A stretch of DNA of 63,192 bases, counting the filler, from Stramenopiles sp. TOSAG23-2 (Eukaryota), in assembly GCA_900128395.1 (NCBI GenBank). It is 7 parts of 7 records of this genome, joined end to end, with 100 filler letters (N's around TTAATTAATTAA, not from the genome) between each part and the next. Parts side by side here need not be neighbours in the genome. Positions count along the whole stretch, not along the records: positions 12,045 to 23,972 come from LT649889.1; 6 more parts are not named here. One strand, written 5' to 3'. The position numbers and the translations under genes were made by a program. Positions 1 through 63,192 of the stretch are shown piece by piece; the stretch's first letter is position 1, and each line of letters starts with the position of its first letter. Under the pieces are notes generated by a model that saw only the letters and a program-made list of their open reading frames with translations, was not told the origin of the DNA and ran no database searches.

Positions 1-1619
1 GCAAACAAATTTGAATTGTTATAAAAAATAATATCAGGGTGAACAGATAATAATGGGCGCGAGAACCCTTCATTGGATAATTTATAACACCCGCAATGAT
101 TCAATCGTTCTATGCGCAAATCAGGATTTGATAAACCAAATAAACATTTATTTGTTAAATATAAGCAACCGCTTAAATTTACATCAATTAATCTTGGACA
201 TTCACGTAAAAAATAATTCAATGCATTATCTTTAATTAATGTTTGTTCTAAGCTTAAATATAATAATGGCGGCGCATAAATTACCATATCTTCTCTTATT
301 TCTCTCATGGTTGATTTAGCTGCTGATTTTTTACGAGGATCCAATGCACGTTTACATTCCTCAGAAATTAATGCGATAAACATTTTAACATTCTCTAATT
401 GAAAGATATTTTCTTTCCATAGCCCTATGTTTAATTTTTTTAATTTTACTAACGTTGCGATTGCAAATAAACTTTTTTTTGAAACGTTTTGGGTTTCTTT
501 CGACATTAAATCCAACGATTCAATCAATGGATGTTGTTTGCAAATTCTTTTAATTAATGAATCAGATAAAGTTGCTCCACGCAAATTTAATTCACACAAG
601 GAATTTAAATATGGCGGACGTTGTAAATTTCCACCCCATGAATTAATACTATTTAAAATATTTTGATGCGGAAAAAAAAAATCTAATGATACATTTGATG
701 AATCACATCCAAAGCATGATGGAACCATTAGAAAACCTGGATCAAATAATTGTTTTATCATAGTTGTTTTGTTTGATTTTTTCTTCTTCATCTTATTTTT
801 ATTATTTAAAGATGATGAAACAGAAGAATTTATTAGATTTTTTTTCTTAATATTATTGCCTTTCTTTTTCTTTTTCATAGGTGACTTATTTTTCTTGGTT
901 ATTTTACTTGTATTACTATTCTTTTTATCATTTTTATTTACAAGTAATAATCCACGATTTGATTGACTAAAATTGCTATTATTATTACGTCTATTCTTAC
1001 CATCATCGTTGTTATTATTTTTGTTGGTTTTACTATTATTATTATTGTTGTTGTTGTCATCGTCGTCTTCTTCTTCTTCTTCTTTAATCATATTATTATT
1101 ATTATTATTATTATTTACAATTACTGTTGATGTACTATTTAATTTGCGCGTTTCACGCATTAATTTTACCATTTTTTTCAATTCAAGAAAATATTTCTTA
1201 AAGTTATTTGTTGAAATATCATTTTCAATATCTACATAAAAATCATTTAATTTAATTGGCAATAATGGCAATGCGTGTTTCGTGTGCCATGAGCCAATTT
1301 GATCAACCAATTCTATATTTTGTTCTTTTATTTTCTTCATTTCTTCTATATATTTTGTTTTAAAAAATGTTTTCCATGGTATTACATCAAATTGTATGTC
1401 ACTACATATTACATAATAAAAAAACATGGAATCTGGTGGAAGTTCTTGCAATATTAACATAATAATTTGGGTCGGCAACGTAGGAAAAATTTTACTAATA
1501 ACAATATTGTTTTCACCAATTAACTTCGCAAATTCACAAGAACAAATTTTGGTTAATGTAGGTATTTCTTTTACAATCATCTCTTCATTTTGTGTTTCCT
1601 CATTCTTTCCTTCTTCCAT
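1..1619 (-). CDS. F-box/LRR (FBXL-like) protein, 3' end truncated by window edge
   Basis: Absent from the ORF track because it has no stop in the window. Hand translation from ATG 1619 (MEEGKNEETQ) appears open to base 1. It has an F-box-like FPTLPTQIIMLILQELPP and Cys-containing LRRs (LCELNLRGATLSDSLIKRIC, LIDVNLSGCLYLTNKCLFGL). Confidence 0.75.
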   Translation of the reverse strand, partial: MEEGKNEETQNEEMIVKEIPTLTKICSCEFAKLIGENNIVISKIFPTLPTQIIMLILQELPPDSMFFYYVICSDIQFDVIPWKTFFKTKYIEEMKKIKEQNIELVDQIGSWHTKHALPLLPIKLNDFYVDIENDISTNNFKKYFLELKKMVKLMRETRKLNSTSTVIVNNNNNNNNMIKEEEEEDDDDNNNNNNNSKTNKNNNNDDGKNRRNNNSNFSQSNRGLLLVNKNDKKNSNTSKITKKNKSPMKKKKKGNNIKKKNLINSSVSSSLNNKNKMKKKKSNKTTMIKQLFDPGFLMVPSCFGCDSSNVSLDFFFPHQNILNSINSWGGNLQRPPYLNSLCELNLRGATLSDSLIKRICKQHPLIESLDLMSKETQNVSKKSLFAIATLVKLKKLNIGLWKENIFQLENVKMFIALISEECKRALDPRKKSAAKSTMREIREDMVIYAPPLLYLSLEQTLIKDNALNYFLRECPRLIDVNLSGCLYLTNKCLFGLSNPDLRIERLNHCGCYKLSNEGFSRPLLSVHPDIIFYNNSNLF

Positions 1620-2268
1620 TATTTTAAATATTATATATATATATATATACACTCAATACTATAGTTCGATGAACTGAAAACATGCAACTATGCAATTTTA
1701 CCAAATACTTATGATCAATACTGTATGGCAACTGCTATGATTTTTACGAAAAAAATATCATATATTTTCCAACAAATCGAACAACATATGTGCATAATAT
1801 GCACATATCATCATCAGCAATCTGGCAGCAAAATCATCATCAATTTTTCATCATCAACCTTCTTCTCGCTAGAGCTATTGTACCTGGTATACTGTAAAGT
1901 ACAAAAATACTATTCGGTAAATTTTACATCATATGATTTATCAAAATTACTTAAATAAGATTGAATTATAGCACTATACATCATTGAAATTCTTCTACTT
2001 ATTTAAGGTATTTAATAACTTAATATGTGATAAATCCCGTTATTTATAGGCAGCACACAGCATAGCAGGCCAGCACGCAGCAGCACTCAGCACCAACAAC
2101 ATAGAATCATGATGTAAATATATATATATATATTTTGAAAATAGAGAAAAGGTGGGTGGTGTTATATACTACTAGTGTGTGTGTTGTGGAGTTGTGGATG
2201 TTCAGTAACATATATTTAAAATTAAAAACCTGATTCTATTTTTTATATTTTCAAATCCAACTAAAACG

Positions 2269-2931
2269 ATGCCGACAATTATTGTAAACGTGGAACACCG
2301 TGGTCTTGGGATGAACTTCCCAGAATTGAGGTTTCAAGGTGATATCACCATTGAAAAAATGAAAATGAATCTCATGATGAAAACAGGGACGGAACCGCAG
2401 AATATGGAATTAAGTGTTGTATATGATAATGAAAGCAAAGAAGAAGTTTTATTAGCAGATGATACCAAAACATTGGATGATTATGATATCGTATCTGGTA
2501 TGAATTTCATTATAGTTGATACAAGTGAAGCAAGCATAAGCAATAATTTAAATATGAATGATGTAAATACTGTGAAAAAAGTAGAAGCAAAAACTGGAGA
2601 TTCTGGTTTTGCTGCTTTCCGTAAAAAACAAACAAAAAAGAAAAGACCACCAGCAACAGATGATACGGAAAAAGAAGAAGCAAGTAAATTTCAAATTGGA
2701 GATAGGATTAAAACAAAAAGTGGTAACTTGGCAACTGTGCGATTTATTGGACCTATTGAACCATTACCAAAAGGGTATTTTCTAGGAGTTGAGTTAGACG
2801 AACCAGTTGGTAAAAACGATGGTGAAGTCAAAGGTGTACGATTATTTCAAGTTGATGAAAATAAAGGCGCAGTTTTACGGCCATCTGCTGCCACTAAACT
2901 TGAAGATGACGAATCATCCTTGAAGAAGTGA
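2269..2931 (+). CDS. TBCB: Tubulin-folding cofactor B (ubiquitin-like + CAP-Gly)
   Basis: N-terminal Ubl-like region (TIEKMKMNLMMKTGTEPQNMEL) and C-terminal CAP-Gly signature GVELDEPVGKNDGEVKGVRLF. Confidence 0.92.
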   Translation: MPTIIVNVEHRGLGMNFPELRFQGDITIEKMKMNLMMKTGTEPQNMELSVVYDNESKEEVLLADDTKTLDDYDIVSGMNFIIVDTSEASISNNLNMNDVNTVKKVEAKTGDSGFAAFRKKQTKKKRPPATDDTEKEEASKFQIGDRIKTKSGNLATVRFIGPIEPLPKGYFLGVELDEPVGKNDGEVKGVRLFQVDENKGAVLRPSAATKLEDDESSLKK

Positions 2932-3118
2932 GAAAGAAGAAAAAAAACATAAAATTCTATACGTACACAGAGAGGGTGTAATAATAGTGTTTGTCGTATA
3001 TACGTAAATATTACAACACATTAATATTAATTCACTAATATCAATATGCATATGCATATCATATTATCATATGATATATGTGTTTTTCTCTTACTCAGTA
3101 CGATCGTATGTTATACGT

Positions 3119-3478
3119 ATAAAATTCTTTTACTCCCGTTTATTAACATCTCAAATCAAAAATGATTTATAAATTTTAGTAAAAATTATTTAGTACGAAG
3201 TATTCAAAAGATGTTTCCGCTGTCTGTGATTCAGAGCTAAATGAAAGAGGTCCAAAGTTTATATATATATTATATAATTTAATTATATAATATAAAAATT
3301 TTCTCTTACTCATGTATTATATATGTGTTTTTCTCTTACTCATATGTTATATAAAATTCTTTTACTCCCGTTTATTAACATCTCAAATCAAAAATGATTT
3401 ATAAATTTTAGTAAAAATTATTTAGTATTCAAAAGATGTTTCCGCTGTCTGTGATTCAGAGCTAAATGAAAGAGGTCC
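3119..3478. repeat. Local direct duplication of about 130 bp (about 3119-3253 and 3350-3478)
   Basis: ataaaattcttttactcccg...aaatgaaagaggtcc occurs twice; the copies differ by a 7-nt indel. Confidence 0.85.
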
Positions 3479-3589
3479 TCCTTCATAAAGATATATGATA
3501 TATATCATACTCTTTATACTCTATCATATATTATTTTAAAAATATGTGTGCGTGTGCATCCATATCGTTTTATATATTCTATTTTTATT

Positions 3590-5809
3590 TTACTCATCTT
3601 CTGCTGGTTTTTCCTTTCTCACTTCACGAGTTTTTCTATTGTAATAAAATGTACCACCTTTATTCTCAGATTGATTTACTTCTATCCATGTATCTAGCGA
3701 TGAATTTGTTAAGTCACTATTACTTGACAATCTATCATTTGATTGTTGCGAACCTTCATCATATGAATCATATGATTTATTATTCATATCTTCATCTTCA
3801 TCATTTTCAAATTCATCTGAATTATAATTATCCTCGCCCCCCTGCTCTACTCTGGACCCCAGAAATTTTCCTTGCCCCTGCTCCTCCTCGTTATTATTAT
3901 TATTCATTATAACAACATCAACATCAGCTAATTCAGTGATTTGTTGTGGTATTTCATCATCATTGTTTTCAAAATTTTTAATTGATTCTTCAGAAAACAC
4001 ATTCCCCACGTTCTTCCTCACCTCATCATTCTTATTAAATGTTTCAACATTCATATCTATCTTTTGATGATTATTGTATTCATCAACATCGCTATCTTTA
4101 TTATTACCTTCATTGTTTCCATCACCACCATCTCCCTGTTGCTCAACTTGTTGTGCTTGTTCTTGTCCATCTGCTATTATTTTACTATCATCAAAATTAA
4201 TTTCATCAACATTCTCGTTTCCATTTCTATCTTCTTTATTATTATTGATAACTAAAGTCTTTAATTTTGATTCAATTTCAGGCATATGTTTTAAAGTAAT
4301 ACGATATTGATTAGCTATTTTATCATTCATATCACGCATTTGTTTCATCAATAGACTATGATTTTCACGTGTTGATAATTGGTATGATGTTAAATTTTTC
4401 TCGAAATTTAGAAATCTTTTAGAATCTATTTTACGATCTTCCTGTCTTTTTTCATCTACAGCAGTTTGTACTACCTCTAAATGGTTTTCTAATCGTTTTA
4501 CTTGTTTCCCAGATGATTCTTCTCTACCTAACATTAACCGACGTATATTTTTTTCCAACGAACGCAACAATCCTCTTAAAGTTTCCACGTCAACCGCAGT
4601 GGTATTACCAGCACCACTACTACTGCTATTAAGTGATGATGTCGTACTACTATTGTTATTATGACCACCCACTTTTGCACGTAATAAACGTAGTTCCTCC
4701 ACGCTATGTTTTTCGATTGTTAACATATGTTGAGATAAATTATCAAACGTTGATGTAATTGTGCTAGACAGTTCTTCAGCTTTGCGCTTGGTTTCTTCAC
4801 GATTCAAAAGTTCATTTTTCAATGCATCAAGTAAAGTTAACAATTTAGCCCTTTCAACATGCCAATTGGAACGTTCCTCTTGATGTTTTTTCATCATTAA
4901 TTCTGCTTGATCTTTCAATGCTATTTCATTTTTCATTAATGTCTCATTTCGTATTAAAATGGTTTCCTTTGAGTGTTTAATTTTCAAAAGCTCGATTTCT
5001 TTCTCTAAATTAGTAATTCTATCACATAGTTCTTGTTGTGATGTTGCAGTTTTCATTGTAACTGGTTGCGATGCAAATGGAAGATTTGACCGACTTAAAT
5101 TAAATGGTTTTGCCTTTAATGCAGATTTTTTAACTTTAAATTTAGTACCATTAGCAATACTTTCTTTACGACGTCTTGCTTCTAATTGTCTTGCAACATG
5201 TGATTGCATCGCTTCGTGTTCGTAAAATGAAGACATCGACCCTGAAATGGATGAATAATTGTTGTTATTATTGTCATTGTCTTCCGCATCGTTATTCTTA
5301 TTCTCATTGTTGTTGTTGTTGTTAGTACCACCATTCATCACGTTGTTATCACTATTATTCATATTCATATTATTATTATTAGTTAAATTATTAATATTAT
5401 CAATTTCTTGCTGCTGTCTTTGTGATAGTGGCGACGACGCATTTACATCATTAAAAACACGTTTTTTTATATTTATATAATTGCTTTGACTATTAGAATA
5501 CGACATATTTGAAGGCGATGTTTTATGAAATTTGTTACGTTGTGGGCTAATAATATTATTGTTTGTATTATTATTATCAAAACTATTCGTAAATGACTCA
5601 GTTGATGGAGCTTCAAGACCTGTACCAACCAGAAGTCTAGATTTCACATTTTTGTACCTGCCTTTACCCGTATTTAATTTTGGTTTGAATGTTAGACCTC
5701 TTGTCATTGCTTCTAGTTTTCTTCTATGTTCATCCGCATGTTGCTTCTTCTTTCTATCAGCCCATTTTTTCTGCTTTTCGTATGTACTTCTTCTACTAGA
5801 GATATTCAT
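3590..5809 (-). CDS. Coiled-coil protein with C-terminal WW domain
   Basis: Long ORF (first ATG at 5809) with a central coiled coil and poly-Asn tracts; it ends in WW-like WIEVNQSENKGGTFYYNRKTREVRKEKP. Confidence 0.75.
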   Translation of the reverse strand: MNISSRRSTYEKQKKWADRKKKQHADEHRRKLEAMTRGLTFKPKLNTGKGRYKNVKSRLLVGTGLEAPSTESFTNSFDNNNTNNNIISPQRNKFHKTSPSNMSYSNSQSNYINIKKRVFNDVNASSPLSQRQQQEIDNINNLTNNNNMNMNNSDNNVMNGGTNNNNNNENKNNDAEDNDNNNNNYSSISGSMSSFYEHEAMQSHVARQLEARRRKESIANGTKFKVKKSALKAKPFNLSRSNLPFASQPVTMKTATSQQELCDRITNLEKEIELLKIKHSKETILIRNETLMKNEIALKDQAELMMKKHQEERSNWHVERAKLLTLLDALKNELLNREETKRKAEELSSTITSTFDNLSQHMLTIEKHSVEELRLLRAKVGGHNNNSSTTSSLNSSSSGAGNTTAVDVETLRGLLRSLEKNIRRLMLGREESSGKQVKRLENHLEVVQTAVDEKRQEDRKIDSKRFLNFEKNLTSYQLSTRENHSLLMKQMRDMNDKIANQYRITLKHMPEIESKLKTLVINNNKEDRNGNENVDEINFDDSKIIADGQEQAQQVEQQGDGGDGNNEGNNKDSDVDEYNNHQKIDMNVETFNKNDEVRKNVGNVFSEESIKNFENNDDEIPQQITELADVDVVIMNNNNNEEEQGQGKFLGSRVEQGGEDNYNSDEFENDEDEDMNNKSYDSYDEGSQQSNDRLSSNSDLTNSSLDTWIEVNQSENKGGTFYYNRKTREVRKEKPAEDE

Positions 5810-6439
5810 AATCTTGTTTAATGCCAATAATAATTACTATGGATATTAAATACAAAGTATACAATTATACCGCTGTAGTACTGTAACGATGTAAAACGAT
5901 TTTTTCCTTCTATTTAAATCAGTTTATGTGCAGATCAATCTATTTATCTATCTTATAGGGTTGTGCTTTTTGTTGTTGTATATGTCTTTTTCCATAATTT
6001 ACGAACTATCATTTTGTATATTATGATTTTTCTTTTTAAATGTATATATTGTCGTCGTCGTCTATATCTTTATTCCTGGGGCGGCTATGATGTGTGTGTG
6101 TGATGTGGCGTATAGGCGGGTGTGTTTCGAGTTAGATTTGTACAAGATCCATAAGTACCAGGTAATACTAATTAAGGATAAAGCTTTAGGGGGAAAATAA
6201 CTATAAAATTTTAATAGAATAGTGAGAATTATGATGTGGTCTGGTTAAAATCCAATTGATTTTGAATTTCCTTAATGTTATAGTAGACTTAAAGTTTCAA
6301 GTTCTCTCTGGTGAGAGTCGTCTGCGTCGTCAGACTCTTTCGAGCATCAGCGTGTGAATGCTGGAATGCCTGGATGGTATATTATTTGAAATTATATATA
6401 TAAAGATACAGATATTTTTGAAAAATGTAAGATCATATA

Positions 6440-8578
6440 TTACTTTTTAAACACATTATTGACTTCTTCACTGTTATTGTCCTCGTCTTCTTCATCCGAA
6501 GAAAGGGATGAAGACGGTAAATTGAACATAACTTTACCAACTTTCTTTTTATTGTTATTTGTTCTCCCTCTATTACCATGATAAACATCATCGTCATCAT
6601 CATCGTCATCATCATCGTCGTCATCATCGTTGAAAAATGACCTCCGTTGCATTCTTGCAGAATGATCCATTTTTGCAGTTTCTTTCGTTACAATCGGTTT
6701 TTTCTTGACTAGATCCATTATATCATCATCATCTTCATCACCATCATTTGAAAATCCATATTTTTTTAAATTCTTTTCAAAATATGAATCATCTACTTGT
6801 TGTTTATTTGTTGGACTGCTTAATGGACTATTTGTTGGAGAATAATTTACGATATTTTGATCCTCATCTAATTGAAAACCATCACAATCAAAAACTAAAT
6901 CATCATTTATAAAATCTTCGCTTATTTGTCGTTTTAATTCTTCTCCAAATTCTTCGTCATTTTTATCAAATGGACCTTCTTCCTTTGTATAAATTGATAG
7001 GTTTAACTTTTTCAAATTGTGTTTTAACCAATGTTTGCTCTTTAAGTTTTTTACTTTTTCAATACCATGATCAATTACGTTTAACATGTAAACTAAAGAA
7101 GCTTTTCCTTCGATTATCGATAAATTTTTTTTCTTATTGTTATTATTATCACCATCATGATGTTGATTTTTACCCTCAAACGAATTTGATCGACCCGATT
7201 TTCTTGTTAATGTTTCTAACGTTGGCAATTTTAAGCTTTTATCTAATAATTTTATCGATTTACTGATATAATTTGTTTTATCTAAAAAAAATCGGCGCAA
7301 AGAATCATTTTCTTTCCGCCTATATGATAACAATTCACTTGTTGTTGGATTTTTATTTAATAATAGAAAAGTAAGCGTATCTACTATGTGCGCTAGCAAC
7401 ATATTGTTTTTTAAATATTTGAAAAATAATTTAACAAATAGATCCAATATATTGTGCTTCATGATAATATCATCGACATATGAACATTCTAAGCGTATCA
7501 ATGAAGAGAAAAATTTTGTAATCTCCATACAATAAATCGGGCAATGGTTGGCATTATCTTCACTTTCGACTAACTCTTCAAGTATTTCTACAAATTGTCC
7601 TATTTGAACTAATAATACATTAAACAATGGAAGTTCTGAAACTTGGCAATCTTCATATTGCAAATTATTATTGTTACTTTCAAACTTTCCTTCGTCCACA
7701 TTATTATCTCGCACAACAACACAACCTCCGTCGTATCCTTTCACTAATGCTGTGATCACATCTAATGCATAAAATCCTAATTCAATATTATTTTTCTTAG
7801 TCTTATGCTTGTAGTTGTAAACTGTATTTTGTACTTGTTCAATAGTTTTACCAACAAAACGAACAGCAACATTTTTGTTTTCATATATGTCACTCTTTAT
7901 TTTTTCACATGCATTTGTTTCGTATGATGCTTTTGATATAATATTCACTAACAATTTGCTCGTATTAAATGGTATATTATCATCATATGTTATAAATAAA
8001 TTTGACAGGATCAAATTTGTTGTATCATCATTTCGAATAATATCATCATTGCTATTAGTAGGTGTTAAAAATAATTCTTCAAAAAATGATGCCATTGATG
8101 GAAATTCAATATACGATAACAAGTTTTCCAACTTCAATTGCTCAACAAAAATTGGTCGATACTTATCATTAGTTAGAAAACAAAAATAAACCTTTGTTAA
8201 ATATCGTGAAACAATATTATCTATTGTATGTATTTTATTATCTGAAAATAAAAACAATAGTTTCCATGCGCGTTTATACTTTTTTACATCATTACACATG
8301 CTTTCTATAATTTGCGTAGATGAGGCCTCATTATATGCTAATGTTAAAAATGCACCATATGACAACTCATAACCATTAAATAAATCATTTGACGAGGCAG
8401 ATCTTTGCAATTTACCTTCATCTGTTTGTTTGGCATTTTTAAAATTAAACGAATTTTTTCCACTTATCAATAACGTCAATAAATCACATACATTTGAAAC
8501 TGAATTAAAATATATTACATCATTTGCATTATTTGCCAATTCCGTACACACGTTGATAATTTGGTACGATACATCCAT
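6440..8578 (-). CDS. SAPS-domain / PP6 regulatory subunit-like protein
   Basis: Helical 712-aa ORF with an acidic tail; ILDLFVKLFFKYLKNNMLLAHIV resembles the SAPS motif LDLFFxYxWNNFLH. Confidence 0.6.
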   Translation of the reverse strand: MDVSYQIINVCTELANNANDVIYFNSVSNVCDLLTLLISGKNSFNFKNAKQTDEGKLQRSASSNDLFNGYELSYGAFLTLAYNEASSTQIIESMCNDVKKYKRAWKLLFLFSDNKIHTIDNIVSRYLTKVYFCFLTNDKYRPIFVEQLKLENLLSYIEFPSMASFFEELFLTPTNSNDDIIRNDDTTNLILSNLFITYDDNIPFNTSKLLVNIISKASYETNACEKIKSDIYENKNVAVRFVGKTIEQVQNTVYNYKHKTKKNNIELGFYALDVITALVKGYDGGCVVVRDNNVDEGKFESNNNNLQYEDCQVSELPLFNVLLVQIGQFVEILEELVESEDNANHCPIYCMEITKFFSSLIRLECSYVDDIIMKHNILDLFVKLFFKYLKNNMLLAHIVDTLTFLLLNKNPTTSELLSYRRKENDSLRRFFLDKTNYISKSIKLLDKSLKLPTLETLTRKSGRSNSFEGKNQHHDGDNNNNKKKNLSIIEGKASLVYMLNVIDHGIEKVKNLKSKHWLKHNLKKLNLSIYTKEEGPFDKNDEEFGEELKRQISEDFINDDLVFDCDGFQLDEDQNIVNYSPTNSPLSSPTNKQQVDDSYFEKNLKKYGFSNDGDEDDDDIMDLVKKKPIVTKETAKMDHSARMQRRSFFNDDDDDDDDDDDDDDVYHGNRGRTNNNKKKVGKVMFNLPSSSLSSDEEDEDNNSEEVNNVFKK

Positions 8579-8920
8579 GGTGGTAGTTTATTGTTGATTG
8601 TAATATACGTAATGACTACACGATATGGAACCGTATGATATGGTTTTGCATGTGCATGTCTATCTACCCCGGCAATATTCATTCTCGGTCTTTAGTGCAT
8701 AAATATTATACCACAACAATTTGTGTTATTATTTGTTCTGATGATGATGCTTCTTTCTCCGATAGTATTATTTACCTTGTAGCTCCCACCAGTTAGTATA
8801 CTAATAAGCACGGGGGTTTAAATAATCTAATGTGAATGGGATGGTCACACATCACGGCTATAAAATCACAACAAAAAATATAGGTGTGTGTACATCACGA
8901 TTTTAATATAATACCCCTCA

Positions 8921-9807
8921 TCACATTACATATTCAAAAAACTTGTCCCATTCTAAGATCACATTGCTTGACTTATACAATTTATAAATTCGAGTTTTGA
9001 TATACTTCATAATATCCTCACGTTTCTGAATTGTTGAAGATGTTATACATATTCAAAAAACTTGTCCCATTCTAAGATCACATTGCTTGACATTGAAACC
9101 TCTTCCGGCTTTTGAAAATATGTCGTCAATCCATTCATGTAATATAATTGTTCTATGAATTTATTTTGTTCATATTCTTTGTTATAAATATGGAATAAAT
9201 TTGAAGTAATAAAATAATCCATTGTATATTCTATGCCACTAGTCACGGGATGCCCCCAAAAGGCTGCTTGTACACGCGCTAATCTTTTATATGCTAAAAA
9301 ATAAGTAAGATGATCCATCCCAATTTCTGGATATATTAGTACATCCAATAAATCATCTAATATACTATTTGCAACGGAATTTAACGTTTCATGTGAACTA
9401 AATTTACGAATGTTTGCATGGTTCATAGAAGATAATATTTCCTTCGTAATGTTATCATTTAAATTGATACCACCTATAAAATAAACATATACTTCATATT
9501 TATTTCGATAAGTTGTTTGTTTACATAATTCAGTTATGATTCCTTTAATTAACTTTCCTACAGAATGTTTGCGAAAAAACGAGCTAATAAATCCAATGCG
9601 TCGTCGTTCCTGTTGAGATGATAAGTTTCCTTGCATTTGATAAACATGATTAGTCATATTCTTCCTTGTTTTTTTCGGTTCATCATCTAACAATTTTGGT
9701 GCACAATGTCGATATGCTCTAGCCAAGGCTAATCTTTCAATTAAATCATTTCCACCTTGATAAATTAAATAATATCCAAATGCACCATCACCTAAAGTAT
9801 CTAGCAA
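8921..9807 (-). pseudogene. Fragmented GT41 (OGT/SPINDLY-like) glycosyltransferase catalytic domain
   Basis: Motifs RIGFISSFFRKHSVG and LDVLIYPEIGMD...RLARVQAAFWGHPVTSG...DYFITS. It lacks the TPRs and the second catalytic half. A separate C-terminal-like piece lies at 8921-9043, with a 46-nt duplication. Confidence 0.75.
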
Positions 9808-10513
9808 CTTGGTACAATCATTGATTCATGGAATAATTTTTTGCCCTTTCACAATAATGAAAGGACTTTGAGCGTTTTTTTGCAATTTTAATGCTATGTA
9901 CCTGCTAATTTCGTTATGATATTTCAATGCTAATGGCCAAATAGCAGGTGCACAGCATTGCAGAAATCGTCAGATTCGGTCACGATATGACCATCAAGCA
10001 GGTATTAGCACTATGTATACAAAGACTCTGGTAAAACTGAAACAGAAACTGACAAATTTGCCTAAAAATAAAACACCTCCATCCTCCATTTTTCCATAGT
10101 GTGTAGTGTTATTCTTTATACCCCTTCAACTTGTGCACTTATACTTTTACTATAGCCGTGATGTATACATACATGTGTGTGTGTTTAAGAGATGCAAGTG
10201 CACATGAGCTAGAGATATATACTGTATGTCCAAAACATCCTTTCATTTAATCAACAATCCATATCATAATCTTGTTTATTATTTAAAGAAGCGTACGATA
10301 TAGTTGTAATCTAGAATAGTTTTGACAGATACGATATATATATTCATTTCTTCGAGATTTCATATTTATTTTTTTTAAATAATATTTTTTTATTATTTTT
10401 TTTGGACACACACACATTTCTATATATATAATACTTCCCATTACACGACGACACAAAGCCATCATACCACACCAACAACAAAAACAACACACGACGATAT
10501 ATAATATAAAACA

Positions 10514-11203
10514 ATGGGTTGTGGATCATCATCAAGTAAAGTTGGAAATGATTCAGGTGGCACTGAACCATTTCGTTCAGATAATGTATTAGTTTCAAAA
10601 TATAAATTAGGGAAAAAATTAGGAGAAGGTAGTTATGCTACTGTCTTTGAAGCAACGGATAAAGAGGACAAAATATGGGCCGTGAAAATCATTGATAAGA
10701 GCAAATGTTCACCAGAAGAATTAGTGGAAGTGAAATGGGAAGCAGAAGCATTGCAAATCGTGAAACATGAAAATATTACATATTTAAAAGAAGCATTAGA
10801 AAGTGCTAATTATTATTATCTAGTCATGGAAATCATGGCAGGTGGGGAATTGTTTGATCGTATTGTGGAGAAGGAACATTATTCTGAAAAAATGGCTCGT
10901 GATGCAATACGTACAATTGCAATTGCTTTGTTACATGCGCATGATGTTGGTGTAGTTCATTTAGATATGAAACCAGAAAATGTTTTATATCAAGGTTCAA
11001 ATGATGATGATCCATTGAAAATTTGTGATTTTGGTATAAGTCGTAAAATAGAAGATGTGTCATCGTTTCAATACCTTCTTCATCCATTGTATCAAATGCA
11101 TCATATAACCACGTTGTATTATTTGGTCGATTATATATACGTACATGATAATTCAATGCATTGTAAAAATTTTCTAATGCTCTCCAACGTCTTTTCTTTT
11201 TAA
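10514..11203 (+). pseudogene. CaMK-family Ser/Thr kinase, truncated after DFG
   Basis: MGCG acylation motif, LGEGSYATV, AVKII, GGELFDRIV, HLDMKPEN, ICDFG. Subdomains VIII-XI are absent and similarity stops at about 11057. Confidence 0.85.
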
Positions 11204-11750
11204 TTAAATTATCTTCCTTAGCACTTACTAAATCCCTGCCATTTAGCGTTTCATATATGGATTTCGTTGGTTTCGTCTCTTCATACGTTTTACCTTGTTT
11301 TTGTTGTTGTACAAAATCATATGCCGTATTTGCCATGGATAATGTACGTACATCAGATGTCGATATATCTAATAATTTCTTTAATTTTGGTATATCAAAT
11401 GCAACAGCTGCATTGTAAATTTGTCGCAATTCAGTTGCACGTTGTTGTGATACTTGTGGTTTTAATTGTTTTGGTAAATCATCCCGAGCTAAATCAATTG
11501 CATCTTTAATACAAAATTGCAATACAGCAAAATCATATTCCCGTCCATAGACATTTTTGATTCCTTCTGCACATTGTTTTGCCATGCGTACAATTCGTTT
11601 TGCATTTACTTCCTCCTTTGCTTTTTCATCCACTTGTATTTGTAAAAATTCACTTTGTGCACGCCATGGTTGCCCTTTCTCTGCAATCCATACTGCACCA
11701 CCAAGTGGATTGGGATGTATTTTACGTTTCGGTGATGAACGATGTGACAT
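11055..11750 (-). CDS. Hypothetical protein, apparently truncated at the junction with the kinase
   Basis: ORF 10833..11750 reads protein-like up to LYDAFDTMDEEGIET, then runs through the antisense of the kinase. Confidence 0.6.
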
Positions 11751-11944
11751 ATGTAATATAATATTTATTGTATAATTTATATATATATTATGAAGTGAAT
11801 GTATGTATATATGTATATGTGTAAAAGAAAATTACGTTTGTCTACAATTTGAATTGTTCTGTTCTTGTTTTTTTTTTATTGTCTATATATTTATGATTGG
11901 TTTGTATATTTTCTATGTCATGTGTATGTCATGTGTGTGTGTAT

Positions 11945-12044
11945 NNNNNNNNNNNNNNNNNNNNNNNNNNNNNNNNNNNNNNNNNNNNTTAATTAATTAA
12001 NNNNNNNNNNNNNNNNNNNNNNNNNNNNNNNNNNNNNNNNNNNN
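11945..12044. other. Artificial scaffold linker
   Basis: 44N-TTAATTAATTAA-44N, a six-frame stop linker. Confidence 0.97.
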
Positions 12045-12045
12045 T

Positions 12046-12243
12046 GATGATAGTGGAATACAAAGTATTATTGATGGATTAAAAACAAACAATACATTAT
12101 GGCAATTGGACCTAAAGAATAATCAACTTAGTGATAATATGATATCACAATTAAGACGTATAAAACAATATAAAAGAGATGGATCAAACGGGTATCAACA
12201 AGTGGAATGGATGTGGATAGACACATACAGACATAAAAATTAA
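12046..12243 (+). CDS. C-terminal fragment of an RI-like LRR protein
   Basis: Hand translation DDSGIQSIIDGLKTNNTLWQLDLKNNQLSD...RHKN*; the 5' part is lost at the scaffold start. Confidence 0.7.
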   Translation, partial: DDSGIQSIIDGLKTNNTLWQLDLKNNQLSDNMISQLRRIKQYKRDGSNGYQQVEWMWIDTYRHKN

Positions 12244-12347
12244 ATACATATATTTATATATACTACCAATTACAATATACCTATATAAGATAATAATAGT
12301 ATTTTTATAATACATAGAATTATCATAGTTAATGTGAGCATTTACTC

Positions 12348-13381
12348 TTATGCAAAGCGGTGTATTATCTTAGCACCATACTGCTGCCACTTCTTATATT
12401 CTTCTTCACACCTTCTTCTTTCTTCTTCACGCCTTCTTCTTTCTTCTTCATAATATCGTTTAAATTTTTCATTATGTTCAATTGTATAAATAACACCTTT
12501 CTTAATGGAACTTTGATTTTTACATGCATAATACAATGGTGTTTCTCCATATATATCTTTTTGTATTATCATATTTATATCTAGTTTTTGAAGTAAATAA
12601 CGTACTAAATTGGTTAATGGAACTTTGATTTTTACATGCATAATACAATGGTGTTTCTCCATATATATCTTTTTGTATTATCATATTTATATCTAGTTTT
12701 TGAAGTAAATAACGTACTAAATTGGAGTTTTTTTTACTATAATATGCAGCAAAATGTAAAACATTCCAACCGTCACGTTTACTACAAATACTTAGATCAG
12801 CACCATTACCAATTAATAATTGAACAATCTTTAAATGCTCATATCTTGCAGCTGCACCTAAAGGTGTAAATGAGACATTACGGCTTGAAGTACCTTCAGT
12901 ATTCAGAAATGTTTTCAACTTAAAGTTACGTACATTTGCAGGTAATTCTTTCAATTTAATTTTTTCAATCCATATTAAATTTTGAACATCATCTAAATGT
13001 CCTTTTTCACACGCACAAATGAATGGAGTAGCTTTTGGAAACATTCTTCTATATTCTTCATCTAATAAATGCGGTGGTGTATTCTTCATAATCGTCGTTG
13101 ATTTATTATTTATTGTTACCGTGATACCTCCATCATAATTTAGACCCATTAGGAATAATTCTTTACCTAAACTACTTATTTGTGTCTTCTTTTTCTTCTT
13201 GTTGTTGTTCTTCTCCTTTCGTCTACTATTAGAGGCACCTAAACCTGGAAAGACCCATTAGGAATAATTCTTTACCTAAACTACTTATTTGTGTCTTCTT
13301 TTTCTTCTTGTTGTTGTTCTTCTCCTTTCGTCTACTATTAGAGGCACCTAAACCTGGAAAATCATCATCGATACTTGTCAT
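12348..13381 (-). CDS. Ankyrin-repeat protein, frame broken by two exact tandem duplications
   Basis: Ankyrin motifs TPFICACEKGHLDDV, TPLGAAARYEHLKIVQLLIGNGAD, NVLHFAAY and GETPLYYAC. Removing one copy each of the 112-bp and 109-bp duplications gives one ORF from ATG 13381 (MTSIDDDF) to stop 12348. Confidence 0.8.
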
Positions 13382-13832
13382 TATTTTCTATTTTATATAA
13401 GAGGATGATGTATATTATCTCTTGCAAATATTTATAAATATATATATATATTTCATTTCCATTTACCCACAATGACCGACTATATATAATGCAGTAGATA
13501 ATAATAATTTTATATTTAAATAAATAAAAAAATATTATTATTAACTATCATAACAAATTTAATGAAAATATAAATATAAATTATATTATTAAATTAAAGT
13601 GAGCACACGTGAAACAACTGCAAAGTAAACTTTGCAACTGTTGCAAGTCAGAAACTAGTGTATAAAAATATAATCTGTTTTATAAGATTTTTTATATACT
13701 AAATTAAGAGTAAATATTACCGGTGTTATTATTATGATGTATCATACAAAATAGTATTATAGTGTAATTATGATGCATATAAAAATGTCTATATTTTATA
13801 AAAAATACGAATCGTAAAAAAGAAAAAATATT

Positions 13833-14600
13833 TTATTGTATGACACAAACTTTACTTGAAACTGAACTTGCACGTCGTTGCCATTTCAAATATGTCTTTG
13901 GCATTTGATCATTTAAACTTTTAATTTCTTTATTTAACACTTGTATTTTATCTTGTAATTGAACTTTCCGTTCATCCTGATGTCGTGCTGCATTTTCTAA
14001 TTCTTTCACTGTACTTTCTAAATCTGCAACTAATTGTCGTTGTGCTTTATCACGTTTACATAACCATAAGATCATATTCGTATTCCCACGCAATTCATTT
14101 GGTACATTTTCTGTATCATTTCCTTGTACATCAACTTCTTCCAATGCTAAACACCGACATATCTGTGGCTCCACTTCTCGTAGATGGTTGTTACTGGCTT
14201 TCAAAACACGCAATGTTGGAATATTTCCAAGCGTAGGTGGTAACAACGTTAATGCATTTTCTGATACAATTAATTCTTCCAACATTTTACAATTACCAAG
14301 TTCACCTGGTAGCTGTTTTAAACGATTACCGTTTAATCTAATTTTTTTCAAACGTGCACAAAAACCTATTTCTAAAGGCAAATCTTCTAAACTGTTGTTG
14401 GATATGTCAAATTCACGAAGCAAAACCAATTCACCGATTCCAGACGATATTTTTTTAATATTATTAAACGAAACATTTAATACAATTAATTGTTGACCCC
14501 ACGTCCATAATACATCATCTAATGTTGACCATGCACGGTGTGATAAATCTAAATATCCAGATTCATCTGGTTCTTTTAATAAATCATCAAATTCTTCCAT
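13833..14600 (-). CDS. Leucine-rich repeat protein with C-terminal coiled coil
   Basis: About six LxxLxLxxNxLxxLP repeats followed by a coiled coil; ends in CVIQ, a possible CaaX prenylation box. Confidence 0.88.
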   Translation of the reverse strand: MEEFDDLLKEPDESGYLDLSHRAWSTLDDVLWTWGQQLIVLNVSFNNIKKISSGIGELVLLREFDISNNSLEDLPLEIGFCARLKKIRLNGNRLKQLPGELGNCKMLEELIVSENALTLLPPTLGNIPTLRVLKASNNHLREVEPQICRCLALEEVDVQGNDTENVPNELRGNTNMILWLCKRDKAQRQLVADLESTVKELENAARHQDERKVQLQDKIQVLNKEIKSLNDQMPKTYLKWQRRASSVSSKVCVIQ

Positions 14601-15043
14601 ATTTATTTATATAGATATATATATATGTATGTATGTATTGATTTATCTTTATAATATGTTCATTCTCTCCTTTTCCTTTTCCACCTTTTTCTAACTCTCG
14701 ATCAATAAATATATTTCTATTTTGTTGTATATATATATATATTAATTTAATAAAAATAACGTTTTCGATGAGATGATTCAACGACTATATAGTATACATA
14801 ATAGTATACTAATAGTGTAAACTATGTCTATATAACTCATAGTAGAAATGAGGGAAATAAGAAAATTAAATAAATAACAAAAATCACGTCTAACATAAAT
14901 ATATATGTAATGCAAAAAACACTCATAATATGCATCTTGAAAATTATTATTTTTCATATTTTATATATTTTTACCTATAATGCATTTAAATAAAATATGA
15001 TAAATTCTCTCAAATATTACTACGCGTAAATATTAAAAAATCC

Positions 15044-16648
15044 TCATCGAAAACCACGTCCTCTACCACCACTCATCTTTTTCAACATGACGCCAAGTCC
15101 AACTGCACCAGCTGCTAATAAAATTAATCCACCAGTTAACATTTCAGTTGATACATTATCAGGCATTAAAACACTTTGTGCCTCTGTTGCTTTTTCATCA
15201 AATCCACAATAATCATATTCATATGTTGATAAATCATATTCAGTTAAATGTGAACCAATTGCATTTAAACCATTGTTAATTAAACGTTCGTTAAAATTAC
15301 GTTGTAACCATAAGACTTCTGTTAATTGTTCTAAACATTGTTCAAAATTACATGCTAATAATCGATCTTCATTCATTACTAATACAGCTAATGCTACACG
15401 AATCAATTCTGTCCAGCCACCAGCAATAATACGATCAAATGAATATGATAATGCTGGTTCTTGCATTTTACTTGCAAACAACGGTAAAATCCAACTCGGT
15501 AACCATAATATTGGCGTGATTTCCAATTCTTCGAAATGTACATGTAATTTCGGTGCAACTTTTTTCAATGCCATGTCTGTTTGATATAATGCTAAATGCA
15601 AACGTGACATCCCATTTGTAAATATATCAGCTAAATTATATTTAGGTTTTTTCATTAACGCATCTAAAATCCAAAAAACATCTTCTTCACATGCATGCAT
15701 CAACATGTAACCGGAAATAAAATTCATTCCTTGTACATATCCAACTTGTGGATTATGAATGGAATACGCATTTAAAACACGTCTTAAACGCTGTTGACCT
15801 AATCCATCTTTTTTTTTGTACATTTCTGTTGTTGGAAATGTTCTTGAAACATCACGCATAATTTGTTCATCATTATCTTTACTAAAACCATTACCAAGCA
15901 ATGCATTGTATTTTCCTTCAACAATATGTGCACCCGTATTTTCAAACCATTGTTGTATGCGTACAGATCGTTGGCTGTTTCTAGCATTTGCTTTTGATAT
16001 CAGCGACGAGACTGATAATTGTTTAGATAATTGTTGTTGTTCTCCTTCTGTATTATTATTATTAACATTACTTCTTGATGCAGGAGGAACAGAAACTTTC
16101 ATATTTGCAGCTAAGTTTGGCATTTCATTATTATTATTATTATTATTATTACTATTATTACTTTCACCTAGTAATTCTTGTTTTATTTCAAGATAGGAAC
16201 CACCTAATAATTCACTTTGTTGCGTTACTAAATTTTGTACATTGTTTTTAAATTTTTCATACTTTTGGTTGAATGAATTTTTCATGAATTCTTCAGCTAA
16301 TACAGTCGTAGTTAATTTTCCAGTAATTTCTAAACGTAATATATGCCCACGGGAATATGCTTCATTTGCTACTTTGTTTAAATCATTATCATTATGTAAA
16401 ACTATTTTATCGCCAGTAATACTATCAACGACTGAAAAAATATAATGATCGACTTGGAGATTCTCTGTCTCTAATTGTATCCAAGATCCAAATGAGGGAG
16501 TGAAAGAACGAACTAAAAATTCAAGGGATAAACGTTCATCCGCATCAAATGCTGTACGATACATTTTACCAGATGTGCATACTTTAATAATTTTCGGTGG
16601 TTTTCTTTCATTGTTCCCAATATTATTATTATTCACAATTGATGCCAT
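15044..16648 (-). CDS. TBC-domain Rab GTPase-activating protein with C-terminal TM anchor
   Basis: Arginine finger IMRDVSRTFP, glutamine finger GYVQGMNFI, EEDVFW; hydrophobic tail GGLILLAAGAVGLGVML. Confidence 0.92.
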   Translation of the reverse strand: MASIVNNNNIGNNERKPPKIIKVCTSGKMYRTAFDADERLSLEFLVRSFTPSFGSWIQLETENLQVDHYIFSVVDSITGDKIVLHNDNDLNKVANEAYSRGHILRLEITGKLTTTVLAEEFMKNSFNQKYEKFKNNVQNLVTQQSELLGGSYLEIKQELLGESNNSNNNNNNNNEMPNLAANMKVSVPPASRSNVNNNNTEGEQQQLSKQLSVSSLISKANARNSQRSVRIQQWFENTGAHIVEGKYNALLGNGFSKDNDEQIMRDVSRTFPTTEMYKKKDGLGQQRLRRVLNAYSIHNPQVGYVQGMNFISGYMLMHACEEDVFWILDALMKKPKYNLADIFTNGMSRLHLALYQTDMALKKVAPKLHVHFEELEITPILWLPSWILPLFASKMQEPALSYSFDRIIAGGWTELIRVALAVLVMNEDRLLACNFEQCLEQLTEVLWLQRNFNERLINNGLNAIGSHLTEYDLSTYEYDYCGFDEKATEAQSVLMPDNVSTEMLTGGLILLAAGAVGLGVMLKKMSGGRGRGFR

Positions 16649-17194
16649 GCTATGTGTGTGTGTGTGTGCGTGTGTACAAAATTACGATATCTAATGTACA
16701 GTAATTAAATTATCTATATTATTATGAATAATACAAATATGCTACGCATTATCTATTTATGTCTCTCTATGGGTATAAATTTATGACTTTCCTATATGGT
16801 TGAATGTACTATATATATATGTTTTTTAGTTTTAGTTTTGAAAAAATATATTGAAGTAAGAAGAATGTTGGAGGATAGTTCCGGAGACGGTATGTATTAT
16901 AATGCTATGTGCCTCTTATAATATTGGTATATAATAGTATAGTAATAGCATTGATATTTAGCATAAATTTTTTACATTTTGTTTGATGAAAGAAACTCCC
17001 TCTGCATCAAAATAAAAAGAAAAAAAGGGAGGGTGGCAGTCGGTGCGCATCTTCTTCGAATTAACACACAGTGTTTATTAAACCAGTATAATATATACAA
17101 TACATGTATTAGTAGATATCAAAATACATACAAGAAACAATGTATTACATACATCAATAGATTCGTAAGTAATAACAAAAAATTTAAACATAAA

Positions 17195-19252
17195 ATGCGT
17201 AGTTTTCTTTATATGTTCAATCAACGTAGCACAAAATGTGTGTTACCTGTCTTTTTTATATGTACATTATTTTTGTCGTTTTCATCTGTAAATATTTTTT
17301 GTCGGCCGCCATCTTTATTATTATCGACTTCTTCTTCTAATAATAATAATGACAACAACAACAATAACTATTGTAATGGTAACACATTTTTAGTTTCAGC
17401 TACTTATATACGAAGTAAGAATCCAAGGCATGCTACAAAACAACATGGGTTAACTATTAAAGAAATTGCTAAAGGGGAAGTTGATGGTCTAGATATTATG
17501 AAACAATATGAATTAGATAGGGCACATCCACCAAAACCAGAATCGATGAAAGATAAAAATGGTTTACCAAACTATAATATGCAATCTTTATACGTAGATG
17601 GATTTCCTAAAACGAAAAAACTAGTAGATAGCGCAAGGAAAATGTTTCCACATTACCAAATTAGTCCAAATAGATTAATCGAACCATTAGCTAGTCACAC
17701 TGCTACCATTTCATCCTTATCAAAATTTTCAGAAGATCCAAAAGTATATGGTATGCATGGTGCAGGACTACGTGGCGGTGCACCAAATATTGGTTTGCAA
17801 CCAAACAATTGGGAAACGAATGATCCAAATACAGGAGGTCCAAGCCTACTGTATCAACAATATTCGACACATCAATATGATATGAAACTTACCGATGTGG
17901 CAGATCCAATAGAAAATGCCCATGTTTTAAAAAACTCAATCATTCAAGATCCAATAAAACAAAGACATTTTAATGCGGAAAGTGTTTCAGGAAAAGCTTT
18001 TATGATGAGTGGACAATATGCAGGACCTACTGTTGGTAATCCATCTAGCCCTGGAGGTCCGGGCAATGTTGCTAATAATAATAATAATAATAATGCAGTT
18101 GCTGGAGGAGGATCTAATTCTGCTGAAGGAGGATCCAATGCTGCTGGAGGCGGTGGTGGCAATGTTGCTGGCAGTAATGCTGCTTCATCTTCCAATCTTG
18201 GTGATAGTTCTGCAAGTAGTAGTTCAAGTCTGAAAGGAAGTTCTTCGGCTAGCTTTGAGTCAATTAAGGGATCAAATGCGGCAATTGAAGCACATCAATT
18301 GAGTGCAGAAGAACATGAAAGGAATGCAGATCATAATGAGAATGAAGCAAGTCAACTGCGCGAACAGGCAAAAGATTTATCAGGAGAAGAAAAAGAGATG
18401 GTCATGGAACAAGCAAATACATATCAACAATCGGCACAGCGAGAACATCAAATTGCAGCAATGGAGGATAAAAAAATAGCAGATACAAGCGATGATACAG
18501 ATGATAGTGATGGTGAGGAGGAAGAAATAGAACAAAAATCTGAGCAAAGAGAACAGCAACAGCAACAAAGTGGACAAGGTAAAGATGGCGATCCAGGAAT
18601 GCCATGTAAAAGGAACGCACCTGGAAAATGTGGACCACGATCTCAATGCGAACAACGAAAAGGGATGACTCCACAGCCAGGCTATTGCAACGGCGGTAGT
18701 GAGAATATATGCTGCGTACGCCACAATCCAAATGAAGATAAGCCACCAGTCAAAACGTCAGGATCTGGTAGTTGTCCTGGTCAGCAAGTATGGCAAAAAG
18801 TTTTGAATAACCCTGGAATTCAGTTAAATAATTTTCATCCTAGTGGAGTACAAGATAATGCGGATCCAAAGAAGCAAGTGCAAGCTGCAGCGCAAGGAAT
18901 GAAAGCAGAGCGTTCAAGTTATGGGAATGCACCGGGTGGAAGCACATGTTTGTCACCAAGAGTTGCAGAATTTTTGTTAAAACTTGGAAATAAATATGGT
19001 GGTGTTGGTGTCAACTCTATCGCTGGCGCGAGCCATAGCAAGAGTTCGTCTCATTATAGAGGCACGACAATAGATGTCGGAAAATTGAAAGGTAGAGTAT
19101 TGAATGATGTAGAAATGGCGAAATTAGTTGTCAATACGTGTGTGCTCGAAATGGGAGGTGCAGCTATTTCTAACCCAGGTGGTAGGAAAATACCAAATAC
19201 TAAAAATTTTGGAGGGCATAAAACTTGGGTTCATTGTGGTTTGAGGTTGTAA
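17195..19252 (+). CDS. Secreted protein with 6-Cys module and C-terminal zinc D-Ala-D-Ala peptidase-like (M15/LAS) domain
   Basis: Likely ATG at 17195 with a hydrophobic signal (VLPVFFICTLFLSF). Cys module at 18605-18718. H-x6-D (SHYRGTTID) and terminal GHKTWVH. Confidence 0.75.
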   Translation: MRSFLYMFNQRSTKCVLPVFFICTLFLSFSSVNIFCRPPSLLLSTSSSNNNNDNNNNNYCNGNTFLVSATYIRSKNPRHATKQHGLTIKEIAKGEVDGLDIMKQYELDRAHPPKPESMKDKNGLPNYNMQSLYVDGFPKTKKLVDSARKMFPHYQISPNRLIEPLASHTATISSLSKFSEDPKVYGMHGAGLRGGAPNIGLQPNNWETNDPNTGGPSLLYQQYSTHQYDMKLTDVADPIENAHVLKNSIIQDPIKQRHFNAESVSGKAFMMSGQYAGPTVGNPSSPGGPGNVANNNNNNNAVAGGGSNSAEGGSNAAGGGGGNVAGSNAASSSNLGDSSASSSSSLKGSSSASFESIKGSNAAIEAHQLSAEEHERNADHNENEASQLREQAKDLSGEEKEMVMEQANTYQQSAQREHQIAAMEDKKIADTSDDTDDSDGEEEEIEQKSEQREQQQQQSGQGKDGDPGMPCKRNAPGKCGPRSQCEQRKGMTPQPGYCNGGSENICCVRHNPNEDKPPVKTSGSGSCPGQQVWQKVLNNPGIQLNNFHPSGVQDNADPKKQVQAAAQGMKAERSSYGNAPGGSTCLSPRVAEFLLKLGNKYGGVGVNSIAGASHSKSSSHYRGTTIDVGKLKGRVLNDVEMAKLVVNTCVLEMGGAAISNPGGRKIPNTKNFGGHKTWVHCGLRL

Positions 19253-19811
19253 AAATTTTTAAGAAGTGTGGTCAATAAAATACGAACTTTGTCCATACAT
19301 CATAATGGTTAAAATCTAAAGTTTAAATAATAATTTTGTCTTTCCGTGTGGGAAATACCACGCTCAATATACTCTATCTCAGAGGGAATAATATGTTAAT
19401 CCTCCCAATCTAAAAAAATGATTTGCTCCTATTATTAATAAAGCTCTCATGCGCCGCCGCAAGCTAAATACTCTATTAAAATATAAGCACAAGTAGGTCT
19501 GAATCCAGCATAACACCCTCGATGAAAGTGATGTGAACAGTCCATAAGTTTTCCAAAGTTTGATGGTTTTGAATTCTCCAGGAGTGGATTCATAGAGAGA
19601 TTATAAAATATTACGAACGTCGTAAAAAGGAAATATTTATACCGAAGAGGTATGATAGGCTATGATATCATATAAAATTGTAAAAAAACATATATATATA
19701 TATCATATTCATCTGATTACGTACACGTATCATACCCTGCTGTACTGCATGGTATATCATAACACTCTGGCATATGGTAAATACCAAAAGCTTCCGTAAA
19801 AAATTTTTTTC

Positions 19812-21143
19812 TCAATCAAATGCATCTAAATCCTCCTCCTCCTCCTCTTCTTCTTCTTCTTCTTCTTCTTCCACCTCCTCCAAACCGTTCTCATTTCCAT
19901 CATCATTATCACCGTCAACGATACCAACTAAAGTACCAATAGAATGCATCATATTGCCAACAATTTCATTATCATCAACAACTACTTCCATATCACCATT
20001 TTCCATTTCAACGTCGCTATCACCTTCATCATCACCACCTTCATCATCATCATCTTCTTCTTCTTCTAAATCATTGTTTTGACGCTCTAAATAATTTCTC
20101 ACCATTGAACGGACAATTGGAAATAATTGCTCTCTGGGCAAATCAATCAAATGTGACGCAATAAGATGTGGTAATCGGAATTGTAACGGGCCAAATTCAA
20201 TGATTATTGTTTCTGCAGATTCTTCTTGCACAGTAATTTCTATATCATTTTCATCATCATATATACCAGAATTATATGCCAGCACTTCGGTCCCTTGCTC
20301 TTTGTAATTTAGATTTAATGCTTCATCGTCCATATATGGATCTGTGCCAAGCTTTGGCATTTCAAAACTTGTATAAACCGTCCAACAACTTTGTAAAATG
20401 AAACCTTTATGTACAGGATGTCGTGAAAGAATATATCGTGGTACATCTCGACCTTCCACTGTTGCTCTTAGAAAATTACATGGCGTACCTGATCCAGGCT
20501 CACGTGTATCTGAATTTCCCCAACGCCAAGTGACAGAAACTTCCGTCCATATAGTATTTCCTCCTAACGAACGAGTCGTAGTCCCATCACGATTAAATTT
20601 AATTTTAATACATTCTTTTGATGAGCTCCAATATGGATCCTGTGAATACCAGCCATGTCCAGCTGCTTTTTTAAATCTAAAATTCCAATGAAAACTGGTC
20701 AGCTCTTCCAATGTTAAAACATTACGCTTGGTATCTTTGATAGTATTTTTAAAGATATTGATAAGATTATTGCCAACACTATTGGTATTATTTTGATAAA
20801 TGTGGTTGTTACTATGATGATTATTTTCTTTATTATTTTTACTATTATTATTAATTTCTTTCCGTATGCGACACCTATTTTCGGGTGATAATATCATTAG
20901 ACCATCTTTTAAATGTTTTGGCACATATGACAGTTGCGACCAATAACGCTGCAATAACAGCATCCATACAACAGGGCTCCGCGTTGAGTCATACCACTCT
21001 TTATTTACATATGAGTAAATTTTTACAATATCTTTGAATCTAAAAAATGTTAATGTCTTACATATGCCAACTTGTGGCATTGAATAATTGGAATTATTAT
21101 CATTATTGCTGTTTTTCTGATTTGCAACTACTAAACCTGCCAT
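19812..21143 (-). CDS. F-box-like protein with acidic tail
   Basis: N-terminal FFRFKDIVKIYSYVNKEWYDSTRSPVVW is F-box-like; conserved-looking WNFRFKKAAG...DPYW domain; poly-Glu/Asp C-terminus. Confidence 0.6.
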   Translation of the reverse strand: MAGLVVANQKNSNNDNNSNYSMPQVGICKTLTFFRFKDIVKIYSYVNKEWYDSTRSPVVWMLLLQRYWSQLSYVPKHLKDGLMILSPENRCRIRKEINNNSKNNKENNHHSNNHIYQNNTNSVGNNLINIFKNTIKDTKRNVLTLEELTSFHWNFRFKKAAGHGWYSQDPYWSSSKECIKIKFNRDGTTTRSLGGNTIWTEVSVTWRWGNSDTREPGSGTPCNFLRATVEGRDVPRYILSRHPVHKGFILQSCWTVYTSFEMPKLGTDPYMDDEALNLNYKEQGTEVLAYNSGIYDDENDIEITVQEESAETIIIEFGPLQFRLPHLIASHLIDLPREQLFPIVRSMVRNYLERQNNDLEEEEDDDDEGGDDEGDSDVEMENGDMEVVVDDNEIVGNMMHSIGTLVGIVDGDNDDGNENGLEEVEEEEEEEEEEEEEDLDAFD

Positions 21144-21951
21144 TACTTCTAATGATTATTGATTATGTGTGTATGTGTGTGTATTATTCTTCTATTTTCT
21201 CTTGTTGTTGTTGTTGTTGTTATATTTGTTATTTTAAAAACGAGCTATAACCAACATCATGTCATATTGACTTTTTTATTATTATTACTTCTCGTGCACA
21301 TGAAATATTGATGCATCATCATAAATAATACTATATATATATCATATGAGTTTATAATACGTGTAGGTAGGAGTGATACAGTACTGTACTGTATAGTATA
21401 GTAGTCTAGTATTCATGAGTAGACGACTTAGACTACCTAAGTAGTGTATTATTTTTCTTCAGATGTGATGTGCTGATAGGCATCAAACGCACGTAGGAAG
21501 TATAATTTTAAGGAATGTATTAAACATAAATCTGACATATCAATATCTAATATGCATCAGTATTTTTTGTTAGCAAATAAAATAAATCCTTAAATATTTA
21601 TAATAGTTGCTACCAAGAATATTATCCATTTCGTTGGTAGTTGTGTTGAATGATGATGATTGTGATTGTGTATGCTGGTATGCTGGTATTAGTATTACTA
21701 TGGTGCTGCTATAATATGTTGTTTTTTGTAAAAAAAAAAAATATTATATAAATGTATTCCACCTGCGCAAGCCTCCACGCAAGCTTATAAATAGTAGGTG
21801 AATAGCACTTAGGACGTCATAGCATGGAAGGCCTTCGGCCTTCCATGCTATTCCTTAAAAACTTCCCTTGTGATGGGTCTAGCTACCACAAGCTACCTAT
21901 TTAAAATTGGTTCAAACATGTCTATAGTGTGTAGTTTTAAAAAAGCTTAAT

Positions 21952-23206
21952 GTAAAAAACGACTTAAAATGACTCAATATGGACTCTTATATACATATTT
22001 TACACTCCATATCATATATATATGTATAAATATATATAAAACGACCTGTCTATCATCTAACAATATATTATTACTATACATTTGCAATATACTACGTCGT
22101 GAAACATATATATACATCCATAAATCGATATATTGCCGATTTGGACATGTATTACTAACATATTGCTTTTGTATAGTTATTGTAAATTTAGGTGTATTTG
22201 TAAAAAAAACCTGTCGTTACATATACATATCGATAAAAATATGTAGAAATGCCGGTGGATCCCCCCTTAAAAGCTTATATACATCCCATGTATCATTAAA
22301 AACATAAATTACCTTCTTTATATGTCGATATAAACAGGAATATACTTTTATATATCAAAAATATCATTTTTAATGCTATAAAACAGGTTCAAATGGTACG
22401 TATTTACACGTAAAAAACGACTTAAAATGACTCAATATGGAGTCTTATATACATATTTTACACTCCATATCATATATATATGTATAAATATATATAAAAC
22501 GACCTGTCTATCATCTAACAATATATTATTACTATACATTTGCAATATACTACGTCGTGAAACATATATATACATCCATAAATCGATATATTGCCGATTT
22601 GGACATGTATTACTAACATATTGCTTTTGTATAGTTATTGTAAATTTAGGTGTATTTGTAAAAAAAACCTGTCGTTACATATACATATCGATAAAAATAT
22701 GTAGAAATGCCGGTGGATCCCCCCTTAAAAGCTTATATACATCCCATGTATCATTAAAAACATAAATTACCTTCTTTATATGTCGATATAAACAGGAATA
22801 TACTTTTATATATCAAAAATATCATTTTTAATGCTATAAAACAGGTTCAAATGGTACGTATTTACACGTAAAAAACGACTTAAAATGACTCAATATGGAG
22901 TCTTATATACATATTTTACACTCCATATCATATATATATGGTATAAATATATATAAAACGACCTGTCTATCATCTAACAATATATTATTACTATACATTT
23001 GCAATATACTACGCCGTGAAACATATATATACATCCATAAATCGATATATTGCCGATTTGGACATGTATACCTAAAATACACTAAAATACTACACTTATA
23101 TGCATCAATTCGTGAAACATATATATACATCCATAAATCGATATATTGCCGATTTGGACATGTATACCTAAAATACACTAAAATACTACACTTATATGCA
23201 TCAATT
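21952..23206. repeat. 458-bp tandem repeat (about 2.4 copies) plus 96-bp tandem duplication
   Basis: Unit starts at 21952, 22410 and 22868; 96-bp copies at 23015-23110 and 23111-23206. Confidence 0.95.
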
Positions 23207-23972
23207 TTACAACAAAAAAAACGAAAAATAGCTATATAAAATGATATGAAAAAAATAATAAAAGTTTTATATTTTGCATTGATTCTTTTTGCAATAACTA
23301 ACATGGTATAATATAAATATTACTACTAAATTTCAGATTCTCAACAAATATTTTTTTTGTATTATTATGTATATATTTCAAACAATCATATATATACAAG
23401 CCAAAATGGCCAAAATACCATCCTTACGGAGGCCAAATTTTAAGCACTTGTTCGGTAAGCTCATTTGTATTGGGGAAGAGCCTACTCAATACGTATTTAT
23501 TGTATTCTCCATATAGGTACAGAAATTGAGCCTAAATAATATCTGTTTTGAATTGATTGATAGAGCACAAAAACAAAATTATTGAGTGTTGTGTATATAC
23601 TAAATTTAAAACGTATTACTATTGAAATGATGTCCTATTGTTAGATTATGTCCAAGTAGGCTTGCGCAAATCCATAATATACGCAAGCCTATGCGCAATC
23701 CTAGCCTTGCACACCAAAGGGAGACATTTTTCTATATAGGGCTGCCCTATTTCTTTCTGGACTACTGTAATCTTACGAGCGCTGTTTCTGGAATTTATCA
23801 GATTTTTAATGCTCTATCTATGTTATTTAATGCTGTGATGCTGCTAAATAGGGCTGTCTTTTGGTGATAAATTATGTAAGGTATTTTGGTTTCCCGATCG
23901 AAAAAAATAGTTGAAACTTTAGATATATTGATTATTATATAAAATGTATTATTATAAAATGTTTTTTATGTT

Positions 23973-24072
23973 NNNNNNNNNNNNNNNNNNNNNNNNNNNN
24001 NNNNNNNNNNNNNNNNTTAATTAATTAANNNNNNNNNNNNNNNNNNNNNNNNNNNNNNNNNNNNNNNNNNNN
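23973..24072. other. Artificial scaffold linker
   Basis: 44N-TTAATTAATTAA-44N. Confidence 0.97.
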
Positions 24073-24496
24073 ATAATTTAATGATTTCTATGAATTTTAT
24101 AGTTTATTTTAGTCATTTTGGTAAATTAATAATTTATTTAAGTATAAATTTTAATGTATAAATTTGATGCCAGAAATTCTGCTATCCCTAATTTCTGAAA
24201 ACAAGAAATGTCAAAATTATTTTGCCAATTGATAGGAAAAATGGTATACTAGTGGAGCCTAAGTTTAAAAAGGTATTTTCAATGTTTTTCCTTTGTTTTC
24301 ATGTAATGAAATGAAAAATCCATCATCATAACAATGAATTGCTAAAATTTAGGTTGAAAATGTTGAAAATGATGAAATTTGATGAAAAATATGCGAAGAT
24401 CAATGGTATTGTATTGTATTAATAATATAAATACATAATAGCACAATACAGGAGTATAATGATCAGTATATATATTTATTTTTTAATTAATATTTT

Positions 24497-27007
24497 TTAC
24501 ATTTTTTGTTTTTTGTTACCATGTTTCCCTTCTTCCTCAACAGTATTATGTCCCAAACGTCGTTTATTGTTATTAGTAGTAACGGGCATATCAACATCTT
24601 GATTAACTACCAGTGAATGTTCGATGCCATCTAAAAATTCTTTCCAATCTTTATATTCAGGTTCACATGCCATTATCATGTCGTTCTTCATATATTCACG
24701 AAGACATACAGTAGCATAACTTGAACTATTCAATTCAAATTCGAGCTTCAATGTATCGTTATCCACAATATTGCATTTAAAATTCCTTGGTCTTGTTAAA
24801 AACGATCGATATGCACCTTTCAATCTATACTCTCCTTGACGAAATGCATTATCCCAACTCAAGTCAAATGACAATAATAGATCTGTGACTAATTTACTAT
24901 ATACGTCGTTTTCACGAATGTAACGTTCCGTCAATCTCCCTGGTAATGGTATAACAATATCATATATTGTATACGTCATATTCTCAATAATAGTGTCATA
25001 ATTATCTTTCGTGATTTCAATATACTTCTTCTCACGAGGATTTGATTCACGATTGTAATTTTTTAATAAATCACCAATCATCAAGAAACGTTTCTTCATG
25101 CATGTTCTATCTCGACAACATGTTTGATAAACTTCCCAACGTTTAGATGCCATATGATTCCACAAGAACGATTGAAAAGCATGTGCATACATTAATTGGT
25201 TATTATAAGGAATCTCTTTGAAGGATTGCAAATATGCTGCTTTCCCATATCGATTCAAGCCTTTTAGTACATATCGTTCATGATGCAAATGGCGCGGCAT
25301 TTTATTCAATGCTTCTTTTGCATTCATAGTTTTTTTAAAATAAATTTTTGCTGCTGTTGCAGGATAATTTTCTCCAATACGAGGTTTTAACAAAAGCTCA
25401 ATAGCTTTTTCCCAATTTCCTTGAAGTATGGCTGCTCCAATAATATATGAACGTGGTGAATCAACATGATAAAATTTACCTAATCGTTGCAATCCAAAGT
25501 AATTTATAAAGCCATTATTACAAATACATTTGTTCATCTCATTTAATAAATTAAAATCGATCTGTTGATGTATACCATTATCGCCGGTAATCGTTCCATT
25601 TGCATCATTCATGCAATCAACGCCGCCACTGCCGCTATTATTAACGCTACTACTATCTGGACGAATACGCTTATGTACTTGTCGCAAAATGATTTCAAAT
25701 TTATTACCATATAAATCACCTAAATTTAATGCTTTTAAACTATTTACTTTAAAATAGTTGCCAATTGCTATGCTGCCAACTTTTAAACCGACGCATATTC
25801 CATTATGTTGGTATCGACTATTGTTACTAACGCTACTATTCTTATACTGATGCTGCCTAAATTTTTTTATTATATTCTCTTTTGATGAATTTTGTACCGT
25901 AATAAACTGATATGATATGGAATATTTATCTTTCGTACCAGCTACCGATATACTATTTCGCGGTATGCCAAGTAATCTTGAAACTTGTCGAAGAGCATCA
26001 CCTTGATCAATGCCATTTTTCCTCAAAACAATGCGTGTATAAGTCGCTTTCTTTTTTTTACCACCATTATTACTATTATTATTTCGACGAAATGATACTA
26101 TAATTTCATTATTTTTTGTAGTAGATGTGCGACACCATTTACATTTAAGATTCAATAAATTATGTACTTTTCTTCTATCACTTTTCTCTTTGATTTCTTC
26201 AAAAATAACATGTTTATCTGGTTGAAATGGTCCTTTCACATAATATGCTTCTAATTTAAATATATTATTCATACTTAAACAATCTTTAAATGTATCAAAA
26301 AAACGTTTTCTCTCGTGTACTATAAGTTGCGATACTTTCTTCTTCCCTATTGATGTTGTTTGTTCAATAATGTTTGTCTCAAGAAATGGATATTTAAATG
26401 TTACACTTTGATGAATTAAACGTTTATTTTCCCTATCAGAAAATTCACATGATGGTATATCAAATATTAATGAATTGCTATATACATTATTATTATTATT
26501 ATTATTATTATCGTCATTCTTGTATTTAATGTTTCTATTTTTTAAAATAGTAGCAGCAAATTGATCTACTTCATCTGTATTTTTTTTCCCACCAAGGATT
26601 TTATCATATCTACCAGTGTTATTTACAATTTCCATACTTTGTTGATATTTTTCAAATGGTGTTGTTGATTTACTATTATTTACATCTTGTTTTTTTTCCA
26701 GTTTCTTTTTCAATAATTTTTCATGTATATTGTTATCTTTTCCATCGTCTTCTGATTCATATTCTATTTTTAAATCAGCAATTTTGCCATCTTTATCAAT
26801 CTCGCTTACAATAAAATCCGATGTCTGTGATTTTAGTGTACCATGAAAAACTTCTCCGATAGTTATAGATGGCCGCTCTCTATTATTTACAAATTGTGTC
26901 ATGCCAACCGAGGTACAAGCTATATGTTGGATTGGTTGTTTATAATTATTATTTTTTTCATGTACATTTTTGTTTATTATGTTTGTATTGGTATTTAGCG
27001 ATGACAT
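24497..27007 (-). CDS. PUS7: TruD-family pseudouridine synthase (PUS7/PUS7L-like)
   Basis: GTLKSQTSDFIVSEI, catalytic AGTKDK, LGDLYGNKFEIILR, GFINYFGLQRLG, SSYATVCLRE. Confidence 0.93.
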   Translation of the reverse strand: MSSLNTNTNIINKNVHEKNNNYKQPIQHIACTSVGMTQFVNNRERPSITIGEVFHGTLKSQTSDFIVSEIDKDGKIADLKIEYESEDDGKDNNIHEKLLKKKLEKKQDVNNSKSTTPFEKYQQSMEIVNNTGRYDKILGGKKNTDEVDQFAATILKNRNIKYKNDDNNNNNNNNVYSNSLIFDIPSCEFSDRENKRLIHQSVTFKYPFLETNIIEQTTSIGKKKVSQLIVHERKRFFDTFKDCLSMNNIFKLEAYYVKGPFQPDKHVIFEEIKEKSDRRKVHNLLNLKCKWCRTSTTKNNEIIVSFRRNNNSNNGGKKKKATYTRIVLRKNGIDQGDALRQVSRLLGIPRNSISVAGTKDKYSISYQFITVQNSSKENIIKKFRQHQYKNSSVSNNSRYQHNGICVGLKVGSIAIGNYFKVNSLKALNLGDLYGNKFEIILRQVHKRIRPDSSSVNNSGSGGVDCMNDANGTITGDNGIHQQIDFNLLNEMNKCICNNGFINYFGLQRLGKFYHVDSPRSYIIGAAILQGNWEKAIELLLKPRIGENYPATAAKIYFKKTMNAKEALNKMPRHLHHERYVLKGLNRYGKAAYLQSFKEIPYNNQLMYAHAFQSFLWNHMASKRWEVYQTCCRDRTCMKKRFLMIGDLLKNYNRESNPREKKYIEITKDNYDTIIENMTYTIYDIVIPLPGRLTERYIRENDVYSKLVTDLLLSFDLSWDNAFRQGEYRLKGAYRSFLTRPRNFKCNIVDNDTLKLEFELNSSSYATVCLREYMKNDMIMACEPEYKDWKEFLDGIEHSLVVNQDVDMPVTTNNNKRRLGHNTVEEEGKHGNKKQKM

Positions 27008-27728
27008 TTCTTTCTTTCTTTTTTGCGTATATAATATGTTGTGTAATCAAATGTCTAATACAATGTTATTATTGTACATTGAACGATATGTAAGTCTTCA
27101 CATAGTGCATATGTACGCAATTGTAGAAATATACTCTATCTACTACCACCGGTGGTATATCATATTCATTATTCGTCTAATATATACAGTAAGTAAAAGG
27201 TTATATTGTCGTCTAGTAATGTGGTGGTGGTTTTTTGCAGCAATCATCTTCTCTCTTCCAAAAAGACAATTGCACAATTTAAATTGCCAGATTGCACAAT
27301 TGCTTGCTTGGTGGCCGATAGTTTGAATAATTTAAAGAATTTATTAAAATTTTAAGGTATTCCCTCACGGTGGCGTGGGAAACGATCGTTATTTTTTATA
27401 CGTCAGACTTGTACTACATTTTATAGATTTGATGATTGAATTTTAGAATTAGTACTATAATACCATTACATCCTTCATCACATCTCTTGTGTTGTTTTCT
27501 TTCTTCTTATTAGACTTATAGATGACAACAATTTAAAAAAAAAATATACTTATACGTGATAACAATTGTTATATTACCTGGATTACAAACATGTCAAACA
27601 TTTTCAATTGTTTTTACTCCATGTTCTGTAACAAAGAATTTTAAAAATTAACGTGTAACACATTATATACATAATTATTTACATCTACACACACACAAAC
27701 ACACACACATATATATACAAATTGTAAA

Positions 27729-28808
27729 ATGAATACGTTTGATGAAGTAACTTCCAATATGGAAACGGTATTGAAAAAACGTCCAGCAAATGATACAACA
27801 ACAGGGACGAATATGTCGAATACTAACATGGATGAAAATACAAATGGTGACAACTTTGAAGGGGAGAAAATGGTGAGTCTGAAGCATTTAAAGAAAGCAA
27901 AAATTGATAGGCGTAGCCGTGGACGTTCTTCCAATATTCATAGTCGTAGTGGCAATAGCCCTGAAATACCAGCTGAATTTAACAAAAAGAAAATGTTAAA
28001 GAAAATATCTGCACAAGTAACACGTGTCAATTCATCCGATTCTCATGATTCTGCATTAAGCAATGTATCTGGTGGATCTGGCGCATTGAGTTCAAAATAC
28101 AACAAACTTCAGAAAAAATACCAAGATTTGAAAAATCTACGGTATACAGAGCCAGAACGTATATTGAATAGCTTGAAAGAAAAATATGAACAACGTGAAA
28201 GTAACTATAAGGAAAGGATTGAAACATGGGCTGCTAGAGCATCTGAGTTAAAAAGTCGTCTTCAACAATTAGAAGGGCATGGGGAAGATTATGGTCAAAC
28301 GAATAATGTAGAACAATTGAAAGTTAAAATTAAAAAATTAACTTCTAGATTATCAAAAGTTGAAAAAGAAAGAGATGATGTTTTAAATACTTTAAATGCA
28401 CAAAGTCATGACTTTAACAGTAACAATAGTGATAGTAATAATAATTCAAATAGTGGTTTAGGTGGTCTATTTCGTCACATGGGCAATAACAATAACAACA
28501 ATAATAGCAAAATACAAGAAGAAATGAAAAAAACTAATCGTCTATATGAGACATTGACATCTATATCAATTATTTATCAAGAAAATAGCGATACATTTTT
28601 ATGCCAAGGTGTTGATGCTAAAACGAATGATATATTGAAATTTGAATTGAGTTTTGGAATCTCAGAGGAAGATACAAATGAAATGGTGATGTCATATTTA
28701 CCAATACAAAACGTTCATAGCTTACCAGAACATTTACAAGATGAAATTGAATTCAATGTTGTACATGCACATAATTTCTTCAATACAATATTTACACATA
28801 TCAAATAA
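27729..28808 (+). CDS. CSM1: Monopolin subunit Csm1/Pcs1-like
   Basis: Coiled coil (YQDLKNLRYTEPE) and RWD-like C-terminus LYETLTSISI...LKFELSF...YLP...LPEHLQDEIEF...FF. Confidence 0.7.
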   Translation: MNTFDEVTSNMETVLKKRPANDTTTGTNMSNTNMDENTNGDNFEGEKMVSLKHLKKAKIDRRSRGRSSNIHSRSGNSPEIPAEFNKKKMLKKISAQVTRVNSSDSHDSALSNVSGGSGALSSKYNKLQKKYQDLKNLRYTEPERILNSLKEKYEQRESNYKERIETWAARASELKSRLQQLEGHGEDYGQTNNVEQLKVKIKKLTSRLSKVEKERDDVLNTLNAQSHDFNSNNSDSNNNSNSGLGGLFRHMGNNNNNNNSKIQEEMKKTNRLYETLTSISIIYQENSDTFLCQGVDAKTNDILKFELSFGISEEDTNEMVMSYLPIQNVHSLPEHLQDEIEFNVVHAHNFFNTIFTHIK

Positions 28809-28819
28809 TGTATTATTAG

Positions 28820-28851
<32 letters not shown>

Positions 28852-29203
28852 AACAAACTATATATATAAGTGTATAATAAGAGAATTTTTTAAATATTTA
28901 AAGTAATATTATACCTAGACCTTTTGGATTTAGAGTGTAGAATGTACCCATTATAAATGATTTTAAATAGGAGTTATATTATATTAGGTCTATATTATTA
29001 TATCTCTAAGTACAAATGAATCTTTCGGCGCCTTGAAATGAACTTATAAAAACCCAATTATTTCAGCACTAAGCAGCGCAAAATATATTCATATTACATA
29101 AAAGATAGAGAATGCCTCTCTCGTCATCTACATTCGTACATCATATTATTATTATCATTGTTACAATATTTTTACCTATTCTTGTAATTTTATAGACAGA
29201 AAG

Positions 29204-31327
29204 ATGGAATTCACAACAAAATCATTAACGGAAAAAACAAGTTTTAAAAAACAAGCAGATGCAACAATATTATTAGAAGGCATAATTTCGAAAAAAGGAC
29301 GTATATTTAAAACATGGAGAGAAAGACACTTAGTATTATATTCAAATGGTGATTTATGCTATTATACGTCTTCCAAAAAAAAAACTCGCAAAGGGTATGT
29401 ACAAATTACCCCCAATGTCGATATTAAAAAAGCCAAACGAAAAGGAAAATTTTATTTTATAGTATTAGGTGAAGAAAGGAATCTATTCGTAAAAACAAGC
29501 GATAAAGATATTAGAGAAAAATGGTATGTTGCAATTAGTAATTTAATAAATAGTTTAAAAGAAAAAACTTTTTCAATATCTGGTAAATCGTTTGCTGAAA
29601 GTATCGATACGTATTATAAACCACCAGAAAAACATATGACCTGGGACGATTCAATTTTAGGTACTGGTACCTTTGGAATAGTATGGAAAGCCCGCAATCG
29701 AGAGACGAATGAAGTATATGCAATTAAAAGTATAGCAATTATGGATAGAAAACGGAATAAAAAAAAATTGAAAAAAGAAATTGATTTATTGAAAATATTT
29801 AATCATCCAAATATAGTACGATTTTACGATGTTGTCGAAACAGTACATAACTTATACATTGTACAAGAACTTTGTCTTGGTGGTGAATTATTTGATGCAA
29901 TTTCAAAAAGTCATAGTGGAAAATTTAATGAAAGAGATGCAGCATCTGTTATGCGAGATGCATTATTAGCCATTCAATATTGTCACGATCGAAATATTGT
30001 ACATCGTGATTTAAAGCCTGAAAATTTTTTATTAGCAACGCCTTTGTTACCAAATCGTAATCCAGAAACTGATAAATTTCCAACTATTAAATTAGCAGAT
30101 TTTGGCCTTGGTGCTGGTATAAGTGCTACAAGAAGCTCATTTAATCAATTATCTGGTGTAGTGGGCACCATTTTTTACATTGCACCTGAAATATTTACTG
30201 GTACATATGGTTTAGAATGTGATATGTGGAGTCTTGGCGTTATCTTTCATATATTATTGAGTGGGAATTTTCCTTTTGATGGTAACAATGTTAAAGAAGT
30301 TGCACGAAAAATATGCAAGGTAAATTTAGAATTTGCATCTGACGTTTGGCCTTCGGTGTCTAATGATGCTAAAAGCTTAATATCTAATTTATTAAATAGA
30401 GATAAGGTTGAACGTTGGACAGCGCAAGAAGCGTTAGAAAGTCGTTGGATACAGATGCATACAAATTATGATGAAGTAGCAGCCCGTCGTAATGATAAAA
30501 GTAATATTAACAACAATAACAAGAAAGTAGAGGAAGTAATAGACACATTTATTAATAAGCGAATATTAAATTTAACAAAACGTAGTAAACTTGAAAAAGA
30601 GCTTAAAAACTTTATAGCCGATTCATTGACAAGTGAATTACAAGCTAAATTATTGAAAGTTTGTTCGCATTTTGACGACAATAAGGAGAAAAGTGGTTAT
30701 ATAAAAGATAATGAATTTGGATTTCTTGTTCGCGATTTTTACGAAGAAAATATTGAAATAATCAATTCTGAACAGCAATTAAATAATCAAGATAGCTTCT
30801 GCTTACGTAAAAAAAGTGAAATAGAAATTATAATGAAAAAATGGGATCGACTGTGCTGTGCCTCTGATAAAGTTTCATCTGTGTCACATCGATTTATAGC
30901 CTATGGAGAATTTATAAATGATTGCACGCAAATACGTTTATGGAATACGCAAAAACTGATAGATACAGTTGTTGAGCAAAGGGACTTCGAAACTAATAAG
31001 AACATGAAGTTATTCAATAATTATACAATTGAAGAAAATGAAGAGGGAAATGACCAACTTAAAAAAGATAATGATCTTTCTTTAAAGGCCCAACCAACAG
31101 AGGAAGGCAAAGGAAAGGCAAGATTACAAAGACAATCATCTACACCAATTGATATTAATGTCAAAGCAATGGAAGAAGTGCTTACAAATATGGATGGTCC
31201 CAAAGATTCATATATTCGTCGAACATTGCTGAATAGAATTTCACAAAATGCAAAGAAAAAAGATGGAGCAGTTGTTGATGTCGAAGAATTGATAAATGGT
31301 GAAATTTATTGCCAAGACGAATATTGA
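29204..31327 (+). CDS. PH-domain CDPK-related kinase with degenerate EF hands
   Basis: PH domain (LEGIISKKGRIFKTWRERHLVL...W) and complete kinase domain (LGTGTFG, HRDLKPEN, DFG, APE). The C-terminus is CDPK-junction-like without clean EF loops. Confidence 0.88.
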   Translation: MEFTTKSLTEKTSFKKQADATILLEGIISKKGRIFKTWRERHLVLYSNGDLCYYTSSKKKTRKGYVQITPNVDIKKAKRKGKFYFIVLGEERNLFVKTSDKDIREKWYVAISNLINSLKEKTFSISGKSFAESIDTYYKPPEKHMTWDDSILGTGTFGIVWKARNRETNEVYAIKSIAIMDRKRNKKKLKKEIDLLKIFNHPNIVRFYDVVETVHNLYIVQELCLGGELFDAISKSHSGKFNERDAASVMRDALLAIQYCHDRNIVHRDLKPENFLLATPLLPNRNPETDKFPTIKLADFGLGAGISATRSSFNQLSGVVGTIFYIAPEIFTGTYGLECDMWSLGVIFHILLSGNFPFDGNNVKEVARKICKVNLEFASDVWPSVSNDAKSLISNLLNRDKVERWTAQEALESRWIQMHTNYDEVAARRNDKSNINNNNKKVEEVIDTFINKRILNLTKRSKLEKELKNFIADSLTSELQAKLLKVCSHFDDNKEKSGYIKDNEFGFLVRDFYEENIEIINSEQQLNNQDSFCLRKKSEIEIIMKKWDRLCCASDKVSSVSHRFIAYGEFINDCTQIRLWNTQKLIDTVVEQRDFETNKNMKLFNNYTIEENEEGNDQLKKDNDLSLKAQPTEEGKGKARLQRQSSTPIDINVKAMEEVLTNMDGPKDSYIRRTLLNRISQNAKKKDGAVVDVEELINGEIYCQDEY

Positions 31328-31649
31328 CACACACGCGGTGTTAGCAAAAATGGCGTGGTGCGTGTGTACGAAGATATAAAGAGTACCCCGAACAATGTTA
31401 TACTCGTACTTCGTATACGTATATATATATATGTATTTCTTGTTTCGAATATTCGTAAAAATTTTTGTCCTTCTGTATTTTTTTATTTTTTTTGTGTAAT
31501 ATTTTTTTATATTTTTTTTTATTTTTATTTTTTTATGTACCTATAGCTATGCATATATGATATTTTTCATATGATATATGTGTACATGCATAATTTCTCT
31601 CTCACGGCACCGCCACGCTGGTAATATTTAAAAAACATTTTAAATTTTC

Positions 31650-33428
31650 TCAACCTGTTAAAGTTTTAGTAAATTTCTTGTTCAGGTATTTGCGAGAATT
31701 GGCTTCATTTTCTAACATCATTGCTTTAAATTCTTCCATATCGATCTTTCCATCATTATTCTTATCAAATCGTTCTAATATATCTTGTGATGTTGCATCA
31801 TCGATTCCACCTAATGCCACTTTAATTTCAGCTAATTCTAAAGCTTCACTATGATCTCTATCCAATTTATGGAAGGCTTGCTCCATTCGTTCAGCAGTTG
31901 CCCAATGTTTTATTTCCATTGTACCAGCTATAAATTCTGAATATCCAATTTCACCATCACCATCAATATCTAACGTATTAATTAAAGTTGCAAAATCTTC
32001 ATCAAGTTCCTCTGCACTTTTATTATTTGATTTTGTAATGTGTGAATGAAGGACAACTTTCAATTCATCAGCTGTTAAAACACCATTACCATCTGTATCA
32101 GCTGCTTTAAATGCGTCTAATAAGGCATTAATATCTTTATCTGGCAGTGATTCAGCAATCATACGCTTCGCAATACGTTTAAATTTGTCATGTCCAGTAA
32201 ATTTACGTAAGCGCTCGAACAATGCGCGATTTAATGGCTCCGGTTTAGGTGGACCAACGCTAACGATCCATGGATGCTTCAATGCTTCTTTAGCTGAAAG
32301 CCGTTGTTTAGGATCTAATACTAAAAATTGACGTATCATATTAATTGCACCAGAAGAAATTTGACTCCACTCGTCTCGGGGGAAGAATTCTTCATACTCA
32401 GTCCACTTTCCCCCTGTGCCAGGCGTTGATCTTGATGCAGCATTTTTCGTTGAAGAGCTTGCTAACCATTGTTCAATTTCACTGTCAAATTTTTTTGGTA
32501 AACCTTTTGTAATTCTTTCATAAATTTCTCCATCATCATCACCATAAAATGGTGGATAACCGCACAATAAGATGTACATTATAACCCCCATACTCCAACA
32601 ATCACACTCTAAGTCGTAATTTTTCGCTAAAACTTCTGGTGCCATGTAATACGGCGTCCCTGCTCGCAATTGAAAATGTTCCCCAAATTTGTGATGATCT
32701 GCCAAACCAAAATCAATCATTTTGATTTGTGGAAAGACATCCCCTGCTTTACGATTTTTTGACAAAGGACGTGATAATAGAAAATTTTCAGGCTTTAAAT
32801 CACGGTGTACAACATCATGTTCATGACAATGGCCCAGTGCTTCTAACGCCATCCTCATAATAGCTGCTGCATCTTTTTCGCTAAATGCACCTTCTCCAGC
32901 TCCAATAACGGCATCGAACAATTCACCACCAGTACACATTTCTTGTGATATGTATAAATGTGTGTTTGTTTCCATAATTTCATAAATACGTATAATACCT
33001 GGATGGTGCATTTCCTTTAATATATTGACTTCTTTTCTTAAAGAATCCATTGAATTTGAACTATGATTTGATGAACATAAAATTTTCTTCAAGGCACATA
33101 TGTAATCTTTTTGTATATTTCGCGCTTTGTAAACCGTACCAAAGTTACCCGTGCCAAGTTCAGAACCTTTCCCAAACTTGTCGATTTTAGTCTCTGAAGT
33201 TTTTTGAAGTGGTTCGTAATATTCTTCAATAGATTTAATGGTCCATCCAGTTAAGCTGGTTCTACGTGTACTTTTTCTTGCTGTAGCGGCATTTAAAGTC
33301 GATTGCGCGGACCTTTGCGAAACATATTGGCGTTTCTTACCTGATGACGAATTTTGTCTTGAGCCTGGTCCAACTGGATTCCCCGTTGGTATTTGCTCCT
33401 GTGGATCAGATGATTGTGCACATCCCAT
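31650..33428 (-). CDS. CDPK: Calcium-dependent protein kinase
   Basis: MGC acylation motif, full kinase domain, junction, four EF loops (DTDGNGVLTADE, DIDGDGEIGYSE, DRDHSEALELAE, DKNNDGKIDMEE). Confidence 0.95.
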   Translation of the reverse strand: MGCAQSSDPQEQIPTGNPVGPGSRQNSSSGKKRQYVSQRSAQSTLNAATARKSTRRTSLTGWTIKSIEEYYEPLQKTSETKIDKFGKGSELGTGNFGTVYKARNIQKDYICALKKILCSSNHSSNSMDSLRKEVNILKEMHHPGIIRIYEIMETNTHLYISQEMCTGGELFDAVIGAGEGAFSEKDAAAIMRMALEALGHCHEHDVVHRDLKPENFLLSRPLSKNRKAGDVFPQIKMIDFGLADHHKFGEHFQLRAGTPYYMAPEVLAKNYDLECDCWSMGVIMYILLCGYPPFYGDDDGEIYERITKGLPKKFDSEIEQWLASSSTKNAASRSTPGTGGKWTEYEEFFPRDEWSQISSGAINMIRQFLVLDPKQRLSAKEALKHPWIVSVGPPKPEPLNRALFERLRKFTGHDKFKRIAKRMIAESLPDKDINALLDAFKAADTDGNGVLTADELKVVLHSHITKSNNKSAEELDEDFATLINTLDIDGDGEIGYSEFIAGTMEIKHWATAERMEQAFHKLDRDHSEALELAEIKVALGGIDDATSQDILERFDKNNDGKIDMEEFKAMMLENEANSRKYLNKKFTKTLTG

Positions 33429-33929
33429 TTTATTTTCCCTTTTCTATATTTGTTACTATACTTTAAAAAACAACTTAATATAGAATATACTATATTCCGA
33501 CAAATGTTATATCTATAAACTATTGATATGTATTGATACACAACAACCTCTTCTATATATATATATATTTGCAACTATCTTTCTTTCCCACACAAGAAAT
33601 AATTATATATTTATTGTTTACAAATATGGATTAGAAATAGTATAATTATATGTATGTATTGAATAATTGTTTCTCTATCTTTTTATCTATTCTTAATACA
33701 AATCCTCCAACAATTATTGTAAATATATATATTTGATGATGTATCCTGGTATCGCACCTATCCCCACATTAGGCAAAAAGGAGGAAAAAATCTTCTTACA
33801 CAGGAAAAATACTGAGTCATACTTTTTTAAAAATATATATTGAGTATATATATTTGTATACTAAGATTTCTATCAAATCACATTTATTTACAGCAATCAT
33901 CATACAATATCTGCTAGATCTATTAGATC

Positions 33930-34126
33930 CTCTCGAAACATCTCGGACTGTTCCCACTTTCTTATACTTGTTAGTATAAGAACAGCACTACTAACAAATA
34001 TAAAATTTGGTGAAGGCTGGTCACGGCCTTCGGCTGTCTTTTCTTTGCTATGTCTATAGTAAAGATAAGACTACAGAAAGTTACACTTAACTTTCATAGG
34101 CGAAATGGCCCGAGATGTTTCGAGAG
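33930..34126. mobile_element. MITE with 17-bp TIRs and 9-bp TSD (Mutator-like)
   Basis: CTCTCGAAACATCTCGG (33930-33946) and CCGAGATGTTTCGAGAG (34110-34126), flanked by TATTAGATC at 33921-33929 and 34127-34135. Confidence 0.88.
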
Positions 34127-34309
34127 TATTAGATCTATATCAGCATATCAGCATCTACTTTATTCACCCGCTACAATAATGGCCACACTGAGCTGGGCTG
34201 GCTGGGCTGGCTAAAATCCAATGATATGCTATTGTATTATAAGTACTCTTTCCTGTTAGTGTTACTATACTGTATTATACTGCTTCCGCGGCGGTGGTGT
34301 AGTAGTTTA

Positions 34310-34475
34310 CGCCTAACAAAATAACAAATAACACTATTCACTATGGGAAATATATATATTATCGTTTTCTAAAATGCCAATTTTATTTTTCATGTGTAAA
34401 AAATAGCAAATATCCGAAAATATAGAAAAAAGATGAATATTTCCCCCATAGTGAATAGTGTTATTTTGTTTAGTG
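34310..34475. mobile_element. Foldback/MITE-like element
   Basis: 22-bp perfect inverted repeat AAATAACACTATTCACTATGGG (34326-34347) / CCCATAGTGAATAGTGTTATTT (34445-34466), extending imperfectly outward to TA dinucleotides. Confidence 0.6.
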
Positions 34476-34923
34476 TACATTTTTTGCATGGTTAAGCGGT
34501 TAAGCAGGGTAGCACTGCGTTCCGTCTCTACTCACACAACAAAAAACAACGATTAAAATCTTAAATTCTATTATTTTTTTCCCATTGTTACACGTTTTAA
34601 AATATTATAGCCGCCTTTTTTTATTTTGGGCATCCTCCCATCAACTTAAACCTCATTTTTTCTCCCACTGGTATTTCTATCTTAAAATATACCAAGATCC
34701 AAGTTTGGTTTGGCCATATTTATTATGTTGCCTTTGTTTGCACCTTTTTGCATCAATAATAATAAAAAAAATAAAGAAGAATAAAGTACGGTGTGTATAT
34801 ATAGATGAGCATCACAACAATACATATACAACAAGATAGTACAATAGTAGTAATAGTAATAGTAATAATAATAATATAAATATATATATATATAATTTTT
34901 TTTTAGTTTACAAGAAAGAAAAA

Positions 34924-35268
34924 ATGGGTAACGCATGTTGGGGTGGTAAAGATGAAGAAAGTGCAAACAAAGATCCAGAGGATAAGGACGCTGCAGAAAT
35001 TAAAACAAAAACGGAGGATGCTGAAGGGACGAAAGCTGAGGATGTAGAAGTTAAGGCAGAAGACAACAAAGAAGGTGACGGTGATAAAGCTGAAACAGAG
35101 GCTGAAACAACAGAAGATAAAACCGAGGCAGAGGCTGAAACAACAGAAGATAAAACCGAGGCAGAGGTTGAAAAAACAGATGAAGCTGAAAAAACTGAAG
35201 CAGAAGCTGAGAAAACGGACGAAGCGGAAGCTGAAAAAACTGAAGCAGAAGCTGAGAAAACGGAATAA
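34924..35268 (+). CDS. Small N-acylated acidic repeat protein
   Basis: MGNACWGG (myristoyl Gly2, palmitoylatable Cys5) followed by E/K/T/A repeats (EAEAEKTD/E). Confidence 0.75.
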   Translation: MGNACWGGKDEESANKDPEDKDAAEIKTKTEDAEGTKAEDVEVKAEDNKEGDGDKAETEAETTEDKTEAEAETTEDKTEAEVEKTDEAEKTEAEAEKTDEAEAEKTEAEAEKTE

Positions 35269-35546
35269 ATTAACAATGGTGTCGCACAACCTAACTTTGT
35301 ATGAACGCTTCGTGTACATTTTTGATAAAAAAAAAAAGAACTTTGATTGACTTTGAATTTTAACTATATGTGTGTGCATGTATGTATTTTGCAATTTGAG
35401 ACTTTGGTAACAAAACACATTTAATTCTCTCTTTTATATATTTTAAAATACGAAGATATTCATATGTTATGCCTGATATGCATAGGATATCATATCATAT
35501 CATATCATACGCCTCGTACACACATCTCTTTATCAATATTTACACA

Positions 35547-35996
35547 CTATTTTTCCTGGAATCGAATAATTTCATCCACTTCAATATCACTGACTTGTTC
35601 CCCATCATCAAATGTAACTTCAAATTTACCATCACTTCGTATTGAATCAACAATTCCTTGATATGCAACATTTTCTTCCCAACCGTCTCTTTCAGGGTTC
35701 ATAGTCCATACTCGATACCTTTCTTTTATGATGGCATCTTTTGCTAATACCATTTCATCCTCGACCATGTCTTCTATCTCTTCGTCATATTCATCATGAA
35801 GTGTTACATTCATATACCCATTTTTCTTTTTAGAATTAAATGTACATTTAAATACTTGGTTTTTTTCATATCCATCCTCTGCGTCCCACCTCCCGTAAAC
35901 ATCTTTTAACCATACTGTAGCTCCTGGGTTTAATTGTTTAGCCTTTTCTTCTTCTTCCGCTTTTTTTTTCGCAGCTGCCTCTTCTTCCTCCTCTTT
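35547..35996 (-). CDS. C-terminal fragment with Tudor/SH3-like barrels
   Basis: Frame is open from the scaffold end (KEEEEEAAAKKKA...) to stop 35547; YQGIVDSIRSDGKFEVTFDDGEQVSDI is Tudor-like. Confidence 0.65.
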   Translation of the reverse strand, partial: KEEEEEAAAKKKAEEEEKAKQLNPGATVWLKDVYGRWDAEDGYEKNQVFKCTFNSKKKNGYMNVTLHDEYDEEIEDMVEDEMVLAKDAIIKERYRVWTMNPERDGWEENVAYQGIVDSIRSDGKFEVTFDDGEQVSDIEVDEIIRFQEK

Positions 35997-36096
35997 NNNN
36001 NNNNNNNNNNNNNNNNNNNNNNNNNNNNNNNNNNNNNNNNTTAATTAATTAANNNNNNNNNNNNNNNNNNNNNNNNNNNNNNNNNNNNNNNNNNNN
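35997..36096. other. Artificial scaffold linker
   Basis: 44N-TTAATTAATTAA-44N. Confidence 0.97.
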
Positions 36097-36604
36097 TGCG
36101 TCCCATTGTAATCTAACAAGTACATCTTAACTATCAAAAACGTCCCAAAATTATCGGGTTAGATGTAGGGTTATGATATATTTTAGTACTTGATAGACTA
36201 TAAAATTCAGATAGCAACCAAACCTACACCGAGATTTTTGGTTTCACTTTTCAGTGTTTTTAATTTTCCTTTAACAATTTTAAATACATTCAATACTAGT
36301 CTAAGTATAATACTAATAGACTACGTAATATAATCTGCAAACCAGCAAACGACTTTTAGAACATGCTCTTTTTTTTTATTATTATTATTAATATTAGCAC
36401 ATTACCAGGTACTGTATTATTATTATTAGAGCTAGACTATTACTATTATTAATAGAATTAAAAATAACAACTCTAACTAATCGTCTAGAGTTATAATAAA
36501 AGTAAAAGTTAAAATATTACAAATCTACATTAACCATTTGTAAGACTTTTCTTGTTATTTCATTTACTCATATTTACGTTGTATTTTCGTTTGTTTAATA
36601 CATC

Positions 36605-38431
36605 ATGTTTTCTACTTTCAATCAACAAAGGTTGATGCGAAGCAATAATGGACGTATCAAACAAAAATCTTTGATACTTTTCAACGCAGTTTACATTGTA
36701 TTTATTTTATGCGTTATTAACTTAAAACAACATTCTTTTTTATTAGTTACTGGTTATACGGTTGATCGAGAACCAAATATAATTGAGTCCTATAAAAGTA
36801 AAATATATTTTGCAGCGGAAACGCCAGTAACTGGTACTGAACTATTTGTGTCTGATGGAACATACTCGGGTACATCGATTTTTGCAGATATTTCTAATGG
36901 AACGATAAGTAGCTTTCCAAAATATCTAGTTGTATATGATAATATACTTTATTTTTCGGCTGATAATGGAGCTGTTGGTAGAGAACTATGGCGTACTGAC
37001 GGTACAAATGGGGGAACATTCATGGTGAAGGATATATGCACCGGTCCGGGTAGTAGTGATCCAAGTAATTTTACCATTTTTAAAGATAGGTTATATTTCG
37101 CCGCTGATGATTGCGAACATGGTCGAGAATTATGGCATTTGTACCAAAATGGCACAAAATTAGAAGTAAAAATGTATAAAGATGTACAGCCTGGACTGGC
37201 AAGTTCTAACCCCCATAATTTTGGTGTGCTGGTTAAAGAAGGGGACGGTACAACAACAAATCCTAGGATTGAATTTAAAATGTACTTTGCAGCAAATACA
37301 ACGCTACATATTTATCCCAATAAAACATGGACTAGTACAACCAGTGCTCCTTCCGGAGATGGAGATGGAACAGGAAGAAGAAGACTAGAAGAAAGTGACA
37401 ATGCAACGACAACAACAACAACAAATTCGGCGACTACAACTAATGCACCAAATAATACTTATGTATCCACAACAAGTGACGCCTCCAATAGCAATTTAAC
37501 AACGACAACGCCACCAGAAGATATTCCTGATGAGGTGAGCAATTTAACAACGACATCACCACCAGAAAATATTCCTGGTGAGGTGCCTATGCCACCAGAC
37601 AATTCGATCATGGAATTTGAGGATAGTGATTCGCTGGAGTATAACATAAGTCATTTAGGTGTTGAATTATGGGAAACCACTGGGGAAGATGGTGTTGAAA
37701 GTGCGACTTCACTTGCTTTAGACATAAATGAAGGTTCTGAAGGTAGTGAGCCGTCTGAAATGGTATGGTATTATGATAAATTGTATTTTGCTGCGTATAG
37801 AAATGGTGCAGGAAGCCAATTATGGAGGGTGCATATGCATCGTGATCATATATTTCTTGCTACTCAAAACACACCTTGCTGTCATAAAATTGAAACTGTA
37901 GTAGCTGGAGTGTCTCGCGCATGTCCAGGGCCACCATTTGTTGAATACGACGAGTTAACTGGCTATCCTTCTGGATCTTGTGCGTATCTTGAAGAGCTCA
38001 TCGATTCAGGTACAAAATCTTACTCTTCAACATCTGACGATTTTATAATTGAAATGGTGACTAGAATTGGACCTCCCCCAGAAGGTGCAAATGCATTTAT
38101 GCTTACAATTTTGGAAGATGTACTTTATTTTGGTACCCAATATGAAGACGATACAAAGTTATATGAAGTACAAAGGAAAGTCGCCCCATTTGAAGCAGCC
38201 TCAGGGGTTATGACAGCTGATGATGTTGTTGCAAGAGTTATAGAATCAGAAGATGAATTTGGCTTTGAAATTGTTGATGCTATCTTAGGAGGTGTTTATA
38301 ATAGATATCAAGGCCATAGAAATACAGAAAATAAACCAATTATTAAGTGGCACGGTTATTCGTCGTATCCAATAAACTATCAAAAAGTTTGGTTAAATAA
38401 ACTTGCAATGGGTGAACAATTGGATCCCTGA
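36605..38431 (+). CDS. Secreted ELWxxDGT-repeat protein with Thr/Pro-rich linker
   Basis: N-terminal hydrophobic segment; repeats GTELFVSDGT, GRELWRTDGT, GRELWHL, GVELWETTG with LYFAA cores; RRRLE motif; Thr-rich stalk. Confidence 0.88.
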   Translation: MFSTFNQQRLMRSNNGRIKQKSLILFNAVYIVFILCVINLKQHSFLLVTGYTVDREPNIIESYKSKIYFAAETPVTGTELFVSDGTYSGTSIFADISNGTISSFPKYLVVYDNILYFSADNGAVGRELWRTDGTNGGTFMVKDICTGPGSSDPSNFTIFKDRLYFAADDCEHGRELWHLYQNGTKLEVKMYKDVQPGLASSNPHNFGVLVKEGDGTTTNPRIEFKMYFAANTTLHIYPNKTWTSTTSAPSGDGDGTGRRRLEESDNATTTTTTNSATTTNAPNNTYVSTTSDASNSNLTTTTPPEDIPDEVSNLTTTSPPENIPGEVPMPPDNSIMEFEDSDSLEYNISHLGVELWETTGEDGVESATSLALDINEGSEGSEPSEMVWYYDKLYFAAYRNGAGSQLWRVHMHRDHIFLATQNTPCCHKIETVVAGVSRACPGPPFVEYDELTGYPSGSCAYLEELIDSGTKSYSSTSDDFIIEMVTRIGPPPEGANAFMLTILEDVLYFGTQYEDDTKLYEVQRKVAPFEAASGVMTADDVVARVIESEDEFGFEIVDAILGGVYNRYQGHRNTENKPIIKWHGYSSYPINYQKVWLNKLAMGEQLDP

Positions 38432-38722
38432 AATACACATATGTGTGTGCATATTTTTTATTAAAAAAAATTTTTAAATTATGATAGAATTCGATTTCGT
38501 TTAATACAGTGTGTATTTAAGTGCTCATCATATTGAATCTTAATATTATAAAAAATATATTTGATATATCAACACACTAGTGTGAGATATAGATTATTTC
38601 AGTTATTGTACGAAGTATTCTTCTTTTTAAGAGTAGGAATTATCATGAGAATAGATATAGGATATTTATATGATATTTTAAGTATAGAAATAGTATACTA
38701 AATCATATTTTATATGTTTATT

Positions 38723-41700
38723 TCAATCTGTTTTAGACGCATCTCTTCTATTTGTTTCATCTGCTGTATCCTTTTTTGCTTTAATAGCTGTCTCGTTGTT
38801 TTCTTCCTTTTCTACTTTCAATTTGTCAGTATTTTCAGTGTCGCTTCTCTTGACTTTGTTGTTTTCTGTATCAGGTAATGTAGAGCTAGGATCATTTAGT
38901 ACTTTCACTTCTTTTAATGGTACAACTTTATTTAATATCATCCTCTTCATTTTTCGTTTATGTATGAATATTACTATAACCCAAACAAGCAACCAACCGA
39001 TTATTAATGTCGTCCAGGTTAATAAACTATTATTGCTGGTCAAGTTATACATTATTGCACATGCACAAGCATGTGTTGCGCATACGTATACAGCAGTTCT
39101 AAAGATGTTTAAGCGCTTGATCATGCACGGTTGTATATATTGATTGGAGACGGAAAGGGTCAAACAAATTAAAAATTGTGGAACTAATACTTTTTCCCAA
39201 TCTTCCTGATAAAAAATAGAAAATCCAGCCATTAACAATTCTGCTTGATGTTCCATAATTAAAAAACTTTGATCGTATTTAATGTCTAAAGCTTTGTTAT
39301 TAAATTGAAAATTGGGGGCAAGCAAAGTTGCAAGTGGGTAGAAACCTAATAATCCTAAAGCAGCAACAAACATATAGATAATTTGAAGTGGTTCCGAAAA
39401 TGTAAAACATTTCATTTGATCATCAGCCATCAATACAAATTCTTTACTACCCTTATCATATGTACAAGCATATGTTGATATTAAAGTAAACATCATGCCA
39501 AAGTATAGATAATCATTTACAGCATTGAGACCAAAATTATACATCCCGTCTTTTGTGCAGCACTTTGTGATTGGTCTACCATTTTTGTCCAGTCCGAGGC
39601 GTCCTTTTTGCAATGCTTTTAATCCTTTTATGGAGTAAAACGGGAAAGCAATTGCTATGACAATGGAAAACCAAAAAAAGTAGTGAAACGAGTTGCCAAA
39701 CTCCTCCGGTAATTTAAATTGAGGAATGTAAATGAGTAAATCAACAAGCCTCATTAACCAAGGAGTTTCCTGCAGCTGTTGCTTTAGTTGTTCTCTAGAT
39801 GATTCCTCAACTAATTCTGTCGTGTTTGATATTTTTTCCGATGTCTCTGCAAGTGGGCCGTTAGTTAAAGCAACACTAATGTATTGATATGCTGTAACCA
39901 TCATTCCTACATAAAATGTCAAAATATTATCCCACATGTTCCAGTTAACTACTTGCTCCGATTCATCAAGTTTTTTTAATTTTTTTATTTCTACTGAAAT
40001 TTCTTTTTCTAGCACTGGGTAAATTTTATCTACTACTGTCGGCCATTCTACTCTACACATATTTATTTCCTTAATTAATAAAGAACATTTCTCTTCTTCG
40101 CTCACTTCTTTTGTTACTTTCATACCTTTACCACTCTTATTTATGGCATTATTATCGCCGTTTGTATCTTTTTCTCCCACTCCTTCGAGTTTCTTTTCCT
40201 TACTCTTTCCTTCCATATGTTTTTCATCTTCATCACTGTCTTGTATATTGGCATCAATCGGAACAAGCAAATGTTTAATACACGAGAATGCATTTGGAAT
40301 ATGAACTTGCTTATCCCCGTTGCTTTTCTCTTCCTCCTTGTTGTCTTCATCATCGCTGTCATCGTCTGCCTTTGCATTCATTAGCTCCATCAACTGTTTA
40401 TTCAATTGTTTTTCCGGGTATTGTTCTCGTAAAAACTGACGATGCCGATACCATCTTTGTAATATTTTCACAGCGCGTATTCTTCGTTGGCGCCTACGCC
40501 ACCACCGTTGGATAAAACTGGCAGCCCATGTTGACATATGTGATTTGTGCGCTACATGGCGGGGATCTTCAATTTTAAAAGAACTTTTAGATTGGATTCG
40601 CAGTCCATGAATTTTTCGCCAACGTGTATACATGGGAAGGCACGTATGTAAATTTTCGTCAATTAGTAGCTGCAACGCATCGTGCAAGGGCATGGAGGAG
40701 TTTATGCGTTTAGCAATTACGCTTATTATTTCGCAGAATTGCTCGTAGTTAATATAATTGTTTAAGATGCGTTTCTTTCCACCCTGATGGTGTTCTTTTG
40801 CAAATTGCTTTGCTTTCTCGGTAAATAATTTTGCTGGGAAATATTCTCTGGTCATAGAATCAGCAACAAATTTATCAAATTGTTTTTGTGACATTTTTCC
40901 ATTATCAATGACAGTTGTAGATTTCTTCACGACTATATCGTCAGAATTTTCTTCTTTCTTTTGTAATCCACGTATCCATTCATGTTTCGCAGATTTTGCA
41001 TTTTGGTCTACTTGCATTTGTAGCTGCTTCATTTGAGATTGAAAGCTTAATTGGTGGATTACAACTTTCGATACTCGCCGCTTTTTGCTATATACTTCTA
41101 TTTTTAGCGTGGAATAATGTGTAAATATTTCTTTCAAAACTCGCAAGCGAATTGTTTTCGGGGGCAATGAATGTTTTTTCCAACGTACAAAATGTACTTT
41201 AAGAAAATCTGCATTATATTGGGAATGTAAAATATGGACAGCTTTTTGTTTCTCTATCAATTTACATGCTAATCCAACTTCAAAACGCTGTGAATCAGAC
41301 AATACCATAGGCACATGAACATATTCATTCCCTCTTGAAAACCGACCAAGCTTGTGACCTTCAACATAATTTGAAGCTAAGATGCAAGATTTGCCATTTT
41401 TTGTGCCCATCACATTGATTATTAATTTACTCTGTTTACATGCCCACCAACGAAGAAACAGAAATTCATTTACCCAGCATAAATTGTTTAGATCAGAAAC
41501 CTTTCTGGTTTGCTTTCCAAATCTTTTCCGTACCTTTTTCTTATCCATGGAATATTTTGAACCAATCATCGGGCTAAGATAAATGTGGCAGCTGAGGGGT
41601 GTTAAGTGATTTAAATCTGTAAACCCAGCATCATCTAATCCTTTTATATCTACTACTTGCACCCGAAATACACATCCGTTGTATAACTGTTCCTTTTTAC

Positions 41701-44700
41701 TTTCAACACCATTATTGATTGTGCGACTATTATTAACAATTTTCTTCATCAGAGCCCCTGTCATTAGTAAATCAGATGTTTTTTTCATGCTTTCTTTCCT
41801 TACAACATCGTCTATGGCACTATTTGCACGATCGAATAAATGCCTTATGGATCTTAAACCTTCTAAAATATAATTGAAAAATCCTGCTTCCGATGTATGA
41901 ACATCTAAGCTATTCATAGCGACTTTTAGACCTTGTGCCATAGCCTTATTTTTTGGAAAATAAGATATTCCTTTCTTATATGTCTCTACTGTTTCTTTCC
42001 ATCTTTTCAAGCCTGCAAGACATGTGGCTTTTGCTAAATATGCTTCTGCCAATTTTGGGTTTAAACTTACAGATTCCGTTGCATCTAGCAATGATTCTTT
42101 CATCCTATAAAGCTGAAGTAATACCATTGAACGTCGGCAATAATAATCGGCGTTAGATTCATCTTCTTTAATTAAAGCAGTTAATCCTTCATACGCTTCA
42201 TCATAACTTTTCCTTGATATTTGCTCTAAGCATTTCCTGTATTTTAATTTCCGCTGCTGTCTTAAATGTCTCTCTTTTTCTAAACGATCTAATTCAAACT
42301 TTCTATTCATTTTTTGCAGTGCGTCATTTTGCGCTTTTCTTTGTGCAATTTCTTTTTTTTGCAAAAGCAATTGTGCTAGCAAACATGCTTTGCATAGCTT
42401 CTTCCTTCGTTGAATATGGACCTTCCAACCTTTTTTATCGCAATTTGGGCATAACTTATATAATCTGTTAGCAAGTTCTTCCTTCAGCGTTATTGCATCA
42501 ATTAAATGAAGTTCTTTTTTTCGTTGCAATCGTTGAAGGAATCTTTCTGATTTAATATCTTGTTCAAATTTTTCCCACTCATGCTTTCTCTCAAATGCTT
42601 CGTCATATAAAGCGCGTGCAACATCTGTATTCATGCAATAGTTATGCTTTGTTGCAACAGCAACTAGTTTTAAAGTTGCAGCTTTTGCTTTTCTTTCTTT
42701 TTGTATTGTATTAAACGTACTATTAACACCTATAGTAAAACTTGAAACATCAAGCAAGCAAATGAGAGCTAAAAGACTTACAGTAAACAGTAGTAGTGTA
42801 GCGTATGTTTCGTTCGATTTCCAATTTGTTGAAAGTATACTAGGCAATACAACACCAAAAGGTACAAATACTCCAATACAACAAAATGCAGATAAAACAG
42901 ACATTGTGCTTTGCGAATCCGGGTGCAAATGGATACACATACTGATTAAGCGTAATAATATATATATACCAAACATTCCTGGTATAATTATGGTCAACGT
43001 AAGTCCAATACTAGATAAGCTGTTTGTTTCAGAAACATGTCCAATTGCGAATATAATAGCCCCTGTGATAGCAATCATAGAGATACAAATTTTCAACGGC
43101 AGAGAATGTTTCTCCATTACTTTTACAGTATCGCCACGATTATTAAGTATATATATAATTGGCGCGATGCAGAAAATTATATAAATTGCATACGAGCTAT
43201 CTTCATTTGATATATATTTTTCAGTAATCAGAAGAAATATTAAAGAACATAACATTAATATATGTGATATCCAGTTAGCAATGTTCGACATGTTATTATT
43301 TTGCTTGTCATTTCTTGAATTCATCTCAGAGATTGCTTTTTTCGCTATCCGCTTGACACGTGTATAAAGCTCATGATAATGCGTATATACAGTAATTAAT
43401 GTCGAAAAAAGAGGCAATGTAATCAATAGTAAGATGCACGCGATATTCAGCATTGGTGCATTGTTATTTTCGCGAAATCCCAAGTATATTGGTAAGATTG
43501 CTCCAAATGGTAAAAAGCATCCTGATATTGCTAAATTGACTAACGTTGGCAATTGAAATACGGAAATAGCTGACAATTTTGGAACTAATGTCAATATAAT
43601 TGATGATGCTGGTATAGCTACTGCAAGAAAAATGTATAGTCTGGAGTCGATATTATTTAAATTATTTTCTTGGTCAAAGACAATTATCAAAGGTATTACG
43701 ACACCAAAAACGCACGAAAAAACAAACTTATCGACAAAACGCACTTTCCATAATTGGAAATAAAAGGTAGAAAGCAAAATGGTTGGAATCAATACTAGTA
43801 TGATGCATTCTAATGTATATTCTTTGCCTTCCTCGTATTTCGTTTGAAGAGCAAACATGACCGTCAGCATCACGCAAGCATTCGATGCTACTAGGAATAA
43901 ACATTTATACGGTTCCTTGTAATGTATAAGATTCAAAAAATATAGTTTACTAAACAATATCCAACAAGCACCAAGAAGCATGCAAAACGGTAAAAATATC
44001 AATCCAGATAAATTTGATGTCACTGAATCTTCATAACCAACTAATAAAAGACTCAAAGGTAAAGCGCATAGACCATGGTATATAAAACATAGCAATATCC
44101 GGAATTCCATTGATGTTTTCCATTTCTTCAATACATAATTCAAATCATAATGCTCCCAGCAAAGTGCTTGAATTCCAAACAATACAAATAAAATTATAAA
44201 TCTTAAATTTGATGGATAAATTGGATACATTGACAGTGGGATAACAAAAAACATTAAATAGATTGAAAGTGGTATTACATGTCTCCCACAAATTGATTTG
44301 ATTTTCGGTCTTGATACTGTTGATAATAAATACATCAAAACCATAGTTCCAACAACTAAAAGAGAAACCATTTCATTTTCTTCATTCCCACTTGGCTTCG
44401 GAATGATCAATAAACAATAGATTAGCACTGATGCTGGTATTGCCATGAAAATTGTATAAATAACGGCAAACGTAATTCCCAACGTAACACGATCCTTTGG
44501 CCAATATATACTCATTAGTACTAGAATTAATACCAAGTGAAAAGCTGTTATACTTGTACATAACAGATATAAAATTGAAACTGTATCTTGACTATATGAA
44601 TACATTAATGAAATGGGAATGCTACCAGGTATTGCAAGTATGATAATAATTATTTTTTGGAGTTCTGCTGCTTGCTGGAACATAAATTTGCTATACGATA

Positions 44701-46660
44701 AACGTATAGTGCACAACCACAATATGCCAAGCACAAGAGTTACATGGAAATATGTTAGCACTGCCTCAGGAATTACTATTTTTTTCGTATCATTGTATCG
44801 AATCCAATATAATGAAATAAAAGGGGTTGGTATAACGACTGTTAAGATATATAATCCAGTAATGCCTAATCGCTCTTTTGGACTAAATTTCCATGTGTTT
44901 ATTTTTTCATGAAATAAAGCTGACCATGTAAAATATAACGTACCAAGAATTGTAAATACAATTGCGATATTTGTGTGCATATTATTATCGTTATTGTTCA
45001 AAATGCCTATAGATGCAGCAGGCAAAACAAAACAAATATGGTAGATGATAAAATCGGACAATTTATTCCATTTTGATTGTTTTGCCCATGCAATATTGCT
45101 CAAAAATATCAAATGGAATAATAAATGACCAATTCCAATTATTAATAAAAACAATAGGAAATATATTGTTTCAACACTTTGCTTGACATCGTCTCCTAAT
45201 AAAAGTGTTCGGAAACTTTTTGAAAGATTCAAAGTTATTAGTAATGGAACTGTATAACTAATGAACACTGTATACGTAATTGTAGGAATCATCCATATCT
45301 TTTTGAAATATTTTCTATCTTCCGGTTCTATATTGTACAAAGTTGTTTTTCGCCTAATTGGTTGATCTACAGGAGATTTATTATCGGTATTCCTGTTTCG
45401 TTGTTGTGACTTTTTTTGCTTGTTCCTTATTTTTGTTAAATGTTGTTTATGAAAATTCAGTTTAACTACTACAATAGATAACCAAATGCAAAACATTAAG
45501 CCAAATATAAACATGCTGAAAAAAATACCAAAAAAGCGATTGTCCTGTAATGTACTTAATATTGGAAGTGGCAGTAAAAAGGGTAATGGGATTACAATGC
45601 AACATATATAGAATAGGAAAAGAATCCAACGATTTTTCCAAATAAAATATTTCTTTACCTCCTTTCTTTGAATCGTATAAAGCCCCAGTAATACTACAAT
45701 GCCGAGAACTATAAAAATGATTAAAATTTGTATTGTAATGTCATTACTACTATTATTATTATTACCATCCTTTTGGTCAAACAGTATCAAACCACCGATA
45801 TGACTTACAGGGTAGATAATTGTAGCACAGATTATTATAGAACTTGTGATCATTAAAAGTAACTTTCTCTTTTTATGAAGTGAATCTTTACTATTCAGAA
45901 GCTTGCTATTACGATATGTATGTATATCCGAGTATATTCGACATAATGACAATGAACTTGTAAAAAAAATCGTAAATATAAATGTGAATAAATTTTCGAT
46001 TGCATCTTTCATATTCGAAATCATCAAAGATATGAACAATAACGCAAACGGAACGGCAACAAATATGGCAATAAAACACCATGAGACCATTTTTATTCTT
46101 TTATACGTATTCATCTTGACATCTTTAAAAATTGAATTACTTTGAGCAGTCCAAGCTGACATGATAGTACCGACTAAACATGATGATAACAATCCACCTA
46201 TACTGACATTGTTGTATCCACCATTACTTGCGTAGATTGGGAAAATAGCACCAAACTGGGAGAAAAAACAAGTGTAAAATAAAATCAAAATTATTTTCGA
46301 TTCATATAAATTATTTGTATTGAGCGTATATCTAATAAATGTCAACAAAAGAGCGCTGGGCACCGTAAATGCCATTCCTGTAATTGGTATAATTATCGGA
46401 ATTGCTGATGCGTCATTGTCGTCAACGCTATGATGAATTAGCAAAAGAAAAATTCCGAACGTAATAATAAATAAAAAGCTAATTGCAATAAATATCAAAT
46501 GTATAGTTGATATAAGTCTTAAATAGACTGCATTCTTCTCTTTATTATTTCTTTGACTTTCCGTATATGCTAATATGTGCTCCTCGACATAGTTATCTTC
46601 TGAGGATATCGAAGATGTATCTGCAGACGAGTTTTCATCTTCCTCTTGAATTATCTTCAT
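38723..46660 (-). CDS. 2645-aa polytopic membrane protein (TM array, CxxC pair, TPR, C2-like, IQ, C-terminal ~7TM)
   Basis: Single uninterrupted ORF. Many hydrophobic segments in the first ~1300 aa; TPRs (ADYYCRRSMVLLQL, AEAYLAKATCL); IQ-like AASFIQRWWRRR and AVKILQRWYRHR. Confidence 0.85.
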   Translation of the reverse strand: MKIIQEEDENSSADTSSISSEDNYVEEHILAYTESQRNNKEKNAVYLRLISTIHLIFIAISFLFIITFGIFLLLIHHSVDDNDASAIPIIIPITGMAFTVPSALLLTFIRYTLNTNNLYESKIILILFYTCFFSQFGAIFPIYASNGGYNNVSIGGLLSSCLVGTIMSAWTAQSNSIFKDVKMNTYKRIKMVSWCFIAIFVAVPFALLFISLMISNMKDAIENLFTFIFTIFFTSSLSLCRIYSDIHTYRNSKLLNSKDSLHKKRKLLLMITSSIIICATIIYPVSHIGGLILFDQKDGNNNNSSNDITIQILIIFIVLGIVVLLGLYTIQRKEVKKYFIWKNRWILFLFYICCIVIPLPFLLPLPILSTLQDNRFFGIFFSMFIFGLMFCIWLSIVVVKLNFHKQHLTKIRNKQKKSQQRNRNTDNKSPVDQPIRRKTTLYNIEPEDRKYFKKIWMIPTITYTVFISYTVPLLITLNLSKSFRTLLLGDDVKQSVETIYFLLFLLIIGIGHLLFHLIFLSNIAWAKQSKWNKLSDFIIYHICFVLPAASIGILNNNDNNMHTNIAIVFTILGTLYFTWSALFHEKINTWKFSPKERLGITGLYILTVVIPTPFISLYWIRYNDTKKIVIPEAVLTYFHVTLVLGILWLCTIRLSYSKFMFQQAAELQKIIIIILAIPGSIPISLMYSYSQDTVSILYLLCTSITAFHLVLILVLMSIYWPKDRVTLGITFAVIYTIFMAIPASVLIYCLLIIPKPSGNEENEMVSLLVVGTMVLMYLLSTVSRPKIKSICGRHVIPLSIYLMFFVIPLSMYPIYPSNLRFIILFVLFGIQALCWEHYDLNYVLKKWKTSMEFRILLCFIYHGLCALPLSLLLVGYEDSVTSNLSGLIFLPFCMLLGACWILFSKLYFLNLIHYKEPYKCLFLVASNACVMLTVMFALQTKYEEGKEYTLECIILVLIPTILLSTFYFQLWKVRFVDKFVFSCVFGVVIPLIIVFDQENNLNNIDSRLYIFLAVAIPASSIILTLVPKLSAISVFQLPTLVNLAISGCFLPFGAILPIYLGFRENNNAPMLNIACILLLITLPLFSTLITVYTHYHELYTRVKRIAKKAISEMNSRNDKQNNNMSNIANWISHILMLCSLIFLLITEKYISNEDSSYAIYIIFCIAPIIYILNNRGDTVKVMEKHSLPLKICISMIAITGAIIFAIGHVSETNSLSSIGLTLTIIIPGMFGIYILLRLISMCIHLHPDSQSTMSVLSAFCCIGVFVPFGVVLPSILSTNWKSNETYATLLLFTVSLLALICLLDVSSFTIGVNSTFNTIQKERKAKAATLKLVAVATKHNYCMNTDVARALYDEAFERKHEWEKFEQDIKSERFLQRLQRKKELHLIDAITLKEELANRLYKLCPNCDKKGWKVHIQRRKKLCKACLLAQLLLQKKEIAQRKAQNDALQKMNRKFELDRLEKERHLRQQRKLKYRKCLEQISRKSYDEAYEGLTALIKEDESNADYYCRRSMVLLQLYRMKESLLDATESVSLNPKLAEAYLAKATCLAGLKRWKETVETYKKGISYFPKNKAMAQGLKVAMNSLDVHTSEAGFFNYILEGLRSIRHLFDRANSAIDDVVRKESMKKTSDLLMTGALMKKIVNNSRTINNGVESKKEQLYNGCVFRVQVVDIKGLDDAGFTDLNHLTPLSCHIYLSPMIGSKYSMDKKKVRKRFGKQTRKVSDLNNLCWVNEFLFLRWWACKQSKLIINVMGTKNGKSCILASNYVEGHKLGRFSRGNEYVHVPMVLSDSQRFEVGLACKLIEKQKAVHILHSQYNADFLKVHFVRWKKHSLPPKTIRLRVLKEIFTHYSTLKIEVYSKKRRVSKVVIHQLSFQSQMKQLQMQVDQNAKSAKHEWIRGLQKKEENSDDIVVKKSTTVIDNGKMSQKQFDKFVADSMTREYFPAKLFTEKAKQFAKEHHQGGKKRILNNYINYEQFCEIISVIAKRINSSMPLHDALQLLIDENLHTCLPMYTRWRKIHGLRIQSKSSFKIEDPRHVAHKSHMSTWAASFIQRWWRRRQRRIRAVKILQRWYRHRQFLREQYPEKQLNKQLMELMNAKADDDSDDEDNKEEEKSNGDKQVHIPNAFSCIKHLLVPIDANIQDSDEDEKHMEGKSKEKKLEGVGEKDTNGDNNAINKSGKGMKVTKEVSEEEKCSLLIKEINMCRVEWPTVVDKIYPVLEKEISVEIKKLKKLDESEQVVNWNMWDNILTFYVGMMVTAYQYISVALTNGPLAETSEKISNTTELVEESSREQLKQQLQETPWLMRLVDLLIYIPQFKLPEEFGNSFHYFFWFSIVIAIAFPFYSIKGLKALQKGRLGLDKNGRPITKCCTKDGMYNFGLNAVNDYLYFGMMFTLISTYACTYDKGSKEFVLMADDQMKCFTFSEPLQIIYMFVAALGLLGFYPLATLLAPNFQFNNKALDIKYDQSFLIMEHQAELLMAGFSIFYQEDWEKVLVPQFLICLTLSVSNQYIQPCMIKRLNIFRTAVYVCATHACACAIMYNLTSNNSLLTWTTLIIGWLLVWVIVIFIHKRKMKRMILNKVVPLKEVKVLNDPSSTLPDTENNKVKRSDTENTDKLKVEKEENNETAIKAKKDTADETNRRDASKTD

Positions 46661-47114
46661 TTTCTTTCTTGTATTAGTTTGTTTTTTTGTGTTAAATACG
46701 ATATTGTTTGTTGCACGTGTATATATAGAGAGAGTTATATATATATGTGTGTGCGTGTATTATTAATTAGTCTGGTGCGTTAAAAGTAGTACTTATAATA
46801 ATATTCCATCATGTATTATTCGTCGTTGCATTTTTTACAAAAGTACCTGTAAAACGACTTCTTTAAGAGTTTTTTTTTCATTAAGACTGCTATTTAGTAC
46901 ATTTTTTGGCATATACTTTTTGTTTCTGCCTATCAGATGGGAGATGTGGAGGATATATGGTTGACGATGCTGCCAAAAGACTGGTTGCACCACTGTGGTG
47001 TAATATAAATTAAGAGAGAGTGTAGAGTCTAGAGTCTTAAACATATTATAATATTTGTGTGTAAAGTGCGAGTTGGTATAAAATATAAATCGTATATATA
47101 TATATAGATACAAA

Positions 47115-47239
47115 NNNNNNNNNNNNNNNNNNNNNNNNNNNNNNNNNNNNNNNNNNNNNNNNNNNNNNNNNNNNNNNNNNNNNNNNNNNNNNNNNNNNNN
47201 NNNNNNNNNNNNNNNNNNNNNNNNNNNNNNNNNNNNNNN
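47115..47239. other. Internal scaffold gap (125 N) at a TA microsatellite
   Basis: N run without linker, flanked by (TA)n. Confidence 0.9.
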
Positions 47240-47269
47240 TATATATAGATACACATACCTATACTTATC

Positions 47270-47734
47270 TTATCTACCTTTAAAAGACAATGGGAAAGAA
47301 GTAGGGTTGTCTCGTTGGTAATTATTATTGTTATTATTATGATTGCCACCGCCGCGGCCGCCACGTCTGCCGTTACTATGTCTTCTACCTCTCCCCCGTG
47401 AATTCATTCTTCCTCGTTGTCTACCACCCCTTCGCCCTCTATTATTTCTATAGTTGTTGTAAAAATTATTTTTATTGTTATTTCTGTTACCATATTTCCT
47501 ATTCAGTTCTTGCAATATGTTTGCTGCCATTATAGCAGTTGTACCGCTCTTTATATCTTTCCACGGATTTCCAAAAATTGAATCTTCATATTCATCAGTC
47601 CGTGTACGTTTTTTATTATTCATTATATTATTTGCATCATTTTTTATTATATGTGAGGTTTCACCTCCTTGTATTATTTCCGCCGTATCGTTCTTATCAT
47701 TCGTACTGTTGCTACTATTTCCGTCGTCCTCCAT
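47270..47734 (-). CDS. Small RGG/Asn-rich protein
   Basis: 154-aa ORF with RGRRGGRQRG...RGGRGGG; no recognisable globular domain. Confidence 0.55.
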   Translation of the reverse strand: MEDDGNSSNSTNDKNDTAEIIQGGETSHIIKNDANNIMNNKKRTRTDEYEDSIFGNPWKDIKSGTTAIMAANILQELNRKYGNRNNNKNNFYNNYRNNRGRRGGRQRGRMNSRGRGRRHSNGRRGGRGGGNHNNNNNNYQRDNPTSFPLSFKGR

Positions 47735-48007
47735 TGTTCTTTCTTGGTAGAATATTGTACGTATCTATTTTTGATATAATCGTACTATTTTTTCTAATTA
47801 TTGTTTTTATAATTTTTATTTTTTTTTATTTTATAGACTATTTATTCTGATTTGCAACTTCTTCTTGCAATAATATTATTATTATTATCCATCATCTCGT
47901 GAGCTCCTCCTTACTCTGGTCCAGAACGCCAACATCCATTATGAATAGTGTTATTTTTTTCATATTTTGACACTTTTTCCACTATTTTAAATAGGATCTT
48001 ACACTTG

Positions 48008-48107
48008 NNNNNNNNNNNNNNNNNNNNNNNNNNNNNNNNNNNNNNNNNNNNTTAATTAATTAANNNNNNNNNNNNNNNNNNNNNNNNNNNNNNNNNNNNN
48101 NNNNNNN
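48008..48107. other. Artificial scaffold linker
   Basis: 44N-TTAATTAATTAA-44N. Confidence 0.97.
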
Positions 48108-48357
48108 GCACACACAGCAGGTGCACAGCACACACAGGTGCATCGAATACCGAATTATTACTCGTAGAATACTGCTCACTTTTTATTAACATTTTATATT
48201 ATATTACATGTACATCTGTACGCACGCACGCACGCTGTTTACAAAAAGTACATACCGGAAGTCAATATATAACAAACCTCATACCGACGGCATTAATTGG
48301 AAATATAGAAACTGCTATTATATCAATTGAAACCTTACAGATATATACAGAGAAATC

Positions 48358-49707
48358 ATGGAAGGTGAACAAGATGCTAGGCTAAGAAGAAGAAGCTTAG
48401 CAGCAAATGCTGCCTTGCGTAGATTGTCAGGTGATAGTAGTAGTATAAATAATACTAGTAATATTAGTAACAATGATACTAATATCAATAATAATATCAA
48501 TAATAATATCAATAATAATAGTAGTAGTAGTAGTAACAGTGATAATAATAATATAAATAAAATTAATAATGGTATATTAGAACGAGTAGATCACTTTGAT
48601 AATGATATAGATGATATTGACGTTCATATAACGAATAATATAAAACCGAAGGGATTAACCTCTAGTAAAAAAACAACTTCTATCACTAAGGAATCTGTGA
48701 TGGATAACTTAACTTGTTCCATATGTTTCCGTTTATTTTATGAACCAATTAGTATAAATTGTGGTCATACATATTGTCGATCTTGCATTGGTAGGGCGTT
48801 ATCAGCAAAAGCTTCACAAGAATGCCCTGTGTGTCGTGCTCCTTTGATGCTTGACACTTCGACTGCGAAGGTTAATATTGTTATACAAAAACTTTTGAAT
48901 AACCATTTTGATGTTGAGTTATTAGAAAGAAAAGAGGAAGAGGAAGAAGATAAAGAAGAAGAAGAGGAAAAATCACTTTTGGTATTTTTTTTACAAGACC
49001 TTGTGGTAATGCCTGGTCAAAAGGTAGTGCTTCGCGTCTTTGAGCCAAGGTATTTGCTACTATGTGAAAGAGTGATGCAAGGAAGTCGTATATTTGGCAT
49101 ACAGCGCTCATCTGGCTCCAGTGTTGGTACAATGATGAAAATAGAATCATTAAGAAATGACGAAAATGTTCGAACAAGAAGAGTATTAATAATTGAATGT
49201 GTAGGGGTAGAACCATATAAACCAGAAGACCTCACTGTTGAAGAAAATACTGGTGGATTGCATCGATGTATTGCTAATTATACTACACCTCCAGCATATG
49301 TTCCAGGACAAGCAGATGAAATTATTTTTGACAATTATAACCGTGCAAATCAAATTTATGAGATGACATCTCCGCGTGAAAAAAACCAAATAATCAATGA
49401 TATTGGTCCATTGCCTGAATTAGGTTCCGATCCGCTTGTATTACTGTTTTGGCTGGCTGCAGCATTGCCGTTACATCCACGAAGGAAAGAAGGTGTATTG
49501 GATAATAGTCTAAGTGTTGAAACTCGGTTTCAAATTTTCAGTGATGTTCTGTTTAACGATGTTAGACCACCTAGATTCAGTACAACACAGAATAACAGTA
49601 TGTTTGCTCGAGCACAAAGTGGATTATTGCAGTCATGTTTAATTTTTAGTGTTGTAATTTTCGGACTGTTGTATTCTTATTTTTATAAGAAAGCCATGTA
49701 TACCTGA
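48358..49707 (+). CDS. RING finger + LON N-terminal domain protein (LONRF-like E3) with C-terminal TM
   Basis: C3HC4 RING (CSIC...CGHTYCRSC...CPVCR); LON-N motif VMPGQKVVLRVFEPRY; hydrophobic tail. Confidence 0.9.
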   Translation: MEGEQDARLRRRSLAANAALRRLSGDSSSINNTSNISNNDTNINNNINNNINNNSSSSSNSDNNNINKINNGILERVDHFDNDIDDIDVHITNNIKPKGLTSSKKTTSITKESVMDNLTCSICFRLFYEPISINCGHTYCRSCIGRALSAKASQECPVCRAPLMLDTSTAKVNIVIQKLLNNHFDVELLERKEEEEEDKEEEEEKSLLVFFLQDLVVMPGQKVVLRVFEPRYLLLCERVMQGSRIFGIQRSSGSSVGTMMKIESLRNDENVRTRRVLIIECVGVEPYKPEDLTVEENTGGLHRCIANYTTPPAYVPGQADEIIFDNYNRANQIYEMTSPREKNQIINDIGPLPELGSDPLVLLFWLAAALPLHPRRKEGVLDNSLSVETRFQIFSDVLFNDVRPPRFSTTQNNSMFARAQSGLLQSCLIFSVVIFGLLYSYFYKKAMYT

Positions 49708-49940
49708 AAAGTTTGTTTAGAAATATCCTTCAATAAAATATGTTTTTATAGTTTTGGCATGTGTGTACTGACTCTGAAACGTACTATATAAAAAATTCTA
49801 ACGTATTATATATATATATATATATTTACACGAGTATATTTATAAAATTTAACATGCAAAACATTTTTTTTCCCACACTCACAACACCAAAATTTAATGC
49901 TCACCTTCTCCATCATCATCACTACTCCTATTTTATTATT

Positions 49941-51581
49941 TTAAATATTTTCTCCATCAGCATCATCATTAACTTTTTCTTCATTATGATGTATTTCTAC
50001 TACTTCTGCATTGGCATGGCAATAAACATTTAAAGGTTGTTTAAATATTACTTGTTTCGCCATTGATATCTTAGATGTACGTGCGCCATAATATTTTGCT
50101 ACCAAAATTCTATTTTTATTTGGCAAATACGAATGATACGTTTTCTTTGGTAATAATGTCATCAAATATATATCTTTATACGTTTTGCTGATATAACCAG
50201 AAACTTCATAACGCCAATAAAATTCTACTGTAGTTCCTCCTGAATTATGAATGACAATAGATACACCACGCCATAAATCAGATGAAACAATTACTGAAAT
50301 CTTATTAGCAAATAAAAAAAACGTATTATCCACATTTTCTACTGGATGATTTAAAATAGAGCCGAGCTTCACATTTCGAGCTATTACAATGTCTCCTTCA
50401 ACAGTTTCAACATATAATCCAGTAACATCCGTATTTCCCGTTCCTTGCTTAGGTGGTGGTATAATATATGTTTTTCGATTGGAACGCATATGAATAAAAA
50501 ACTGTTCCTCGTTTGTCATGCTTGCAATGTAATTAAAAACACAACCGTGGCCATTACGAGGGCCATTCTCCGGTTTCCAAAACTTTACAATATCACTATC
50601 AAAGGAGGAAAAGCATTCATTACTATTTATTTGATAATCTTTCATTCGCATTAAATCCTGTGGTATTAATACCATTTTTTTTTTGGGTCGATATGCTTTT
50701 AAAAATCCTTCTTTTACTAAGAAACCCATATATGCATCAATAGCAATTGTGCAATAAGATTTATGTTCACAAGGTAAAGTAGATAAAATTTTACGGGCAC
50801 TATTTGCATTTAAACAATACCCAGCACCAGAATAAAACATTTTGACTGGCATTAAATGTTTTGAAATTGGTTTTAATGCATTATTAATTTCACATCCACT
50901 TTGATGACAAAACTGGTGTAACAAAAATATATCCCAATCTTTTGGCAATTCTTTATATAACATTGAAAATTCTTTCAAAAAATTTGGCTTTAACGTTACA
51001 TCATCTTCAAAAATACAACCAAATTTCAACTCTCGATTAAGTATTGTATGCATAGCATTGGTATGAGAGATGAATGTAGCAAGATGGCCTGTGTTTATTC
51101 CTATATCATTTACTAAGCGGTTTTTAGCATTATCACTAATTATAGTTAACTTCATAATATTTTCGTGCCTTTTGTCTTGTGTAAATATCTGACTTGCATC
51201 TGTTGCAATAAATTTTTCAACAATGACATTTTCTCTTTTAAATTCTTTAGATACGCATTCCCACCGATCTTTTCTTTTCGCCAAATTAATAATAATAAAT
51301 GCACTTCGTGATGGTAAACCGGTTGGTAATTTTTGGACACGACTATAAAGTGGCTCTAATGAATTCGAGGAAGACGCTCCATCATCAGAATTACTTATTG
51401 TATAAATATATGTAACATAATAATAAACACAAAATGCTATAAAAAAAGATGTGCCTGGAAGTATAAAACATAAACCGCAACGACAACATTTTCTTTTTCG
51501 AAAAGGTCTCCCATCCCTCTTATTTTTCCTACGATTTGCGTGACGGTGCCTCCGCTTGGAAGAGTTTTGAACAAGCTTCAT
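49941..51581 (-). CDS. Glycosyltransferase family 25, type II membrane protein
   Basis: N-terminal TM; motifs IINLAKRKDRW, FISH, IFEDDV, WDIFLL, AGYCLN, IDAYM. Confidence 0.88.
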   Translation of the reverse strand: MKLVQNSSKRRHRHANRRKNKRDGRPFRKRKCCRCGLCFILPGTSFFIAFCVYYYVTYIYTISNSDDGASSSNSLEPLYSRVQKLPTGLPSRSAFIIINLAKRKDRWECVSKEFKRENVIVEKFIATDASQIFTQDKRHENIMKLTIISDNAKNRLVNDIGINTGHLATFISHTNAMHTILNRELKFGCIFEDDVTLKPNFLKEFSMLYKELPKDWDIFLLHQFCHQSGCEINNALKPISKHLMPVKMFYSGAGYCLNANSARKILSTLPCEHKSYCTIAIDAYMGFLVKEGFLKAYRPKKKMVLIPQDLMRMKDYQINSNECFSSFDSDIVKFWKPENGPRNGHGCVFNYIASMTNEEQFFIHMRSNRKTYIIPPPKQGTGNTDVTGLYVETVEGDIVIARNVKLGSILNHPVENVDNTFFLFANKISVIVSSDLWRGVSIVIHNSGGTTVEFYWRYEVSGYISKTYKDIYLMTLLPKKTYHSYLPNKNRILVAKYYGARTSKISMAKQVIFKQPLNVYCHANAEVVEIHHNEEKVNDDADGENI

Positions 51582-51958
51582 GTTGTATTTTGGGTTATGT
51601 CCCTTTGTTGCAGATCGATGTATTGCATTGCCTGGATTGTGAAAAAGAGTTATATATAAAGTTATTTAAAGAGATATTATTATCTTTATTAATTGAATTA
51701 ATTGATTGATTGATGATGTGTGAGTATAGCACAGTAGACTACTCGGTATAGAGGACGATAATATATACACATTGATGATTTAAATAGATTAAAGGTATAG
51801 CTATTATTAGATAGAATAGAGGTACTGTACAAGGTACAAGGTTTACTTTTAGCTTTACTTGATACTGTATAATATTATATAGGAAATTATGCATCAATAT
51901 TATTTACCTGGTATCATAATCTTGGGCTTCCTCCTTATTTTTTTGGATTTTATTGTTG

Positions 51959-54900
51959 CTATTCAAAATCATCTGCATATTCTTTATCAGAATCTTCAAA
52001 ATCATCATCATCATAATCACCATTTTCATTATCATTGAAATAATTTACATCTTCCAAGTCTTCCAAAGCATCATCTTTTTCAAAGTTAGATATCATCTTT
52101 TCCAACCTTTGGATCTCCGCTTCCTCCTTGTTTTTTGGATTTATCATAGCATCGTCACTATCATCATCTTTTAGCTCTAAATTTTCCAATTTTTTTAATT
52201 CTTGTTGCAACATCAGTAATTCTTGTTCATCATCATCTTTCTCTTCGATTACAGTTTCTGCTTTTTTTTTTCCTTCCTTGACTACCATCTTCTTCGTTTT
52301 CTTCTTCTTCTCCTCCTCCTCAATAATATCCATTACTTCTTCTTTTTGTTCACTTTCTACTTTTCTTGTTCGAGCAGAAGAATTTACATGTTTCGAAATA
52401 ACAGTAACAAATTCTTCATATTCAATAATTTGGTTGTCATTTAAACCGATTTCCTTTAAAAAGCTTTTGGCCTGTGATGCTGGTATTCTCATAGCTAGTA
52501 AACATTGTAAAAAATCGTCTTTGTCAACTGTACCTGAACCATCAAAATCAAAAGATTTGAATATTTCATCTAGAGCTTTTTGAATTGCATTCATTTCTGG
52601 TAAATTAGTCATACTTTCATTGTATGTATGTTTTGCATAATGAAGCGCAATTTTTTCAATTGATTGTGTAAATTTATTTACATCAACTTTCGCTACTTGA
52701 ACTTGATTCTCACTTTCAAACTGATCATTATCATAATTTTCCGCTTCGAATGTATCATTACTGCTGGAACTATTACTTTCACTATCGCTACTATCATTAT
52801 GTTTGACACGAAGGTTTCCACCACAAAGATTGATAAAAACAGGATAAGAAATTTTTCCACTTTTTTCTGCTTCAAATCGTCGAAGAATATCATCAATATC
52901 ATTATCACTTAGTTCCAGCCAGGTATCATTTAAAACAGATCGAAATTCCTCTTTTGTAATTAAACCATTGTCATTGAAATCATATCGCTTGAATGCAACT
53001 TCAAAATCTTTTTCACAGTCCATTGATACTGCGCGTGCATAATTTTTTCTTAGTTTTCTAACAGTAGTCATATCACCATTCCATCTGACATCTTGTCTGT
53101 CGTTAAATATGAATCGTAAAAATTCATTGTAATCAACTTCACCATCACCATCATAATCAAAACGTTCGCCAAATATGTTAATTTCACTTTCTGTCAATCC
53201 AGTGCCCCAACGCATCATTGCTTCGCGAAATTCAGTAATGTCAATAGTACCTTCTCCATCTTTATCCATGCCATTAAATAAACTTTGCACATTCTTCAAC
53301 CCGTCATCATTGCTAAAACCATTCATATGATCGCCGTCTTCATTTTCATTGATAATACGCCTCAACGTTTTTCTTACTTTCTCAGCTGCTTGCATGGAAA
53401 TACCCAGATCACTATGTTGTATGCTTGCACTATCCGTACAAAATCTTAAAAATGCACGATAATTAATCGTTCCATTACCATCCTTATCAAATCTACTTAA
53501 CAAGGAATTTTCCACGTCTTTGCTAATTTTAAAATCAATATCATTTAACACTTTTGCAAATTCCCCTCGTGTAACAGTGCCACTTCTGTCATCATCAATA
53601 ATTTCAAATATTTCTCTAAAATCAGATGCATTTCCAGAGTTAATGACCTCAATGAATATTTTTTTTAATTTTGTAGCAGTGGCGGAGACACGAAATTCCA
53701 ACTCAACTTGCTTTTGCCTTTCAGTAAGATTGTTGTTATTTTTCGGGGAAGCGTTATTTTCAATTTCTTCATCAGTTTCTTTCTTATTATCATCGGTATG
53801 TTTTGTATTATTGTTATTACTACTACCACGTGGTTTTGCTGATTCGGGTAATATTTCCGTTCCATAAACAAAATATAACAATTCTCTATAATCTACACTT
53901 TGGTATCCATTCACATCTAATTTATGGACAAACCAATCAATTTGTGCAGCATTAATTTCTTCAACACCTTTCACCATATCGATCGACGTTTTTAAATGTT
54001 CTAAGGAAATTGTACCATTGTTTTCTATTTTACTAGCTTCTTGTGCAAATGAACCTGAAGCAATTGCTTGTTTCAACAATTCTTTCAATTTAGCATCAAG
54101 TTTTTTTTCATCCATTTCAATATTATTGTTATTGTTGCTTAAATGAGTACCTCGAATCATGTTTGGGCTATTCTTCTCAACAAATTGATTATCAAAATTA
54201 TCTTGACTTTGCATAGCAAGCATCAATTTCTTTTCCTCTTCTTCTCGTTGATTTGAAGCTGCAACTTTCATTGCTTCAATAGCTGTCAATCTTACTGGTT
54301 CGCCATTTTTTTTCTCCTTCTTCTTGCTTGTATCTTTTTCATTATTTTCAACTCCAGTTGAAAAGTTGACATTAGTTTGCTGTGAACCCAATGGTGTCCC
54401 AACACTCGTCATATCATGTCCATTTTCTCTTAAACTATTTTCCATTTCCTTTGCAATCGTTTTTCTTCTATCGTCATCTTCTTTCTCCGCTTTCATCGCT
54501 TGGAGTCTATCTTGGCGTCTTTTTTCAGATTGTTGAATGACATCTGATTCCAGTTTACGACGCTTTTCCAACAAAGCTCGTCTTCTATTTAAAACTGCTT
54601 GATGATCCTCGAGATACTCTTTCTCCACCGGGGATTCAACATTATTTCTTGTTGTTGGTGCTTCCTGAGTTTTCATCTTAGATGGCGGGGGCTGTGGCGA
54701 AAATTTTAACTTTTTTGTGGTATTCACTTTACTTGCATTTTGTTTTCTACCTCTTCTTGAATGCCCAATACTCGAAACTGGGCGAGACGTTTGAATATCG
54801 TTAACGTTATTTTTATTATTATTATTATTATTACTACTACTACTAGTAGTAGTAGTAGTAGTATGATGATGAGACTGTTTTAATATTGATGATTTGTTCT

Positions 54901-57322
54901 TCTTCTTTATTTTTTTATTACTACTACTATTACGGATGGAAGAAGAAGTTGTTGCTGTCTTTATTGTATCGTTCATAATATTATCACTTTCGTGCATCAT
55001 AGTGCTATTTACTGTGATTATCATGTTTGTATTTTCTGTAATAGGTTTCCGTTCCGGTGATAATGGCATTTCTAGCTCTTTTTCTTTCATTTCAAGATTT
55101 AATTTCTTATTTTGCAATTGTAAACGACGTACAGTAGCATCCAAAGTCGAAACTTGGGCATTTTGAACCCTCAGTTGCTCTTGTTGAGCACGTACAATAG
55201 CTTCTAATTCTTCGTTTAAATAGTGATTATCACTATTTGTAGCATGGGCATTTTGTGTAGTTCTCAAATCATGTGGATTAAAATTATCAATTGGAGGGTC
55301 CATCAGACAATCCAATAAAATGTTGTAATATATTAACTCATTTGAAATATTTGAGCTTATGTTTAACTCATGAATTAAATTTTGTATATCATTTGGCGAT
55401 ATATTATGATCCAAAGTTTGCAACGATTGCAAAAGTCCATTAACACTAACGAGGGAATTATTTGCAGAAATAGTACTGCCATCAATATTATCATTATTAT
55501 TATTGTCATTTGTTGGCTCTTCGCATATAACAAGTAGTGCCTGTAAATCATCGACTGCTACTGCGTATGGAACCTTTCGTTCTGCAGCGACAGATTGTAA
55601 TGATTGTATAATTTTTGTTAACCACGGTAATGTATTATTGTTTTTTCTATTTGAATTTTTTTTTTTCTTTGAGATTTTTGATGTACGATTTTTTATTCTA
55701 CTAGCGCTATATTGCGTTGATTTTTTCTTTTTCACACCATTTTTTTTATTATTTATACGAGAGGCAAGTGTATCTTGTAATTCATGGACTAGATCCGTCA
55801 AACGCTGATTTTCTTTTAATACATGAGTTCTTTGTACTTTCAGTACACGAATCGTATCTTTAAACTCATTTACATATCCATTTGCATCTCTATCCATTCC
55901 ATTTTCCAAATTATTATTTCCTATTGATGGTGGTGAATTGACTCGGTAATCAAGCATTTCTTTCAAGCGTGTAACTTCCAATTTACATTCTTCTAATTCG
56001 ATTAATGTTTCTTTCAACTTAACACCGCGTTGTTCGCGTTTTAAATCGTGTAATTCCTTGTTTTTTTTCTTAAGATTGTCTGTTAATGCGTACACCTGCC
56101 TTTGTAATCTAGCGACTAATTTTGCATTTGACGTGTCAACAATTGAAGGTGCATTATTATTGTTATTTCCATGGCCACCATTGCCATTATCACCACCAGC
56201 CTCTCTTGTTAATGCAGCTGTAATTGCAGCAGCAGCTTTACCTAATGTCGTTTCAACTTGTTCATCTTTTTTCTTTGCTTGGCGTTCTAAACGTGCAACT
56301 TTTGTTTTCATTAATTTTAATTCCTCCTCTGCTTTTGTAGCAATACGTTTTAATTGTATCAATTTCATATATTGTTCCTCTTTTTCCATTTTATCCCATG
56401 GGCCTTTTCTTTTCCTTCTAGACCTTGGGGTTCTTCCACCACCACTAATGTTATGCATGGATTTAGAACGAGGTGTTCTATTATTAATACCACCACTGTT
56501 GCTATTTCTATGATTATTGTTACTATTAACGTTACTACTGCCACCATATACATGAAGAATTGAACCATTTGCCGTCAATAAACGTGCAGGCATTTCCCCA
56601 ACGCCATATTGACTGCTGATATTATTACTATTATTATTTTCACCTTTTAACCAACTATAACTATCTCCTCGTTGAACTTTTTTATTTTTTCTCTTGTTGT
56701 TATCTCTCGATGGTATACGTGGTTTTGCACTACTTGGACGTTTAAAACGCCGGCGAGTGGTATTAGCTGTGCCAGGACGATGCACTACTCGACGCCTTGA
56801 ACCAACACCGCTATTATTATTAACAGGCGTTGCTGCACGCTTATTACTCGCTTTATTAGAGTTATTACCACGAGCATGTGATGCACTTTTTGGCCTACGC
56901 GACGATTTACCTGGTCGTCTAGGTTGGGTTATGTTACTAATACTTGGTTTTGAACTTGATTGGTCGTTGTTTTTCCTCTTGTAAACTTGCCGTCCGTGAT
57001 TGTTCTCGCCATTGCTCTTGTTATTATTAGTATTATTATTATTTATTTGCTCTAACTTATCGTTTAATATATTTGTACATGTTTTCGTTTTTATATCAAA
57101 TGTCCAACCTTCATTATTTTTACTGGTAAATTCTATTGTATTACCTTCTACATTAAAATGACATGTACGCGCTTTTACAAATAAGTCATCTTGGCCAGAC
57201 CATATGCATTCGCTTGTACTGGTTATAAATAAAGACAAAATACCTTTTCTATCGTTTAATACTGCACGTAATGTTTTATCAGCGGATAAAAATATTTGCT
57301 CTGGGTGATCTGACTCTTCCAT
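51959..57322 (-). CDS. Large coiled-coil, multi-EF-hand protein
   Basis: EF loops DDDRSGTVTRGE, DKDGNGTINY, DKDGEGTIDITE, DYDGDGEVDYNE, DFNDNGLITKEE, DFDGSGTVDKDD; N-terminal coiled coils. Confidence 0.88.
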   Translation of the reverse strand: MEESDHPEQIFLSADKTLRAVLNDRKGILSLFITSTSECIWSGQDDLFVKARTCHFNVEGNTIEFTSKNNEGWTFDIKTKTCTNILNDKLEQINNNNTNNNKSNGENNHGRQVYKRKNNDQSSSKPSISNITQPRRPGKSSRRPKSASHARGNNSNKASNKRAATPVNNNSGVGSRRRVVHRPGTANTTRRRFKRPSSAKPRIPSRDNNKRKNKKVQRGDSYSWLKGENNNSNNISSQYGVGEMPARLLTANGSILHVYGGSSNVNSNNNHRNSNSGGINNRTPRSKSMHNISGGGRTPRSRRKRKGPWDKMEKEEQYMKLIQLKRIATKAEEELKLMKTKVARLERQAKKKDEQVETTLGKAAAAITAALTREAGGDNGNGGHGNNNNNAPSIVDTSNAKLVARLQRQVYALTDNLKKKNKELHDLKREQRGVKLKETLIELEECKLEVTRLKEMLDYRVNSPPSIGNNNLENGMDRDANGYVNEFKDTIRVLKVQRTHVLKENQRLTDLVHELQDTLASRINNKKNGVKKKKSTQYSASRIKNRTSKISKKKKNSNRKNNNTLPWLTKIIQSLQSVAAERKVPYAVAVDDLQALLVICEEPTNDNNNNDNIDGSTISANNSLVSVNGLLQSLQTLDHNISPNDIQNLIHELNISSNISNELIYYNILLDCLMDPPIDNFNPHDLRTTQNAHATNSDNHYLNEELEAIVRAQQEQLRVQNAQVSTLDATVRRLQLQNKKLNLEMKEKELEMPLSPERKPITENTNMIITVNSTMMHESDNIMNDTIKTATTSSSIRNSSSNKKIKKKNKSSILKQSHHHTTTTTTSSSSNNNNNNKNNVNDIQTSRPVSSIGHSRRGRKQNASKVNTTKKLKFSPQPPPSKMKTQEAPTTRNNVESPVEKEYLEDHQAVLNRRRALLEKRRKLESDVIQQSEKRRQDRLQAMKAEKEDDDRRKTIAKEMENSLRENGHDMTSVGTPLGSQQTNVNFSTGVENNEKDTSKKKEKKNGEPVRLTAIEAMKVAASNQREEEEKKLMLAMQSQDNFDNQFVEKNSPNMIRGTHLSNNNNNIEMDEKKLDAKLKELLKQAIASGSFAQEASKIENNGTISLEHLKTSIDMVKGVEEINAAQIDWFVHKLDVNGYQSVDYRELLYFVYGTEILPESAKPRGSSNNNNTKHTDDNKKETDEEIENNASPKNNNNLTERQKQVELEFRVSATATKLKKIFIEVINSGNASDFREIFEIIDDDRSGTVTRGEFAKVLNDIDFKISKDVENSLLSRFDKDGNGTINYRAFLRFCTDSASIQHSDLGISMQAAEKVRKTLRRIINENEDGDHMNGFSNDDGLKNVQSLFNGMDKDGEGTIDITEFREAMMRWGTGLTESEINIFGERFDYDGDGEVDYNEFLRFIFNDRQDVRWNGDMTTVRKLRKNYARAVSMDCEKDFEVAFKRYDFNDNGLITKEEFRSVLNDTWLELSDNDIDDILRRFEAEKSGKISYPVFINLCGGNLRVKHNDSSDSESNSSSSNDTFEAENYDNDQFESENQVQVAKVDVNKFTQSIEKIALHYAKHTYNESMTNLPEMNAIQKALDEIFKSFDFDGSGTVDKDDFLQCLLAMRIPASQAKSFLKEIGLNDNQIIEYEEFVTVISKHVNSSARTRKVESEQKEEVMDIIEEEEKKKKTKKMVVKEGKKKAETVIEEKDDDEQELLMLQQELKKLENLELKDDDSDDAMINPKNKEEAEIQRLEKMISNFEKDDALEDLEDVNYFNDNENGDYDDDDFEDSDKEYADDFE

Positions 57323-58035
57323 TATTATTATTATTATTATTATTATTTATACAACGCACCCACTCCCTCTAATTCTATTTTTACAACAAATATATCTATC
57401 TTTATCTACGCGTATTCCTAAATATGCAATATATATATATTGTGTCTAAACCTACAACAGATTGATGTACGATAATATTTTTTTCACTTCCTCTTCTTCT
57501 ACTTTCTATACTTTCTACTGTGTATATAAATTGTATTTTTTTTCCAACAAATAATCGCAGTTACACTTCTGATTTCCTTGTTGTGATGAATCGGGATAAC
57601 GTTTTATTATCTCTATAGCAGCAACACAGCATCGAGCTTCAATAAACAGAACACAGCATGGAGACGGAAACTGACTGTGCTGATCGTTGGTGATGTTGGT
57701 ATAATACTGTATGTATGTTATTATTATATGTTATTTACTATATATACATCATTGTTTTTTGCAACTATTGATGTGTTGTTACCAAGTATTAGTATGTTGC
57801 TGTTATTTTTTTATAATAATAGCACCAATAATACCACCATGGTATATTATTGTATTAGTACAGTAATTGTGCGCGAAAAATACAATAATAATAAAAATTA
57901 TTACACATTAGTATTCTCTATGGAACGGAAGGAGAATTGAAATAAAGAACAAACTAAACCGAGCAATTCATTCATTATTTGATATAACAGAAGTATCCAT
58001 TTTTTTACATTAGTGATATAAGAGTAGAAGAAACG

Positions 58036-59757
58036 ATGCCTACTCTATCAGATGAAGGAGAGGACCGGAAAGAATCGGAAGAAGAAGAAGAGGAGGAGGA
58101 GGAGGAAGCAGTGGAAGAAGAATCAGAAGAAGAAGACCAGCAGAAAGAAGTGGAAGACAACGATAAAGAAGAACAACAGAAATCAAATGTTAAAGAAAAT
58201 GATGACTCAGAAGATAAGGCAGAAAACAAAGTAGAACATGAGCAAGAAATTGATTTATTTGCACTCGCAGAGAATGAAAAGTCTATGAAACATGGTGTTG
58301 AGGAAGATAAAGAAGATGATGATGATATTAACAATTATGAAGCAGATGATGATGAAAAACGAAATAGAAAAATAAATCGTAACAGAGAAGATGTCGAAAA
58401 CGAGGAAGAGATAGTAACAGAAGAGACAAATAATATGGCAAAGAAAAATTATAAAACAGAACGTAATAAGAAAGACAAAGAAGAAGAAGAAGAAGAAGAA
58501 GAAGAAGAGGAAGAGGAAAAAGTATCGCAATCTATAAAAAGAAGAAAGACCATGGATAAGGAAAAAAATTCATTTGTACATAATGAAAAATACCAAGTCA
58601 GATTTCGCAATTCGAAGAAATCACAAATATTGAGGGAAATTAATAATTTGTCAATGATATTGCAATCTGAGAAAAGTCCAACCTTTAATTTGACTAGAGA
58701 GCGTTTAAAATCGTTGGAAAATCAAATTGATGCGTTAAGGAAAACTTTGAAAATTGTACAAAATGAAATTGAAAAAGATTCGATAGAATATGAAAAAATA
58801 AAGAAACAAACAGAGGAAGCGTTCGGGAAATTAAGTGAGCAAATCAAACCATTGTTAGCTCAGAAGAAGTTATTGGTGAAAGAAGTTCATGTGCAACGTG
58901 GGGATCTTGAACATAAAAAACGAGATGCAAATTTATACAAACATGCTTTAATTGGTGTTGAAAGAGAAATCGGACGGGTACGCCAAGAAAGGATTACTGC
59001 CACTGGTCGTGATGGTGAAATTGATAGAGCCATTCATAAGTCCATTTACAGTCTTATACAAAAAAGGGAAGAAATGAAAGAAATTGTGAATATGTTAATG
59101 AGGGTATTTAATGCATATGATGATGGTTTGAAATCATTAGATCATATTGTTCAATTATGGAATAGTGTTCACAAAAACAACAACAACAACAATAACAATA
59201 ACAATAAACAACAAAAATCAAGTGCTGCTAGTGGGCTGAAAAGCTTCTTTGCTCGTTCAAATAACAACAACAATAATAAAGATAATGCAAAACATCGAGC
59301 GTCTACACTCCAAGAGATTGAAACAATTGTTGCAAAATTATGTGATAAATTAAGTGTATGCAACGATATGGTAAGATATTTAGATAGAATCAAAGGTATC
59401 TCAAATACAGCAAAAACAATAACATTACCAGCAACACGAGCCTACCAAAATTATAATAATGGTAATAACAACGACAACTATGTAAACAATAACGATGATG
59501 AAAAATATTTAAAACTATCAAGTACAATTGAATTGTTAAATTATGCATCTATTGTATTAAAAGATTCATCATTACAATTTTTAGATTATTGTGAACTTCG
59601 TATGAAAAATAAAAAGCCCCAAGAATATTTAGAATTCTTAAGCAATCGTTTAACACAAATATGTCAATTAAATGGCATTAGTAGACATTCATTAAATAAA
59701 TTACAAAGCTCTAGTCGAAGCATACAAATTAACAATTCCCAGCAAGGAAATTGGTAA
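58036..59757 (+). CDS. Acidic coiled-coil hypothetical protein
   Basis: 573-aa ORF with a poly-Glu N-terminus and heptad-rich centre. Confidence 0.75.
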   Translation: MPTLSDEGEDRKESEEEEEEEEEEAVEEESEEEDQQKEVEDNDKEEQQKSNVKENDDSEDKAENKVEHEQEIDLFALAENEKSMKHGVEEDKEDDDDINNYEADDDEKRNRKINRNREDVENEEEIVTEETNNMAKKNYKTERNKKDKEEEEEEEEEEEEEKVSQSIKRRKTMDKEKNSFVHNEKYQVRFRNSKKSQILREINNLSMILQSEKSPTFNLTRERLKSLENQIDALRKTLKIVQNEIEKDSIEYEKIKKQTEEAFGKLSEQIKPLLAQKKLLVKEVHVQRGDLEHKKRDANLYKHALIGVEREIGRVRQERITATGRDGEIDRAIHKSIYSLIQKREEMKEIVNMLMRVFNAYDDGLKSLDHIVQLWNSVHKNNNNNNNNNNKQQKSSAASGLKSFFARSNNNNNNKDNAKHRASTLQEIETIVAKLCDKLSVCNDMVRYLDRIKGISNTAKTITLPATRAYQNYNNGNNNDNYVNNNDDEKYLKLSSTIELLNYASIVLKDSSLQFLDYCELRMKNKKPQEYLEFLSNRLTQICQLNGISRHSLNKLQSSSRSIQINNSQQGNW

Positions 59758-60016
59758 AGATTTAAATGAGGGTTATAATCTAAAGGTATCATAATAATAA
59801 TAACAAAAACATTTAGATTGATTAAAGAATGTGATTTACAACTTGATGAAGGAGTAGCTTTTTTAACTAACAAAGGAGAAACGCGATTGCAGGCAACACC
59901 GCCATTTAATGATGGAGCGGCTATATCTGAGACACATGACATGGAACACATCAGGAATGACTCTATTCGTCACACACCGGTTAAATCAAAAACAAATACA
60001 CATACCGATAAACGCA

Positions 60017-60116
60017 NNNNNNNNNNNNNNNNNNNNNNNNNNNNNNNNNNNNNNNNNNNNTTAATTAATTAANNNNNNNNNNNNNNNNNNNNNNNNNNNN
60101 NNNNNNNNNNNNNNNN
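60017..60116. other. Artificial scaffold linker
   Basis: 44N-TTAATTAATTAA-44N. Confidence 0.97.
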
Positions 60117-60895
60117 GTTTCACGGTAAATATTGCCTGTAGCAAACATCATCATTTCCATCTTTTTATCTTTGAACATTGTCCATAATCCATTTAAACTA
60201 AACAAGAAAATGTGAATGAAACACGAGCGTTTTATTGAACGTTTACGAAAGACGTAATCATCGCCGTATTGGAAGAGAATCACTCCAACTTCAGTTCCAT
60301 TAAAAGTTCTGTCGTAAATTAGATACACAGTGAGTAGTGTAAAAAGAATCCCAATGATCAACACAAGAACCCTGTTTTTCAATTTGACTGCATCTAGCAA
60401 CAGGAAAAGTGATGCGGTAAGAAGATAGATAAAACCTTCGACTGGTGAAAACGAATTATACGGCTTAGCACAATTGATAAGGAAATTTTAAATTCCTAAC
60501 GCCAAAATCATCACCACATTCACTTCTTGCAGTAGTCTTCGAGCGATCACCAAGGAAAAGTTCTTGTAATAAATCACTCCAACACAAAAAAGTCCTACAA
60601 GAGCAAACAGAGCAGCAACAACAAAAAGAGGAAAGTTATGACCACCAAATAGAATGCTATTGAGCACATAAAGAACCCCACCAAAACCACAACACACAGC
60701 CACCCCACGCTGTCCCCACTTCACCCTCCAATCCAACCACTCGTCCAGTTCCACTACTTTCCCCAAGAGTCGAATACTTTTTCGACGTTCATGTTGTTGA
60801 GCCCAGGAGTTGCGACTATTTGCATTAGTCAACCCCCGAGTCCCAGGTGAAACTCCAGCAAGTTCCTGTGTTTTCGGCGTAGAATTATTATTCAT
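60117..60895 (-). pseudogene. Multi-pass membrane protein interrupted by one in-frame TAA, 3' end truncated
   Basis: ORFs 60488..60895 and 60065..60400 share a frame: ...LALGI*NFLINCAKPYNSFSPVEGFIYLLTASLFLLLDAVK... Confidence 0.65.
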
Positions 60896-61080
60896 ATTTG
60901 TTGTTGTTGCGAGAAGGTTCTTGATCTTTTTACTTGGTTTCTTTACTTTGTTGATTCTTACTTGTTTTTTCGTTGAACAAGCGTGAGAATTGCTTAATAT
61001 TTTGCTATAGGCTACTATAAGGTTTTATTAACAAAATATTTGTAGATGGTAAAATACCGATTTTTTGCTATTTGGCATAC

Positions 61081-61225
61081 AAAAAGGTTTTTTGCTTTTT
61101 TACTCAATATCAAACCAGAAGGTTTTTTGCTTTTTTACTCGACATCAACAAAAAAGTTTTTTTGCTTTTTTACTCAATATCAACAAAAAAGTTTTTTTGC
61201 TTTTTTACTGGACGTCAAAAAAAAG
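61081..61225. repeat. Minisatellite of about 35 bp, four copies
   Basis: Unit gttttttgcttttttactc(a/g)a(t/c)atcaa repeated. Confidence 0.85.
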
Positions 61226-61604
61226 GGATTTTAATCCTTTTGTCTTTTTGACTAAAAATTTTCTTTTAGGTATAACGCTCTTCGTATACTGTAAGCATGA
61301 ATTCAATGAAAGAGCTTATTTATTAAGCTACACCAAACTAATTTAATAATACTGCACACTACTGCTGGACTGCAATATATTAATTTAATAAAGAAGACGT
61401 GGCATAAGAAATTTATAAATAAAAATTATTTTTATATACGAAGTGTATAAAATAAAAAGCTTTTAGAATCAAAAAAGATATATACTGAGCCGTCATGTAA
61501 TAAATTATTACGTTCAGTGTAATATTACCGAATATTTTTTAATGAGATTATCATTAAAATAAAAAACGCACACTTTTTCTACGTAGTTCTCAGTTAAAAT
61601 ACGA

Positions 61605-61704
61605 NNNNNNNNNNNNNNNNNNNNNNNNNNNNNNNNNNNNNNNNNNNNTTAATTAATTAANNNNNNNNNNNNNNNNNNNNNNNNNNNNNNNNNNNNNNNN
61701 NNNN
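61605..61704. other. Artificial scaffold linker
   Basis: 44N-TTAATTAATTAA-44N. Confidence 0.97.
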
Positions 61705-62018
61705 ACAATCAAATAGCTTAATTCATAGACGGAAAACCAATCCAAGTTTTTCCTATTTTTCTTTTTTAAAACGAGAAATTCCGAATCTATAATAATCGAC
61801 CTTTTTTTAATGGGAATACCATTGCTTTTACAAAACTTTGTCCAAAATGCCCAAAAGTTTTTCCGTGTTTTCAAGAGTTTAAATATTTCCTCAACCCATG
61901 CTGCAGTCATTTCTACCTTGTTGCTGCTATTACTACTACTACTACTACTAGAGCTACTACTACTACTACTAGAGCTACTACTACCAACCGAGGTAAGTCT
62001 TTTTCTTTTTTTTCCCAT
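61705..62018 (-). CDS. N-terminal fragment of a hypothetical protein
   Basis: MGKKRKR (NLS-like) plus poly-Ser; runs into the scaffold end. Confidence 0.5.
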
Positions 62019-62271
62019 TGTGCTTTGTGCGTGCCCAGGGCGTGCTACTACTATTATTACTACTACTACTACTTATCGCTCCTAATATACGGTCAGGAGA
62101 AATTGCAACAACAACTACGATAAGTTGTTTGACAAGGTCAGGTAACCACACCTTCGATGTAAGAAATTTGTAGATTACTGATAACCAGGACCCTGAACAG
62201 GCTATTACTATTATATCGTAATTGTTGTTGCAATACTCCTGCAGCTTATTACGTATGGAGGAAAAACTAAA

Positions 62272-62550
62272 ACTTTAAACGCGTGACGTTAAAATATACC
62301 AAATACAACTTTAAGCAAATTAAAAACTTTAAACGCGTGACGTTAAAATATACAAATACGAACTTAAAGCAAAATAAAATACTTTAAACGCGTGACGTTT
62401 TTGTTATATAGACAAAAAAAATATCTATCGAATACGAACTTCAAACAAAATAAAATACTTTAAACGCGTGACGTTTTTGTTATGTAGACAAAAAAATATA
62501 TATATCGAATACGAACTTTAAACAAATTAAAAACTTTAAACGCGTGACGT
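62272..62550. repeat. Tandem array with invariant 18-bp core ACTTTAAACGCGTGACGT, five copies
   Basis: Cores at 62272, 62326, 62381, 62457 and 62533 (periods 54, 55, 76, 76). Confidence 0.9.
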
Positions 62551-62624
62551 GTGTTTTTTGTGGACTAAAAAAAAAAATTGAAAATCTTTGAAAGATTTTC
62601 ACGACAAAAATATAACTTGTTAGT

Positions 62625-62652
62625 ATATATACATATTTGTACATGTGATGTA

Positions 62653-62685
<33 letters not shown>

Positions 62686-62723
62686 GTGTGTATGCAAGCA
62701 TGTATATATGTGTGTGTGTGTGA

Positions 62724-62754
<31 letters not shown>

Positions 62755-62778
62755 AGCATGTATATACGTGTGTGTATG

Positions 62779-62827
<49 letters not shown>

Positions 62828-62926
62828 ACATTTACATGTATATGTATACATACATATACATATATATATGTATATAAATATGTATGTATGTATGTATGTA
62901 TGTGTGTGTATATATATATATATATG
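62625..62926. repeat. (TA)n/(TG)n/(TATG)n compound microsatellite
   Basis: Directly visible in the sequence. Confidence 0.92.
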
Positions 62927-63192
62927 TAAGTAGTACTTACTTCTTTTTCTTTTACTACTTGTGTTTTTCTGTTATGTTTCTACCTTTTGTATTAGTTTCA
63001 ACTAAGAATATATTTTAATTTTAATTATAATATATATATTTTAAATTTCAAACAACCTTCATTCATTTTTTCGAAGAAGTGTGAGATGGTATAAAATTAA
63101 ATCAACAATATAGGAATAGGCTTGAATACAGTATTTACATAGGTAAACGGCGAATATATACTTAACGAATACCAGGGAAATAACATGCAATA

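Follow-up and report, generated by a model that had tools for sequence, protein, structure and literature searches.

The zinc DD-peptidase of Streptomyces albus G (1LBU), which we take to belong to MEROPS M15A, presumably carries a PG_binding_1 domain at its N-terminus, as do many bacterial members of the family described here. A review of M23/LAS enzymes (PMC9662197) attributes activation of the catalytic water in LAS enzymes to the leading His of H-x-H. The rusticalin-like proteins, known from tunicates, amphioxus, coral and Trichoplax, are described in the corresponding report (PMC6339383) as 248-271 residues long, with two repeats of spacing Cx6Cx6-7Cx8Cx7CC right at the N-terminus, and a bacterial origin is proposed there; their clan-MD peptidase domain comes directly after the repeats and resembles the phage A500/Ply500 L-Ala-D-Glu peptidase (2VO9) most, rather than 1LBU. 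In the literature found, the pairing of a defensin-like repeat with a wall peptidase is described for these animal proteins only, and titles and abstracts of the open-access literature yielded no description of the present family in protists, which is no proof of absence.

Small uncultured flagellates account for a large share of marine bacterial grazing, and to our knowledge few of the enzymes with which they breach bacterial walls have been identified apart from lysozymes. Here we analyse a gene of Stramenopiles sp. TOSAG23-2 within a 63,192-nucleotide stretch of joined genomic parts, hereafter the window. The original prediction had read its product as a horizontally acquired cell-wall hydrolase integrated into a phagotroph host; the fold, the family and the host integration stand, whereas gene transfer to this organism is not supported.

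Results

The 685-residue open reading frame at 17195-19252 (+) is present as first read, and the codon positions given for its key residues are exact (H620 at 19052, D627 at 19073, H675 at 19217 and H680 at 19232); W678 lies at 19226, C471 at 18605 and the first residue of the C-terminal domain, C527, at 18773. Poly-A or oligo-dT RNA contigs from four marine studies span 17177-19271 without joints, and the gene is a single exon. Contig starts fall at 17177 and 17190, and contigs from three studies end at 19266, 19268 and 19271, with adapter letters directly after 19271; the stop codon and a very short transcript 3' end thus occupy 19250-19271 (+). Seven RNA rows contained a fraction of 0.69 or more of the words sampled, and the contig depth figures are blind to feeding-dependent regulation.

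The neighbours on the same contig are eukaryotic (RabGAP-TBC, LRR, ankyrin, TruD/PUS7 and PH-kinase), and the GC3 of the gene, 0.224, is host-like, the range of the neighbours being 0.167-0.287. Together with the poly-A RNA coverage, these observations bear out the host integration that had been claimed, and the reading frame that ends in the LAS domain also includes poly-Asn tracts and a eukaryotic N-region that is an orphan. The gene's 3' half has a GC of 0.41-0.48 versus ~0.30 for the window, in which one copy each of the LAS domain and of the Cys module was found; an Rfam scan of 16600-19900 gave no match. Among RNA-contig variants, six are synonymous and one non-synonymous in the LAS domain, against three synonymous and nine of 12 non-synonymous in the linker (residues 276-465; one-sided Fisher p ~0.017, hand-calculated); within the acidic segment of the linker, too, the majority of variants are non-synonymous. 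The LAS domain hence appears to be under purifying selection in nature.

By translation and hydropathy, the start codon opens a signal-peptide-like N-terminus (residues 1-36; 17195-17302, +), in which a basic n-region precedes a hydrophobic core (residues 15-29) whose Kyte-Doolittle hydropathy averages 2.49. This is the sole hydrophobic stretch of the whole protein, in agreement with the signal-like N-terminus originally noted, and the protein is, judged by eye and hydropathy, probably secreted. A Ser/Asn-rich tract, recognised in translation and composition, follows (residues 37-66; 17303-17392, +). The long low-complexity linker described at first corresponds to residues ~276-465 but not to ~67-275, which are conserved and non-repetitive: this N-terminal region (residues 67-275; 17393-18019, +) holds long invariant blocks in common with the relatives P0005, P0167 and P0166. 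Two homology searches with the N-terminal region returned close relatives alone, and sequence searches of Pfam, PHROG and the PDB yielded no match to residues 67-275; the language-model (Atlas) score against SLT/lysozyme-like clusters was weak, at 0.85-0.88, below the 0.9 line of the tool. A designer PPR protein, matched by the region in a phmmer search of the PDB (E 4.7e-4), was rejected as spurious, being the sum of eight weak repeat stretches. The linker proper comprises a Gly/Ser/Asn/Ala low-complexity part (residues 276-352; 18020-18250, +), whose length differs among relatives, and a segment rich in Glu and Gln that is acidic in composition and charge (residues 353-465; 18251-18589, +). 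Net charge is -20 in the acidic segment, +4 in the Cys module and +11 in the LAS domain.

The six-Cys module (residues 471-507; 18605-18715, +) has the spacing C-x7-C-x5-C-x12-C-x7-CC and is thereby confirmed. Its order of six Cys ending in CC fits a beta-defensin-like pattern by reading only; no Pfam model matched the module and the Atlas gave no usable match. In a single-sequence AF2 model it forms strands (pLDDT 64-81) within an overall poor model (46.7), with which a VIA search was uninformative and scarcely probed the module. Protist relatives with the same C-terminal domain carry one to nine copies (P0006, P0008, P0009, P0093 and P0077 among them). A single six-Cys module also precedes the domain in the animal protein P0052 and in P0016, a metagenome protein that groups with the animal members in the tree.

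The C-terminal ~160 residues (527-685; 18773-19249, +) form a zinc-peptidase-type domain of LAS fold (M15A/Hedgehog-like), as indicated by profile and model. An exhaustive HMMER search with the domain collected 460 cluster representatives, and the family profile matched 1LBU with E 3.5e-6 and Hedgehog N-domains (Shh) with E 1e-4. The AF2 model of the domain has a pLDDT of 93.4. The best VIA matches are Hedgehog N, 1LBU, MepA, VldE, Ply500, LysB4 and VanX (Z 8.8-6.1), and ranks 1-14 are all LAS peptidases or Hedgehog N-domains (Z 8.8-4.1), with unrelated rows from Z ~4; Z values of 7-9 are 'middling' on the scale of the tool itself. Foldseek gave no PDB match at E <= 0.001 (best E 0.023), the weak top rows being VldE, MepA, Hedgehog, LdcB, VanXYc and 1LBU, and its matches in BFVD were likewise weak (best E 2.1e-3), many of them named 'Peptidase M15A, C-terminal', tape-measure or murein endopeptidase. 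The motif alignment of the family profile to 1LBU and the agreeing fold matches substantiate the LAS / Hedgehog-DD-peptidase fold that had been proposed.

Curated libraries were silent: Pfam, NCBIfam and PHROGs searches with the C-terminal 220 residues returned nothing relevant and no M15-type Pfam or NCBIfam family. Peptidase_M15_3 was matched by three of 66 relatives, at best with 22.6 bits against a cut-off of 23.2, and Pfam HH_signal weakly by one of 66 family members (E 0.0044). Since no curated M15 model scored above its cut-off, the domain belongs to the clan (MEROPS MD) or fold and not to a curated family, and sequence and model together indicate a LAS / M15A-like branch that has not been curated. 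Ceruloplasmin and amylin, returned by single-sequence phmmer against the PDB, were discarded as chance matches.

The domain contains the motifs S-x-H620-x6-D627 and G-H675-x-x-W678-x-H680. Alignment to H154/D161 of 1LBU identifies H620 and D627 (19052-19075, +), in the segment S618-S-H620-Y-R-G-T-T-I-D627, as the predicted first and second zinc ligands, and alignment to H192/H195/H197 identifies H680, at the end of H675-K-T-W678-V-H680 (19217-19234, +), as the predicted third. In the family alignment (152 rows, with per-column counts over 150 or 119 rows), the H620 column is His in 149/150 rows, the D627 column Asp in 148/150 and the H680 column His in 119/119; as these residues are invariant or nearly so, the motifs are not due to chance. 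His614 (codon at 19034-19036, +) is equally conserved, with His in 149/150 rows, and aligns with Shh His135 by our own count. Position 678 is His in 107 of 119 rows and Trp in the other 12, so that the Trp reported in the H-x-H motif is real, the replaced residue being its first His. All ten other conserved positions are kept in nine of the 12 Trp rows, and two more, truncated N-terminally, keep every position they cover. Conserved across the Trp clade are the three metal ligands, His614, His675, Arg573, Ser574 and Tyr576. On this alignment, Trp678 is a clade trait of the protist group.

PG_binding_1, VanY, Phage_lysozyme, GH19, GH46 or Glucosaminidase domains occur in 15 of the 45 relatives scanned, and bacterial members bear the source names 'peptidoglycan-binding protein' or 'hypothetical'. 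Bacterial genomes were sampled with a degenerate DNA pattern for R-S-S-Y-G-[NT]-A-P-G-G and the sample is biased to that exact motif; among the pattern matches listed (at least 120 loci), hmmsearch assigned 67/120 to the family as true members and 53/120 to chance. The fused domains and the at least 67 true bacterial loci agree with the earlier view of a mostly bacterial family tied to peptidoglycan. In protist relatives, the Cys module and the Trp-type domain are joined to GH24 in P0009, to a GH19-like domain in P0006 and to both in P0077.

The careful tree comprised 88 of 199 rows: the 15 eukaryote-type rows in full, one in three of the remaining leaves, and 14 selected loci with names; 19 fragmentary rows (including P0004, P0015 and P0077) and P0002, the window's own fragment, stayed outside the trees. 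The Trp-type protists form a clade with support 100/98, consisting of MAST-4, Telonema, the diplonemid Namystynia and this organism; it spans several eukaryotic supergroups and the Cys module is common to it. MAST-4, Telonema and Namystynia are bacterivores. The animal members (Crassostrea virginica, Magallana gigas, Acanthaster planci and Pomacea canaliculata) form a clade with support 99/99 that sits among bacterial rows in the free unrooted tree, and a single clade of protists and animals was not rejected (AU p 0.53, on unrooted trees). With a well-supported protist clade across supergroups, animals that carry the family and a eukaryotic clade that is not rejected, the predicted horizontal acquisition by this organism is not upheld: broad eukaryotic spread counts in part against the transfer, the only component of the prediction on which it bears. 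A recent transfer into this lineage is thus not supported by the phylogeny.

Discussion

Based on these analyses, we propose, with somewhat better than even confidence, that the gene encodes a secreted cell-wall-attacking protein with which a bacterivorous protist digests or kills its bacterial prey, and in which a LAS-fold zinc domain, preceded by a Cys module, binds and probably cuts peptidoglycan stems. Fold, motif alignment, clade, expression and host integration are shown by the data, and zinc binding, substrate, catalysis and cellular location are what we infer. As a secretory-pathway protein of a marine bacterivore, it would most likely reach the food vacuole or be released. Its working end would be a cationic pair, a disulfide-rich defensin-like six-Cys module followed by the LAS-fold domain, with zinc predicted to be held by His620, Asp627 and His680. 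The LAS domain would bind, and probably cut, the stem peptides of bacterial peptidoglycan and so may help to dismantle the walls of ingested bacteria. The same cassette is joined to GH24 or GH19 lysozyme domains in other protists. Since Trp takes the place of the leading His of H-x-H throughout the protist clade, the catalytic base would have to be another residue, and the conserved His675 and His614 are candidate replacements.

The same substitution means that the domain could be inactive, since Trp678 replaces the His proposed to activate water. A domain that keeps zinc and grips stems without cutting them, either to target the Cys module or partner lysozymes or as a pattern-recognition receptor, is an alternative we take seriously although we doubt it. 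It would account for Trp in 12/12 protist-type rows at the proposed water-activating position, and the real glycosidase domains that adjoin the domain in P0006, P0009 and P0077 would be able to supply catalysis; moreover, fly Hedgehog, also of LAS fold, has lost motif residues yet is functional, as stated by Roelink 2018 (PMC6027127). However, no glycosidase was recognised in the window protein itself, and the metal ligands are conserved across the clade along with His614, His675, Arg573, Ser574 and Tyr576. The base also differs among LAS subfamilies, being Glu in VanX and Asp in Ply500, and is therefore not fixed within the fold. We retain a stem-cutting role as the preferred reading.

A target other than peptidoglycan, with a Hedgehog-like extracellular domain that processes or binds surface or matrix proteins of the protist itself or serves as a signal, seems unlikely to us. 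Hedgehog N-domains take the first three places in the structural ranking (Z 8.8, 8.6 and 8.0, versus 7.5 for 1LBU), the Shh profile match at E 1e-4 comes with H-Y-x-G-x-A-x-D and H-x-H-C segments in common, and HH_signal weakly matches one of 66 family members (E 0.0044); but these Z gaps lie near the 1-unit tie margin of the tool, identity to Hedgehog is a mere 17-18%, the protein stops at the LAS domain without a Hint/Hog part, and the fusion partners among the relatives are lysozymes and PG-binding domains instead of signalling modules. Little credence, too, is given to a broader scenario, suggested by the Hedgehog structural matches and the extra upstream His in common with Shh, in which the Trp-type domain and the defensin-like module are an old eukaryotic prey-wall cassette, common to stramenopiles, Telonema, diplonemids and this organism, of one origin with the animal proteins and, in place of today's bacterial DD-peptidases, the nearest living kin of Hedgehog N-domains, so that Hedgehog would derive from a phagotroph digestive enzyme. 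Least probable, and in our view refuted, is a recent bacterial contaminant or a fresh, undomesticated transfer: the family is mostly bacterial (67/120 among the at least 120 pattern-matched loci listed) and the gene is richer in GC towards its 3' end (0.41-0.48 in that half), but its GC3 lies inside the range of the neighbours, poly-Asn tracts and the orphan N-region share the reading frame, the adjoining genes on the same contig are eukaryotic, the gene is covered by poly-A RNA contigs and its closest relatives are other protists on the 100/98 branch.

The analysis brings out a sizeable LAS-peptidase family that is absent from curated libraries although it numbers 460 cluster representatives. 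One branch, confined to protists, shows the same active-site substitution throughout, and a six-Cys module recurs alongside LAS and lysozyme domains across several supergroups of eukaryotes. The gene also adds to the few known eukaryotic proteins in which a defensin-like repeat accompanies a bacterial-type wall peptidase. If active, the domain would extend the digestive repertoire known from marine bacterivores by stem-peptide cutting and would constitute a natural experiment on a LAS enzyme that lacks the first His of H-x-H.

Among known systems, 1LBU is the best profile match and the motifs S-x-H-x-x-G-x-A-x-D and G-H-x-x-H-x-H match it residue by residue (VIA Z 7.5, rmsd 3.4 over 106 residues). 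In contrast, identity in the structural alignment is just 10%, Trp678 stands where 1LBU has His195, His614 stands where 1LBU has no His (by our count), and the window protein is eukaryotic and multidomain. Hedgehog N-domains rank first in VIA (Z 8.8, rmsd 2.8, 111 residues aligned) and share the H-x6-D and H-x-H motifs as well as a His six residues ahead of the first ligand (His614 / Shh His135). They differ in identity, in the Hint autoprocessing domain that is absent here and in a context of signalling instead of peptidoglycan; HH_signal does not match the window protein, which ends five residues past H680, and the 'bacHh' proteins are more than 50% identical to ShhN according to PMC6027127, which the present family is not. 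The animal members belong to the same family by HMMER and are likewise secreted-looking and Cys-rich, but they keep H-x-H, form their own clade and are short (174-239 residues). The nearest described architecture, compared by description, is that of animal rusticalin, as presented in PMC6339383: both look like secreted eukaryotic proteins in which six-Cys units ending in CC, of beta-defensin-like pattern by reading, precede a bacterial-type domain of Hedgehog/DD-peptidase fold, and the window protein departs from it, again by description, through its single module of spacing 7-5-12-7, its long extension at the N-terminus and the Trp within H-x-H.

Results

Layout of the protein

The 685-residue ORF at 17195..19252 (+ strand) runs without interruption, and its codons fall exactly where the original prediction had placed them (His620 at 19052, Asp627 at 19073, His675 at 19217 and His680 at 19232), so that ORF, positions and motifs together confirm that observation as a whole; Trp678 is encoded at 19226 (+). 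Residues 15-29, which follow Arg/Lys residues, constitute the sole strongly hydrophobic stretch (mean hydropathy 2.49), and on hydropathy the N-terminus reads as a putative signal peptide or signal anchor, suggestive of secretion. The long low-complexity linker described earlier holds for residues ~276-465 only, where a Gly/Ser/Asn/Ala tract precedes a segment rich in Glu and Gln (net charge -20), while residues ~67-275 are conserved and non-repetitive. The Cys module (first Cys at 18605, +) and the LAS domain (from Cys527, 18773, +) carry net charges of +4 and +11, respectively.

For residues 67-275 (17393-18019), homology searches recovered only close relatives, and no family or structure match was obtained. 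The segment contains an E-S dipeptide at 116-117, with N-M-Q shortly downstream, and a protein-language-model look-up of the N-terminal region matched phage SLT/lysozyme-like clusters weakly (0.85-0.88). Judged from its sequence, it could thus be a candidate second, glycan-cutting domain; if this lead is true, the protein would be bifunctional, as is the family member P0009. A relative that is 97-98% identical, P0166 (733 aa), has 48 additional N-terminal residues. The matching frame here (17051-17194) meets a stop soon after its upstream ATG, and RNA contigs start at 17177 and 17190; the extra residues of P0166 probably stem from an over-extended gene call or from a strain indel.

Fold and motifs of the LAS domain

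The LAS domain matches no model in Pfam, NCBIfam or PHROGs, and a single-sequence search of the PDB gave chance matches only. Exhaustive HMMER searching of 1.84 billion cluster representatives yielded 460 proteins with E <= 1e-3, of which 215 reach E <= 1e-10. In a profile alignment of the best 150 of these 460 matches with the window protein (window numbering), a sharply conserved core comprises His548, Ser550-Gly551, Asp554, Arg573-Ser574-x-Tyr576, Ala-Pro-Gly-Gly 579-582, Ala-Gly-x-Ser-His614, Ser618-x-His620-Tyr-x-Gly-x-Ala-x-Asp627, Gly633, Gly654, Pro661 and Gly674-His675-x-x-His678-x-His680.

Against PDB sequences, a profile of 66 members identified 1LBU, the muramoyl-pentapeptide carboxypeptidase of Streptomyces albus G (E 3.5e-6), followed by the N-domains of Sonic, Indian and Desert hedgehog (E 1e-4 to 0.1). 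The S-x-H-x-x-G-x-A-x-D motif of the family aligns with 1LBU 152-161 (His154, Asp161), and G-H-x-x-H-x-H with 191-197 (His192, His195, His197). The zinc ligands of 1LBU we take to be His154, Asp161 and His197 (MEROPS). This assignment agrees with the LAS rule, by which zinc is held by an H-x(n)-D pair together with the second His of H-x-H, the first His being no ligand (PMC9662197), and with the Hh/DD-peptidase motif (PMC6027127).

An AlphaFold2 model of residues 520-685 from the 66-sequence alignment has a pLDDT of 93.4 and a pTM of 0.88. A structural search against representatives ranked Hedgehog N-domains on top (Z 8.8, 8.6, 8.0; rmsd 2.8-3.0; 104-111 residues aligned), followed by 1LBU (7.5), MepA (6.9), VldE (6.6), Ply500 (6.4), LysB4 (6.1) and VanX (6.1) and, lower, by DacB, VanXYg, LdcB, VanXYc and T5 endolysin (4.8-4.1), with unrelated folds appearing from Z ~4. 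Foldseek gave no row at E <= 0.001 with this model; its best rows, though weak, are the same enzymes, and in the viral library they are mostly 'Peptidase M15A, C-terminal' proteins. Pfam Peptidase_M15_3 matched 3 of 66 relatives, all below cut-off, and HH_signal one of 66, and bacterial members are named 'peptidoglycan-binding protein' or 'hypothetical protein' at source. Taken together, profile matches and structural ranking assign the domain to the LAS (Hedgehog/DD-peptidase) fold, nearest to M15A in sequence and outside all curated families, which supports the zinc DD-peptidase-type fold originally proposed.

A Trp clade of protists and a recurring Cys module

The first His of H-x-H is His in 107 of 119 rows and Trp in the remaining 12. 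The window's own protein accounts for two of these, and close relatives for three (P0003, P0004, P0005). P0006 and P0007 belong to clusters holding EukProt 'Stramenopile-MAST_4' proteins, P0008 is a Telonema subtile transcript and P0077 stems from the diplonemid Namystynia karyoxenos, with no source organism attached to P0009, P0011 and P0116. All ten other conserved positions are retained in nine of the 12, and two further, N-terminally truncated rows keep every position covered. In a FastTree of 199 rows, the nine Trp-type rows retained split off together with P0085, a long branch with Ser in place of Trp (support 99), and IQ-TREE (88 rows, 149 columns, LG+C20) recovered the identical ten rows at 100/98, in an unrooted tree whose bootstrap had not fully settled. 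Trp at the first His position is a hallmark of one protist clade.

Of 172 proteins compared, 13 contain the pattern C-x(4-9)-C-x(3-7)-C-x(6-14)-C-x(5-9)-CC, and all 13 belong to the LAS-domain family; no Pfam model matches the module. One copy is present in the window protein and in proteins closely related to it (spacing 7-5-12-7 or 7-5-11-7), in P0052 (6-6-7-7) and in P0016, a metagenome protein grouped with the animal rows (6-6-9-7); two or more copies occur in each of P0008, P0009 and P0093, the order in P0009 being GH24, two modules, LAS domain. P0077 combines nine modules by pattern with GH24, GH19 and a Trp-type LAS domain. In this protein of 1450 aa the LAS domain is N-terminal, the modules number at least nine and a hydrophobic stretch lies C-terminally; its architecture reads as that of a putative multi-enzyme bacteriolytic protein.

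Bacterial and animal members

PG_binding_1, VanY, Phage_lysozyme (GH24), GH19, GH46 or Glucosaminidase domains are fused in 15 of 45 relatives scanned, which supports the proposed link to peptidoglycan; 23 of the 45 lack any Pfam family. Scanning bacterial genomes with a degenerate pattern yielded at least 120 loci; of the 120 listed, 67 contain a true member by hmmsearch. As the scan required one exact motif, carrier names are a sample among the matches listed: five Herpetosiphon genomes plus plasmid pHAU01 and other Chloroflexota, many marine Akkermansiaceae and Verrucomicrobiales (the most numerous named carriers), and Bradyrhizobium, Mesorhizobium, Streptomyces, Lentzea, Cohnella, a Deinococcus plasmid and Vulcanimicrobiota. 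In Herpetosiphon, a predatory genus of Chloroflexota, the family occurs on chromosome and plasmid alike (loci L078, L109, L001, L023, L029, L061). T4SS_pilin matched 3 of the 66 alignment members (best E 1.6e-8) and TrbC/VirB2 pilin one, suggesting from sequence that some bacterial members may be fusions with pilin parts of conjugation or type IV secretion systems.

Animal rows form a separate clade of five (99/99) among bacterial rows in the free unrooted tree, from Crassostrea virginica, Magallana gigas, Acanthaster planci and one metagenome protein; a protein of Pomacea was excluded from the tree for its short length. H-x-H is intact in all members of this group. The animal proteins (P0052, P0140, P0137, P0056 and P0057, from oysters, crown-of-thorns starfish and apple snail) are secreted-looking, Cys-rich and uncharacterised. 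Forcing protists and animals into one clade improved the likelihood by 2.0 log units over the free tree (p-AU 0.53), hence a single clade is not rejected by the tree data.

Genomic setting and RNA

The gene is flanked by ORFs for RabGAP-TBC, LRR, ankyrin, TruD/PUS7-like and PH-kinase proteins, and its GC3 (0.224) falls inside the interval spanned by 19 ORFs around it (0.167-0.287); total GC rises in its 3' half. The adjacent ORF at 19812-21143 (-, 443 aa) contains tracts rich in Asn as well as an extended Glu/Asp tail, and matches no Pfam family.

Half or more of the words sampled from the gene were found in 20 of 24 sequencing-run rows, these 20 coming from 11 studies, and carriers outside the likely source samples were all marine. 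RNA libraries make up seven of these 20 rows, presence in such a library alone being no proof of transcription. RNA contigs from four studies (poly-A, oligo-dT or cDNA) span 17177-19271 collinearly and without joints (region examined, 16700-19800), and the gene is thus without intron. In three studies contigs end at 19266, 19268 and 19271, 14-19 nt beyond the stop codon, one end continuing into adapter letters; these common ends hint weakly at transcription.

At 19404-19611, contig depth reaches 74-206, compared to 5-20 over the peptidase gene, with numerous short variant contigs and loose ends at 19467, 19482, 19535 and 19595; the picture resembles that of a conserved gene whose small exons are spliced to sequence elsewhere. 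No Rfam match was found there. A minus-strand frame at 19450-19659 encodes a C-x-H-x-x-H-x-x-C piece with RING-finger Pfam matches below cut-off (E 0.003-0.08).

Discussion

We propose that the signal sequence would direct the protein to the secretory or food-vacuole route, and that two cationic parts, the Cys module (+4) and the LAS domain (+11), may act on the anionic bacterial envelope. The LAS domain would hold zinc via His620, Asp627 and His680, and would bind, and probably cut, peptidoglycan stem peptides. Prepropeptides of cationic antimicrobial peptides have an acidic part ahead of the cationic one, and by analogy the acidic segment (-20) preceding the cationic part may resemble these.

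Catalysis is the main doubt, as Trp678 replaces the His proposed to activate water in M23/LAS enzymes (PMC9662197). A domain that binds without cutting would account for this replacement; however, every other conserved residue is retained across a deep clade, and variants among RNA contigs, which may mix strains, are mostly synonymous in the LAS domain (6 synonymous, 1 non-synonymous) as opposed to the linker (3 and 9; one-sided Fisher p ~0.017, hand-calculated). His675 (1LBU His192) and His614 (Shh His135) are also conserved in the motif region, and together these observations argue against a dead domain. We therefore consider binding alone rather unlikely, though a serious contender, and favour, with some confidence, a peptidoglycan-directed zinc domain, probably catalytic, serving as a prey-wall enzyme. 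A Hedgehog-like role outside peptidoglycan appears improbable.

Contamination or recent transfer can practically be dismissed in light of host-like GC3, eukaryotic neighbours and the old protist clade. Acquisition by this organism through transfer, as initially suggested, is likewise not supported as a recent event, given an old clade spanning several protist supergroups, the single-clade test and host-like codon usage. The origin is old, and may reflect one ancient transfer, several transfers or eukaryote-to-eukaryote spread.

What is new is an uncurated LAS/M15A-like family, with a W-x-H branch specific to protists and a recurring companion module whose Cys pattern is defensin-like. The nearest published description found for the Cys module and LAS cassette, set beside it here by description only, is rusticalin, reported to have two Cx6Cx6-7Cx8Cx7CC repeats, beta-defensin-like by HHpred, preceding a Hedgehog/DD-peptidase-fold domain nearest to phage Ply500 (2VO9); it is present in tunicates, amphioxus, a coral and Trichoplax, with an origin by transfer proposed (PMC6339383). 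The modules of P0052 and P0016 have a rusticalin-like spacing and are likewise placed before the LAS domain.

Follow-up and report, generated by a model that had tools for sequence, protein, structure and literature searches.

What kind of membrane protein is encoded by a single frame of 2645 codons on a stramenopile contig, and to which known family, if any, does it belong? The window analyzed here, meaning the whole stretch of 63,192 nucleotides (filler included) from Stramenopiles sp. TOSAG23-2, is a string of contigs, and the gene in question, P0001, is confined to one of them, G000:C1813. A preliminary description made from the sequence had seen an intronless membrane protein of no assignable family, in which two membrane modules flank a cytosolic hub, and had read it as a Ca2+/calmodulin-regulated channel, sensor, or receptor. 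The host is probably a MAST-4 stramenopile, because the only 18S rRNA match in the genome contains a stretch (L046:2446-2463) that we take to be the MAST-4 probe target; MAST-4 are uncultured, bacterivorous flagellates. At least half of the sampled words were present in 20 of the 24 runs listed (10 studies), which are marine or aquatic where labeled.

P0001 is a single intronless gene

38723..46660, minus strand: whole open reading frame, P0001, 2645 aa, on contig G000:C1813

The frame runs from ATG to TGA over 2645 codons, with no internal stop and no internal N. RNA contigs from three runs (three studies) show no joint on it. One gapless RNA contig spans 39261-43295 and a second spans 40599-43765, so that the array, hub, and C-terminal block described below are bridged; RNA coverage of the 5' third comes in separate pieces with holes, and the DNA run X1 covers the frame in scraps. 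RNA contigs alone are no proof of a single transcript, as RNA libraries can contain DNA. Four orthologues are collinear with the whole length of P0001 (58, 33, 30, and 28% identity), and five other entries of the collection hold full-length copies, 99.4 to 99.6% identical over 2645 columns. The ORF is real and intronless, as first proposed, and every motif named in the preliminary description lies where it had been placed.

The genome is fragmented (9146 contigs, at least one of which, C1893, is an artefactual palindrome), which would favor an in-frame chimera of two genes. However, the RNA contigs cross the module junctions, the four orthologues are collinear throughout, and the two-block layout is shared by 25 of 30 long relatives among the matches listed. 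RNA contigs and full-length orthologues together make a two-gene chimera very unlikely.

Among 40 differences listed (with 19 further ones), the 36 single-site differences comprise 16 synonymous and 20 nonsynonymous changes and no stops, a tally that leaves out 4 adjacent-site differences; these population variants carry no strong signal. Paralogues of P0001 lie on C1251, C1985, C1893, C8240, and, weakly, C6815. Loci L031-L045, translated under genetic code tables 6 and 10, gave no single frames and look intron-bearing. The genes adjoining P0001 are ordinary eukaryotic and intron-poor.

An N-terminal array of repeated membrane units

46496..46660, minus strand: acidic N-terminal tail, residues 1-55; no signal-peptide-like hydrophobic stretch, predicted cytosolic
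42746..46495, minus strand: N-terminal membrane array, residues 56-1305, ~36 helices, from a hydropathy scan plus hand additions
46184..46471, minus strand: repeat-profile match, residues 64-159 (E 2e-3, first pass)
45464..45778, minus strand: repeat-profile match, residues 295-399 (E 8e-4)
43415..43717, minus strand: repeat-profile match, residues 982-1082, with PFG..LP helix (E 5e-3)

Between residues 56 and 1305, a hydropathy scan detected 34 hydrophobic segments; two weaker segments added by hand bring the array to 36 (one segment was shifted by four residues), somewhat above the roughly 30 counted previously by eye. With the eight helices of the C-terminal block, P0001 would have about 44, which to our knowledge would place it among the most membrane-rich single chains known, Piezo having 38. 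Mean K+R content is 3.9 after even-numbered array helices and 0.9 after odd-numbered ones (14 of 18 pairs; p 5e-6, a value that is partly circular owing to the hand-added helices, while the parity of helices 12-36 is unchanged when these are left out). Since the K+R excess follows even helices, the N terminus and hub are predicted to be cytosolic. N-glycosylation sequons (4 versus 3) show no outside bias and are uninformative for topology. The earlier view of one protein with two membrane modules flanking a cytosolic hub is upheld.

The array is built from a repeat of ~230 aa and about six helices, ending in a PxGxxxP helix and one more. On its first pass, a profile of the last unit matched additional copies at E < 0.01 in 12 of the 34 proteins searched (best 4e-11 in P0084; E values calculated for 34 sequences), mostly 215-245 residues apart, and gave zero matches to reversed sequences. 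The first pass was used; iterations 2 and 3 drifted onto helices of the C-terminal block. A BLAST self-comparison of P0001 did not find an internal repeat, so the repetition that the preliminary description had suggested looking for is visible to the profile only, and in the middle of the P0001 array the repeats are irregular. The number of array helices differs across the family, from about 12 to 39. A search for shorter array-bearing proteins among 8000 scored candidates returned 8 near-self fragments only.

The size of P0001 and its layout, a long run of membrane repeats followed by a conserved C-terminal core, recall Piezo, in which an N-terminal array of membrane units, a blade of four-helix units, precedes a conserved C-terminal core, and which has a PFEW-like motif. 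With its repeat of ~230 aa and six or so helices, P0001 differs from this, and the likeness is by analogy only. P0001 lacks both Piezo_cap (PF12166) and the PFEW-like motif, and the one Piezo_cap match of the genome lies in a separate 2815-codon frame on C1378, which upholds the earlier judgment that P0001 is not a Piezo. DEK1-type transmembrane calpains likewise join a large N-terminal multi-helix array to cytosolic domains, but P0001 has no calpain domain CysPc (PF00648), and the two DEK1-like calpains of the genome are other genes. No array similarity between P0001 and these was detectable, profiles being at background, and we know of no second membrane block in DEK1. On the Piezo and the two DEK1-like proteins of the genome, the repeat and block profiles likewise stayed at background (best E 0.019). 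Channel filter motifs served as search patterns for a canonical TRP or voltage-gated channel; P0001 contains neither a filter motif nor an Ion_trans-type Pfam match. There is no full-length match to a characterized family, in line with the preliminary description. Despite the Piezo-like size and the fragmented genome, we therefore find it barely credible that P0001 is a two-gene chimera or a diverged Piezo or DEK1.

A C-terminal block with remote homology to PF06011-type proteins

38942..39934, minus strand: C-terminal 8-helix block, from model and profile-profile comparison; remote homologue of PF06011-type helices 2-9
39469, minus strand: ACTY motif
39407..39466, minus strand: Cys2399/Cys2418 pair in a predicted outer loop, putative disulfide
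38726..38941, minus strand: basic, then charged C-terminal tail, predicted cytosolic

The final block had been described as having about seven membrane helices. A model built with 116 sequences (pLDDT 91, pTM 0.85) has eight of membrane length, as well as a small beta-hairpin loop that carries the cysteine pair; the seven helices of GPCRs and rhodopsins compare with eight predicted here. Because eight helices follow a cytosolic hub, the C terminus would also be cytosolic.

In profile-profile comparison with 19 PF06011-positive proteins of the same genome, the block matched at 96.9% (E 1.8e-10, score 82.8, 158 columns), and a second alignment ran in order through 260 columns from the KI..G..Q helix, the second of the module, to the last helix (94.9%). 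Controls scored 17.5 (reversed), at most 29.4 (12 block shuffles), and at most 24.0 (five array windows), with probabilities of 8.6% or less. As the matches lie far above these controls, the block is, on profile evidence, a remote homologue of PF06011-type helices 2-9, without helix 1. Identity is 13-15%, and the template consists of 19 of the genome's 25 PF06011 matches, i.e., MAST-4 proteins, not fungal sequences and not Pkd2. We take fission-yeast Pkd2 to belong to PF06011. Twelve of the 25 matches exceed the cut-off, and none of the 25 lies on C1813. The outer-loop cysteine pair and a late proline motif are shared by both groups; Cys2399 and Cys2418 are invariant in alignment A6 and align to the C...L..D...C loop of PF06011-type proteins. 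As a weak hint, one Atlas cluster carries PF06011 on 25% of its members, at 0.90. Pfam searches gave no PF06011 match in P0001, in 16 block sequences, or in 29 long relatives, and the 25 families listed, of 49 for 116 block members, do not include PF06011.

Fold comparisons were less informative. For the block, Foldseek returned no match at E <= 0.001 (best E 1.3), and the best match of a wide VIA search (Z 8.3 over 111 of 401 residues, rmsd 3.8) was tied with unrelated bundles; the block profile had 0 matches at E <= 10 among PDB sequences. A model of residues 915-1385, all-helical with pLDDT 81, gave a best Foldseek E of 0.83 and a best VIA Z of 8.2 over 97 residues (rmsd 3.9), with Piezo not among the best 50 VIA matches listed. 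The domain-wise fold check proposed earlier thus yielded no clear match for either part, and, as both models slightly exceed the advised 400 residues, absence from the fold lists does not amount to a new fold.

The conserved polar residues of the block (N2245, T2445, N2450, Q2452, Q2472, and N2518) cluster in helices 4, 5, and 7. At two positions P0001 departs from its family: a His found in 95 of 105 rows is replaced by Gln (Q2426), and Glu (E2474) stands where Lys is usual.

What P0001 has in common with the Pkd2/Flc "TRP" family of PF06011 is helices 2-9 in order and a predicted cytosolic C terminus. It differs in having no signal peptide and no Ig/ML-like extracellular domain (the first hydrophobic segment begins at residue 56), in adding the 36-helix repeat array and a large hub, in carrying YYPLATxxxPNFQFxxKxLDIK in place of the PF06011-type loop, and in that helix 1 is not adjacent, a candidate for it lying ~940 residues upstream.

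42596..42901, minus strand: TM35 (CC..PFG..P), TM36, and cytosolic extension (N..F...E.E..AK), candidate helix 1 of a Pkd2/Flc-type module

This last helix pair with its extension is 83, 55, 48, and 42% identical in the four orthologues, about as conserved as the C-terminal block (82, 52, 50, and 48%) and twice as conserved as the remaining array (51, 21, 23, and 23% for TM25-34). Its motif occurs family-wide, and in the model of residues 915-1385 TM36 continues into the cytosol as a single 55-residue helix. In an even-numbered array, TM36 runs from outside to inside, like helix 1 of the 9-helix module. From this direction and the block-like conservation of TM35-36, we infer that TM36 may serve as the module's missing first helix, in which case the ~900-aa hub would be an insertion in the first cytosolic loop. 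TM36 and helix 1 of the PF06011-type module gave no sequence match, with a template that contained little of helix 1. A complex prediction of residues 1120-1400 with 2195-2575 scored 0.00 in two runs, in which alignments were unused and the partner fold was uncertain, so that this score speaks neither for nor against contact. By eye, EF-hand-like insertions stand just before helix 2 in the PF06011-type proteins L056, L062, L063, and L064 of this genome, so the first cytosolic loop appears to accept cytosolic domains.

The cytosolic hub

42383..42451, minus strand: CxxC...CxxC zinc-knuckle-like pair (CPNC at 42451, CKAC at 42394), putatively metal binding
42236..42382, minus strand: charged coiled-coil-like stretch, by eye
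41891..42253, minus strand: about three TPR repeats, by Pfam below cut-off
41243..41683, minus strand: C2-like domain (FRVQVV at 41668, WVNEFLF at 41476), probably Ca2+-independent, from weak Atlas and PDB matches
40625..40903, minus strand: truncated p25alpha (TPPP)-like helical domain (MSQKQF at 40894, INYEQF at 40753), family core
40433..40534, minus strand: two IQ-like motifs (40513 and 40462), by pattern
40091..40384, minus strand: acidic, poorly conserved linker, 14-37% identity in orthologues

In P0001 itself, TPR, C2, p25alpha, and IQ reach no Pfam cut-off, and each is weak alone. In the zinc pair, the four cysteines are all invariant in alignment A1, and the pair occupies the same place in the hub in 15 of 44 rows. 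The TPRs lie where they had been seen, although every match is below cut-off (TPR_17 E 0.0047 and TPR_1 E 0.01 in P0001, TPR_2 E 2.7e-5 in the orthologue P0006). For the C2-like segment, 26 of 30 Atlas matches were PF00168 (score 0.94, with recognition under the tool's mark), and 12 of 13 weak PDB matches were synaptotagmin-1 or NEDD4 (E 0.11-0.87). These matches point to a C2 domain, as had been suspected, but all are weak.

The p25-like assignment also survives in part. The best 3 of 6 PDB matches are TPPP-family proteins (E 0.076-0.78), and the relative P0074 matches Pfam p25-alpha (PF05517) at E 0.0026, although nothing exceeds the cut-off. P0074 is also matched (E 4e-8) by the family p25alpha-like profile built without it. 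Stramenopiles have multidomain TPPP-like (short p25alpha) proteins that combine one incomplete p25alpha domain with zinc-finger and IQ motifs (PMC3498115), a combination much like that of the hub. In P0001, however, the domain sits between two membrane blocks, and the word "transmembrane" is absent from the main text of that source. The C-terminal part of p25alpha, with the motif GxGxGxxGR (PMC3498115), was found in 0 of 14 proteins.

IQ motifs pass the Pfam cut-off in the relatives P0058 and P0081 but not in P0001, and IQ-like patterns occur in three proteins outside the P0001 clade. C2 domains that bind calcium do so through aspartates in their top loops. No conserved aspartate column was seen in nine aligned C2 sequences, and the C2-like domain is probably Ca2+-independent. 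No canonical EF-hand loop pattern occurs in P0001. With C2 ligands unconserved and no EF-hand loop, direct calcium binding by the hub appears unsupported. What stands of the proposed Ca2+/calmodulin regulation is the IQ motifs, through which calmodulin binding is plausible; they are the only hub feature that would point to calmodulin.

Distribution and core of the family

The C-terminal block profile gave 537 matches at E <= 0.001, and 274 at 1e-10, among 1.84 billion representatives. Among 150 listed, 30 proteins have at least 1000 aa, and in 25 of these at least 7 hydrophobic segments precede the block by more than 350 residues; at most one such segment is present in the remaining five, which may be truncated. 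When longer proteins were sought with the block alignment, 7 came up, without the distant members that the profile search recovered. Names were looked up for 16 of the long proteins, and the hosts identified were Diphylleia rotans, Tetrahymena utriculariae, Pelagophyceae sp. CCMP2097, Telonema subtile, and Paramecium sonneborni, each of them a flagellated or ciliated taxon. Their members are labeled hypothetical or transmembrane, and the label TPR protein also occurs in the family. Unnamed Atlas clusters, a lead only, come most commonly from Oomycota, Preaxostyla, and Ciliophora. Pfam assigned none of 29 long members to a family and returned only IQ, TPR, and a single weak p25-alpha match. A literature search by titles and abstract starts found no description of the family; supplements with ciliary proteome tables could list an orthologue. 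As judged from these searches, the family is unnamed, lacks a Pfam model, and spans several eukaryotic supergroups. That stramenopiles, ciliates, Telonema, and Diphylleia all have members suggests that the family arose early among eukaryotes.

In a tree of 42 block sequences, which leaves out P0008 and P0137 and whose deep branches are weak, so that no order of events was drawn, 16 rows around P0001 form one clade (100/100). The hub zinc pair and C2-profile matches are confined to this clade. On this pattern, the zinc knuckle, TPR, and C2 were added within one clade and do not define the family, and since the zinc pair and C2 are so confined, the family core is taken to be the array, the truncated p25alpha-like domain, and the 8-helix C-terminal block. 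Six paralogues (P0007, P0009, L019, L021, L023, and L024) end in a RING-like motif; no such tail was found in P0001 or the four orthologues.

What P0001 may do

The reading that we favor, although tentatively and with considerable doubt, makes P0001 a Ca2+ channel or sensor that responds to stretch or tension and is built on the Pkd2/Flc (PF06011-like) plan, with an array of membrane repeats in place of the ectodomain and with the hub as an insertion into the first cytosolic loop. In fission yeast, Pkd2 combines an Ig-like domain outside the cell with nine predicted helices (10.1101/2022.08.11.503631), and it passed calcium when vesicle membranes were stretched (PMC9727806, the one paper considered here for its channel activity). 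In P0001, the repeat array would occupy the place of the soluble ectodomain of Pkd2 and the CRMPs and could sense membrane tension or curvature. The 55-residue TM36 helix might pass force from the array to the core, like the Piezo blade by analogy only, and the p25alpha-like domain might anchor P0001 to microtubules of the flagellum or cortex. In the P0001 clade, calmodulin on the IQ motifs could give feedback, while TPR, C2, and zinc knuckle could recruit partners. The channel reading is weakened by the remoteness of the homology, 13-15% identity, at which function need not be kept, and also by Q2426 for His and E2474 for Lys. The same genome already has one Piezo and at least 25 PF06011-type genes, which we counted against it.

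Alternatively, P0001 could be a nonconducting receptor or transducer of the CRMP kind, whose core changes shape and signals via the hub, for example to set off exocytosis or the capture of prey, and which might pair with another 9-helix paralogue in a heterodimer. The membrane domain of CRMPs is presumably kin to PF06011. CRMPs (TgCRMPa/b, PfCRMP1-4, and the Tetrahymena CRMPs) are, like P0001, large protist proteins with a terminal multi-helix block and a cytosolic tail (PMC9670195, PMC9815656). They are described as having nine helices in Toxoplasma and Plasmodium, with the N terminus outside and the C terminus inside (PMC9670195), are interpreted as contact sensors for exocytosis (PMC9670195, PMC9815656), and have membrane domains predicted to heterodimerize (PMC9815656). 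The hub of P0001 is rich in partner-binding modules, the genome holds at least 5 paralogues, and C4860, C813, and C1505 carry DUF7630 and PF06011 matches in a CRMP-like layout. CRMPs, however, carry cysteine-rich EGF, MAR, or Kringle ectodomains where the P0001 family has membrane repeats: Pfam found no EGF, MAR, or Kringle domain in P0001 or in the 29 long relatives, and none of the DUF7630 matches lies on C1813. With neither a cysteine-rich ectodomain nor a signal peptide, P0001 has no obvious ligand-binding part. The comparison draws on published descriptions of CRMPs and on their presumed link to PF06011. We consider this alternative unlikely, if still deserving of attention.

It is also possible, although improbable in our estimate, that P0001 is a structural tether, its array shaping or stiffening the flagellar or cortical membrane while the p25alpha-like domain binds tubulin. 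That domain is the one hub element matched family-wide (35 of 149 listed proteins, with many training-set sequences included), TPPP-like proteins have been linked with cilia (PMC3498115), and the array varies widely in length. Yet the domain lacks the GxGxGxxGR motif, and it is less conserved (17-60% identity) than the membrane core (48-82%), an indication that the working part is the core.

Finally, P0001 could be an Flc-kind protein of the ER or another organelle, concerned with movement of small molecules, Ca2+, or lipids, or with membrane quality control, the array acting as a scaffold and the RING-like paralogue tail as a ubiquitin ligase. Flc1 has been described in calcium homeostasis and flavin transport (PMC9600462), and the unbiased N-glycosylation sequons and the RING-like paralogue ends are in keeping with such a role. 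The absence of a RING-like tail from P0001 and its four orthologues and of any transporter family match by sequence weighs against it, and we regard it as quite improbable.

Returning to the stretch-responsive channel or sensor, a broader and speculative extension, to which we would give limited credence, is that the family represents an ancient mechanosensor of flagellated and ciliated eukaryotes, with a Piezo-like design reached independently: a Pkd2-type core, a variable-length blade of six-helix repeats in place of the ectodomain, and a p25alpha-like microtubule anchor. A structure of P0001 would reveal how a Pkd2/Flc-type module can accommodate a 900-residue loop that divides it. Knockouts, behavioral assays, and electrophysiology are routine in Tetrahymena and Paramecium, and the orthologues in these ciliates (~1500-1800 aa) make protist contact and stretch sensing directly testable. 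If the extension is true, the family may supply one of the touch receptors still missing for ciliates and for the prey-contact sensing of marine nanoflagellates.

Other ORFs of the window

Seven further long ORFs of the window (359 to 739 aa) had no Pfam match at an E value of 0.001, and two others encode proteins with EF-hands.

Other ORFs of the window (window coordinates, strand, description)
3590-5809, minus, no Pfam match at E 0.001
6440-8578, minus, no Pfam match at E 0.001
17195-19252, plus, no Pfam match at E 0.001
19812-21143, minus, no Pfam match at E 0.001
27729-28808, plus, no Pfam match at E 0.001
31650-33428, minus, CDPK-like kinase with EF-hands
36605-38431, plus, no Pfam match at E 0.001
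51959-57322, minus, multi-EF-hand protein of 1787 aa
58036-59757, plus, no Pfam match at E 0.001

As the CDPK-like kinase and the multi-EF-hand protein lie on different contigs from the P0001 gene, their closeness to it is meaningless.

PF06011-type genes and DEK1-like calpains

At least 25 PF06011-type genes, L047 to L066 among them, were present in the genome, and in four (L056, L062, L063, and L064) EF-hand-like motifs were seen by eye directly ahead of the second helix of the module. There were also two DEK1-like transmembrane calpains (L083 on G000:C1306 and L082 on G000:C1444). In the one of 2742 aa, a signal peptide, a C2-like segment within the N-terminal portion, and a WW-like end were recognised by eye.

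Family members and paralogues

A histidine conserved across the P0001 family (95 of 105 rows) is replaced by glutamine in P0001 (codon 2426, window 39383-39385, minus strand) and likewise in P0003, its closest orthologue.

Contig G000:C1893:1-11023 (L013/L014) is 99.95% identical to its own reverse complement over its full length and is an inverted-duplication artefact; its two family copies are thus one gene. The C1985 paralogue (L012) carries one phase-0 GT-AG intron (L012:5535-5650). Upstream, at about L012 position 1460, its frame is broken where the sequence differs by a single base from that of L027, to which it is almost identical; this difference is probably an assembly error.

One paralogue class, represented by L011 (G000:C1251), L019, L021, L023, and L024 and, at their C termini, by paralogues P0007 and P0009, reaches a length of about 3600 aa, with a coiled-coil stretch of about 800 residues within the helix array. 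Its members end in CPxC...CxxC...CGHxxCxxC, and P0009 gives partial Pfam RING matches. This end looks like a RING finger in which the last cysteine pair stands first.
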